Part shown: piece by piece, positions 1 to 54,768 of the stretch
Layout of the letters: the number at the start of each line of letters is the position of its first letter
Numbering within the stretch: position 1 is the first letter of the stretch
Assembly (NCBI GenBank): GCA_035655175.1
Contig: DASRVG010000123.1
Location: forward strand, 1-54,768
DNA length: 54,768 nucleotides
Direction of reading: 5' to 3'
Origin: Clostridia bacterium
Lineage (GTDB): Bacteria > Bacillota > Clostridia > Ch29
Position numbers and translations under genes: made by a program
Notes under the pieces: model-generated
The model's database searches: none
Told to the model about the DNA's origin: nothing
What the model saw: only the letters and a program-made list of their open reading frames with translations

Positions 1-473
1 ACCCTTTCATCCGACAGGGTCCACGGCGTTTTTATCCCCACATACCAGTTCTGTTTTATCCTGCCCATGTAGTTGCCCAGTATTATAAACAGCACCCCCA
101 CCATTGCGTTGATCCAGAGGGTGATATTAACCTGCCTGCCAAAGGCTGCCATGATAGTAATTATATAAATCATCGCCATGATACCCATAATGGCTTGCAT
201 GAGCAGAAGATACTCCCTCTTGAACCTTTCATAATTCCTTCTTTTCGGGTCCACGGCCGGCAGCACAACAGCCAAGACGTATATCATTATTGAAACGATT
301 GGACCGATGGATACAGCCTCAAGCTTGGAACCGTACCTGTCCGGCTGCCCGTCAAAGGACCAGTGCACCGGATAACGTCCGTCTGCGGGAAGCTTCACGT
401 AGGCATAAACGGCGACGGCGCACACCACCAGCAAAATAATAAGCATTATCGGGTTACTGCGTATCTTGTTCAA
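1..473 (-). CDS. SdpI/YhfL-family integral membrane protein (DUF1648 + SdpI-like). The 3' end runs off the window.
   Basis: Absent from the ORF track because it starts with TTG (473..471), 8 nt after a GGAGG RBS directly downstream of the ArsR gene. My translation LNKIRSNPIMLIILLVVCAVAVYAYVKLPADGRYPVHWSFDGQPDRYGSK...GNYMGRIKQNWYVGIKTPWTLSDE is multi-TM and carries the IKTPWTL-type motif typical of SdpI-like proteins. The frame stays open to position 1. Confidence 0.75.
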   Translation of the reverse strand, partial: MNKIRSNPIMLIILLVVCAVAVYAYVKLPADGRYPVHWSFDGQPDRYGSKLEAVSIGPIVSIMIYVLAVVLPAVDPKRRNYERFKREYLLLMQAIMGIMAMIYIITIMAAFGRQVNITLWINAMVGVLFIILGNYMGRIKQNWYVGIKTPWTLSDER

Positions 474-491
474 CTAGTCCGCCTCCTTTTT

Positions 492-743
492 TTAAAAATT
501 CACCAGCCAGGCCAAAAGGTCCTGGAAAACCGTGGTATTTAACGAGTAAATGTTGTTCTGCCCATGCCTTTCCATGGATACAAGATTTGCATCCCTCAAT
601 ATTTTAAGATGATGGGAAATGGTGGCATGGGTGGTTGAAAAACTTTCGGCTATCTCCCCGGCCGTCATGTCGCTTTTTCTAAGCATCATCAGTATTTCTC
701 TTCTTGTTTCGTCCGAAAGGGCTTTGAAAGTATCTCCCAGCAA
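492..743 (-). CDS. ArsR/SmtB-family transcriptional repressor (SdpR-like)
   Basis: 83 aa. FKALSDETRREILMMLRKSDMTAGEIAESFSTTHATISHHLKILRDANLV is a canonical ArsR winged-HTH. TTG start sits 8 nt after GGAGG. It lies immediately upstream of the SdpI-like gene, the sdpR-sdpI arrangement. Confidence 0.9.
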   Translation of the reverse strand: MLGDTFKALSDETRREILMMLRKSDMTAGEIAESFSTTHATISHHLKILRDANLVSMERHGQNNIYSLNTTVFQDLLAWLVNF

Positions 744-770
744 AACACTAACCTCCGTTCGGATTCATGT

Positions 771-794
771 ATATTTAGATGCCTATCTAAATAT
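771..794. promoter_or_regulatory. Perfect 10-4-10 palindromic operator (ATATTTAGAT-gcct-ATCTAAATAT), the probable ArsR/SdpR autoregulatory site
   Basis: Read directly: 771-780 is the exact reverse complement of 785-794. It overlaps the predicted -10 of the minus-strand promoter. Confidence 0.6.
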
Positions 795-819
795 TCTACG
801 AAAAAGTCCCTGCTGTCAA
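791..819 (-). promoter_or_regulatory. Sigma-A-type promoter for the ArsR-SdpI operon
   Basis: On the minus strand: TTGACA (819..814), 17-nt spacer, GAATAT (796..791). Confidence 0.5.
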
Positions 820-873
820 TACCGAAAAGACCGGGACAGCGGTTTGGTCCCGCTGGTTCCGGCCCCTTACCGG

Positions 874-1959
874 TCACCTGTATTCCAGTATCCTTTCCAA
901 CACTTTATCCTTCAGCCTTTGTGTGGCTTCAAAGTCCATATTGCCGGCATAGTACTTCTCCAACACATCGTGGTTTTTTTTCGCATCCAGGATGGCGGAT
1001 ACTGCCTCGTTTATTATACGTTCAAATATGTCCGTATCCCTTTTGACTTGTTCCATGACCTCTTCCAATTTTGTTGTATCCAAAAACAGGTTCAGGTCCA
1101 CCATCCGGTCCGCCCTTTCCCTGGCCTTTGCGCTGCAGGTTACAGCAATGCCGAGTTCTTTCAGGATCACTGTGCAGAGCTTGTGCGGCTTTAGCGGATA
1201 ATGGAAGCATTCAACACTGACGCCCCTATCTTTAGCACTTTCGGCAAACCTCTGCAGCAGGCGGGTTTTGCCGGTACCGGGATGCCCCTCAACGTAATAA
1301 ACTCTCTGCATGTATTCTACCAGGGTTTCGGAATAATCCACATATCCGCCCGGAGTGTAGGCGCTTGCAAACAGGTGCCGCTCCCTGCCCGGTACCGCCG
1401 TGACCGGCCAGCCGTCAAATATCTCCTTGGCCAATTTTTCTGCGGTCAGGTTTACCCTTCCGTAATCCATGCAGCCGCCATATTTTTCCTCAATATCGTC
1501 CATAACGGGTTTTGCCGCTGCAAGCAATTTATACGCCCGGGCGAAATGGTTGCTTACTTTTTTGCTGCATTCTATAATTTCTTTACTGTTTTTCTCAAGC
1601 TTTTTAACGTCCCAGTACTCGCCAAGGTTTATTATTTCATCAACGGCTCCCGGGTATTTCGGGTCTACTATATGAGGGGCCGTACCGTCCATCAGGGCTA
1701 TCTTCAGGTCTTCTATTACAATCGCATCAAGGGAATCAAAATCCGAAGAGCAGTAGTGCAGTTCTATGTCGTAGCCCAAATCCCTCATTTCCCGGGCTAT
1801 TTCCCTCATGAAAACGGATTTGCCCGTCCCCGGCCCCCCTTTTATTATGAAAATACGTTTTGCATCATCCGGCAGTATATACCTGTAATATGAATAAAAC
1901 CCCTGGGAAGTATTGCCTCCGGGAAACATTTTTCTTACCCTTCCTCCCATAAAAACCAT
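874..1959 (-). CDS. P-loop ATPase with two Walker A motifs (PRK06851-like uncharacterised family)
   Basis: 361 aa with two separate P-loops: IIKGGPGTGKSVFM near the N-terminus and VEGHPGTGKTRLL in the second half. No other recognisable catalytic domain. Confidence 0.7.
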   Translation of the reverse strand: MVFMGGRVRKMFPGGNTSQGFYSYYRYILPDDAKRIFIIKGGPGTGKSVFMREIAREMRDLGYDIELHYCSSDFDSLDAIVIEDLKIALMDGTAPHIVDPKYPGAVDEIINLGEYWDVKKLEKNSKEIIECSKKVSNHFARAYKLLAAAKPVMDDIEEKYGGCMDYGRVNLTAEKLAKEIFDGWPVTAVPGRERHLFASAYTPGGYVDYSETLVEYMQRVYYVEGHPGTGKTRLLQRFAESAKDRGVSVECFHYPLKPHKLCTVILKELGIAVTCSAKARERADRMVDLNLFLDTTKLEEVMEQVKRDTDIFERIINEAVSAILDAKKNHDVLEKYYAGNMDFEATQRLKDKVLERILEYR

Positions 1960-2059
1960 CCTCCCATCTCACAGTCATTTTTCCCATACTATCAGTTTAT
2001 TAGAAAATAACCATTATGTGCGCATGCTTTGAATTTCCATTCCAGCCCGCCTACTATAC

Positions 2060-2088
2060 TTGACAGGAAATCGAAAAAAAATTAAAAT
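2060..2088 (+). promoter_or_regulatory. Candidate sigma-A promoter upstream of the ParM-like gene
   Basis: TTGACA (2060-2065), 17 nt, TAAAAT (2083-2088). This would give a roughly 210-nt leader. A second weaker candidate, TTGGCA-17-TATAAA, lies near 2250-2278. Confidence 0.4.
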
Positions 2089-2301
2089 TATTTCAACATC
2101 TACTAACATTTTTCGCTTATTTTGTCGATTATGTAATTAGAATATGTTCATTTACGTGCCTTTCCATAGAATACTTAGCAATGGCCCTTTTTCAAAGGAA
2201 TAGCCGGTGCTTCCACGGCGCCGGTTTAAACGAGTATAAATATATTATTGGCAACTTCGGTGCTATGATGTATAAACAAAAATTATTAAGGAGGTATAAT
2301 T

Positions 2302-3303
2302 ATGACAAAGCTGATAGGACTTGATGTCGGCTACGGGTTTGTTAAGGTTACCGACGGAAGAACCGGCTATTCCTTCCCGAGCGTCGTCGGGGAAGGACAC
2401 AATAAACCCACCTTTAACGTATTGTCCGATGAGCTGTCGGTGGTTGACGATCTGAAAATCGGTATTGGCGATGAACTGTTTTTCGTAGGGAAATCCGCAA
2501 TCAGGCATTCCAAGTTTGCCCACCGGGACCTCTCCTATACCAGGGCAATAAGCGACGACCTGGAAACCCTGTTTTTCAGCGCCCTCAGCCCTTACTGCAC
2601 CGAACCGGTAAACAGGTTTAGGGTTATTACCGGCCTTCCGGTTGAAAGAATGCACCTGGCTTCCGATTTGGCCGAAAGGGTGAAAGGGGAAAAGCTTGTT
2701 ACCATCTACAGTGAAGGCAGTCCTCATGAAGTTAAAATTGACATTGATGAAGTGGAAGTAGTGCCGCAGCCCCTTGGCACTTATTGGGCGGTACATCTGA
2801 ATACTCTGGGCCAAATAACCAACTCCCTTGAGGGGCGGGTAGGGATAATAGACGTAGGTTTCAGAACCACAGACCTTGCGTCTGTTGAGGATTCCGAGTA
2901 CATACCCGAAAAGAGCAAAACCGTTCCCATGGGCCTGGTGACCGCCTATGGCGATATTGCTTCGTACCTTGCCACCAGCTACGGGCTGGAAAAGGAAAGT
3001 TATGACCTGGACAATATAGTGATAAAAGGCAAAATAAACGTGGCGGGGGAAACAATTGATATTACCGAAGTAATCAACAACGCCTTTGAGAAACTGGCCA
3101 TAAACGTACTGGTGACGGTTAACTCCCATTGGAAAACCACCGATTTTGACAAGTTAATCCTAAGCGGAGGGGGCGGCCAATCGGTCAGCACTTACATATT
3201 ACCGCAGCTGTCCCAGGCCCAGCTTACCAACGACCCGATTACGGCAAACTGCCGCGGGTACCTCTCCTGGGCAAACCGTTACTGGGGTTCCTTAAAAGAA
3301 TAG
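2302..3303 (+). CDS. ParM/StbA-family actin-like ATPase
   Basis: 333 aa preceded by AAGGAGG. Actin-fold motifs are present: GLDVGYGFVK (phosphate-1), VVPQPLG, GIIDVGFRTTD (phosphate-2) and ILSGGGG (adenosine). Confidence 0.8.
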   Translation: MTKLIGLDVGYGFVKVTDGRTGYSFPSVVGEGHNKPTFNVLSDELSVVDDLKIGIGDELFFVGKSAIRHSKFAHRDLSYTRAISDDLETLFFSALSPYCTEPVNRFRVITGLPVERMHLASDLAERVKGEKLVTIYSEGSPHEVKIDIDEVEVVPQPLGTYWAVHLNTLGQITNSLEGRVGIIDVGFRTTDLASVEDSEYIPEKSKTVPMGLVTAYGDIASYLATSYGLEKESYDLDNIVIKGKINVAGETIDITEVINNAFEKLAINVLVTVNSHWKTTDFDKLILSGGGGQSVSTYILPQLSQAQLTNDPITANCRGYLSWANRYWGSLKE

Positions 3304-3308
3304 GTTTT

Positions 3309-3348
3309 AAGCCCATTCCGGGTACACCCGGCATGGGCTTAATTTTTT
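3309..3348 (+). terminator. Rho-independent terminator between convergent genes
   Basis: AAGCCCAT..ccgggtacacccgg..ATGGGCTT stem followed by AATTTTTT. Confidence 0.7.
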
Positions 3349-4051
3349 ACTCCTTAACCGGTGCTCTTCGTATAGGTATATAACACAGCACCGCAAGTAC
3401 TGCCGCCGCAATTAACAAGCTCAGGAACCCAATAAACGGGCTACGGCCGCCGGTTAAACCCATAGCCCTACCTATAAAACCTATGACAGTCCTGCCCAAT
3501 TGACCGCCCGTTTGCCTGTCTATAAATGCAAACATTATACCGGCTGCCAGCGGGGTAATGAAAACAACCATCTTCATGACTCCATCTGCCCTATAATACA
3601 GCATGGAAATAAACCAGCCCATACATGCGGCAAGCGTATACAACCCAAAGGACCACAGGTATTCTGCAGTGTAATTGCTAAACCCGTACAATTGCCCAGT
3701 CAGGCTCTGGTATCGAATTACAGAGCTTAGTATCGCGCTTAATGCCGTATCCGCCAGCGCCATAAAGGCAGCCAGTACCACCAGTGCAATAAGGTTGCCA
3801 TAATAAAACCTTCTTCTGGATACGTTATTGGCCATCATAAACTTAAAACCCGTTTTAAAGCAGTCCATACCTGCGATTGATATGAATATTATCGTTGCCG
3901 TTCCAAGGCCTCCGAAACTTACCTCTTCCGTTGCCTTTACTGCCAAGGCTATCGTTCCCAGCGATACCATTAAAATTATGATGTAAAAAACAAGTACAGC
4001 TTTATAAAAACTGTAAAGCTGGTATTTGGTTACCTTCAAGGTGGTACCCAT
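3347..4051 (-). CDS. ABC-2-type transporter permease
   Basis: 234 aa, about 6 hydrophobic segments, immediately downstream of the ABC ATPase. Confidence 0.65.
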   Translation of the reverse strand: MGTTLKVTKYQLYSFYKAVLVFYIIILMVSLGTIALAVKATEEVSFGGLGTATIIFISIAGMDCFKTGFKFMMANNVSRRRFYYGNLIALVVLAAFMALADTALSAILSSVIRYQSLTGQLYGFSNYTAEYLWSFGLYTLAACMGWFISMLYYRADGVMKMVVFITPLAAGIMFAFIDRQTGGQLGRTVIGFIGRAMGLTGGRSPFIGFLSLLIAAAVLAVLCYIPIRRAPVKE

Positions 4052-4065
4052 GGTTTTCCCTCCCC

Positions 4066-4926
4066 CTAATTAGTCAGGCTGATAAACAGCTTCTGAAGTT
4101 CTGTTTTGGAAAAGTCTATCCCAAGTTCCTTTGCCAGACCGGTGTTTCTTTCCTTAATATCCTCCAGTACTATAACGCTTTTCAGATTGCCAGTTTGTTC
4201 GATTCCCGTATACTTTCTGCCCTCAATGTATTTGTCAATTTTAGAGGCTTCCCCTGTAGCGGTATAGGAACAAGCAAGCAGCTCTTCCACCGGACTCTTA
4301 ACAATAAGTTTACCCTCTTTTATTATGATGACTTCTTCCAAAACCCGAGCCACTTCTTCAATAAGATGGGTGGATATTATAATGGTCCTGGGGTTTTGCG
4401 CATAATTAGCCAGCAGTTCCTTGTACAGCATATCCCTGTGGTTTGCATCAAGCCCCAGTACCGGTTCATCAAACAGCATAATATCAGCATTTGAAGCCAG
4501 GGCAGTTACTGCTTTGAAGATGGAAGTATACCCTGTGGACAGGTTCTTTACCTTTTTATTAGTGTCCAACCCGAACTTATCCGCCAGGTCCCTGGCGTAT
4601 TCCATGTCAAACTTTGGATAGAACCGGCGACTCCACTTGAAAATGTTCTTAACCCTTTCCTCAACCGGATAAAGGTTCTTCTCGGTCATATAGAATATAC
4701 TGCCAAGCACTTTGTCGTTTTCATGTACGTTTTCACCGTCAATCCTTATCTCACCTTCGGTAGGGAATATCCTGCCGGTCATCAGGTTAAGAAGGGTGGT
4801 CTTCCCCGCTCCGTTTCTGCCCAACAGCCCGTAAATTTTACCCGGCTCTATGGTAAAATTTAAGCAATCGAGAGCCTTGTTTGTCTTGTAATATTTGGTT
4901 AGTTCTTTTACTTCTATCGTTTTCAT
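4066..4926 (-). CDS. ABC transporter ATP-binding protein
   Basis: Walker A GRNGAGKTT, signature LSTGY, Walker B MLFDEP. Its ATG overlaps the stop of the GntR gene (ATGA). Confidence 0.9.
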   Translation of the reverse strand: MKTIEVKELTKYYKTNKALDCLNFTIEPGKIYGLLGRNGAGKTTLLNLMTGRIFPTEGEIRIDGENVHENDKVLGSIFYMTEKNLYPVEERVKNIFKWSRRFYPKFDMEYARDLADKFGLDTNKKVKNLSTGYTSIFKAVTALASNADIMLFDEPVLGLDANHRDMLYKELLANYAQNPRTIIISTHLIEEVARVLEEVIIIKEGKLIVKSPVEELLACSYTATGEASKIDKYIEGRKYTGIEQTGNLKSVIVLEDIKERNTGLAKELGIDFSKTELQKLFISLTN

Positions 4927-5291
4927 ATCTCTTTCCTCCCCTCTATCATCCCTATTATTTCTTCCTTCGATATCCCCAGCTTAAAAGCCTCATCCATCAA
5001 AGGCAGTATAAAGTCCTGTAAAAAGTCTTTCCTGCGTTTTTTTAGTATCCTTTCCCTGGCGCCGGTGGAAACAAACATACCGACACCCCTTTTCTTGTAT
5101 AGGATTCCTTCATCCACCAGAACGTTTACCCCCTTGCCTGCAGTTGCAGAGTTTATCTTATACTTTACCGATATCTCGGTGGTGGATATAATCTGGGTCT
5201 CCTCTTGGAAAATCCCCTTCAGTATATTGTCCTCGATGGCCTCCGCCAATTGAAGGTATATCGGCTTTTCGCTGTTAAAATCAATAAGCAA
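4923..5291 (-). CDS. GntR-family transcriptional regulator, YtrA subfamily
   Basis: 122 aa. KPIYLQLAEAIEDNILKG...STTEISVKYKINSATAGKGVNVLVDEGILYKKRGVGMFV is a GntR wHTH with the short YtrA-type C-terminus. TTG start follows GGGAGG. Confidence 0.85.
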   Translation of the reverse strand: MLIDFNSEKPIYLQLAEAIEDNILKGIFQEETQIISTTEISVKYKINSATAGKGVNVLVDEGILYKKRGVGMFVSTGARERILKKRRKDFLQDFILPLMDEAFKLGISKEEIIGMIEGRKEI

Positions 5292-5314
5292 GGATGTCAG
5301 CCTCCCTTGACCAT

Positions 5315-5365
5315 TAGTTAACTACTTATGTAACTAACTATATAACCTATGCTTCCAAATGTCAA
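5315..5365 (-). promoter_or_regulatory. Promoter plus inverted repeat (possible YtrA operator)
   Basis: Minus strand: TTGACA (5365..5360), 17 nt, TATAGT (5342..5337). Directly downstream lies a TAGTTA-N10-TAACTA inverted repeat (5315-5336). Confidence 0.4.
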
Positions 5366-5383
5366 TATATTTATTAACTTTTT

Positions 5384-5416
5384 TAATAAAAAACATCTAT
5401 CCTTTGCAGATAGATG
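5384..5416 (-). terminator. Rho-independent terminator of pgi
   Basis: Stem ACATCTATC / GATAGATGT (5392-5400 / 5408-5416) followed on the minus strand by a T-run. Confidence 0.75.
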
Positions 5417-5448
5417 TCCTTACTAAAGTATAGTATGTTTATCCGGTT

Positions 5449-6783
5449 CTAGTAGCCCGGCCTTCCCATAAGGCGGTAGGTAATCCTCTTGCCCTCCTCC
5501 ACCGCCGGCTGGTCAAAGGCGTTTATCCCCATGAGCTCGCCCATGTAAGCGGTCATAAGCATGTAGAAGAATATGAGCTGGCCTATTGTATAGGGCGATA
5601 CCGTCGGCAGGGATATCCTAAGGCACATCCTTCCCCGTTTTGCCAGCACGCTCTCGGTGGCCTCCAGCTCGGATGCCAGCAGTTTTTCCAGCGTGCTGCC
5701 GCCCAGATACTGCAGTTCATTTCCTACCCCGCCCGGTAGTGGTATAATAAATGAGTTTTGTCTTTTCTCAACCTCTATCAGCGTAAAAATTTTATCGTCC
5801 GGTCCGTCCAGGAAAAGCTGCAGCAGTGAGTGCTGGTCCCTTGCCCCAATCGCTTTAAGGGGTGTCTGTCCCACCGGTACGGCAGTGCCACTGACATGTT
5901 TTGTTTTCCCAAGGCTTTCCGCCCAAAGCTGGCAGTACCAGTCTCCAAAATAGTCCAGGGCATCCGAATAGGGCATTACAACCGATATGCTTTTGCCCCC
6001 TTGGTAGGCGATATAATGCAGGGCCGCGCCCATAAGGGCGGGGTTCTTGCAAGGGTCATGGGCGGAGCAGCCCCTTAGTCCGGTCTCGGCCCCCGAGAGA
6101 AGTTCATCTATGTCAATGCCCGACACCGCCGCAGAAAGGAGCCCCACCGCCGACAGCGCCGAATACCTCCCGCCCACATTGCCGGGTATGTGAAACAGCC
6201 GGTACCCTTCCTGCCGGGCTATCTCAAGCAGGATTCCACGGGAGGCGTCGGTGGTGGCAATAATGCTCTCCGCCGCCCTTTTGGGACCCGCTGCCCTTTC
6301 CAGCATATCCTTTAAAACAAAGAAGTTTGCCATGGTTTCCACGGTACCGCCCGACTTTGTAATAACGTTAAACGCTGTATCTTTTAGGTCCAACACGTCA
6401 AGAAGCCCCTTCAAACGGTCGCTGTCTATGCTGTCCAGCACATAAACCCTTGGGCAGCCTTTTCTCTTACCGGCGGGCAGTTCGTTATACAAGGGATGGT
6501 TCAAGGCACAATGCAGCATCCTGTTGCCCAGGGCTGAACCCCCAATGCCTATAACCACCAGGTTTTTAAAATTGTCTTTAATGTACTCGGCGGTTTGCTT
6601 AATGGCCGCGGCACCCTCCTTATTTAATGGAAGGTCAAAAAATCCCAAAAGGCCCGCTTCCCTCTTTGCGTCCACCGCCTGGACGGCTGCTGCAAGGGCC
6701 GGGCGGTTGCTTTCAATTTCCCCTTCAACCCACGGAGCAGCCTGCAGCACCCTGGAAATGTCCAGCTTGATTCTATCGTTCAT
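5449..6783 (-). CDS. pgi: Glucose-6-phosphate isomerase
   Basis: About 444 aa. Shows VVIGIGGSALGN, GGRYSALSAVGL and the QHS..Q region typical of Firmicute Pgi. I place the start at ATG 6783 (GGGAGG 8 nt upstream) rather than the track's GTG 6789. Confidence 0.9.
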   Translation of the reverse strand: MNDRIKLDISRVLQAAPWVEGEIESNRPALAAAVQAVDAKREAGLLGFFDLPLNKEGAAAIKQTAEYIKDNFKNLVVIGIGGSALGNRMLHCALNHPLYNELPAGKRKGCPRVYVLDSIDSDRLKGLLDVLDLKDTAFNVITKSGGTVETMANFFVLKDMLERAAGPKRAAESIIATTDASRGILLEIARQEGYRLFHIPGNVGGRYSALSAVGLLSAAVSGIDIDELLSGAETGLRGCSAHDPCKNPALMGAALHYIAYQGGKSISVVMPYSDALDYFGDWYCQLWAESLGKTKHVSGTAVPVGQTPLKAIGARDQHSLLQLFLDGPDDKIFTLIEVEKRQNSFIIPLPGGVGNELQYLGGSTLEKLLASELEATESVLAKRGRMCLRISLPTVSPYTIGQLIFFYMLMTAYMGELMGINAFDQPAVEEGKRITYRLMGRPGY

Positions 6784-6911
6784 ATACACAGCCTCCCAGT
6801 ATTATCGGCAGCCGGTATCCGGCAGCCGTAAGCCCCTATGTGGTGCATTGCCCTGTAATTCCTTTTTGCTCCTTTGCAATCTTCCGGCTGCCAACTGCCA
6901 ACTACAAGCTA

Positions 6912-8657
6912 CTAAACAATCACTTCTTTAATAGCCCTATCCAGCCTTTTCTTAAGCCTTTCCAGCCTTTCCAGAGCCTCTTCCTTACCCAGGGCGACAA
7001 CTGAATAATACAGTTTGAGCTTGGGCTCGGTTCCGGAGGGACGTATGCATACCCATGAATTGCCCCCCAGGGCGAAATACAGCACATCCGAAACCGGAAG
7101 GTCAAGGCTTCCCATTTCCTCTCCATCTTGGCCGTATCTTAAACCGCTCAGGTAGTCCCGGGTCTCCTGTACCGGCTCCCCCATCAGCTTTGCAATATGC
7201 CCCCTGTTTTCCCTGAAATACTGCATTATTCGTCTAATCTTTTCCAGGCCCTCGCAGCCCTCCAACCTAAGGGACACAACGTCTTCCAGGAAATAGCCAT
7301 GCCGCCGGTACAGGTCCTCCAGCACTTCAGACAGCGTGACACCCTTAAGCTTATGGTAAAGGACCATCTCGCAAACCAGCAGCGCCGCAATAACGCCGTC
7401 CTTGTCCCGGACAAAATCCCCTGCAAGATACCCGTTGCTTTCCTCGTAGCCAAATACGAAGTTCTTCTCGCCGGTTTTTGAAAACTGTTCAATCTTTTCC
7501 GCAATGTACTTAAAACCGGTCAGCGTATCCAGCGTTTCCACTCCATAGCTTGAAGCAATCGCTCTTCCCATTTCGCTGGTGACTATGGTCTTTATTATTA
7601 CGTCACGATCTGAACTTAAGCCCTTACTGTCCCTGCTGGACAGGATGTAATCGGTAAGAAGCGCCCCTATCTGGTTCCCGGTAAAGGTTTCAAACGTACC
7701 ATCCTTTGTCCTCGCGGCTATACCTATCCTGTCCGCATCGGGGTCGGTGGCCACCACCAGGTCGGCATCCCCCTTTTGTGCAGCAGCAATGGCCATCCCC
7801 AGGGCTTCCCTGTCCTCCGGGTTTGGCGATCGTACAGTGGGGAAGTCCATGTGGGGCTCTTTTTGCTCCTTAACCGTTTCCACCCTTGAAAACCCTGCGG
7901 CGGCCAGGACTTTTGTCACCAGGCTGTAGCCGGTACCGTGAAGCGGTGTATATACTATCCGCAGCCTGCCGCCATTTTTTTGCACCATATCCCTGTCAAG
8001 GCACAGCGACAGAACCTTGCCGATATACTTCCGGTCAATCTCCTCCCCCACCTCTACAAGCAGTCCCTCCCGCAGAGCCCTTTCCCTGTCCATTACCGGA
8101 ACCCCGCACGCGTCACAAACACCGTGTATTTCCCTTGTAATCCATTCCGCCCTTTCGGAGGTTACCTGCCCCCCATCCTCCCAGTACACCTTAAAGCCGT
8201 TATACTCCGGCGGATTGTGGCTGGCGGTTACAACTATCCCCGCCGCCGCCCCGAGTTCCCTTACCGCAAAGGAAAGAAGGGGCGTGGGCCGTATATCGCT
8301 GAAAAGATATGCCTTAACCCCGGCTGCGCACAGCACCAGCGCCGAGCGCAGCGCAAACTCCCTGGAAAAGCGCCGGGAATCATAGGCTATCACCACTCCC
8401 CGGGCGGCGTATCCACTGCCCGGCGCATTTATATGGTTTGCCAGGCCACGGGCGGCCCTGCCCACCGTGTACACGTTCATCCTGTTTGTACCCGCCCCCA
8501 TAAGGCCCCTGAGGCCCGCAGTGCCAAACTCAAGGTGTGAACAAAACCTCTCCCTTATCTCCGCCCGGTTGTCCTCAATGCCCAGAAGCTCCACCTTTGT
8601 ATCCTCGTCTATATAAGGGCTGTTTATCCAGTTCCTGTACTCGCTTAAATAATCCAC
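6912..8657 (-). CDS. Phosphoglucomutase / phospho-sugar mutase (alpha-D-phosphohexomutase family)
   Basis: 581 aa. Phosphoserine loop VVTASHNPPEYNGFKVY, metal loop ATDPDADR, sugar loop GYEESNG. Confidence 0.9.
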   Translation of the reverse strand: MDYLSEYRNWINSPYIDEDTKVELLGIEDNRAEIRERFCSHLEFGTAGLRGLMGAGTNRMNVYTVGRAARGLANHINAPGSGYAARGVVIAYDSRRFSREFALRSALVLCAAGVKAYLFSDIRPTPLLSFAVRELGAAAGIVVTASHNPPEYNGFKVYWEDGGQVTSERAEWITREIHGVCDACGVPVMDRERALREGLLVEVGEEIDRKYIGKVLSLCLDRDMVQKNGGRLRIVYTPLHGTGYSLVTKVLAAAGFSRVETVKEQKEPHMDFPTVRSPNPEDREALGMAIAAAQKGDADLVVATDPDADRIGIAARTKDGTFETFTGNQIGALLTDYILSSRDSKGLSSDRDVIIKTIVTSEMGRAIASSYGVETLDTLTGFKYIAEKIEQFSKTGEKNFVFGYEESNGYLAGDFVRDKDGVIAALLVCEMVLYHKLKGVTLSEVLEDLYRRHGYFLEDVVSLRLEGCEGLEKIRRIMQYFRENRGHIAKLMGEPVQETRDYLSGLRYGQDGEEMGSLDLPVSDVLYFALGGNSWVCIRPSGTEPKLKLYYSVVALGKEEALERLERLKKRLDRAIKEVIV

Positions 8658-8692
8658 GTCCTCACCTCAAAAAAGGTTTTATGTTTCCCCTA

Positions 8693-11600
8693 TTATGCAT
8701 GGTTTCCCGGCTTTTCCCCCAGGGTTACCACCACCGTATGCCTTTTGCCGTCGTCCGAAAGGGGTATGTACCCGTCTTCCATCACCTCGGAATCCAGCGT
8801 AACCTCCCTTACGCCCTGGCTTACCCGGTCCGGGTTTTTTACGGTTATTTGGTACACCGAGCTTTTATACCTGTACTCTATCGAGTATTCGCTCCATTCC
8901 CTTGGTATGCAGGGTTTTATCACAAGTCGGTCACTCTCTTTCATGAAGCCCAGCATGTACTCCAGCCCCACCCTGTAAAGCCATCCGGCGGCGCCGGTAT
9001 ACCAGGTCCAGCCTCCCCTGCCGGAATGGGGCGCCACCGCATATACATCGGCCGCGACAACATAGGGCTCCACCTTGTATGTGGCACATTCTATCATCGT
9101 CCTGGCATGGTTTACCGGGTTTATCATGTTAAAAAGCTCCCAGGCCTTGTCCCCCTGGCCAAGCATTGCAAAGGCGTTTATCACCCACGTAGCGGCATGG
9201 GTGTACTGCCCCCCGTTTTCCCGGACCCCCGGCACGTAGCTCTTTATGTATCCCGGCTCCAGTTCGCTTTGGTCAAAGGGCGGCGTAAACAAAAGGATTA
9301 TTCCCTCGTCCCTTTTTACCAGGTAGTGCTCCACGGCGTTCATAGCCTCGGCGGACCTCCTTGTGTCCCCCTGCCCGCTTATTACCGCCCACGACTGGGC
9401 TATCGAGTCTATGGTGCACTCGGTATTCTCGGAGGAACCAAGGGGGGTCCCGTCGTCGAAGTATGCCCTCCTGTACCAGGACCCGTCCCACCCGTTCTCT
9501 TCTATGGCACGGGATATGTCCCCGATGGCCCTTTCGTATCTTTCGCTGCGTTCAAAGTCCCTCATGTACTTGCAGGCGGGTATAAATTTCTTTAGCGTGT
9601 CACATATGAACCATCCCAGCCATATGCTCTCCCCTTTGCCTTTGCGGCCCACCGCGTTCATTCCGTCGTTCCAGTCCCCCGATCCCATAAGCGGAATACC
9701 GTGCTCACCGAACCTAAGCGCCCTTTCAATAGCCCTTATGCAGTGGTCGTAAACCGAAGCCTTTTCCTCCGATATACGGGGGGTGCCGTACCTTTCGTCC
9801 TCGCCCTCTTCCAGCGGCAGGTCCTCCAGGAAGTGCACCTCTTCGTCAAGGATTCCATGGTCGCCGGTCCTTTTAATGTACTCGGCGGTGGCGTAGGGCA
9901 GCCACAACAGGTCGTCTGTAAACCGTGTCCTTATTCCCTTTTCCTGTATCCCCGGGTGCCACCAGTGCTGTACGTCCCCCTCGACAAACTGGTGAGCACA
10001 GTGGATTAAAATCTGTCTCCTGGTCAGTTGCGGCAGCGCATACACCACGTTAACGGCATCCTGCAGCTGGTCCCTGAAACCATAGGCGCCCCCCGACTGG
10101 TAAAAGGCAGTCCTTGCCCGGAGCCTGCAGGCTATGGTCTGGTACATAAGCCAATAATTAAGCATCAGGTCCATGGACGCGTCGGGAGTCTTCACCTTTA
10201 TAACCCCCAGAACGTTCTCCCAGTACCGGGTAACCCTGTCAAGGGCATCACGACAGTTTTCAATGCTTCTAAATCTGTCCACTATACCCTTTACCCCTGC
10301 CTCGTCCTGCGCCTGCCCCAGCAGCAGTACAATGTCCTTTTCCTCTCCCGGGTCCAGCTCCAAATGGGTCTGTATCGCACCACAGGGGTCATAGCCTACA
10401 CCTACCCTGTTGGAAAGGCTCTCCCTTGAAAGGGCCTTGGGATTGGCCAGGTCCCCTCCTATCCCCAAAAACTCCATCCTGTCCCCGGTGTAACTGCTTA
10501 TTTCCCCGGAAACCGCAACAAAGGCAGTACGCCCCGGGAAGTCGTAATTGAACGGGTTTTTTATAAGCAGTGCCTGGGTCTTTTCATCATAGGCCGTATG
10601 GATGTGCTGCTGCGTCAGCTGCTCGCTTATACCCATCACCGGCCTTATATAATAAGTAATGCTTAGGTGCCTTTTCTTGTTACTGTAATTCTTAAGCCTT
10701 ATAAGCGATACCTTTACCGGTTCTTCCTCCGGTACGAACACGGTAAGGCTCTGGTCTATGCCGTGGCTCGCGTGCTGGAACACCGTATACCCAAACCCGT
10801 GCCTTACGGTATAGTCCCCGTCGTCCCGTATCGGGAGCGGGGTTATTGACCATACATCGCCGTTTTCCTCGTCCCTTAGGTAAACAACTTCCCCCGGCGG
10901 GTCGGTCACCGGGTCGTTGGACCACGGGGTCAGCTTGTTCTCCCTGCTGTTTTCCGCCCAAACCGACCCCGAACCGTTTTCGGATACCAAGAACCCGAAT
11001 CCTCCGTTGGAGATAACGTTTACCCATGGTGCCGGGGTATGGCTGTTTTCCTTGAGTTTTATTATATATTCTCTTCCATCCTTGGCAAATCCTCCATAGC
11101 CGTTGAAAAACGCAAGGTCCATCGGATAGTCCCTGGCCTCGTACTTCATTTCGTAACGGTTGAAACTCATCTCGTTGGGATAATCCTCCTGGTCGGGCTG
11201 TTTAAGCTGAAGTTCAATGGGCCCGTCCCCTCCCCTTAGGATTATCCTGGCGGCGGCATATACCAGGGTTATATCCTCTTCCGGCATTATACTCGCGTCA
11301 ATAACGTGTACCCCTCCCGATTTGTCGATAACATCCCTGCCGCTGCTGGAAAGGACAATCTCATTTACCAGCTTCTTCAGCGGCTGCAGGTACTTGCTCC
11401 GGTCCCGGTTGAGTATCACAAGGTCCACCGGCAAACCTTTAAGCCTCCAGTATTCATGGGCCTTCAGGCACTCCCTCACCAGCTCCGCATGCTCGGTTTC
11501 ATCTATGCTGACCAGCACTATGGGCAGGTCCCCGGATATTCCATAGGACCACAGGCTGGACTGACCCTTCGAATTCTTAGCAATAATATCCCTGTACTTT

Positions 11601-14600
11601 TTCCTGGCGGGGCTCAAATACACAATCTGCGAAATCATGTTCTGGTAGGTCTTTATTTCGCCTGCGCGCAGGTTAAGATAAGTGGTTTCCACCCGGCTTC
11701 TTGTAAGGGCCAGGTCAAAGGCCCGGTCTATGGAATGGGGATTATGGTACTTGGCTGCCAGTGTCACCGCTTCATCCCTGCTGTCGGCCAGCCCCGTCAT
11801 AAAGCTTACCTTCACAATCTTGCCCGGCTCAACTCTCACCCTTCTTCTCAGGCACATTATTGGGTCCAGGACTATACCGACAGTGTTGGTAAGGGGCTGG
11901 GTCAGCCCTGCGGGATTTGTAACATCCCTGCCCCGGCCTATGAAATTTCCCCTAATTGTCTCATACTGCAAGCTGCCGGCGGTTTCACCCTCCACCGCAA
12001 CGGTATGCACCATCCATAGGGGGCTTTTACCTGTCTCCCTTGGCCGCCGTGAGGCAATAATGCCGTCGTACTGCGATACAAGTTCGGTCCTTACAAACAG
12101 GTTGCTGAAAGCGGGATGGGCCGCATCGGCGGACTGCGGGGCCAGCACCGGTTCCAAGTAGCTGGTTAGCTCCACAACCGCCGGCTCGCTGCCGTGGTTT
12201 GTCAGGGAAACCCTCCTTATCTCCGCGTTGTCCTCGGTGGTCACCACTATTTCGCTGTGGGTGTCTATGTTGTCATCCGTCCTGTAGTACTCTGCCTTGT
12301 CCTGGGAAAATACCACCATGTACCCGTCGGGCCGGCCGCCAAGGGGCTCAGAGGTGCTGCTCCATATCCTCTTGGTACTTAAATTTCTCAGGAATACGAA
12401 CATGCCGTAATTACCCTTTAACGCATCCTCCCTCCAGCGGGTGACCTGTAAGCCGTCCTTTTTGCTGTACCCGCCGCCCCCGTTTGTCAGCATAACCGAG
12501 TAGCGTCCGTTGGAAAGCAGGTGGCACTGGGGGATGGGCGTATCCGGCACACCGAATATCCTTATAACCTTTACCTCTTCCCTGTCTATGACCTCCAGGG
12601 GCTTTACCGTTTCCTTGTACTCCTTTGTTATGATAACCCTAAGCGGTATCTTCTCCTGGAGCAGTATTTCCGCCGATTTCATCACCGGGTCGCTGTGGAA
12701 CCTGTTTTGGATAATACCCCGGTTTATGTAATTATTAAGGGAAATGAGGCCCATTCCCTGGTGATGAGCCATATAGCTTTTTACTATAACTTTTTTGCTT
12801 CCCCGGGGTAGACGGTCCGGCGTGTAGTCCACCGCCTCGTACAGGCCGTATTCGCCTTCAAGGCCCTCCTTCTTCAACCTTTTTATATTCTCCACCGCCA
12901 GCTTTGGATTTACAGGAAGTGCCAGCAGGGTTGAATAGGGCGACACCACCATGTCCTCCGCCAGGCCCCTTTTCAGCCCGAAGTCGGGTATCCCAAAGGC
13001 CCTGTACTGGTAATTCAAAAGCATGTCAAAGGCATAGTAACCCGACTCCGACACCCCCCAGGGAACGTCCCTTCTGTCCCCGTAGCTTTTCTGGGCCTTG
13101 ACTATGGTGCCGTAGGTCTCGTCCATCAGCGTGTTCCTGTAGCTTTTAAGTACAAGAAGGGGCATCAGGTATTCGAACATGGTCCCTCCCCAGGACACAA
13201 GACCCCTGTACCCGTCGGCCACCGAAAGGGCGCGGCCCAGTTTGAACCAGTGTTTTTTCGGCACCTCTCTCCGGGCAATGGCAATGTAGCTGGTTATTCT
13301 CGCCTCGGAAGCCAGCATGTCATAATAGGAGTTTAAAAGCTTTTCCTCCCCGACGTTATACCCGATGGAAAAAAGGTGCCTTGTGGTATCATAAAGCGGT
13401 TTGAACTCGGTTTCATCTATTATCCTGCCTATCGTCTCAATAAGCCGGTCCATGCGCTCAAGAAGGTCCGCCGTGTTTGCCCTGCACCTTACCACCTCGT
13501 TCCTCAGTTTTGAAATATAGGCGTCGGCATCGGCCTGCTTAAGGTTTATCCGCTGCAGCCTGTCCATCTCTTCCAGCAGCGCGTCGTATGTTTCCATAAG
13601 CCCTGTAGGCGAAATACCGCCGTTATTAATCCTTTCTACCAGGGCCAGCATCCCGGCATAATCCTGCTCCCAGTTTTCAAAACCGGTCGCTTTGTCCATT
13701 AAGGACCCGTCGGGAAACAGTTCCCGGGTTTCTTCGATAAAGGAAACAATGGTTTTCCTGAGTTTTATCATCCAGCTTTCGCTGCCGGGCGCAGCCTCCT
13801 TCAGCCTTTCAAGCAGCCGTCTCCATTCCGGCAAGTCTATGCCGCACTCTCCCAGAGCCCGGTCCAGCATGTCCACAGCGATCTCCGCGCCGTCCCCTGC
13901 CAGCAGCGCGGTATCTAGAAGGCCCCTTACAAGGGACATATCCACGAGTGGACTATTGCGGTACTCCTTAAGTCCCTGTCTCAGGCATATAAGGTACCCC
14001 ACCAGGTTGCCGCTGTCCACCGTTGAAACAAAATAGGGCCTTAACACCTCCAGCGTCCGGGTATCGTACCAGTTGTACAGGTGCCCCCTCCAGCTTTCCA
14101 TTTTCTCGATGGTGGTAATGGAGCGGTCTATCCTGTTCACCAGGTCGGTAGTAGAAATGTACCCAAAATCCCTGGCCGACAAAATTGATATAAGCATAAA
14201 CCCTATGTTTGTCGGGGACGTCCTGTGAGCCACCCCGTTGGGCGGATCAATCTGCACGTTATCCGGCGCAAGGTAGTTGTTCTTCTCATCGGCAAAGTCC
14301 TCGTAGTATGCCCAGGTCTTCCGGGCAAGCATCCTAAGCTGCTCAATGTCTTCCGGGCCGACATCCTCCGGTTCTGTCTGATCCAAAACGCTTATCCTTT
14401 GTGCCACCCAGGGGGATAAGGCCCACAGGACTCCCAATGCCAGGGCATAGGGCAGACCGCCAGTCTTGAAGGGCAGCGCCGCCGCCAGCAATAGAACCGA
14501 AACCCCCACCGGGATTCTCATTTTTTTTGCATAGCCCAGCCGGTCGTCCTTGCAGACCTTTTCCGCCTCGGAAGCGGTAACCCATTCCAGCATATTCCTG

Positions 14601-17353
14601 CCGGATACGTACACCCTGTACAGCGTCCGTACTATGCCGTCCATGGTTATGTAAGCATTATAGGGAAGGAAAATAAGCAAAAGCAGCGCCTGGTACGCTG
14701 AAGCCCTAAGGCCGGGTATCACGTTGCCGTGCAGTTTATCACCGAAACCCGAATGGGACCCCAAGAATACGGTATCCATTATCTCAAACAGCAGCCAAAT
14801 GCCGATTGTAAACACCGAAAACAAAACCCAAAGGACCGCACTCCCGGGCAGTACCGTCATTCCCAAAAGTATCAGCAAAGCCTGGGATACAGGCACGAGG
14901 CTTCTTCTAAGATTGTCTAAAATCTTCCACCGGGACAGCAGCGACAGCGGGTTTTTACGAACCCTGCCTTCCCTGTCCCTTATCCGGGGATAAAGCCACC
15001 TTATAAGCTGCCAGTCCCCCCTAACCCACCGGTGCAGCCGCATCATGTAGGACCCGTACCCCGAAGGGTAACCGTCAATAAGCTCCATATCACTTGCAAG
15101 GGCGGTGCGGACAAAACTTCCCTCCAGCAGGTCGTGGCTTAGTATCGTATTGTCCGGGAAGGCATCCTTCAACATACTGTTAAAAACATCAACGTCGTAT
15201 ATGCCCTTTCCGGTGAATATGCCCTCCCCGAACAGGTCCTGGTATATATCCGAAATGGCGGTGGTATAGGGGTCTATGCCCCCCTGCCCGGCAAAAATAC
15301 GGGTAAAGGCCGACCTGTTGGCGCTTTCTATGTCTATCCCTATTCTCGGCTGGATTATGCCGTAACCGTCCCTTATTACGCCCCCATCGCCGTCGTATAC
15401 CGCCCGGTTAAGCGGGTGGGATATGGTGCCGATAAGCTTTCTGGCGGTATCCATGGTAAGGTTTGTATCCGCATCCAACGTAATGACATACTTCACACCC
15501 TTAAGGCGGGAAATATCCCCCGAAACCGTTGAATAGGAAGTATTTTTGCTGCCTTTTAGCAGCGCGTTAAGCTCCAGTATTGCCCCCCTTTTCCTTTCCC
15601 AGCCCATCCACTTGCCCTGTTTTTCATTATACTGCCGGTGCCTTACCAGGAAATAAAAGATATCACCCCCTTTGGAATACCTTTGGTTAAGCAGCTTCAC
15701 ACCCTCAAGGCCTTCGTTTATTATCCCCCGGTCCGCCGGCATAGTTTTTTGGTCGGAATCCTTAAAGTCCCCGGCCAATGCAAAATAAAGGTTATCCTCC
15801 CTGTTGGCATGGTAATATACCTCCAGCCGCTCCAAAAGGTCCCTTACTCCTTTTTTGTCCGGCAGAAGGGTAGGTATAACCACCAGCGTAGAGGCCTCCT
15901 CGGGTATACCGTCCCTGTATTCCAGTTTGGGTAAAAACGTGGGCTGGGTGGTGTGCGTAAAAAACCAGTTAACAAGGTTTATCGCCACTTCACTGGCCGG
16001 TACAAGTACGGCAAGCGCCACCAGCACACTCTTCAGCATGCTGCCCTCTCCGGCTAAGGAATATGAGTAGTACAAGAATCCCGATACAATTATTAGCGTA
16101 ACCAGCGCAATAGCGGAAAGGTAACAGGGTACGCTGTGGTTGTGGAACCTGTCCCTTGCAGTCTTGGCTCCCAGCCGCCTCAAAAGCTGCGTCCTTCCCC
16201 CGCCGGCAATATAATAGCCGACGTGGCGCTCCCTTTCACCGCCGTCTTCCTGGGCGGCCTTCCGGGCACATTCAACAGCTTTCCGTGCCACGCTTAACTG
16301 TGGAACCCCGGCCTTTCGCGCTATTTTTTCCACCAGTTTCCTATAATAGTCCCTCGACTCGAAGTCCATTTGCGGGTACACGCCGGCCGGGTCCTCCATC
16401 AACATTTCATGAATCGCGCAGAGGGACTCGAATATATCGTTCCAATCCAGCACCGCCACCACGTTGAGGCTGGTTATTGCATTGCCCACCGATATTTTCC
16501 TGGCCGCCTGTTCCTTGTGCTCCTGTTCCACCAGGTCCCTTACCGTCATGCCGTAATCATACAGCTTGTCGTCTAAAAAATCGATAATCTCCCCGCTGTC
16601 TATTCCATCCTTTCTGAGCCTTCTCAGCAGGTGTTCTACAAAGGAAGGGCTTATCCCCTTTTTGTCCTTCATCAGCTCCTTAAGGGCGGGCAGCAGGCTG
16701 CCTTGTTTTTCGTCAACAAACTCCCCGGCATTTTCCCACTGCTGCTGGGTCCTATGTATCTTCTCGCAGATATGCCTTATGTTCTCGATAAGGGCTAGCC
16801 TGGTCATCAGCGACAGGGACCAGACCTCGGCGCTGGACAGTCTGCTGTACCTCTGGTATGCTTTTATAAAGTCTACGATTAGGTTGTGGTCCAGCCTGCC
16901 GTCGGTATGGGCAACAAGCTCAAGGGCTATGGCATATACCCTTGGGTAACCCTTAAGGATACCGCTTCTTTGAATATTCAGCCTGCGCAGCCTCTCCCTG
17001 GTCAGGCTCTGCCTTACTTCCTTAACCTGTTCCTCTATTTTGTAATAGTTGTCCAGCAGCCATTCGGAGGCAGGAGTAAGGTCCCTGCCCCTTTTGGCAT
17101 GAGAGTTTACGCTTTTGTATACCTCGGTTATCACCTTGAAGTTTTTGTCCAGCCGTCCGTGAAGGGATTTTATACAGCCCGGCCGCCCGGACACGGTATG
17201 TTCCCTGGCTATTTGGGCCGCATGGTTTAAAAGCTGTTCAGGCTGGAGCAGCACATCCTTTATTGACCCCGCCTCTTTTTCGGCCAAGTTTTTGTATCTT
17301 CCAAATGCCGCAAGCAGCAGGCCCAAAGTCAAAACAAACAATATAGGTTTCAT
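8693..17353 (-). CDS. Cyclic beta-1,2-glucan synthase homologue (Cgs/ChvB/NdvB architecture: N-terminal TM + GT84-like glycosyltransferase, central alpha/alpha-barrel region, C-terminal GH94-like phosphorylase)
   Basis: Single 2886-aa ORF. The N-terminus has SEWLLDNYYKIEEQVKE. The GT region has ITLDADTNL (DxD), ILSHDLLEG and HRWVRGDWQL. Multiple TM segments follow. The C-terminal half has GH94-type motifs TPAPWVNVISNG, NKLTPWSNDPV, AYGFRDQLQD, GSGDWNDGMN and GGWTWYTGAAGW. Size and domain order match proteobacterial cyclic glucan synthases. Confidence 0.85.
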   Translation of the reverse strand: MKPILFVLTLGLLLAAFGRYKNLAEKEAGSIKDVLLQPEQLLNHAAQIAREHTVSGRPGCIKSLHGRLDKNFKVITEVYKSVNSHAKRGRDLTPASEWLLDNYYKIEEQVKEVRQSLTRERLRRLNIQRSGILKGYPRVYAIALELVAHTDGRLDHNLIVDFIKAYQRYSRLSSAEVWSLSLMTRLALIENIRHICEKIHRTQQQWENAGEFVDEKQGSLLPALKELMKDKKGISPSFVEHLLRRLRKDGIDSGEIIDFLDDKLYDYGMTVRDLVEQEHKEQAARKISVGNAITSLNVVAVLDWNDIFESLCAIHEMLMEDPAGVYPQMDFESRDYYRKLVEKIARKAGVPQLSVARKAVECARKAAQEDGGERERHVGYYIAGGGRTQLLRRLGAKTARDRFHNHSVPCYLSAIALVTLIIVSGFLYYSYSLAGEGSMLKSVLVALAVLVPASEVAINLVNWFFTHTTQPTFLPKLEYRDGIPEEASTLVVIPTLLPDKKGVRDLLERLEVYYHANREDNLYFALAGDFKDSDQKTMPADRGIINEGLEGVKLLNQRYSKGGDIFYFLVRHRQYNEKQGKWMGWERKRGAILELNALLKGSKNTSYSTVSGDISRLKGVKYVITLDADTNLTMDTARKLIGTISHPLNRAVYDGDGGVIRDGYGIIQPRIGIDIESANRSAFTRIFAGQGGIDPYTTAISDIYQDLFGEGIFTGKGIYDVDVFNSMLKDAFPDNTILSHDLLEGSFVRTALASDMELIDGYPSGYGSYMMRLHRWVRGDWQLIRWLYPRIRDREGRVRKNPLSLLSRWKILDNLRRSLVPVSQALLILLGMTVLPGSAVLWVLFSVFTIGIWLLFEIMDTVFLGSHSGFGDKLHGNVIPGLRASAYQALLLLIFLPYNAYITMDGIVRTLYRVYVSGRNMLEWVTASEAEKVCKDDRLGYAKKMRIPVGVSVLLLAAALPFKTGGLPYALALGVLWALSPWVAQRISVLDQTEPEDVGPEDIEQLRMLARKTWAYYEDFADEKNNYLAPDNVQIDPPNGVAHRTSPTNIGFMLISILSARDFGYISTTDLVNRIDRSITTIEKMESWRGHLYNWYDTRTLEVLRPYFVSTVDSGNLVGYLICLRQGLKEYRNSPLVDMSLVRGLLDTALLAGDGAEIAVDMLDRALGECGIDLPEWRRLLERLKEAAPGSESWMIKLRKTIVSFIEETRELFPDGSLMDKATGFENWEQDYAGMLALVERINNGGISPTGLMETYDALLEEMDRLQRINLKQADADAYISKLRNEVVRCRANTADLLERMDRLIETIGRIIDETEFKPLYDTTRHLFSIGYNVGEEKLLNSYYDMLASEARITSYIAIARREVPKKHWFKLGRALSVADGYRGLVSWGGTMFEYLMPLLVLKSYRNTLMDETYGTIVKAQKSYGDRRDVPWGVSESGYYAFDMLLNYQYRAFGIPDFGLKRGLAEDMVVSPYSTLLALPVNPKLAVENIKRLKKEGLEGEYGLYEAVDYTPDRLPRGSKKVIVKSYMAHHQGMGLISLNNYINRGIIQNRFHSDPVMKSAEILLQEKIPLRVIITKEYKETVKPLEVIDREEVKVIRIFGVPDTPIPQCHLLSNGRYSVMLTNGGGGYSKKDGLQVTRWREDALKGNYGMFVFLRNLSTKRIWSSTSEPLGGRPDGYMVVFSQDKAEYYRTDDNIDTHSEIVVTTEDNAEIRRVSLTNHGSEPAVVELTSYLEPVLAPQSADAAHPAFSNLFVRTELVSQYDGIIASRRPRETGKSPLWMVHTVAVEGETAGSLQYETIRGNFIGRGRDVTNPAGLTQPLTNTVGIVLDPIMCLRRRVRVEPGKIVKVSFMTGLADSRDEAVTLAAKYHNPHSIDRAFDLALTRSRVETTYLNLRAGEIKTYQNMISQIVYLSPARKKYRDIIAKNSKGQSSLWSYGISGDLPIVLVSIDETEHAELVRECLKAHEYWRLKGLPVDLVILNRDRSKYLQPLKKLVNEIVLSSSGRDVIDKSGGVHVIDASIMPEEDITLVYAAARIILRGGDGPIELQLKQPDQEDYPNEMSFNRYEMKYEARDYPMDLAFFNGYGGFAKDGREYIIKLKENSHTPAPWVNVISNGGFGFLVSENGSGSVWAENSRENKLTPWSNDPVTDPPGEVVYLRDEENGDVWSITPLPIRDDGDYTVRHGFGYTVFQHASHGIDQSLTVFVPEEEPVKVSLIRLKNYSNKKRHLSITYYIRPVMGISEQLTQQHIHTAYDEKTQALLIKNPFNYDFPGRTAFVAVSGEISSYTGDRMEFLGIGGDLANPKALSRESLSNRVGVGYDPCGAIQTHLELDPGEEKDIVLLLGQAQDEAGVKGIVDRFRSIENCRDALDRVTRYWENVLGVIKVKTPDASMDLMLNYWLMYQTIACRLRARTAFYQSGGAYGFRDQLQDAVNVVYALPQLTRRQILIHCAHQFVEGDVQHWWHPGIQEKGIRTRFTDDLLWLPYATAEYIKRTGDHGILDEEVHFLEDLPLEEGEDERYGTPRISEEKASVYDHCIRAIERALRFGEHGIPLMGSGDWNDGMNAVGRKGKGESIWLGWFICDTLKKFIPACKYMRDFERSERYERAIGDISRAIEENGWDGSWYRRAYFDDGTPLGSSENTECTIDSIAQSWAVISGQGDTRRSAEAMNAVEHYLVKRDEGIILLFTPPFDQSELEPGYIKSYVPGVRENGGQYTHAATWVINAFAMLGQGDKAWELFNMINPVNHARTMIECATYKVEPYVVAADVYAVAPHSGRGGWTWYTGAAGWLYRVGLEYMLGFMKESDRLVIKPCIPREWSEYSIEYRYKSSVYQITVKNPDRVSQGVREVTLDSEVMEDGYIPLSDDGKRHTVVVTLGEKPGNHA

Positions 17354-17374
17354 ATCTGTTGTGTCCTTCCTCCC

Positions 17375-19837
17375 CTACGGTGTGAGGCTTTCCCTTTCTT
17401 CCATAAGCTCCTTTACCTTTTCGCTTAATGCCGCCGAAAGCTCGGCGGCGTATTCCTCCGAAGGCCCTTCGGCGTATATGTTGAACACCGGCCTTTCCGA
17501 ATCCGGCAGCACCAGTGCCCACCCTTCCCCAATCTTTATCTTGACGCCTTCGAAAAGCTCGAGGTTTTTATCCCGGTGCCGGTGTATAATCTCCTTAATT
17601 ATTCTTCCTTTATCTTTCCAATCGCATTCTATCTCCCTTTTTACATAATGAAACTCCGGCAGCTCATCCACCAGGTCGCTTAGCTTCACCCGGTTGACAG
17701 TCATGAAGTTTATTATACCCCCGGCACCCCAAACCGCATCAAAATTAAGCGCATACTGAAGCCTCGCTCCGTCCCCCTCTCCACCGGCTTTTAGCGTTTC
17801 ATTCATCCAGCTTGAAGGGTTGGCCTTGGTTCGTATTACATCCACGCCGTAACTTTTTGCCATGGCTTCTATGGTAGCGGAGGCGGTATAGGGAACCACA
17901 AGGCTGCCGTTAAGCCCGGCCTTTAGTACAATCAGCGATACAAGGGCGGTGTATTTCTCGCCGTCTATCACCCTGCCCCTGTCATCAAACAGTATAAGGT
18001 TTTCCCCGCTCTCGCCGAAAACTATCCCAACCTGGTACCTGTCCCTTATCACCTGCCGGGACATGGATTCCCTGTAACTGGCCGCCGACGGGTAACCGCA
18101 GCCGGAATAATCCACCGTCACGCCGCATCCTATGTATTTTAGAAACTGTTCAGCCAGCCCAAGCACCGTGTCCGACCTTGAACTTATCAATACTTTTGGG
18201 CTTTTTATTTTTAAGTCCCTAAGGTCTCCAAGCAGCGCAGCACCGTTTTTCATGTATATTGATGTAAAGTTCTCAACCATCACCGGCTCGCTGATCCGGT
18301 CGGCATTACACCGTTCAAAGTCATCCCTGTTGAACAGGTTCTCAATTTTTCTCTCCAAACTCCTGTCTATGTTGGCGCCGTTATTCCCCACCAGCTCTAT
18401 ATGCACCAGGTTTTGGTCCGCCAGGTTCCCCCGGACATGCACGCCCCCGTCCGCCTTGTAGTAAGTCACGGCAAACCGGTTGACCGGGGCCGGGGCGTTT
18501 TTTATGTCAATCGCCGATGCTCCGGTGGATATTATCCCGCAAACTGCGGAATCCTTCACCAGCCTTGACTTTTTTGTACCGTCGCAGCTTACCACTACTG
18601 TTGCATCATCTTTTAAAAGGGTGGCAAAGGCCGCCCCCAGGCGCGATGAGAATTCGGGGGTAATATCGGTGTTTACGGCACCCTTGATATCCCTGTGGCC
18701 GAAAAGGGTTTTGGTCCCCCTGGTGCCCCATATAAGGTTTTGGGTGACCACCGTTCTCTCCTCTATCCTCTTGTCCGGCCATATTTTTATGCCCGGTTTC
18801 ACCGTCGCATTGGAATCCACCCTGGTGTCCCTGCCCACCACCGAGTTTTCCAAAAGACTTACCCCGTTTTTTATGTGGGCGCCGGTGCAGACAACCGTAC
18901 CCCGCAAATGGCACCCGCCGCCCACCCGCACATTCTTCCACAGGATACTCTTCTTAAGCGTGGTGCTGCGTCCAATTGTGCACCTTTCCCCGATTATAGT
19001 ATAGGGATGGATGCTGCAGCCGCTTGCTATGCTGCAGTTTTTGCCCAAAAACACCGGCGGGGATATGGCAACACCGCTGCCAATCTCCACCCCCTCCGCC
19101 AGCCAAACGCCCTTTTCCACCTGCCGTGCAGCGATATCCACTTTCACTTTGCCCTCAAGCATGTCAAACTGGGTCTGCTTGTAGGATTCCAAGTCCCCTA
19201 TGTCGCACCAGTAGTCTTCGGTTTTGTAGCCGTACATCGGAACCCCGTCCCGGAGGAGTTTCGGGAAAAGGTCCTTGCTGAAATCAAAGTTTTCACCCCG
19301 CTTGTAGTAGTCCAGCACTTCCGGTTCCAGTATGTATATGCCGGTATTTATTGTGTCACTGAACACCTCGCCCCAGCTGGGCTTTTCCAGGAACCTAATT
19401 ATCCTGTCGCCGCCGTCGGTTATTATCACCCCGTATTCCAGCGGTATGGTTTCCCGTTTAAGCACCAGCGTGGCCTTTGACCCTTTTTGCCTGTGGAATT
19501 CCACCGCCTTTTCCAGGTCCAGGTCGGTCAGTGCATCTCCGCTTATCACTATGAATGTGCCATCCAAACTCTCCCCCGCGTTTTTAACGCTCCCTCCTGT
19601 GCCAAGGGGCGTCTCCTCAATAAAATAGTTTAGGTTTACCCCCCATTCCTTTCCGTCTCCGAAGTATTCGGTTATTGCAGAAGGCAGGTATGCCAGCGTT
19701 ACTGATATATCGTTTATGTTGTGTTTCTTAAGCAGCTTAATGGTATATTCCATAACCGGTCTGTTGAGTATGGGGACCATCGGTTTGGGTACATCGCAGG
19801 TTAGCGGTCTCAATCTTGTCCCCTCGCCGCCTGCCAT
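17375..19837 (-). CDS. Fusion protein: sugar-1-phosphate nucleotidyltransferase + left-handed beta-helix + PGM/PMM-like domain
   Basis: [24 protein letters not shown] is the NTP-transferase signature, followed by hexapeptide-like repeats and a C-terminal phosphohexomutase-like region. The start is uncertain: ATG 19837 or GTG 19861. The track's ATG 19984 adds about 50 non-homologous residues. Confidence 0.8.
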
Positions 19838-28570: not shown

Positions 28571-29537
28571 CTCCCTCGAAGGCCCTGTGACAAGCCACCC
28601 AGTGCGTTCCCAAAATCAATCCGGATGTCGGCTCGCTGTCACGGCATATTTCCTGCTTTTCCATGCACCTGGAATAATACCTGCATCCCCTTAGGTCTCT
28701 GTCTCTTTCTTCTTTTATAATGGTATTTACCCGGTTCACCCTTTCTCCCTTGTTCCTCGGTATGGCATTTAACAGGGTAAGGGTGTACGGGTGCCTGGGG
28801 TCTTTCAGCACTTCCCTTACACTGCCCGTCTCCACTATCCGACCCGCGTTCAGTATGGCAACCCTTTTGCATATGGCCGAAACAAGCCCCAGGTTGTTTG
28901 CAATAAACAGTACCGTAACCCCCAGTTCTCTCTGAAGTTCCGCTATAAGCTTTAATATTCCGGCCTGGATTGTAACGTCAAGGTTCCGGGTGGGCTCGTC
29001 GGCTATTAAAAACTCGGCTCCGCAGGACAGTGCAATGGCTATTACTATCCTCTGCCTCTGTCCGCCGCTGAGCTCGTGGGGGTATTTACCCATAATGTTT
29101 TTGGCATCCGGCAGTTTTACCATTTCAATCATTCCAAGGGCTTCCTTTTCCGCTTCTTTCCTGGAAATCCTCTTGTTGTTCCTGAAAACCCTTATTATCT
29201 GTTCTCCCACTGTAAAGACCGGGTTAAGGGTGGACATGGGGTCCTGGAATATCATCGAAATATGCCTGCCCCGTATCTTTCGCATTTCCGATTCGGGCTT
29301 TTGCAGCAAGTCTTCTCCATTAAATAGTATGCTGCCGCTTTCTATGACCGACGGGGGGGACGACAAAAGGCGTAATATGGTAAGGGCAAGCACCGTTTTC
29401 CCTGCACCGCTTTCGCCTACTATACCAAAGGTTTCTCCCTTATTCAGCACCATCGTATCTATATCCAGTACATTTTTTTGTCCCTCAAAAGTTTTAAAAC
29501 CCACCCTCAGTTCCTTTATCTTAAAATACTCACCCAT
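28536..29537 (-). CDS. oppD: Oligopeptide/dipeptide ABC transporter ATP-binding protein (OppD-type)
   Basis: GESGAGKT, LSGGQRQR, LIADEPT. ATG 29537 is preferred over GTG 29546. Confidence 0.9.
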   Translation of the reverse strand: MGEYFKIKELRVGFKTFEGQKNVLDIDTMVLNKGETFGIVGESGAGKTVLALTILRLLSSPPSVIESGSILFNGEDLLQKPESEMRKIRGRHISMIFQDPMSTLNPVFTVGEQIIRVFRNNKRISRKEAEKEALGMIEMVKLPDAKNIMGKYPHELSGGQRQRIVIAIALSCGAEFLIADEPTRNLDVTIQAGILKLIAELQRELGVTVLFIANNLGLVSAICKRVAILNAGRIVETGSVREVLKDPRHPYTLTLLNAIPRNKGERVNRVNTIIKEERDRDLRGCRYYSRCMEKQEICRDSEPTSGLILGTHWVACHRAFEGGEPGGGQHTEG

Positions 29538-29549
29538 GTTATCCACCCC

Positions 29550-30443
29550 TTAAATCTTTCTGGTCTTGGGGTCCAGTATTTCCCTTAAACCGTCTCCCAA
29601 TAGGTTAAAGACCAATACCGTGACAAATATTGCAAGACCCGGGAAAATGCTGTACCACCATGCATTCAGGAAATAATTCCTGCTGGTGCTCACCATAAGT
29701 CCCCACTCGGGAGTGGGAGGCTGCGCACCCAGGCCAAGGAAGCTGAGGGAAGCTATAGTGAGTATTACTCCGCCAATATCCATGGATGCCTGGACTATTA
29801 CCGGCGCTATGCAGTTGGGTACAATATGCCCAAAAATAATCCTCACCGGCGGGGTTCCTATCGCCCTTGCCGCTTTTACAAACTGCCTTTCCCTTATGGA
29901 CACCGCCTGACCCCTTATGAGCCTCGTATACCACGGCCACCAGGACACGCCGATGGCCAGCATTGCATTTTCAAGGCTGGGGCCAAGAAATGCGGCTATC
30001 GCTATGGCCAGCAGCAGGGGCGGGAAGCTTAGGAATATATCTGTAATCCTCATAATTACCTCATCCACCATTCCTCCGGTAGCCCCTGCAATCGCTCCCA
30101 GCGGTATTCCTATCAAAAGGGCAAGCCCTACCGCTATAAGGGCCGTCTGCAGCGAAATTCTTGTACCGTAAATAACACGGCTGAATATATCTCTTCCCAG
30201 TTCATCGGTCCCGAAATAGTACTTGCCGGAGGGAGGCAGCAGCTTATCCACCGGGTTGGCCTCGGTTTCTATATGTTCCGGGTGGGGAACTATAAAGGGA
30301 GCCGCCAGCGCGGTAAGACCAAGCAGAATAACCACGCCCAGCGACAACCGGGTCAGCCTGTTTCTGCACAGCAGGTATAAGGACAGCTTTATTTCCGTGA
30401 TTCTTGGTTTGATTGAATTCATTATTCCGGAGCTTTTGGTCAT
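29550..30443 (-). CDS. oppC: Oligopeptide ABC transporter permease (OppC-type)
   Basis: BPD-transport permease with the EAA-like loop ARAIGTPPVRIIFGHIVPN. ATG 30443 with GGAGG 8 nt upstream, 13 nt after the oppB stop. Confidence 0.9.
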   Translation of the reverse strand: MTKSSGIMNSIKPRITEIKLSLYLLCRNRLTRLSLGVVILLGLTALAAPFIVPHPEHIETEANPVDKLLPPSGKYYFGTDELGRDIFSRVIYGTRISLQTALIAVGLALLIGIPLGAIAGATGGMVDEVIMRITDIFLSFPPLLLAIAIAAFLGPSLENAMLAIGVSWWPWYTRLIRGQAVSIRERQFVKAARAIGTPPVRIIFGHIVPNCIAPVIVQASMDIGGVILTIASLSFLGLGAQPPTPEWGLMVSTSRNYFLNAWWYSIFPGLAIFVTVLVFNLLGDGLREILDPKTRKI

Positions 30444-30456
30444 GCCGTATACCTCC

Positions 30457-31467
30457 CTATACCCGGACTCTCGGGTCCAGGGCAATTATTACGTCCGCAA
30501 CAAGGTTCAACACCACGTAGGCACAGGCTGAGAAGATGGTGACCCCCATTATCGCCGGATAGTCAAGGCTTATTACCGCCGACGAGATGTAGCTTCCTAT
30601 TCCCGGCCAGCTGAATATAGCTTCCACCAGGAACGTATTGACCAGGGTATACCCGATGGACAGTGCCACCACGGTGGCCGTCGGGCCAAGCGAATTCTTC
30701 AGCGCATAGGACCAAAGCACCATCCTTTCGGGCAGTCCATAGGAACGGGCCGCCCTTATATAGTCCTCGTCCAGTATCTCCAACAGCGCCGAACGGGTCA
30801 TACGCGCCACCAGGCCTATCGGGTACAGGGCAACGGTTATCCCCGGCAGTATAATATGGGCCAGCGCATCCCGGAAAACCACAAAATCACCGGTTATAAG
30901 GCTGTCAAACATCAAGAAACCCGTTATATGTGGAATTTCGCGGGTCAGCTTTATCCCCATGCTCAGCTGACCTCCCAAAGGGAGCAGCCCCAGCCACCTG
31001 TAGAATATAAGCTGCAGGAACATGCCTACCCAAAAGGTAGGCAGCGACACCGCCCCCACCGAAAAGAACCTGCTTACATGGTCCACCATATGGTCCTTTC
31101 TCTTGGCGGATGCAACGCCTAAGGGTATACCAATGATAACGGCCACTATGGTGGATACCAGCACAAGTTCAATGGTGGCCGGCAGGTATGCCTTAAGCTC
31201 CGCGGATACCGGCTGGTGGGACCTCAACGACCTTCCAAGGTCGCCCTTAGCCAAATCGGCAAGGTATCTCTCCAGTTGAACGTACAAGGGCTTGTCCAGT
31301 CCCAGTTCGATCTTTGCAGCCTCGATCTGCTCGGCGGTTGCTCTCTGCCCTACCCACTGGGCGGCAGGGTTTGAAGGTATCACCCTCGTAAGTACAAATG
31401 TAATCAGTATCACCCCGAACAAAACCAGGATGCCCAGCAAAACCCTTTTTACAATAAAAGACCTCAT
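30457..31467 (-). CDS. oppB: Oligopeptide ABC transporter permease (OppB-type)
   Basis: MRSFIVKRVLLGILVLFGVILITFVL N-terminus and YIRAARSYGLPERMVLWSYALKN loop. Confidence 0.9.
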   Translation of the reverse strand: MRSFIVKRVLLGILVLFGVILITFVLTRVIPSNPAAQWVGQRATAEQIEAAKIELGLDKPLYVQLERYLADLAKGDLGRSLRSHQPVSAELKAYLPATIELVLVSTIVAVIIGIPLGVASAKRKDHMVDHVSRFFSVGAVSLPTFWVGMFLQLIFYRWLGLLPLGGQLSMGIKLTREIPHITGFLMFDSLITGDFVVFRDALAHIILPGITVALYPIGLVARMTRSALLEILDEDYIRAARSYGLPERMVLWSYALKNSLGPTATVVALSIGYTLVNTFLVEAIFSWPGIGSYISSAVISLDYPAIMGVTIFSACAYVVLNLVADVIIALDPRVRV

Positions 31468-31526
31468 CTGGAAACTCCTCCCTGGGAAAACATGCGAAAG
31501 GGGCTAAACAATAGCCCCTTTAACTC

Positions 31527-33125
31527 CTATTCACGGTATGTGTCATAGAAGAACACCACGTTGGGGTATATGGGGTTGCTCTTAAATCCTTTGAAGGAGC
31601 TGTTTGTAACCCATACATATTTTTTATCGTAGGCAAATATCGAGGGCGCCTCATCAACAAGAATTTCCTGGGCTTGGATATACAGGTTTTCCGCCTCCTC
31701 AATATCTATACCGCTCATTTCGTTGCCCTTGTCTATCAACCGGTCATACTCTGCGTTCTTCCAATATGACAGGTTGAACAGTATTTCCTCCTCACTGTGG
31801 TACAGGCTGTAGAGCCAACTGTAGGGACTGGCATAGTCAGGCCACCAGTACATTGTCAGTAAGTCCTGCCGTTTCTGGGCGTCGGGATTCCTTGAAAGCT
31901 CCCACTGGCTCTCCCACGGCATACCCCTTATTTCCATGTTAATGCCTATTTTTGCAAGTTCCGCCTTGAACAGTTCCGCTGTCTTTTTCTCGGCCTCGTC
32001 CCCCGCCATATAGGTGAACAGAAGCTCCAGGCCGCCGTCCGGATATCCGGCCCGGGCAAGCAGTTCCCTGGCCTTGTCCAGGTCGTGCCGGTACTGGAAC
32101 AGGTTATCGCCATGGCCCCAGTGCCCTACGGGTATTGGTCCCCTGCCCTGGACCGCGTAACCTCCCATTGCGTACTTCACAACGTCCCCGTATGGGAATG
32201 CATAAGAAATGGCTTGCCTTACCAGCTTGTTGTCAAGGGGTGCCTTTTCGGTATTAAAGAATACTAGCAGGTTCTGGAATGAAGGCACCTCCATCACATT
32301 TACGGCAGGATTACCCTTAAGGACTTCAATATCCTCATAGGGGAGCTCCATTGTGACATCCGCCTCTCCCTTTTCAACCAACTGGCGCCTTGATGCGGTT
32401 TCAGGTATTTTCTTTATAACAACCTTGTCAAAATGCTCGCCTTCCCATCCCTTCCAGTAGTCGTCGAACTTGGTAAGGACAACCTCGTCACCCATTTTGA
32501 AGCTCTGAAGCGTATAGGGCCCGGTTCCCGCCACGTTGCCCTGGGAGAACCAGTCCTCGGGATTAGCCTCTATCGCTTCGGAGGACATTATAAACGCCGC
32601 ATACCCGGAACTGGCTATAAGGTCCAGCGGAGCCGGGTATTTAAGTTTAAAGTCCACGGTATAATCGTCTTTAACCACTATCTCCTCCACCGGGTCCCAG
32701 ACAAAGGCCGCCCCCTGGCCCAAAGCTATGGTCCTGTCTATGGATGCCTTAACATCTTTCGCAGTAAGGTCTGCCCCGTTGTGAAACTTTACTCCTTCCC
32801 TTATCTTGAAGGTCCAGGTCAAGCCATCGTCACTTTTGGTGTACTCGGTGGCCAGCACTGGTATCACTTCCTCGCTTATGGGTTCATACCTGAGCAGCGT
32901 CTCATACACGTTGTTAAGCACTACAATTCCATTGGAATACTCCACGCTCGGGTCCCAATCCAGTATAGGCTCGCTGTTGAAAGCATAAAAGGCTATTTTG
33001 GGCTGTACTTCCCCGGCATCGTTTTGGCCAACATCTCTTCCCCCGCACCCGGACGCGGCTAAGGTTACCAGCATAACCAGTATCACTGTCATAACGATGC
33101 TTTTTTTCCCTGAATACAGTTTCAT
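31527..33125 (-). CDS. oppA: ABC transporter substrate-binding lipoprotein, family 5 (OppA/DppA-like)
   Basis: 532 aa with lipobox LAASGC and an SBP_bac_5-type sequence. Confidence 0.85.
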   Translation of the reverse strand: MKLYSGKKSIVMTVILVMLVTLAASGCGGRDVGQNDAGEVQPKIAFYAFNSEPILDWDPSVEYSNGIVVLNNVYETLLRYEPISEEVIPVLATEYTKSDDGLTWTFKIREGVKFHNGADLTAKDVKASIDRTIALGQGAAFVWDPVEEIVVKDDYTVDFKLKYPAPLDLIASSGYAAFIMSSEAIEANPEDWFSQGNVAGTGPYTLQSFKMGDEVVLTKFDDYWKGWEGEHFDKVVIKKIPETASRRQLVEKGEADVTMELPYEDIEVLKGNPAVNVMEVPSFQNLLVFFNTEKAPLDNKLVRQAISYAFPYGDVVKYAMGGYAVQGRGPIPVGHWGHGDNLFQYRHDLDKARELLARAGYPDGGLELLFTYMAGDEAEKKTAELFKAELAKIGINMEIRGMPWESQWELSRNPDAQKRQDLLTMYWWPDYASPYSWLYSLYHSEEEILFNLSYWKNAEYDRLIDKGNEMSGIDIEEAENLYIQAQEILVDEAPSIFAYDKKYVWVTNSSFKGFKSNPIYPNVVFFYDTYRE

Positions 33126-33355
33126 AAATATGCACCTCCTTATAAGAATAACCTGCGGAACCGTTTATTCTTCAGTTCTGTCCTCCCTACTGCAGTCCCT
33201 TTAATTTACATTAACCGGGTAAATTGTCATGCGCAGATTCTCAATAAGCAGACCCCGCCACTATTTGTATAATTATTAATAATTCTATGAACAAGTCCAA
33301 TTTCCTTTGGTAATTCAACAAATATCAATCGGTGAGTTTGTTGTTTTTACAAAGT

Positions 33356-34498
33356 TTACTTTATTATCTTGTGCACCTTGACTGCTATGGATATTTTCTC
33401 GTAAAAGCTTCCTTCCATCCCCTTCATGTCCAGGATTTCCTTTATCTTATTCAGCCGATACCTGATTGTGTTCTGATGCTGGTATAGGCTCTCAGCGGTT
33501 TTCCCAATGTCGCCGTCATTTTCAACAAAAGCTATGGCCGTGTTTAAAAGGCTTGTGCCCTTTTGCCTGTCGTAGTTTTCCAAAGGGGCTACTATCTCAT
33601 CATGGAACCTCTTAAGTTCCGGCTCATCCTTTATAAGCATGAGCAGCCTGTACACCCCGAGGTCGTTGTAGTAAACCCTTTTTTCGCTGTTTCCTTCCGC
33701 CACCTCGCAGGAAAGCAGAGCCTCCCTTATACACGTATTAAGGCTTCCCAGGCTGTGGTGCAGCCTGCTAATACCAAGCCTGTAATCGCCGAAATAATGG
33801 CCAATGTCTTCAACCAATTGCTCCAGCTGCATATTTATGCGTCCCTTTGGTCCCTTCTCAAAGCTGGTTAATATGAGTATGCCATCTTCATATTTCAAAA
33901 AAGACCAGTGGTCCTTATCCCTGTAAACATTTTTCAGTACCTGGATACCCGTCCCCTGGTTTGGACTGCACTTAAAATACAGCGCCGCCATGCTTTCGCG
34001 GAACATGCTGTTTATACTCTTTGCAGTGGTGATTATTTCCTGCTCGGTTACCGACGGCCGGAGAAGACTGCGGATGGTCATCTCGGTGATGGTTTTTTCC
34101 TGGTGCTTTATAATCGCATCCATTATATCGGTGATTACCGCCGCATAGGGTACGAAATTTGATATCATCACGACAGGATAGGCCGTTTTGTCGGCGAACT
34201 CCTTAATATCGGTATTAAGGTCGTCCATATACAGGTCGATGAGACACAGGCCGCTTGAATTGGTATCCACCAGCAGCCTTAGAGTATTCATCTGGGCCGT
34301 TGGGTCGTCCTTTATTGCATAAAAGCTGGATATATAAAAGTCCCCCTTGCCCATAACCGTGCCAAAGTCGTCCAAGTCGGGGCTTTCCAGCACGCTCACG
34401 CGGTTTATAAGCCTGTCAAAGCCGGACGCCCCTGCAATTATCCTTGCTCCTTTAAAACATTCCAGCCCCATGGCTTCCCTGACGCTAATGCTCATCAT
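33356..34498 (-). CDS. PucR-family transcriptional regulator
   Basis: 380 aa. The N-terminus resembles purine-catabolism PucR. The C-terminal HTH reads GDIGKTAESLYQHQNTIRYRLNKIKEIL. Confidence 0.85.
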   Translation of the reverse strand: MMSISVREAMGLECFKGARIIAGASGFDRLINRVSVLESPDLDDFGTVMGKGDFYISSFYAIKDDPTAQMNTLRLLVDTNSSGLCLIDLYMDDLNTDIKEFADKTAYPVVMISNFVPYAAVITDIMDAIIKHQEKTITEMTIRSLLRPSVTEQEIITTAKSINSMFRESMAALYFKCSPNQGTGIQVLKNVYRDKDHWSFLKYEDGILILTSFEKGPKGRINMQLEQLVEDIGHYFGDYRLGISRLHHSLGSLNTCIREALLSCEVAEGNSEKRVYYNDLGVYRLLMLIKDEPELKRFHDEIVAPLENYDRQKGTSLLNTAIAFVENDGDIGKTAESLYQHQNTIRYRLNKIKEILDMKGMEGSFYEKISIAVKVHKIIK

Positions 34499-34773
34499 TA
34501 TCCCCCCAGTATATGACTGGTAAGCTCTTCTATTACCTGGTCAAGCTTGTCAATAAACCTACCTTTATCGCCCATGCACATATCCTGAAGGCGCTCAATC
34601 TTTTCGTTCAACCTGAAGTAAAACTCATCGGTCTCACCGGGCCTTAGCGTTCCCAGCAGCATGGAATAGGCCTCAAGCAGCCTCAGCGGCCCGTAGAGGG
34701 GAGGTTCGTCCACGCATCCCCTTGCGCTTGTAATAAGGAAAGTAAATATCTTTGCCTGGTCATCCCTGTTCAT
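34498..34773 (-). CDS. Small conserved protein, DUF6092-like
   Basis: 91 aa. FLITSARGCVDEPPLYGPLRLLEAYSMLL resembles the DUF6092 core as I remember it. It is coupled to both neighbours by ATGA overlap. Confidence 0.5.
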   Translation of the reverse strand: MNRDDQAKIFTFLITSARGCVDEPPLYGPLRLLEAYSMLLGTLRPGETDEFYFRLNEKIERLQDMCMGDKGRFIDKLDQVIEELTSHILGG

Positions 34774-35303
34774 ACTGTTTCATCTCGCTTTTCCCAGTTT
34801 TCATAGTGTATTACCTCCGAAAGGTTTTTCCTTTCCGGCGCCTCCGGCAGGACATCGTAATAGCCAACCGTTACAAGCATGAGTACCGTCACTTCGCCGG
34901 GCAGCTTTAGAATGCGGTTTATGGACTTTTCGTTGTATGACTTAACCACGCAGGTGCCAAGGCCCAGGTGGTGGGCTTTAAGCAGCATGTTCTGCGCTGC
35001 GAAAGCCGCATCAACCGGCGCGATGTTCTTTGCGAACTCCCCGCACCTTTTCTCTGCCTCCTCAAGGTCGGCGCAAATCGCTATTACGCAGGGCGCCGTC
35101 CTGGGCATGCCCGGCGAAAACAGCTTCACTTTTTCAAGTGTCCCTTTATCCCGGACTACCACATAATGCAGCATCTGGGAATTCCCTGCATTCGGGGCCC
35201 ATATAGCAGCATTAATCATCGCCTCTATTTTGTCCTTATCAACTTTCCTGCCATTATACTGCCTTACACTTCTTCTTGAAACAACCATCTCGTCAAAGGT
35301 CAT
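34770..35303 (-). CDS. Nitroreductase-family FMN oxidoreductase
   Basis: 177 aa. RRSVRQY, APNAGNSQ and GLGTCVV are typical nitroreductase-fold motifs. Confidence 0.85.
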   Translation of the reverse strand: MTFDEMVVSRRSVRQYNGRKVDKDKIEAMINAAIWAPNAGNSQMLHYVVVRDKGTLEKVKLFSPGMPRTAPCVIAICADLEEAEKRCGEFAKNIAPVDAAFAAQNMLLKAHHLGLGTCVVKSYNEKSINRILKLPGEVTVLMLVTVGYYDVLPEAPERKNLSEVIHYENWEKRDETV

Positions 35304-35446
35304 TTTTACTTCTCCACCCTTTCACTTACAAGGCTGCGTCCTGAAAGGCCCGCGCAAATGATTGCCGCCGCCGCAATCCCAACGTCCCTCCTTATCTTCT
35401 CCAAAGGCTAATACCTGCAAAATTATCTTGATAATAGTTTATCATT

Positions 35447-35477
35447 AAAAACCGGCCAGGCCGGTGCCGGTTTTTTT
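35447..35477. terminator. Bidirectional rho-independent terminator
   Basis: AAAAACCGGC..caggccggt..GCCGGTTTTTTT, with an A-run before and a T-run after the GC stem. Confidence 0.7.
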
Positions 35478-35636
35478 ACGGTATTTCCTTTATTCGCAAA
35501 GAACCGGGCTAAAAAACGTTTCTTAATGCTTCAAGGTCCGGGAAGGGCATGGCATCCGGTTAAAGCGAATCACCCTGTTTGTTCAATCTCGGTAACGCAT
35601 TCGTTCTTAATCTTTCCGACCAGGAATTGAAGGGCA

Positions 35637-35894
35637 TCAATAACATGGGGCCTTATATCGCCGCCTACCAGTACATACAGGCACTGTTTTATTGAAATGC
35701 TGGTATACTATTCTTGGACTCACTTTGGTTATTCCCTTCGGGAGAGCTTTTGCGAACACAATGACCGATTTGCATTGGGGATAGACATCCGTTGGGTGAA
35801 ACCCCTTCGGAGCCTCTCCGAACCTATCAATGCCTGCAAAACCGCAAACATCGGCGCCCAGATCCATAAAGATTTTCCTTATATTTTCCTTCAT
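35637..35894 (-). pseudogene. Truncated N-terminal fragment of a 4Fe-4S reductase-like (epoxyqueuosine-reductase / reductive-dehalogenase-related) gene
   Basis: MKENIRKIFMDLGADVCGFAGIDRFGEAPKGFHPTDVYPQCKSVIVFAKALPKG resembles the N-terminal domain of that family, but the frame stops after 85 aa with no Cys-cluster region. Downstream frames carry only short fragments. Confidence 0.35.
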
Positions 35895-36072
35895 GAGGAC
35901 CCCCCTATAAGTAAAAGTATAAGTACCCTTTATTTTAAACCAAATCCACCGGATAATCCAGCCGGATAAATACTCCAGCCCCAAACCCGGGTGCAGCTGC
36001 GCCTTGTTTCCGCTTTCTGAGCTTTTGGGCCTGATTTTTAGGCACCTGCTCCATCGGTGGTACCCCTTCGAC

Positions 36073-36516
36073 TTAGTATCTTGGTGATTTACTTTGCTCG
36101 TAAAAAAACTCAATAACTCCTATTTCCTTCATTCGATTGTTTTTCTCTAACCATCTTGCTTTAAGCCTTTCATCTATATGGCTGCTGCATGGGTAATCAT
36201 TGCACTGGAAGCAAAAATCTACCCCTTTTTCTTTATGACATGTCTTAACATGACAATCAATGGGACATTTTATATCATTACTCCTGCAGCCGCCACATGA
36301 TGCATTAGCAAATGCTTCTAAAACTTCTTTGAATTTGCCGAACCCTTCAAAGGCAGGAATAACTCCCGACCTGATTTTTGCCATCCTTTCGTAGCCCTTG
36401 AGCAATTCCGATAATCTAACGCTCAGTTCCCTAATTTCTCCGTTCTTGTGATCTGCACATCGGCTGCAGTCCAATCCGCATGCGGCCAGTTTTTGAACGA
36501 CCTGGCTGTATCCCAT
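36073..36516 (-). CDS. DUF3795-family Cys-rich protein
   Basis: 147 aa. CGLDCSRCADH, CGGCRS, CPIDCHVKTCH, FCFQCNDYPC. Confidence 0.75.
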   Translation of the reverse strand: MGYSQVVQKLAACGLDCSRCADHKNGEIRELSVRLSELLKGYERMAKIRSGVIPAFEGFGKFKEVLEAFANASCGGCRSNDIKCPIDCHVKTCHKEKGVDFCFQCNDYPCSSHIDERLKARWLEKNNRMKEIGVIEFFYEQSKSPRY

Positions 36517-36577
36517 AACAAACCGCCTCCAAAAATTTTTATAGGCCCCATAGAACTTCTTTAAAGAACCATGACTT

Positions 36578-37339
36578 CTATTTAAATAGATTTCGTCCCA
36601 AAAAATCCGAAAACCTGCCTATGGCTCTTTGAATCGGTCCCAAATGAATATCGTAATAATAATCGGACTTAAACCAACCCTTCTCTTTATAATACTCATA
36701 ATCATATAGCTTTAAATCTGAACCTTGAAGCCCTGAACGTGTCATTCTGAACGTCATTATCTTAAACAGCGAAGGTTTAACCGGTTTTTCTTCGTTAAGC
36801 CTTTTATTAAATCGGCTTGCCAGGTTCATAATATTTGCTTTTAATTTTTCAAGCTGTTTTTCCGGTATTGGTTCAGGGGTAATAACTGTCGCACCCCTTA
36901 TCACATCAAATCCCAGATTACGCCCTACACTTTCAAGGTACTTTTGAGTTTGGTTCCCAAAGGGGATGAACTGTGCTGTTATAGCTGTGAAGGTTTTTTT
37001 GAAAAACCTCGGCCTGTGATAGATAAATGCAATCCTGTCAATAAAATTTTTCATTCGTCCTGAAACCTGAAACGCATAGCTTGGACTTGCGAAAACTACG
37101 CCATCCGACTCTTCCATTTTTGCTATAAGCACATTACGATCATCGTTATGAGGGCAGAATTGCTCGCCTTTATCAAAGCATACCTTGCACCCGCTGCAAA
37201 ACTCAAGATTATAGTCGTTCAAAAAAACGTACTCAAAATCTATGTCACCAAATTTTTTTAAGCTTTTTTCAAATTCCTGAACTGCTAAGTAAGTTCCTTT
37301 TTTCCTAGCACTACCAATAAACGCAGTAATTTTTTTCAC
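36578..37339 (-). CDS. Flavodoxin-like NAD(P)H-dependent FMN reductase (iron-sulfur-flavoprotein-like)
   Basis: 253 aa. KKITAFIGSARKKGTY, CSGCKVCFDKGEQFCP, VVFASPSYAFQVSGRMKNFIDR. Confidence 0.75.
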   Translation of the reverse strand: MKKITAFIGSARKKGTYLAVQEFEKSLKKFGDIDFEYVFLNDYNLEFCSGCKVCFDKGEQFCPHNDDRNVLIAKMEESDGVVFASPSYAFQVSGRMKNFIDRIAFIYHRPRFFKKTFTAITAQFIPFGNQTQKYLESVGRNLGFDVIRGATVITPEPIPEKQLEKLKANIMNLASRFNKRLNEEKPVKPSLFKIMTFRMTRSGLQGSDLKLYDYEYYKEKGWFKSDYYYDIHLGPIQRAIGRFSDFLGRNLFK

Positions 37340-37382
37340 GGTTGACCCCCTTACCGAGTATTTTCAAGTTGTTTGAAAATTG

Positions 37383-37595
37383 CTATTTTTCAAGATTAAT
37401 AATCATTTTTCTGCATTCATAACATTTATACGCTCTCACTTTAAGTCTAAAAGAATTCTCAACGTGGGGTAATACTTCTGCGCCACGTGCAAATCCCAAA
37501 AACAATTTCTTGTCGGCAGGCAGCCATTTCAAAGAATATCTATCGCCATAAATATAGCCTTCTACCAATTCCTTTTGACAATATGGGCATTCCAC
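37383..37595 (-). CDS. Small zinc-ribbon protein (CPYC...CYEC)
   Basis: 70 aa with a CxxC pair at each end. Confidence 0.55.
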   Translation of the reverse strand: MECPYCQKELVEGYIYGDRYSLKWLPADKKLFLGFARGAEVLPHVENSFRLKVRAYKCYECRKMIINLEK

Positions 37596-37698
37596 CTTAT
37601 CACCTTCTCAAAATTTAGTTTGCAATCGGATTATTGCAGCACATTAACTATCTTTAGATGCCAGTAGAACACCTGCCCCTAGAATAATACATTCTTTT

Positions 37699-38085
37699 TT
37701 ATATGCTCACTTCAAATATCGAACCCTCGCGTTTATATCCCTGTTTCTTGTAGTATTCATCCACATCGGACATCACAAATACAGTTTGCCGGGGATAATC
37801 TTTACATACACACTCCATGAGTTTACGCCCAATATTCTGTGCCCGAAAACTCTTTGCAACCAGCAAATCGCAAATATAGATATAGAAATCTCCATCCCTG
37901 ATGGAACGCGAATACCCGCACAGAATGCCGTCTTCGTAAGCCACATAAGTTATTGAGTTTGCTAATAAATCCTTATACTTCCCGGCAACATCGGCAGCAT
38001 AATAACACTCCCATTCATCGCCCTCAGCTTCAATCATTCTCATCAAGGCATCCTCATCCTCTTTTGTGTACCTTCTTATTTGCAT
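37699..38085 (-). CDS. GNAT-family N-acetyltransferase
   Basis: 128 aa from ATG 38085 (AGAGGTG RBS). DLLVAKSFRAQNIGRKLME is the acetyl-CoA-binding motif A. The track's longer ORF is an upstream extension. Confidence 0.8.
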   Translation of the reverse strand: MQIRRYTKEDEDALMRMIEAEGDEWECYYAADVAGKYKDLLANSITYVAYEDGILCGYSRSIRDGDFYIYICDLLVAKSFRAQNIGRKLMECVCKDYPRQTVFVMSDVDEYYKKQGYKREGSIFEVSI

Positions 38086-38374
38086 AAAATAACACCTCTT
38101 GATATGTTTTTTTAATATAGCGTTATCAATACATACAATAACGAAGGTACCAGAGACCATACTCACATATCCCGCCGCAGGACTCTGCAGCCTTGACTCC
38201 AATTTGCATAATGGGCAGCAAGTTTGCTACGCCCGCCGACCTTAGATAGTTCTTATGTCGGCTCTTCCTTGCATTGCACCTCTTTTAGATTGTCTCCTGT
38301 TCGTTGAATATACTGAAAATCTTCAAGAAAATCTGAATATATGATTTCTCCTACAACCATTAGGGTAAACAGTT

Positions 38375-38640
38375 TTAAGTCGTGACAAACACTTTGAATG
38401 TGGAAATAATTATTTCTTTGACATCTGATAAGGCAGAATAAACCTGCTTTGTGTCTTCATCTTTTGCAAAACTCCAACGATTACCATATTGTTTTAAAAA
38501 ATAATCAATTGAGTTGTTTCCTAATAATGATGTTTTTGCTGCTTATTATTGAAATCCCAAATAAGCATTCAACACTTTCTATTACTTCCCTGCTATGTGA
38601 ACATAATTTTACGCGAGGACCGCCACCTGAGGCATAATAT
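38375..38640 (-). pseudogene. Degenerate gene remnant: ORF fragments in two frames, family not identified
   Basis: Minus-strand fragments ...YYASGGGPRVKLCSHSREVIESVECLFGISIISSKNIIIRKQLN* and, in another frame, KQYGNRWSFAKDEDTKQVYSALSDVKEIIISTFKVFVTT* abut each other with no start or RBS. Confidence 0.25.
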
Positions 38641-38770
38641 TTCCAGCAACATGCGAGGGTCGTCCTCCAGCATAACACAGAAGAACCGTCCTCCTGTATC
38701 AGAAAAGGGCAGCCCCACTTAATAGGAACTGCCCTTTGCTGCGTACAAACCAGAAGGACCGTCCCCCTGG
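38612..38770 (+). repeat. Cluster of four degenerate copies of a roughly 17-nt motif GARGRACCGTCCYCCTG
   Basis: Copies at 38615-38630 (GAGGACCGCCACCTGA), 38655-38670 (GAGGGTCGTCCTCCAG), 38680-38696 (GAAGAACCGTCCTCCTG) and 38753-38769 (GAAGGACCGTCCCCCTG). A fifth copy lies in opposite orientation at 53658-53678. Confidence 0.6.
38698..38737 (-). terminator. Probable terminator of the cotSA-like operon
   Basis: 9-bp stem AAAGGGCAG / CTGCCCTTT (38704-38712 / 38729-38737). On the minus strand the T-run is short (CCCTTTTCT). Confidence 0.5.
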
Positions 38771-38791
38771 TCACCACTGGTCACTTGGTCG

Positions 38792-39928
38792 CTATATGCT
38801 GTCGAAAAGCTCCAGCAGTTGATTCGCCACCCGCTCCCAGTTATACTCCGCCTCGACGATTTTCCTGCCCGTCATGCCAAGTTTTTTTGCTATATGCCTG
38901 TTATTAAGCAGGTACCTAATCCTTTCCGCTATTGCCTCCGGCCGGTTGAAGTCCTTTACCACAAATCCGTTTTCCCCCTGCCGGATTACCTCTGCGTTGC
39001 CTCCACGGTCGGTTGTTATAATGGGCAGCCCCGCCGCCATCGCCTCGTAATGCACCCTTGCCAGAGGCTCCCTCCACTGCGAAGTGCAAACAAAAATGTC
39101 ACCGATACTGTAGTGCTTGGGTATCTCGGCAGGGGGCAGAAAACCGGTAAACACCACCGGCCCCTTGAGGCCCTCCGTCATGGACTGAAGCTGCTGGGTA
39201 TAGGCATCGGTGGTATTGGCGCCATACCACTTGCTGCCTATTACCATGAGCGCTGTTTTGGGATGGGTTTCCATTACGCTCTTCATCGCCTCGATGAGTA
39301 CATGGGGCCCCTTTTTCTCGCTGAGCCTGCCCACGAACAAAACCACTTTGTATTTGTCCAGGCCGTATTTTCTGCGCAGCGCTTTTCTCTCCCGAAGGTG
39401 AATCCTTGAGCATATGGGTTTGTATAACGTAGGATTCACGCCGGAGTACACAACATTCAGCTTCTCTTCGGCAATGGGATAAAGGTCCTTTACCCCGTCG
39501 GCTATAAACTTGCTTACTGTCGTGATAAACTTCACCGTGGCAATGCATTTCAAAGCCCTTTCCCTGTCTATTTTATTTGGGAGGAACATTTCATTATGCA
39601 GGCTGAGGCTGAAGGCACTGCCGGGCGCCTGCTGGCTCAATGGCAGCACCCACAAAGGCCGGTTGAATACGTGCACCAGGTGATATTCATCCGAAATATT
39701 GTCCCTAAGGTTTTTCAAGTACTCGCTCTTGGTCCTCCCCGACAATCTTTTGTACCTGACGTTGCCGACAACTTCCTCGTCTGGGAGGCTGTCGTTTCTA
39801 AGGCTTAGAACGGTAATATCATGGTGTTTTGAAAGATAGGGCAGCACGCCTTCGATGTATATCTGGATGGCTCCCCCGGAAACCGGCGGGACGGGAAGTT
39901 TCTCGGTGCATACGAATGCTATTCTCAT
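38792..39928 (-). CDS. GT4-family glycosyltransferase, CotSA-like
   Basis: 378 aa. MRIAFVCTEKLPVPPVSGGAIQ and the C-terminal EPLARVHYEAMAAGLPIITTDRGGNAEV (E-x7-E region). It overlaps the upstream CotS-family gene by 4 nt. Confidence 0.8.
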   Translation of the reverse strand: MRIAFVCTEKLPVPPVSGGAIQIYIEGVLPYLSKHHDITVLSLRNDSLPDEEVVGNVRYKRLSGRTKSEYLKNLRDNISDEYHLVHVFNRPLWVLPLSQQAPGSAFSLSLHNEMFLPNKIDRERALKCIATVKFITTVSKFIADGVKDLYPIAEEKLNVVYSGVNPTLYKPICSRIHLRERKALRRKYGLDKYKVVLFVGRLSEKKGPHVLIEAMKSVMETHPKTALMVIGSKWYGANTTDAYTQQLQSMTEGLKGPVVFTGFLPPAEIPKHYSIGDIFVCTSQWREPLARVHYEAMAAGLPIITTDRGGNAEVIRQGENGFVVKDFNRPEAIAERIRYLLNNRHIAKKLGMTGRKIVEAEYNWERVANQLLELFDSI

Positions 39929-40965
39929 GGTCCCTCACCCGCCAATAAGTCTCGGATAACCGGGACCTTGGATTTTTCAAAGGCTGCCGCCCGTTCGATC
40001 TTAGCAGCCGGCACCGGCTTGTTCTTTTTATACAGGTTTTTAACTTCGGCGAAGAACCAGTGGGGGAAGAGCAGGTCAATTACGAGTATTTCCTTTTCTT
40101 TAGCCGAAAGCTTCCTACCGTTTTCATACCATCCCACTATACGGTCTATCCTGTCTTTATTCCATCCATCACCGTCTTCCGACTGCTTACCTATTATTTT
40201 GCGCAGGTCCCTGGCAGCCAGGTCATAGGTCACTCCGTCAAGGTCCAGCACGTATACATCCCTTCCCTTAAGAAGCGCATTGCCCTTTCCGTAGTCCTGG
40301 TGGCACAGGGGGAAGTGTTCCTGTTCCATGGAGGTTAATTTATTGTAGGGCGACTTTTCCAAGGCTGCGATAGCCATATCCGCAATTTCCAATACCGAAT
40401 CGACGTGCTTTAGATAGCGCCCGTGTACCGATTCCTGTTTTTTCTGCAGGGATGCTTCCTTCCACCGGGCCAGGTTATTCCTCATGGACCGGTACTGGTC
40501 CGGCCATTTGCCCAGCTTGGAGGAAACCCTTGCCCCCTCCGGGGGCCTGTATCCTATCGAGGCCTGGTGCATCCTTGCCAGGCCTTCCACCGCCATAGCC
40601 AGGTCGGTTTGATTGTTAAAGTTTAAGTCCTTTCCGTCTATCCATCCGTACAATACAAATACCTGGTCCCCATAAAGGGTGACTGCGCTGCCATTTTTAT
40701 TGGATATCACCGGCGGCACACTGCCCCCGTTGCCGTGTATATACAGCTGGGCATTAACCGAAAACAGCGCCCTTTCCGGCGGATGCCTCAGCCTTTTAAG
40801 GCAAAAAACTTCCCCGCCGTAGGAGAACTTCCACAACGTCTTCAACCCTTTGTTCTGGATTATCTGAACCTGTTGGGGGGTTATGCCATATTCTGCCAGT
40901 ACTTTTATTGCCAATTCAGTCAAATGGGTATTGCTTTGCTGTTCCATCATAGGTTTTGCCTCCAT
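39925..40965 (-). CDS. CotS-family spore coat protein (APH/choline-kinase-like fold)
   Basis: 346 aa. Kinase-like catalytic loop LCHQDYGKGNALL followed by YVLDLDG. Confidence 0.8.
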   Translation of the reverse strand: MEAKPMMEQQSNTHLTELAIKVLAEYGITPQQVQIIQNKGLKTLWKFSYGGEVFCLKRLRHPPERALFSVNAQLYIHGNGGSVPPVISNKNGSAVTLYGDQVFVLYGWIDGKDLNFNNQTDLAMAVEGLARMHQASIGYRPPEGARVSSKLGKWPDQYRSMRNNLARWKEASLQKKQESVHGRYLKHVDSVLEIADMAIAALEKSPYNKLTSMEQEHFPLCHQDYGKGNALLKGRDVYVLDLDGVTYDLAARDLRKIIGKQSEDGDGWNKDRIDRIVGWYENGRKLSAKEKEILVIDLLFPHWFFAEVKNLYKKNKPVPAAKIERAAAFEKSKVPVIRDLLAGEGP

Positions 40966-40968
40966 TCC

Positions 40969-42006
40969 TTAAGTTTCCCGCGGGATTAGTCCTTCAAAGC
41001 CTTCCATTACATGCCCGATAGTCTTCTCCACCGCGATCATATCCTGCAGCCTGCTGTAATATTTGGCCGGGCTCCAGGTCTTTTCCCGTTTTTCATAGAA
41101 CTTGGTCATAATACCCTCAAACAGGTGCGGGTATAAGAGTTCCCATTTCAAAACCTGCCACCGCCTGTATTCAAGGGGGTTTTCCTGTTGGTACCACGCA
41201 AGCATGTCGGCTGTTAAACCTGCATCCCATCCACCCCGTTTTTTCATAACCTTCAGCAGCAATTTTCTAATATCCCTTATGGGCAGGTCCAAAGTAATGG
41301 AATCAATATCCAGCACGTACAGTTCCCCGGCACCGGTAAGGATGAGGTTGCCGGCGGCAAAGTCCTGGTGGCACAGGCAGCCGGTCTTTTGGACCTCTTC
41401 CACCCACTGCCGGTAATACGACCCCTCAAGCCCTTTTATCGCCTCCTGGGCTCTCTTAAGAAAATGCGGGAATTCCTCCAGGATTGTCTTTCCGAAATCC
41501 CCATGCTCATTTATGCTCTCTTCCATGGCATAATAGGATTTCATCTTCTCCACCCTGTCGCTATAGGCCTTTGGCCACGTCCCCAGGTGCACCCTGGGCT
41601 TGCTTCCCTTGGGCGGAACAAAGCCCGCCGAAGCCCTGTGGAATTCCGCCAGCCCCTGTACTATCCTTTTTAACTGCCCGGCATCGCTATAAACCGGATT
41701 GGTCCCTGCAACGGCTTCGCTTAAAACAAAGCAGCTGTTATTGCTTATGACATATTTGCGCCCATCGGAAGCAGGTATAATTTCAGGGATGCTTATTCCT
41801 TTACCCTGAAGGTATTCCACCGCAGCAATGATGAAATCCAAAGTCCTGTCCGAGTTGGAATGCTTTTTCAATATCCTGTAGCCCTCGGGTGTCTTAATCC
41901 ACCATACGCCCTTCTTTTGTTTGTATGATTCGGTTCGGATTCCCAAGATGTCGATTGGATATGCGGCCAGAACCCCCTTAAGGTCCTCCTGGTAGGTTTC
42001 CTTCAT
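40969..42006 (-). CDS. CotS-family spore coat protein (second paralogue, CotI/YtaA-like)
   Basis: 345 aa. LCHQDFAAGNLIL and YVLDIDS. Confidence 0.8.
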   Translation of the reverse strand: MKETYQEDLKGVLAAYPIDILGIRTESYKQKKGVWWIKTPEGYRILKKHSNSDRTLDFIIAAVEYLQGKGISIPEIIPASDGRKYVISNNSCFVLSEAVAGTNPVYSDAGQLKRIVQGLAEFHRASAGFVPPKGSKPRVHLGTWPKAYSDRVEKMKSYYAMEESINEHGDFGKTILEEFPHFLKRAQEAIKGLEGSYYRQWVEEVQKTGCLCHQDFAAGNLILTGAGELYVLDIDSITLDLPIRDIRKLLLKVMKKRGGWDAGLTADMLAWYQQENPLEYRRWQVLKWELLYPHLFEGIMTKFYEKREKTWSPAKYYSRLQDMIAVEKTIGHVMEGFEGLIPRET

Positions 42007-42100
42007 TTGCTCTCCTCCTTAGGCAGTAAAGTTATTATTTAACCTTTTAGAATGGTATAGCCATCTCAAGAATAACAGATAGGGGATATCCCCCTATCTG

Positions 42101-42355
42101 TTATTCTTCTTCCCCTTCTACTTCCTCTTCTTCGGCTTCTTCCGCTTCTGCGTTCACCCATGTAATTTTCAGCGACAGTGAACCTTCAAATTCATCGTTG
42201 TCGTACTTGATTTTGTACTCCAGTTCCCTGTCGTCGGGTATTACTACCTCTTCACCGTCCACCACCAGTTGATTTCTTAGGAGCTTTGCATAGGCTTCGC
42301 TTAAATGGCCCATGCACTCCTGTTTTGTACCCAGGTATTCCTCCTTGAATTTCAC
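42101..42355 (-). CDS. Amphi-Trp-domain-like small acidic protein
   Basis: 84 aa. LSLKITWVNAEAEEAEEEEVEGEEE tail. GTG start follows GGAAGGAGG. Confidence 0.5.
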   Translation of the reverse strand: MKFKEEYLGTKQECMGHLSEAYAKLLRNQLVVDGEEVVIPDDRELEYKIKYDNDEFEGSLSLKITWVNAEAEEAEEEEVEGEEE

Positions 42356-42438
42356 AAAAATCCTCCTTCCGGTTTGGCTTTTTTATCTGTCTTTTCAGTA
42401 CATATAGTACTCATATGCGATACAATGTGATATTTTGT

Positions 42439-43383
42439 TCATATATATTTTTTTATATATTCAATCTGCCTTTCCAGGCCTTTTTCAAGGGGAGTGGACG
42501 GTTCAAAACCCAGCATGCCGGATATTTTCCGTATATCCGCCCAGGTATCCCTTAGGTCCCCCTTTTGGACCGGCATAAACTCCAGGTCGGCCTTCTTTGC
42601 TGCAATCCTCTCCAGCATTCCAATTACATGCATAAGTTCCACCGGCCAGCCGCTGCCCACATTGAACACCTCGCCGGTCACCGGGGATTCTGCGGCCAGG
42701 ATGTTGGCTTTTACTATATCATCCACATAGGTGAAATCCCTTCTTTGCTTACCATCCCCATACACCGTAATGGGCTTGCCATCCAGTATGCAGTGTATAA
42801 ACCTGCTTATGGCCATGTCCGGCCGCTGCCGCGGCCCGTATACGGTAAAATACCTCAGCGACACCACCGGTATCCCGTAGTTCTTGTGATAAAGCCCGCA
42901 CAGGTGCTCTGCCGCAAGCTTTGTGACGCCGTAGGGCGAATAGGGCGCCGGCAGGCGGTCTTCGGAAATAGGCAGTACACCGGTACTACCGTAGACCGAT
43001 GAAGTGGAAGCAAAAACAAATTTCCTTACACCCTGGTTCTTTGCCGCTTCCAGCAGCCGCTGGGTGGCAAGGATATTGTTGACCATGTAGGTGTCAAACT
43101 GCTCTCCCCAGCTGCTCCTCACCCCGGGCTGGCCCGCCTGGTGAAAGATGTAGCCGCAACCCTTTACAAAGTCCTTCAAAGGAGCCTTGGTCAAATCATC
43201 CTCCACAAACCGGAAACCCTGGTGCTGCAGCAGCGGGTACAAATTCTTACTCTTAACCCCGTGGTGGTAATTGTTAAGCAAATTGTCTATACCGGTTACC
43301 CTCCAGCCCCTATCCAGCAGCGCTTCGCACAGGTGGGAGCCAATGAACCCTGCGCAGCCTGTAACCAGCGCACTTTGGGCCAT
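42439..43383 (-). CDS. NAD-dependent sugar-nucleotide epimerase (SDR-extended; UDP-glucuronate/UDP-glucose 4-epimerase-like)
   Basis: VTGCAGFIGSHL Rossmann motif, ASTSSVYG, YSPYGVTK (YxxxK). Confidence 0.85.
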   Translation of the reverse strand: MAQSALVTGCAGFIGSHLCEALLDRGWRVTGIDNLLNNYHHGVKSKNLYPLLQHQGFRFVEDDLTKAPLKDFVKGCGYIFHQAGQPGVRSSWGEQFDTYMVNNILATQRLLEAAKNQGVRKFVFASTSSVYGSTGVLPISEDRLPAPYSPYGVTKLAAEHLCGLYHKNYGIPVVSLRYFTVYGPRQRPDMAISRFIHCILDGKPITVYGDGKQRRDFTYVDDIVKANILAAESPVTGEVFNVGSGWPVELMHVIGMLERIAAKKADLEFMPVQKGDLRDTWADIRKISGMLGFEPSTPLEKGLERQIEYIKKYI

Positions 43384-43548
43384 ATTAATTCCTCCCTTGC
43401 ATTTTACGGTCCCCTAGAACATAGTATTTAGTAAGCAGGAAAAAGGTGAAGTTCACGAAAAAATGCCGGCCTTCTATCACATAAATAGACCGGTGGAATA
43501 GTATAGTATAGAAATATAATTTTATTTTTGGCAAAAGGGGTGAAAGCA

Positions 43549-44142
43549 ATGGAAGAGGATATCAGCCTGCGAGGGGAAAGCGGTAGGGTGAGGACCATAA
43601 TTACCAATGCGGTGTACGGTAGCGCAACACAAATATGCAACACCACCATATATATAAACCCTGTAGATAACAAGAGGCCTACGGAAGTGCTGGGCTGTAC
43701 GGTCAAGGGAGCACAGATAAAGGAATGCAGCTTTGATAAAATTATGGACAGAACGGTAAACGTAAGGGTGAACGGCACCTTCGAGGTACATGTCTGGTAC
43801 GAGGCCGGGGGTGATACCTATGTGGCCAAGAACAATGCAAAGTTTTCAGAGGTTGTACCGGTAAAATGCCTTGGCGGCGAAAGCTACCGGAACAAAAAGA
43901 TTTTATCCTGGATTTCTCAAAAGCCAACTTCCCTTGGGGCCTCGGTGGTTAACAAGTCCGGTACCCCTACCATATCCGTCCAGATTGAATATGGCCTGGG
44001 AGTAGAGGTCATGGGCGAAGCGATGCTAAATGTAATCTCATACCACCAAGAAACCGGGGGAAAAAGGCCGGAGGAAGATATAATCCTGAACACTCTGGAA
44101 GTATTCAACGTAGATGCCGAAACCGAAGACGACGATTATTAA
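43549..44142 (+). CDS. cotE: Outer spore coat morphogenetic protein CotE homologue
   Basis: 197 aa from ATG 43549 (GGGGTGA RBS). RTIITNAVYGS..KRPTEVLGC..EVHVWYEAGGDT..SQKPTSLG..ISVQIEYGLGVEVMGEAMLNV plus an acidic C-terminus (DAETEDDDY) aligns block by block with B. subtilis CotE as I recall it (REIITKAV..KPSSILGG..INVWYSY..QQPNCLE..VVQAEREFLAEVVGETKV..acidic tail). Confidence 0.75.
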   Translation: MEEDISLRGESGRVRTIITNAVYGSATQICNTTIYINPVDNKRPTEVLGCTVKGAQIKECSFDKIMDRTVNVRVNGTFEVHVWYEAGGDTYVAKNNAKFSEVVPVKCLGGESYRNKKILSWISQKPTSLGASVVNKSGTPTISVQIEYGLGVEVMGEAMLNVISYHQETGGKRPEEDIILNTLEVFNVDAETEDDDY

Positions 44143-44212
44143 CATAGGCTTCGATATAATGGGAGTATGACTTTTGCATGCTCTCATTTTTTGTGCCCGC
44201 CGTGCTCTATCG

Positions 44213-45529
44213 TCATTTTTCCCCTGCCCGGCCGCTGCTTCCCCTGCCTATGCAGTGGTATTCAAATCCCAGGCCTTTCATGGCGGCAGGGTCATATACG
44301 TTCCTCCCGTCAATAAACACAGGCCTTTTCATTAAACCTTTCAGCTTTTTAAGGTCCAAATCCTTGTACTGCTTCCATTCGGTAACCAGTACAAGGGCAT
44401 CGGCTCCTTTTGCCGTACTGTAGGCATCGTCGCAGTATTCCACTTCCGGCAGCATTTTCCCGGCGTTGGGCACCGCCGCCGGGTCGCAGGCCTTAACCCT
44501 TCCCCCCTGCCTTATAATCTCCCTAATAATATCCAGCGAAGGGGCCTCCCTGGTATCATCGGTATCCGGTTTAAAGGAAAGTCCTAAAATCCCTATGGTC
44601 TTTCCGTTTAGGCTACCTAAACCCATTTTAAGCTTTTCCACCGGCCGCAGCTTCTGGTCCCGGTTAACCTCAACGGCACTTTCAACGATTTTTAGTCTGT
44701 ACCCGTTTTTTTCCGCGAGTTTAATCAAGGCGTGGGTGTCCTTGGGAAAGCATGACCCTCCGTACCCCGCTCCCGCTTTCAAAAAATGCGGCGAAATCCT
44801 GCTGTCCAGCCCCATTCCAAGGGCTACCTTTGTCACATCCGCTCCCACTTTCTCACACAGGTTGGCAATCTCGTTAATAAAGCTAATCTTGGTTGCCAAA
44901 AAGGCATTTGAGGCGTATTTGATCATCTCGGCACTTTCCGGGTCGGTAATCAAAACTCTCCCTCCCATCGGCTTGTAAAGCCGGGCCAGTACCCTGGCCG
45001 CTTCGGGATTATCCGCGCCTATTACCACCCTTTCGGGGTGCATGGTATCGAAAACAGCCGTTCCCTCCCTTAAAAACTCCGGGTTGGACAGCACGTCAAA
45101 AGCCACATCTTTTTTCAGTCTCTCGGAAATTATGCCGGACACCGCCTTTTGTGTGCCCACCGGCACCGTGCTTTTGTTCACAATTATCCTGTAGCCGTCC
45201 ATGCACTCTGCAATACTCGCCGCCGCCTCGTAAACCGCGGCCATGTCAACATCCCCGTCCGGCAGCGGCGGTGTCCCCACCGTAATAAATATTATTTCCG
45301 AATTGGCCACGCCACGGCATAGGTCGGTGGTGAACCGGAGCCTTCCCGCCGACACGCCCTGCTCCATCAGTTTCCCCAGCCCCTTCTCGTGGATGGGCAC
45401 TATTCCTTTCTTAAGCATTTCCACCCTTTTTATATCCTTGTCGACACATACCACGTTATTGCCCAGGTATGCCAGGCACACCCCCGTTGTAAGGCCCACG
45501 TAGCCAGTGCCAATTATGCAAATATTCAT
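44213..45529 (-). CDS. ugd: UDP-glucose 6-dehydrogenase
   Basis: MNICIIGTGYVGL, the catalytic GGSCFPKD motif, and the C-terminal UDP-binding domain. ATG 45529 with GGAG 8 nt upstream. Confidence 0.92.
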   Translation of the reverse strand: MNICIIGTGYVGLTTGVCLAYLGNNVVCVDKDIKRVEMLKKGIVPIHEKGLGKLMEQGVSAGRLRFTTDLCRGVANSEIIFITVGTPPLPDGDVDMAAVYEAAASIAECMDGYRIIVNKSTVPVGTQKAVSGIISERLKKDVAFDVLSNPEFLREGTAVFDTMHPERVVIGADNPEAARVLARLYKPMGGRVLITDPESAEMIKYASNAFLATKISFINEIANLCEKVGADVTKVALGMGLDSRISPHFLKAGAGYGGSCFPKDTHALIKLAEKNGYRLKIVESAVEVNRDQKLRPVEKLKMGLGSLNGKTIGILGLSFKPDTDDTREAPSLDIIREIIRQGGRVKACDPAAVPNAGKMLPEVEYCDDAYSTAKGADALVLVTEWKQYKDLDLKKLKGLMKRPVFIDGRNVYDPAAMKGLGFEYHCIGRGSSGRAGEK

Positions 45530-45766
45530 GTCTCCCACTCCGTTACCAGTTTTTAAATTCTTTATTCCTTTGGCGGTTTTTCAGTAGCATAATATGCCGG
45601 AGGTACATAATTGCCTTCAGTTGACGGCCTTTTTTTGACCAAAACGCCCCATAACCGGCATAACCCGGTTCTTGGACGGTGGATTAAAACCTTCATTTCT
45701 GATATTATGAAAAGGAAAAAGGCCCCGCAAAAGCTGCGGGTTATACAAAATACGGGGGTGTATGAC

Positions 45767-46222
45767 ATGAATTATGCGGGTGAACTAGGTAAGGATGAAG
45801 CTATTGATAGATGTACAAAGCATTTTAACGAAGGCTATAACTGCTGTGAAACAATGCTGCTTTCATTTGGCGAGCTGCTGGGGGTGGAAAGCGAGGTCAT
45901 ACCCAAAATAGCTACGCCCTTCGGAGGAGGAATTTATAATAGAAAGCACATGTGCGGCGCCCTATCGGGGGCGGTGATGGCAATAGGTTTGAAATACGGC
46001 CGGAACACCCCGGGAGGCAAAAGGGAACCGTCTTCTGAAAGGGCGGCACGGCTGGTAGAAAAGTTCACTGAAAAATATGAAAGCGCAAACTGCATCGGGG
46101 TGCTGGGCTATGACCCCAACGACCTTGAAAAGATAAAACGGGATAAAGATAAAATAAGGGCTAACATATGCAGCCCCCTTATCAGGCAGGTGGCCGAATG
46201 GCTGTGGGATGAGATAAAATAA
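45767..46222 (+). CDS. C_GCAxxG_C_C-family protein
   Basis: 151 aa from ATG 45767. GYNCCETMLL and HMCGALSGAVMAIGL (the GCAxxG-type motif), then NCIGV and ICSPL. Confidence 0.8.
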   Translation: MNYAGELGKDEAIDRCTKHFNEGYNCCETMLLSFGELLGVESEVIPKIATPFGGGIYNRKHMCGALSGAVMAIGLKYGRNTPGGKREPSSERAARLVEKFTEKYESANCIGVLGYDPNDLEKIKRDKDKIRANICSPLIRQVAEWLWDEIK

Positions 46223-46231
46223 TACTTCCCA

Positions 46232-46257
46232 GGCACCGACATGGTGCCGTTTTTTTT
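46232..46257 (+). terminator. Rho-independent terminator
   Basis: GGCACC-gacat-GGTGCC followed by GTTTTTTTT. Confidence 0.8.
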
Positions 46258-46413
46258 GAACACACGGCAAAATTCATCGAAGTCTGATTGTACCCGGTCC
46301 TAAGAGCGTGATATAAGTTCCATATTGTGCCATGCACCCGTTATTGTATATAATAAACCTGACGCATATACGTGTCGGGAAGTTACAGCCTATCCCGGAG
46401 GTGCAAGTAAAAC

Positions 46414-48051
46414 ATGGATTCTTCCCGCCTTTTATACCTTTTAAAGACTCTTGTGGCCTGCCCCAGCACCACCGATACCCGAGAAGAAGTCGGGATGTAC
46501 AGGGAGATACACAGGCTGCTGGCCGAAATGGAATACTTCAGGGGCAATCCCGGGAACCTTATGCTTCACCCCGTTCCCGGGGACCGGCACGGCAGGGCGG
46601 CGGTCGCGGCCCTGGTAGAGGGGAGGGGTAAAAGGACCGTTATACTGTCAGGCCATTACGACGTGATGGATACTATAGACTACGGGCCCTACAGGGAATA
46701 CGCCCTTGATACCGATGCGCTGGCAGGGGTGCTGAATTCGTCAGCCCTGCCGGGCGAGGCGGCGGCCGACCTAAGGTCCGGCGACTGGATATTCGGAAGG
46801 GGCACCGCAGACATGAAAGGCGGCCTCGCTTTATTTATGGCTTTCTTGGAGCAGGTTTCAAGGCAGCCGGATAAACTTTTCGGCAGTCTTTTGTTCCTTG
46901 CCGTACCCGACGAGGAAACCAACTCCGCCGGGATGACCGGGTCGGTGGAGTTTCTGAACCGGCTGTCAGAGGAAAGGGGCCTGGAATACATATGCCTTGT
47001 AAACTCGGAACCCAGCACCTTCAATGATGACGGCACCTATAACATATATACCGGCTCTGTGGGCAAGATGCTGCCCCTTATATACTGTTTCGGGAGGGAG
47101 ACCCATGCCCGGGAGCCCTTTAAGGGGATAAATGCAAACCTTATAATGTCGGAGATAATAAGGGAGGTCGAGGGCAATCCCCTGCTGTCCGACGAGTTTG
47201 AAGATGTCTACACCATGCCCCCGGCAAACTTAAAAGCCAAGGACCTGAGGGATGGGTATTCCATATCTACTCCGCCCGCATCCGCCTGCTGCTTCAACAT
47301 GCTGTCCTGCAGGCGCCCCCCGGGGGAGCTTATACTATTATTAAAACAGACCGCCGCCCGGTGCTTTAAAAGGGCATTAGGCACCGTTAACCAAAGGATT
47401 GAAGAGTACAATTCAAGGTCGGGCTGCGGTATAGAAAAACTGGAATGGGAACCGAAAGTCTATACCTACGACGAGCTTTACTCAATGTGCCATGAAAGGC
47501 ACGGCAGCACCCTGGAAAAACATATGAAGGAATTTGCGGCCGGCCCGGCTGTCCGGGATACCGACTGGAGAGAAGCAACCATAAGGATTATAAATACACT
47601 TCATTCCTTTTGTCCAGACCGGGACCCCAAAATAATAATTACCTTCGCCCCGCCCTATTACCCCCACGTGACGGTGGACGGAAAGTCTTATAAGGGTGCC
47701 GCTGTATTAAGGGCAGTGGATTCTCTTTTAGAATACTCGGCCGGGGAACTTGGAATACCACTTAAAGTCAACCGGTTCTTTGACGGCATATCCGACCTAA
47801 GCTACTGCTCCATACAGGATGCCGGGGACGTTATCAGGGAATTAAAACCCAATATGCCCCTTTGGGGACATTCCTACTCGATACCCGTTGAAGAGATAAA
47901 AAGGCTTAATGTGCCCGGCATAATATTAGGCCCCTGGGGCAGGGACCTGCACAAATACACAGAGAGGTTAAACAAGAGTTTCTTCCTGGATGCTGCGCCT
48001 AAAATGCTGGAGTTTTATGTAGGCTCCCTGCTTGGCGCGGGTGCCGATTAA
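46414..48051 (+). CDS. M20/M25/M40-family metallohydrolase, RocB-like
   Basis: 545 aa. ILSGHYDVMD, GRGTADMKGG, AVPDEETNSAG. Confidence 0.75.
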   Translation: MDSSRLLYLLKTLVACPSTTDTREEVGMYREIHRLLAEMEYFRGNPGNLMLHPVPGDRHGRAAVAALVEGRGKRTVILSGHYDVMDTIDYGPYREYALDTDALAGVLNSSALPGEAAADLRSGDWIFGRGTADMKGGLALFMAFLEQVSRQPDKLFGSLLFLAVPDEETNSAGMTGSVEFLNRLSEERGLEYICLVNSEPSTFNDDGTYNIYTGSVGKMLPLIYCFGRETHAREPFKGINANLIMSEIIREVEGNPLLSDEFEDVYTMPPANLKAKDLRDGYSISTPPASACCFNMLSCRRPPGELILLLKQTAARCFKRALGTVNQRIEEYNSRSGCGIEKLEWEPKVYTYDELYSMCHERHGSTLEKHMKEFAAGPAVRDTDWREATIRIINTLHSFCPDRDPKIIITFAPPYYPHVTVDGKSYKGAAVLRAVDSLLEYSAGELGIPLKVNRFFDGISDLSYCSIQDAGDVIRELKPNMPLWGHSYSIPVEEIKRLNVPGIILGPWGRDLHKYTERLNKSFFLDAAPKMLEFYVGSLLGAGAD

Positions 48052-48101
48052 ACACCGGGATGTATATTAAGACTGCATGTTGGCCTTGTCAATGTTGCAT
48101 G

Positions 48102-50144
<2,043 letters not shown>

Positions 50145-50261
50145 GGGGCATCACCTCCTGATGGATATAAATCTCAAATCTTAATTATCCCCAAATACCT
50201 CTTTTATATTCTTTTCAAAACTTTCTTTCGGTTCCCTTTGGGATTTGTAACCGGATACAGC

Positions 50262-50309
50262 GGAATAAAGCAGAGGGTGACTGGCCATTCAAAGCCCGTC
50301 ACCCTCTGC
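50262..50309 (-). terminator. Rho-independent terminator of the TAXI-TRAP operon
   Basis: 12-bp stem GCAGAGGGTGAC / GTCACCCTCTGC (50270-50281 / 50298-50309) followed on the minus strand by TTTATT. Confidence 0.75.
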
Positions 50310-50332
50310 CGAGTTTCAAGAACCTAATCTCC

Positions 50333-51325
50333 TTATTTCAGAACTCCTACTTCCTTATAGTACTTAATCGCGCCGTCGTGCAGCGGAAGCCCTGCCAGGT
50401 CTGTCACCGCATCTTCCATTTTTAAGTCCTTTAATGCGCTGTTGGACTGTTTTAAAGTGTCTATGTTTTCCCAGAAGGATTTGGTCAGGTCGTATACCAC
50501 ATCCTCCGGAAGGTCTGCGCTTGTAAACATCGCCATCTTTATCGCAGAGGTTGTGATATCCTGCTCCTGTCCTTCATAGGTTCCGGCGGGAATAGTGTAC
50601 TTCGCGTACCAGGGGTATTTCCCTTTAAGCCCGGCGATTATTTCCTCGTCTATGGGAACCAGCTTACCGTTCGCAGTGGTGGTAATCTCGGTAACGGCGG
50701 CGGTAGGCAGTCCCGCCATAATCCAGGCCCCGTCCAACTGCTTGTTTCTCATGAGGTCGATCGCTTCGGTAAAACCGACGAATTGTACGTTTAAACCATC
50801 GGGGTAGTCAACACCCGCTTCTTCCAAGTGCAGTTTTGTTTCCACTTCCGTTGTGCTCCCCGGAGCGCCCGAGGCAAAGTTTTTCCCTTCTATATCCCTT
50901 AAGCTGTCAATACCTGCATCCCTTCTTACAACAACCTGGTTTGGATTGTAGTACAGGCCGGAAAGCACCCTCAGCTTTTCGTTGGGCCTTCCCTCAAATA
51001 CGGCTTCCCCTTTATAGGACTGGTACATTATGCTGGTTACAGCCATGCTCACCTGGGCTTCGCCGCTTTGTAAAAGGTTTAAATTGTCTATCCCCCCGTT
51101 GGAGGCCTGCGCATTTGCTTTCACATAGCCTAATTCGTCGTTCCATAATTTGGCCAGGGACGAACCCAGGGGATAAAGCGCCCCCGTTGTAGCCGCGGTC
51201 GGGATATTGATTACTACCGTTTCCCTGCCTCCCTGCTCGTTTTTTGTCTTACTTTCGTCCGTTGTCCCAATGCATCCGGAAAGAATTACAAGAGTTGCTA
51301 GGATTAGTAATAACACTCTTTTCAT
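50333..51325 (-). CDS. TAXI-family TRAP transporter solute-binding lipoprotein
   Basis: 330 aa with lipobox ILSGC. TGALYPLGSSLAKLWN, SNGGIDNLNLL and GAIKYYKE are typical of TAXI (TRAP-associated extracytoplasmic immunogenic) receptors. Confidence 0.85.
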   Translation of the reverse strand: MKRVLLLILATLVILSGCIGTTDESKTKNEQGGRETVVINIPTAATTGALYPLGSSLAKLWNDELGYVKANAQASNGGIDNLNLLQSGEAQVSMAVTSIMYQSYKGEAVFEGRPNEKLRVLSGLYYNPNQVVVRRDAGIDSLRDIEGKNFASGAPGSTTEVETKLHLEEAGVDYPDGLNVQFVGFTEAIDLMRNKQLDGAWIMAGLPTAAVTEITTTANGKLVPIDEEIIAGLKGKYPWYAKYTIPAGTYEGQEQDITTSAIKMAMFTSADLPEDVVYDLTKSFWENIDTLKQSNSALKDLKMEDAVTDLAGLPLHDGAIKYYKEVGVLK

Positions 51326-51368
51326 GTCAACGTCTCCTTTCCATTTCTTAATTGGTTAGAGTATCTGT

Positions 51369-53321
51369 TTAAGCATATTGTTTACGTCTCATCTGAACAA
51401 AAATGACAGCCGATAAAATAACAATCCCCAGGATATCCGTTTGCAGCTTTGGGTCAATTGCGAATAACCCGACAATACAAAGCAGTATTCTCGTAACCAT
51501 GGAACATTTTCTAAGCAGCATTCCCTCCAGGCCTGCCGCCAGGCAAAAAACCCCGATTGAGGCGGTGATTAAAGTCCTGGCCGTCAATAATGCTGTCACG
51601 TCCTGGGCGCTTCCAAGCAGCAAAACGGGATTATCCAAGAAGAAAAAGGGCAGAATGAAACCCGTAATGCCTAATTTTACTGCAATCAGTGATGTCTTGG
51701 TCTGGTTTGCCCTTGCTATTCCTGCTGCTACATAGGAACTCATGGCTACCGGCGGCGTAATATTGGATAAACAGGCATAAATGAGGCAGAACATATGCGC
51801 GGCCATCGGCGTTGCCCCTACCTTAATGAGCACGGGTACGGCCACTGCTGCAACAATAACGTATGCAGCCACACCGGGAACGCCCATGCCCAGTATCGTA
51901 CTCATGACCATTACCATAAATCCTCCCAGGAAAAGTTGCCCCTCCCTTACAACTTCCAGAATCAAATGGCCGAAATTAAGTCCCAACCCGGTTAAAGAGA
52001 CGGTACCGATAATAAGGCCAATCAAAACACAGGATACGCCTACCCCAACAGCGCTTCTTGCACCTTCCGCCGTCGCTTCTATAATGGTCTTTAAGTCCAT
52101 CCTGGTTTCTTTTCTCAGCCAGGATGCCGCCAAGGTGGCAAAAATGGAAGCACCCGCTGCAAACAACGGTGTATATCCCAGCAGCATCATCCCTATTAAA
52201 ACCGCCAAGGGAATAAGCAAATGTCCTCTTTTCTTTATTAGCTCCAGGGCATCCGGGATATTTTCCTTTGACAGCCCTTTAAGGCCTAATTTCTTCGCCT
52301 CCAGGTGGACGGAGGCCATGATACCCAAATAGTATAAGAACGCCGGGAAAAAGGCTGCAATCATTACCTTGGTATAGCTTATCCCCAGGAACTCCGCCAT
52401 AACAAAACCTACGGCACCCATAATGGGCGGTGTAAACTGTCCCCCGGTGGAAGCTACCGCTTCTACCGCCGCAGCAAAATCGGCCTTATATCCTATCTTT
52501 TTCATTAAAGGTATTGTGATTGTTCCGGTGGTGGCTACATTTGCAATGGCACTGCCATTAATCATTCCCAAAAGGGCGCTTGCCAATACCGCAACCTTTG
52601 CCGGGCCGCCGGTGGAACGCCCCACCAGGGTCAGTGCAATATCGTTTATAAACTGGCTGAACCCGCTGTACTTCAAGTAGCTTCCAAACAGTACAAAGGT
52701 AAAAATGTAGGTGGCGCTGACGCCTATGCCCACTCCGAAGATTCCCTGGCTTCCCCAAAACATATGGCTCAAAACCCTTTTTAGCGTGAACCCGGAATGC
52801 CCCAGGATACCCGGTATAAACTTCCCAAACCAGTTAAACAGCAGGAAAACCACTGATAAAACGGCCAGGTTCCTGCTTGCCCTTCTTCCCGCTTCCAATA
52901 CCAATACAATGCTTATTCCCGCCACTATTACATCGGTTTTATTTAAAAACCCGCCTGACATGGCTACTCTTTTATAGTTTAGAACCATATATCCAAAAAC
53001 AATAACCGTTATGATTACAAGCAGGCTGTCCAGAACAGGTACGAACCTTCTTGTCCTTTTCTCTTTACCGAAACAGGGATAAAACAAAAACGTAAACATT
53101 AATAAAAACAGGGCGTGATACGCTCTTAGGGTAATGGCATCCATAACTCCTAAGGTATTGTAATACAGCTGGAAGATTGCCCACGCTATTAATAAAGCCG
53201 TCATTAGCGTGCCGAAGAAACCTCTGTATTCTCTAGTGCGCATATTCGCATCCTTTTCCTCCAGCAGCCTCTCTGCGTCTCTTACTATTTCATTTTGCTT
53301 GGAATTTTCTTGCTCTTTCAT
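51369..53321 (-). CDS. TRAP transporter fused permease (TAXI-type, DctQ-DctM fusion)
   Basis: About 650 aa from ATG 53321, highly hydrophobic with many TM segments. The layout matches the TAXI-associated fused 4TM/12TM permease. The track's ORF start 53411 lies inside the upstream leader terminator. Confidence 0.85.
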   Translation of the reverse strand: MKEQENSKQNEIVRDAERLLEEKDANMRTREYRGFFGTLMTALLIAWAIFQLYYNTLGVMDAITLRAYHALFLLMFTFLFYPCFGKEKRTRRFVPVLDSLLVIITVIVFGYMVLNYKRVAMSGGFLNKTDVIVAGISIVLVLEAGRRASRNLAVLSVVFLLFNWFGKFIPGILGHSGFTLKRVLSHMFWGSQGIFGVGIGVSATYIFTFVLFGSYLKYSGFSQFINDIALTLVGRSTGGPAKVAVLASALLGMINGSAIANVATTGTITIPLMKKIGYKADFAAAVEAVASTGGQFTPPIMGAVGFVMAEFLGISYTKVMIAAFFPAFLYYLGIMASVHLEAKKLGLKGLSKENIPDALELIKKRGHLLIPLAVLIGMMLLGYTPLFAAGASIFATLAASWLRKETRMDLKTIIEATAEGARSAVGVGVSCVLIGLIIGTVSLTGLGLNFGHLILEVVREGQLFLGGFMVMVMSTILGMGVPGVAAYVIVAAVAVPVLIKVGATPMAAHMFCLIYACLSNITPPVAMSSYVAAGIARANQTKTSLIAVKLGITGFILPFFFLDNPVLLLGSAQDVTALLTARTLITASIGVFCLAAGLEGMLLRKCSMVTRILLCIVGLFAIDPKLQTDILGIVILSAVIFVQMRRKQYA

Positions 53322-53353
53322 GGGAACCCTCGCCTTATGTAAGTCATAAATTA

Positions 53354-53595
53354 TAAAAAACAGGCTATTCTTCCCCAATGGAGCGAATAGCCTGTCCGCG
53401 GTACCATCCAAATTTATTTCTTAATTTCCTATAACGGTATTAACCGGCCGGGCCTACTCTCCAAAGGTTTCAGCCTGCAGCTCAAGGGTGTATTCAACAA
53501 CCGTAGCTTATGGGCTCTCACCTCTTCCCACTCTCTGTGAAGCATCCGTATTGCCTACTTCTCCCTGTCATTGCTTTTTCATTATAAAATTAATT
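53354..53595 (-). promoter_or_regulatory. T-box riboswitch leader, specifier codon UAC (tyrosine)
   Basis: The minus strand reads GCAATGAcagGGAGAAGTAgg (GA/K-turn + AGUA), AGAGAG, GGTGAGA, then the specifier-loop 3' side GAA-TAC-A (TAC = 53492..53490). The T-box sequence AAATTTGGATGGTACCGCGG lies at 53415..53396. The terminator is ACAGGCTATTC...GAATAGCCTGT + TTTTTT (53395..53355). Confidence 0.85.
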
Positions 53596-53601
53596 GTGCC
53601 T

Positions 53602-53630
53602 AATCTACCACATTCTTAAGCCGATGTCAA
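53602..53630 (-). promoter_or_regulatory. Sigma-A promoter driving the T-box leader
   Basis: Minus strand: TTGACA (53630..53625), 17 nt, TAGATT (53607..53602). Confidence 0.6.
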
Positions 53631-53657
53631 CCATAAAAACAATCCTTTCCTCCTTGG

Positions 53658-53678
53658 CACGGGGACGGTTCTCTTGTC
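53658..53678 (-). repeat. Isolated copy of the GARGRACCGTCCYC motif (minus-strand reading GACAAGAGAACCGTCCCCGTG)
   Basis: Direct comparison with the four copies at 38.6-38.8 kb. Confidence 0.5.
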
Positions 53679-53714
53679 TTTAATGCCTGCAAGCCTCTCT
53701 CCATGTAACGTGCG

Positions 53715-54440
53715 TTACCTATAATCTATACCGGCCTTTGCCGCCTGGGACAGCTGGTACTTTCTTTTTATCCTGTATATTCGATTCCCTTTGCGAAAGT
53801 AAGCCCCGGTCTGCCTGAAAGTAAAGGGCACGTCGTACTGGATGCATTGTTCCCTGGTGGAAAGCACCCACTCAAAGTCGCACAGCCGGGCATTGCTGCC
53901 GGATTCGCCGCCGCAGGTCACACCATGTATCCGGTCATTATACTTTTCAAGATAGGGCCTTATGTCAATGGGCTCCAGCATCGGTTCATGGATTATGGAC
54001 CGGTACTTTATCGGCAGTTCAAGAAATATCGGCAGCCTTTTGTCGGTCATTTCCTGGTTCTCGCAGGTACAGCAGATATGCACATTTTCATACCCGTCAC
54101 CCCAGTCGGGCGGAAGGCTTATATAGAATCGTTCGGGCCGCTTGGTAATAAAGAAAAACCGAAGGTCGGAACGCTCCTTCATAAACCTCCAGGCATCTAT
54201 GCGCCATTCATCTGCTTCCGGGTGGAAAAAGTCCGATGTGAAGCAGGCATACACTATGCCGTCGCCGGGCTTAAGTTTATACTCGCCTTTACGGTTTTTC
54301 CTTACCGGCAGGTCAAAGGATGAGGTTTTGTGCACCACCGAAGCGTCCTTTTCATACTTTGCATCCCGCCTATATACATAACAATTCTTGCAGCCATCAC
54401 TGATTTTGGTGCATCCGTGCCAAGGATTCCAAACGGCCAT
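53715..54440 (-). CDS. DUF5131-family protein (phage Gp37/Gp68-like)
   Basis: 241 aa from ATG 54440 (GGGAGG RBS). MAVWNPWHGCTKISDGCKNCY N-terminus and FFITKRPER match the Gp37/Gp68 family pattern. Confidence 0.8.
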   Translation of the reverse strand: MAVWNPWHGCTKISDGCKNCYVYRRDAKYEKDASVVHKTSSFDLPVRKNRKGEYKLKPGDGIVYACFTSDFFHPEADEWRIDAWRFMKERSDLRFFFITKRPERFYISLPPDWGDGYENVHICCTCENQEMTDKRLPIFLELPIKYRSIIHEPMLEPIDIRPYLEKYNDRIHGVTCGGESGSNARLCDFEWVLSTREQCIQYDVPFTFRQTGAYFRKGNRIYRIKRKYQLSQAAKAGIDYR

Positions 54441-54726
54441 ACAAAGCCGCCTCCCTTTACCTTTTTTCATCCACCAGTTCTATGCAGAGGAATGCGCTCT
54501 TTGTTTCCCCTCCCCGTAATAATGTTAGTCCAATGGTCAAATATTTTCAAGGAGGCTTGTAGAGAAGGACGGCAAGGACTTGGGTTGTTTTTGGCCTATT
54601 TAAAACATTTTAAGACACGAGAATCGTCAGACTGTGCCAAATTGGTAAACTATGCTAAGATGGTTTCCATTAAATCACAGCCTCTATAATGCGTCCTTTG
54701 TACCAGTTATTGTTAATATGTGGCCT

Positions 54727-54766
54727 AAAGAGGTTGAAAGAGTAAAAATCCCCTTTCAATCTCTTT
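54727..54766. other. 14-bp hairpin at the window edge, function unknown
   Basis: AAAGAGGTTGAAAG (54727-54740) pairs with CTTTCAATCTCTTT (54753-54766) with one G-U, around a 12-nt loop. The window ends 2 nt later. Confidence 0.4.
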
Positions 54767-54768
54767 AT

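Follow-up and report, generated by a model that had tools for sequence, protein, structure and literature searches.

A T-box riboswitch with a tyrosine specifier precedes a TAXI-type TRAP transporter operon with a probable aromatic cargo in a Clostridia bacterium

The tyrS leader from Bacillus subtilis, the founding tyrosine T-box (as cited in PMC2494555), governs a tyrosyl-tRNA synthetase gene. On the transporter side, the TAXI system of Proteus mirabilis carries alpha-ketoglutarate. The TAXI transporter of Azoarcus sp. CIB is described as carrying orthophthalate (as cited in PMC11574862), and in the glutamate/glutamine-binding receptor VcGluP (VC0430, PDB 8S4J) the key determinants of ligand binding are Y45 and Q93, with E125 and S75 as further ligand-binding residues (PMC11574862). 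Transporters under T-box control have been described in Firmicutes, where NhaC-family members were found under Tyr T-boxes and NSS-family members under Phe, Trp or Leu T-boxes; the families listed are ABC, APC, LIVCS, MFS, NhaC, NSS and DAACS, with TRAP not among them, and switching from Tyr to Phe within a T-box lineage has been proposed (Wels et al. 2008, PMC2494555). Among the papers searched, none was found to connect T-boxes with TRAP or TAXI systems, and an earlier annotation in TBDB or RegPrecise is possible.

The locus considered here belongs to contig DASRVG010000123.1 of the Clostridia bacterium assembly GCA_035655175.1, and "the window" denotes the whole stretch of 54,768 nucleotides that was analysed. 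Scanning of the whole window with Rfam cmscan gave a sole match above the gathering score, the T-box family RF00230 (score 112.2 bits, gathering score 93, E 4.7e-24), which extends over the full model on the minus strand. The initial annotation had reported a complete T-box leader with a terminator and a tyrosine specifier, and all of the motifs that it listed were found (Table 1), with UAC falling in the codon columns of the alignment and with a terminator of the expected form. By these features it is a full-length T-box leader whose specifier is UAC, of the canonical kind and predicted to act by transcription attenuation. The leader is like the B. subtilis tyrS leader in having UAC followed by a purine, in the K-turn, AG bulge and distal loop of Stem I, in the UGGN antiterminator bulge and the competing intrinsic terminator, and in its transcriptional mode of control, which is a prediction here; the comparison is one of features. 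Unlike the tyrS leader, it would govern a transporter operon.

Table 1 Features of the T-box leader and the TAXI-TRAP operon in window coordinates
Feature	Position	Strand	Details
Candidate sigma-70-like promoter	53602-53630	-	-35 TTGACA 53630-53625, -10 TAGATT 53607-53602
T-box leader RF00230	53376-53580	-	full length, model positions 1-219 of 219
Stem I	53480-53574	-	covariance-model alignment and sequence
K-turn UGA within Stem I	53570-53568	-	aligned to conserved model columns
AGUA within Stem I	53559-53556	-	aligned to conserved model columns
AG bulge AGAGAG within Stem I	53536-53531	-	aligned to conserved model columns
Distal loop GGUGAGA within Stem I	53522-53516	-	aligned to conserved model columns
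Specifier-loop 3' side GAA-UAC-A	53495-53489	-	followed by stem strand CCCU
Specifier codon UAC (Tyr)	53490-53492	-	model positions 91-93; A at position 94
T-box sequence AAAUUUGGAUGGUACCGCGG and antiterminator 5' side	53415-53396	-	sequence and covariance model
UGGU bulge	53406-53403	-	predicted pairing with tRNA 3' end ACCA
Intrinsic terminator ACAGGCUAUUC...GAAUAGCCUGU then U6	53355-53395	-	MFE -25.7 kcal/mol, z -3.7
Terminator arms, 11 bp	53395-53385 and 53370-53360	-	U6 at 53360-53355
Fused TRAP (QM) permease, 650 aa	51369-53321	-	ATG at 53321, ribosome-binding site AAGGCGAGGG
TAXI solute-binding lipoprotein receptor, 330 aa	50333-51325	-	lipobox LSGC, Cys18
Terminator-like hairpin past receptor gene	50264-50309	-	GCAGAGGGUGAC, 16-nt loop, GUCACCCUCUGC, UUUAUU

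In the covariance-model alignment, the antiterminator consists of two helices, UGGA/UCCA and GCGGA/UUCGC, that enclose the bulge UGGUACC, and its 3' strand shares sequence with the 5' arm of the terminator, so that the two structures are mutually exclusive. The evidence for Stem I was taken from the covariance model and not from thermodynamic folding, since Stem I folded alone was no better than shuffled sequence (z 0.07) and had AGUA paired with the specifier. Bacterial tRNA-Tyr has the anticodon GUA and the discriminator A73, which are compatible with UAC and UGGU; a search of the window for tRNA genes found none. As for the promoter proposed upstream of the leader, a motif with a 17-nt spacer, TG upstream of the -10 element and 10 of 12 consensus matches is present at that place, but such sites are no more frequent in the region than chance predicts (4 found against 5.2 expected), and it is by position that this one is a promoter candidate.

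The two-gene operon begins 34 nt downstream of the leader and its terminator. Its first product matches TIGR02123 with 637.1 bits (cutoff 321) over positions 3-612 of 615, and the second matches TIGR02122 with 307.3 bits (cutoff 84) over positions 1-320 of 320 and PF16868 with 1.1e-84, so that the description of a fused TRAP permease with a TAXI receptor downstream holds well above the cutoffs. The genes lie on the same strand with a spacer of 43 nt that includes the ribosome-binding site of the receptor, and the receptor N-terminus, MKRVLLLILATLVILSGC, contains a lipobox as read by eye rather than with a signal-peptide predictor. The operon is taken to encode a TAXI-type TRAP importer in which the membrane permease is fused and the binding protein is lipid-anchored, with transport as a prediction. 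The hairpin past the receptor gene, which probably closes the operon, was found by reading the sequence and was missed by a simple terminator scan because its loop is long. No enzyme of tyrosine metabolism is encoded in the operon, and the window neighbours (DUF5131, a DUF255 thioredoxin-like protein, an M20 peptidase, an Opp-type ABC system, glutamine synthetase and a GH94 giant protein) show no link to aromatic metabolism.

Like the systems of Wels et al., the present one is an uptake system under an aromatic-specifier T-box. It differs from the NhaC and NSS transporters in its family, being a TAXI-TRAP system that depends on a binding protein (PF06808 and PF16868), and the only Pfam match of the permease was PF06808 DctM (5.8e-86), with none to NhaC (PF03553) or NSS. 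The receptor shares the family TIGR02122, and presumably the fold, with VcGluP and TtGluBP (1US4/1US5), to which it aligns end to end at 31–33% identity (E about 1e-48 to 1e-50 against 1us4 and 8s4j). It differs from these glutamate/glutamine binders in being a lipoprotein, in having its permease encoded upstream and in the replacement of key ligand residues. The TAXI systems of Azoarcus and P. mirabilis are precedents for aromatic and 2-oxo carboxylate cargo, not for amino acids, in a comparison by description; for neither has riboswitch control been reported, whereas it is predicted for the window operon.

Homologues of the receptor are numerous (more than 1,500 at E below 1e-40), and 78 related loci had sufficient upstream sequence to be judged. 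Orthologous operons keep a T-box at 13 of them, and no specifiers other than UAC (Tyr) and UUC (Phe) occur there: UAC at L002, L012 (Clostridium aceticum), L016 (Natronincola peptidivorans, tandem), L022, L025, L029 and L030 (tandem), and UUC at L013 (N. ferrireducens, tandem), L017, L018, L019, L074 and L099. These leaders were found with Rfam cmscan, nhmmer and a TGGNACCNCG regular expression. The specifier register of the window leader holds in 16 related leaders as well, and a terminator hairpin with a U run was clear in 14 of the 17 leaders examined. On the receptor tree the T-box loci fall into three separate clusters, and the leaders of these clusters are mutually unrelated: those of lineages A and B are 36–41% identical, with 5' ends that could not be aligned with MAFFT, and that of L074 is distinct from both. 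It would appear that T-box leaders entered the clade on at least three occasions, with Tyr or Phe specifiers each time. At the same time, T-box control of the clade seems to be dispensable and patchy, because the remaining 65 loci are without a T-box and the leader has been cleanly deleted in two strains whose permeases are 91% identical. The two Natronincola species show a Tyr/Phe switch of the kind already proposed, with UAC in one and UUC in the other in both copies of the tandem leader. The initial annotation had regarded the gene order as unusual; within the clade it is the rule, with the permease first at every locus where both genes could be placed. A genome scan with the permease alone was set aside: it returned mostly homologues of 35–44% identity that lack a T-box and have the receptor gene in front of the permease, which represent a different subfamily with the pocket residues G/A/Y/F.

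The pocket was mapped by sequence alignment to the solved structures at 31–33% identity, and not on a model of a ligand complex. Relative to VcGluP, the substitutions in the window receptor are Y45 to L50, Q93 to V96, E125 to N127, S75 to G78 and Y200 to I202, so that the residues used for binding glutamate or glutamine are absent; Y45, Q93 and E125, which hold the amino group in VcGluP through their side chains, are all replaced. From this alignment the pocket is predicted to be uncharged and hydrophobic. The receptor of N. ferrireducens, which is wired to Phe T-boxes, is 82% identical to that of the window and agrees with it at every ligand-contact position and, in all, at 24 of 26 mapped pocket positions. 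At residue 258, all Tyr-wired members have Thr, and Phe-wired ones have Ile, Leu, Met or Gln; within lineage A this correlation provides no more than a single independent contrast.

Taken together, the data are probably best explained by a UAC T-box that controls a TAXI importer of aromatic cargo of the Tyr/Phe family. The anatomy of the RNA, the register of the specifier, the identity of the genes and the pattern of conservation are shown, and we infer the tRNA response and the direction of regulation as follows. As long as tyrosyl-tRNA is in good supply, RNA polymerase would be halted ahead of the permease gene by the terminator hairpin (53395-53360) with its U run. Once uncharged tRNA-Tyr builds up, its anticodon would pair with UAC in the specifier loop of Stem I and its free ACCA end with the UGGU bulge, stabilising the antiterminator and permitting read-through. 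The transporter would then import an aromatic compound and restore the tyrosine supply. The cargo class is predicted from the repeated acquisition of leaders with Tyr/Phe specifiers and from the same pocket being found under both.

A narrower explanation is that the system is a strictly tyrosine-specific importer whose receptor binds L-tyrosine and little else. The UAC specifier and the residue-258 pattern agree with it, as do the facts that the cognate amino acid is the cargo of nearly all the T-box-controlled transporters described (PMC2494555) and that the nearest solved TAXI receptors bind amino acids (PMC11574862). We nevertheless consider it unlikely: identical ligand contacts stand under Phe T-boxes in N. 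ferrireducens, the amino-group holders of VcGluP have become L, V and N, and the residue-258 correlation amounts to the single contrast mentioned above. The initial proposal that the system imports tyrosine or a tyrosine precursor is supported, with one qualification: since relatives have the same pocket wired to Phe (UUC), the transporter is better called "aromatic (Tyr/Phe)" than "tyrosine-specific". A broader explanation accepts the T-box and supposes a general importer of organic acids or carbon sources that is switched on in amino-acid starvation. Such non-aromatic cargo would suit the TRAP systems, which mostly carry organic acids (PMC11574862), the heterogeneous genes that neighbour the related loci, and the many clade members that have no T-box, among them all the Sphaerochaeta-like ones. 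It is distinctly improbable in our view, because three independent leader acquisitions, all with aromatic specifiers, would be difficult to account for if the cargo did not relieve a Tyr/Phe shortage. As T-boxes occur largely in Bacillota and in few other phyla, little can be read into the lack of them in spirochaete homologues.

The remaining explanation concerns the reading of the specifier itself, which in a neighbouring frame would be AUA, AUU or GUU (Ile/Val) or ACA or UCA (Thr/Ser) and would imply branched-chain amino or oxo acids as cargo. TBDB allows for shifts of one nucleotide in either direction (PMC7778990), the pocket is mostly aliphatic, and in the -1 frame the window would have AUA and L013 AUU, two Ile codons. 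Nevertheless, UAC or UUC occupies the codon columns of all 17 leaders in the covariance model. In lineage B and L074, UUC is invariant and is preceded by a variable nucleotide (G, G, A, U, G), so that a -1 frame would read Val, Val, Ile, Phe and Val. In the window and in L012 the loop reads GAA-UAC-A without a spacer, and the -1 frame would take the last A of the GAA, which we take to be part of the S-turn motif. Ile T-boxes, moreover, normally use AUC, and AUA needs the rare lysidine tRNA. Accordingly, we give the shifted frame hardly any credence.

Within the preferred explanation of an aromatic importer, the precursor appears to be at least as likely a cargo as the amino acid, because of the pocket chemistry and because of a 2-hydroxyacid dehydrogenase that is co-operonic in lineage B. 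A D-2-hydroxyacid dehydrogenase follows the receptor at all four lineage-B Phe loci and at no other locus. Its substrate could not be assigned, as it scores below every NCBIfam equivalog cutoff; its best PDB relatives are PGDH-like proteins and glyoxylate reductases, and against hydroxyphenylpyruvate reductase 3BA1 it reaches only E 5e-38. It is plausible, if somewhat short of probable, that the cargo consists of 2-oxo or 2-hydroxy acids (4-hydroxyphenylpyruvate, 4-hydroxyphenyllactate or the phenyl analogues of these); that it consists of Tyr and Phe themselves is a more tentative possibility, and the remaining chance falls to some other compound.

A bolder reading, which is possible but less than likely, is that this TAXI clade is a salvage system for aromatic 2-hydroxy and 2-oxo acids and not an amino-acid importer. 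Its cargo would then be phenyllactate, 4-hydroxyphenyllactate and aryl-pyruvates, which abound as fermentation products in anaerobic habitats, and the T-boxes would tie aromatic-acid uptake directly to the charging of tRNA-Phe and tRNA-Tyr. In lineage B, the dehydrogenase would oxidise imported aryl-lactate to aryl-pyruvate, and transamination would then yield the amino acid.

The riboswitch reports on a tRNA and may therefore be read as a sequence-encoded functional label for a large uncharacterised TAXI clade, a label apparently written three times independently and always with an aromatic specifier. The question of TAXI cargo is narrowed by it to a short, directly testable list of ligands, and TRAP systems would join the transporter families known under T-box control. 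Additionally, the Natronincola pair with UAC and UUC tandem leaders, together with the two strains with a leader deletion, offers a natural experiment. If the salvage reading is true, the clade would provide a T-box-controlled route of precursor salvage and would extend the cargo of TAXI transporters by a new substrate class.

The leader RNA in front of the permease gene is an ordinary member of the RF00230 T-box family. An Rfam scan of the whole window matched it over model positions 1-219 of 219 with 112.2 bits (E 4.7e-24; RF00230 gathering score, 93 bits), and this was the sole match above a gathering score. The complete T-box leader proposed in the initial annotation was thus borne out, and all of the motifs listed there were found in the window sequence. 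In the covariance model, the antiterminator is formed by the helices UGGA/UCCA and GCGGA/UUCGC, flanking the bulge UGGUACC; since these helices and the 5' arm of the terminator have nucleotides in common, the two structures are mutually exclusive. Promoter-like sites were not enriched in the region, and it is solely by its position that the upstream candidate is supported.

Features of the T-box/TAXI operon in the window and of the related loci (L-numbers, each in its own coordinates)
Feature	Location	Strand	Remarks
Promoter-like TTGACA-17-TAGATT	53630-53602	-	TG upstream; motif match
T-box leader	53376-53580	-	RF00230
K-turn UGA	53570-53568	-	read in sequence
AGUA	53559-53556	-	read in sequence
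AG bulge AGAGAG	53536-53531	-	read in sequence
Distal loop GGUGAGA	53522-53516	-	read in sequence
Specifier region GAA-UAC-A	53495-53489	-	covariance alignment
T-box sequence AAAUUUGGAUGGUACCGCGG	53415-53396	-	read in sequence
Terminator, 11-bp arms then U6	53395-53385 + 53370-53360	-	-25.7 kcal/mol, z -3.7
Permease ATG	53321	-	ribosome-binding site AAGGCGAGGG; 34 nt past U run
Receptor residue 258, codon	about 50552-50554	-	candidate selectivity position
Hairpin, 12-bp arms then UUUAUU	50309-50264	-	3' of receptor stop codon
GH94 ORF	8693-17353	-	2886 aa
Opp/Dpp-type operon	27572-33125 + 33356-34498	-	adjoins PucR-family regulator
S-Me-THD-like protein	25219-26337		near Opp/Dpp-type operon
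Tandem leaders, L013	1739-1943 + 2098-2302		UUC
Tandem leaders, L016	1907-2111 + 2151-2355		UAC
Tandem leaders, L030	2092-2294 + 2333-2536		UAC
Leader deletion, L023	2490-2600		= window 53352-53650
Leader deletion, L024	2020-2128		= window 53352-53650
Dehydrogenase, L017	5495-6463
Dehydrogenase, L018	5898-6875
Dehydrogenase, L019	5466-6401
Dehydrogenase, L099	about 5749-6711
Electron-transfer flavoprotein genes, L018	1-1973		ferredoxin domain
Electron-transfer flavoprotein genes, L019	1-787		ferredoxin domain
Phe (UUC) T-box, L080	6622-6836		122 bits
Membrane protein gene, L080	starts about 6957		N-terminus sodium:solute symporter-like
Tandem glycine riboswitch, L012	7718-7919		upstream of grdX

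The covariance alignment placed GAA-UAC-A on the model consensus GAAauuca, with UAC on the three codon columns, in agreement with the Tyr specifier claimed initially, and with the following A on the conserved purine; UAC-A lies directly 5' of the helix-closing CCCU strand. Shifting the frame by one nucleotide gives AUA (Ile) or ACA (Thr); both were weighed as alternative readings, and the canonical UAC frame was preferred. In the window and in the Clostridium aceticum leader, no spacer separates GAA from UAC, so the -1 frame would need the last A of GAA, which in T-boxes generally belongs to the S-turn; for leaders of the second and third lineages, the same frame would give an incoherent mixture of Val, Ile and Phe. 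Since the nucleotide before the triplet varies in these two lineages (G, G, A, U, G) with UUC invariant, and GAA adjoins UAC directly, the canonical frame is the constrained one. The UGGU sequence implies an A discriminator base, which is compatible with tRNA-Tyr and equally with tRNA-Phe, tRNA-Ile and tRNA-Val and does not discriminate among them. No tRNA genes were found in the window. The leader very probably senses tRNA-Tyr.

Both downstream proteins are ordinary members of their families: the permease (650 aa; TIGR02123, 637 bits; PF06808) is of the fused TRAP type, and the receptor (330 aa; TIGR02122, 307 bits; PF16868) is a TAXI binding protein with a lipobox, MKRVLLLILATLVILSGC, at its N-terminus. 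The 43-nt spacer between their genes, containing a ribosome-binding site, and the hairpin after the receptor stop codon indicate a two-gene operon. No link to aromatic metabolism was found among the window neighbours, including the next gene (DUF255, thioredoxin-like). Elsewhere in the window, a 2886-aa ORF with GH94 supersandwich, catalytic and glucoamylase-like domains, flanked by sugar-nucleotide and phosphoglucomutase genes, resembles a cyclic beta-1,2-glucan synthase or phosphorylase-type giant protein; a gene for an S-Me-THD-like protein lies near a peptide ABC operon of the Opp/Dpp type (family-5 binding protein, two permeases, two ATPases).

As to whether orthologous operons keep the T-box, a question raised by the initial annotation, 90 related loci were gathered, 10 via receptor homologues and 80 via a metagenome scan with permease alignment, giving a sample biased towards anaerobic-digester and gut metagenomes. 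Among the 78 testable clade loci (≥350 nt upstream; drawn from both sets plus L002), 13 have a T-box directly upstream of the permease gene, and the leader is absent from most clade members; 20 diverse loci negative by nhmmer/regex were also without a T-box by Rfam. The 13 loci carry no specifier codons besides UAC and UUC. UAC (Tyr) was found in L002, L012 (C. aceticum), L022, L025 and L029 and in the tandem leaders of L016 (Natronincola peptidivorans, two) and L030, and UUC (Phe) in the tandem leaders of L013 (N. ferrireducens, two), in L017, L019 (Bengtsoniella intestinalis) and L074, and, below the RF00230 threshold, in L018 (Chakrabartyella piscis, 73.5 bits) and, narrowly, L099 (90.5 bits). 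Of 17 leaders, 14 show a clear terminator hairpin with a U run behind it, and the leaders thus appear to share attenuation as their mechanism. The permease gene precedes the receptor gene wherever both could be placed in this clade, and the order is reversed in more distant homologues (35-44% identity); the arrangement first described as unusual is therefore typical of the clade. In L080, a strong Phe T-box closely follows a more distant TAXI pair and an EamA-family gene and precedes a membrane protein gene, which would be a further transporter under Phe control; in C. aceticum, a glycine riboswitch upstream of grdX and glycine reductase genes, an arrangement already known, is found within a few kb of the TAXI operon.

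Three separate clusters of T-box loci appear in the neighbour-joining receptor tree: A, the window clade; B, comprising L017, L018, L019 and L099; and C, L074 only, whose sister sequences have no leader. The A and B leaders are 36-41% identical, the L074 leader matches the A/B profile at the T-box core only, and the three are unrelated beyond family-wide motifs. The simplest reading of this simple tree and of the leader dissimilarity would be at least three independent T-box recruitments to this transporter, with an aromatic specifier every time. Within cluster A, L013 and L016 differ in the middle base of the specifier (UUC versus UAC) in both tandem copies, with receptors 87% identical, leaders 89-90% identical and all ligand-contact residues the same. 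Tandem copies are 97% identical within species and 89-90% between species, which suggests independent duplication or concerted evolution. In L023 and L024, with permeases 91% identical to that of the window and the same DUF5131 gene upstream, the promoter is missing together with nearly all of the leader: TCTATATTTTTTAT takes the place of about 260 nt, and just the U run and the terminator's 3' half are left; this operon is probably expressed by read-through from upstream or constitutively. The specifier switch in Natronincola and the leader loss in L023/L024 indicate rapid evolutionary turnover of the control, through gain, retuning and loss.

With the glutamate/glutamine binders VcGluP (8S4J) and TtGluBP (1US4), the receptor shares 31-33% identity, and the VcGluP ligand contacts (PMC11574862) were transferred to it by alignment at about 32% identity. 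All three residues holding the ligand amino group in VcGluP, Y45, Q93 and E125 (PMC11574862), are replaced in the window receptor, by L50, V96 and N127, respectively. The further contacts S75, H123, G156, D157 and Y200 (PMC11574862) correspond to G78, Y125, T158, T159 and I202, and Q97, nearby with no contact reported, to M100. This signature is retained, with conservative changes, across the clade of 47-100% identity. The mapped residues predict an uncharged, mostly hydrophobic pocket, and the sameness of the window (Tyr-wired) and L013 (Phe-wired) receptors at 24 of 26 checked positions, all ligand contacts included, suggests that the pocket would not distinguish Tyr from Phe wiring. Residue 258 is a possible Tyr/Phe selectivity position: all Tyr-wired receptors have Thr there, and the Phe-wired ones have Ile, Leu, Leu, Leu, Met or Gln. 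The correlation is confounded by phylogeny, with only one independent contrast within lineage A.

A canonical UAC T-box with a competing terminator stands directly upstream of a TAXI-TRAP operon, and the pairing is conserved with Tyr/Phe specifiers only. By analogy with established T-box biology, uncharged tRNA-Tyr would stabilise the antiterminator, whose formation would allow read-through into the transporter genes. The comparative pattern points to an imported cargo that would relieve Tyr/Phe shortage and is likely an aromatic of the Tyr/Phe family. In all four lineage-B loci, all of them Phe T-box operons, the receptor gene is followed by a D-2-hydroxyacid dehydrogenase gene (PF00389/PF02826), with an overlap or 20-nt gap in L019 and L017; among the collected loci, this gene occurs in none outside lineage B. 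The presence of a dehydrogenase, predicted at family level, under a Phe T-box would be best explained by import of an aryl-lactate or aryl-pyruvate and its conversion to Phe. Within the aromatics, the split between amino acids and 2-oxo/2-hydroxy acids is near even, with a slight preference for the latter in view of the dehydrogenase, the loss of the amino-group ligands and the general tendency of TRAP systems to prefer carboxylates. As a separate observation, the electron-transfer flavoprotein genes directly upstream of the L018 and L019 operons, accompanied in L018 by an FAD-linked oxidase gene, resemble lactate-type dehydrogenase complexes, and two glutamate-dehydrogenase-family genes lie downstream in L019.

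Alpha-ketoglutarate is one of the TAXI substrates. Glutamate/glutamine and orthophthalate are others, and butyrate, fumarate and acetate are implied by knockout phenotype (PMC11574862; PMC12344293). The surveyed T-box-controlled transporter families are ABC, APC, LIVCS, MFS, NhaC (Tyr), NSS (Phe/Trp/Leu) and DAACS (Wels et al., PMC2494555); unlike the window operon, none of them is TRAP. A literature search found no T-box link to TRAP or TAXI systems, existing database annotation being possible. The novelty thus appears to lie in the pairing of a T-box with a TAXI-TRAP system, a transporter family without a previous report of T-box control, and this wiring predicts, in testable form, what is carried by a large and uncharacterised TAXI clade.
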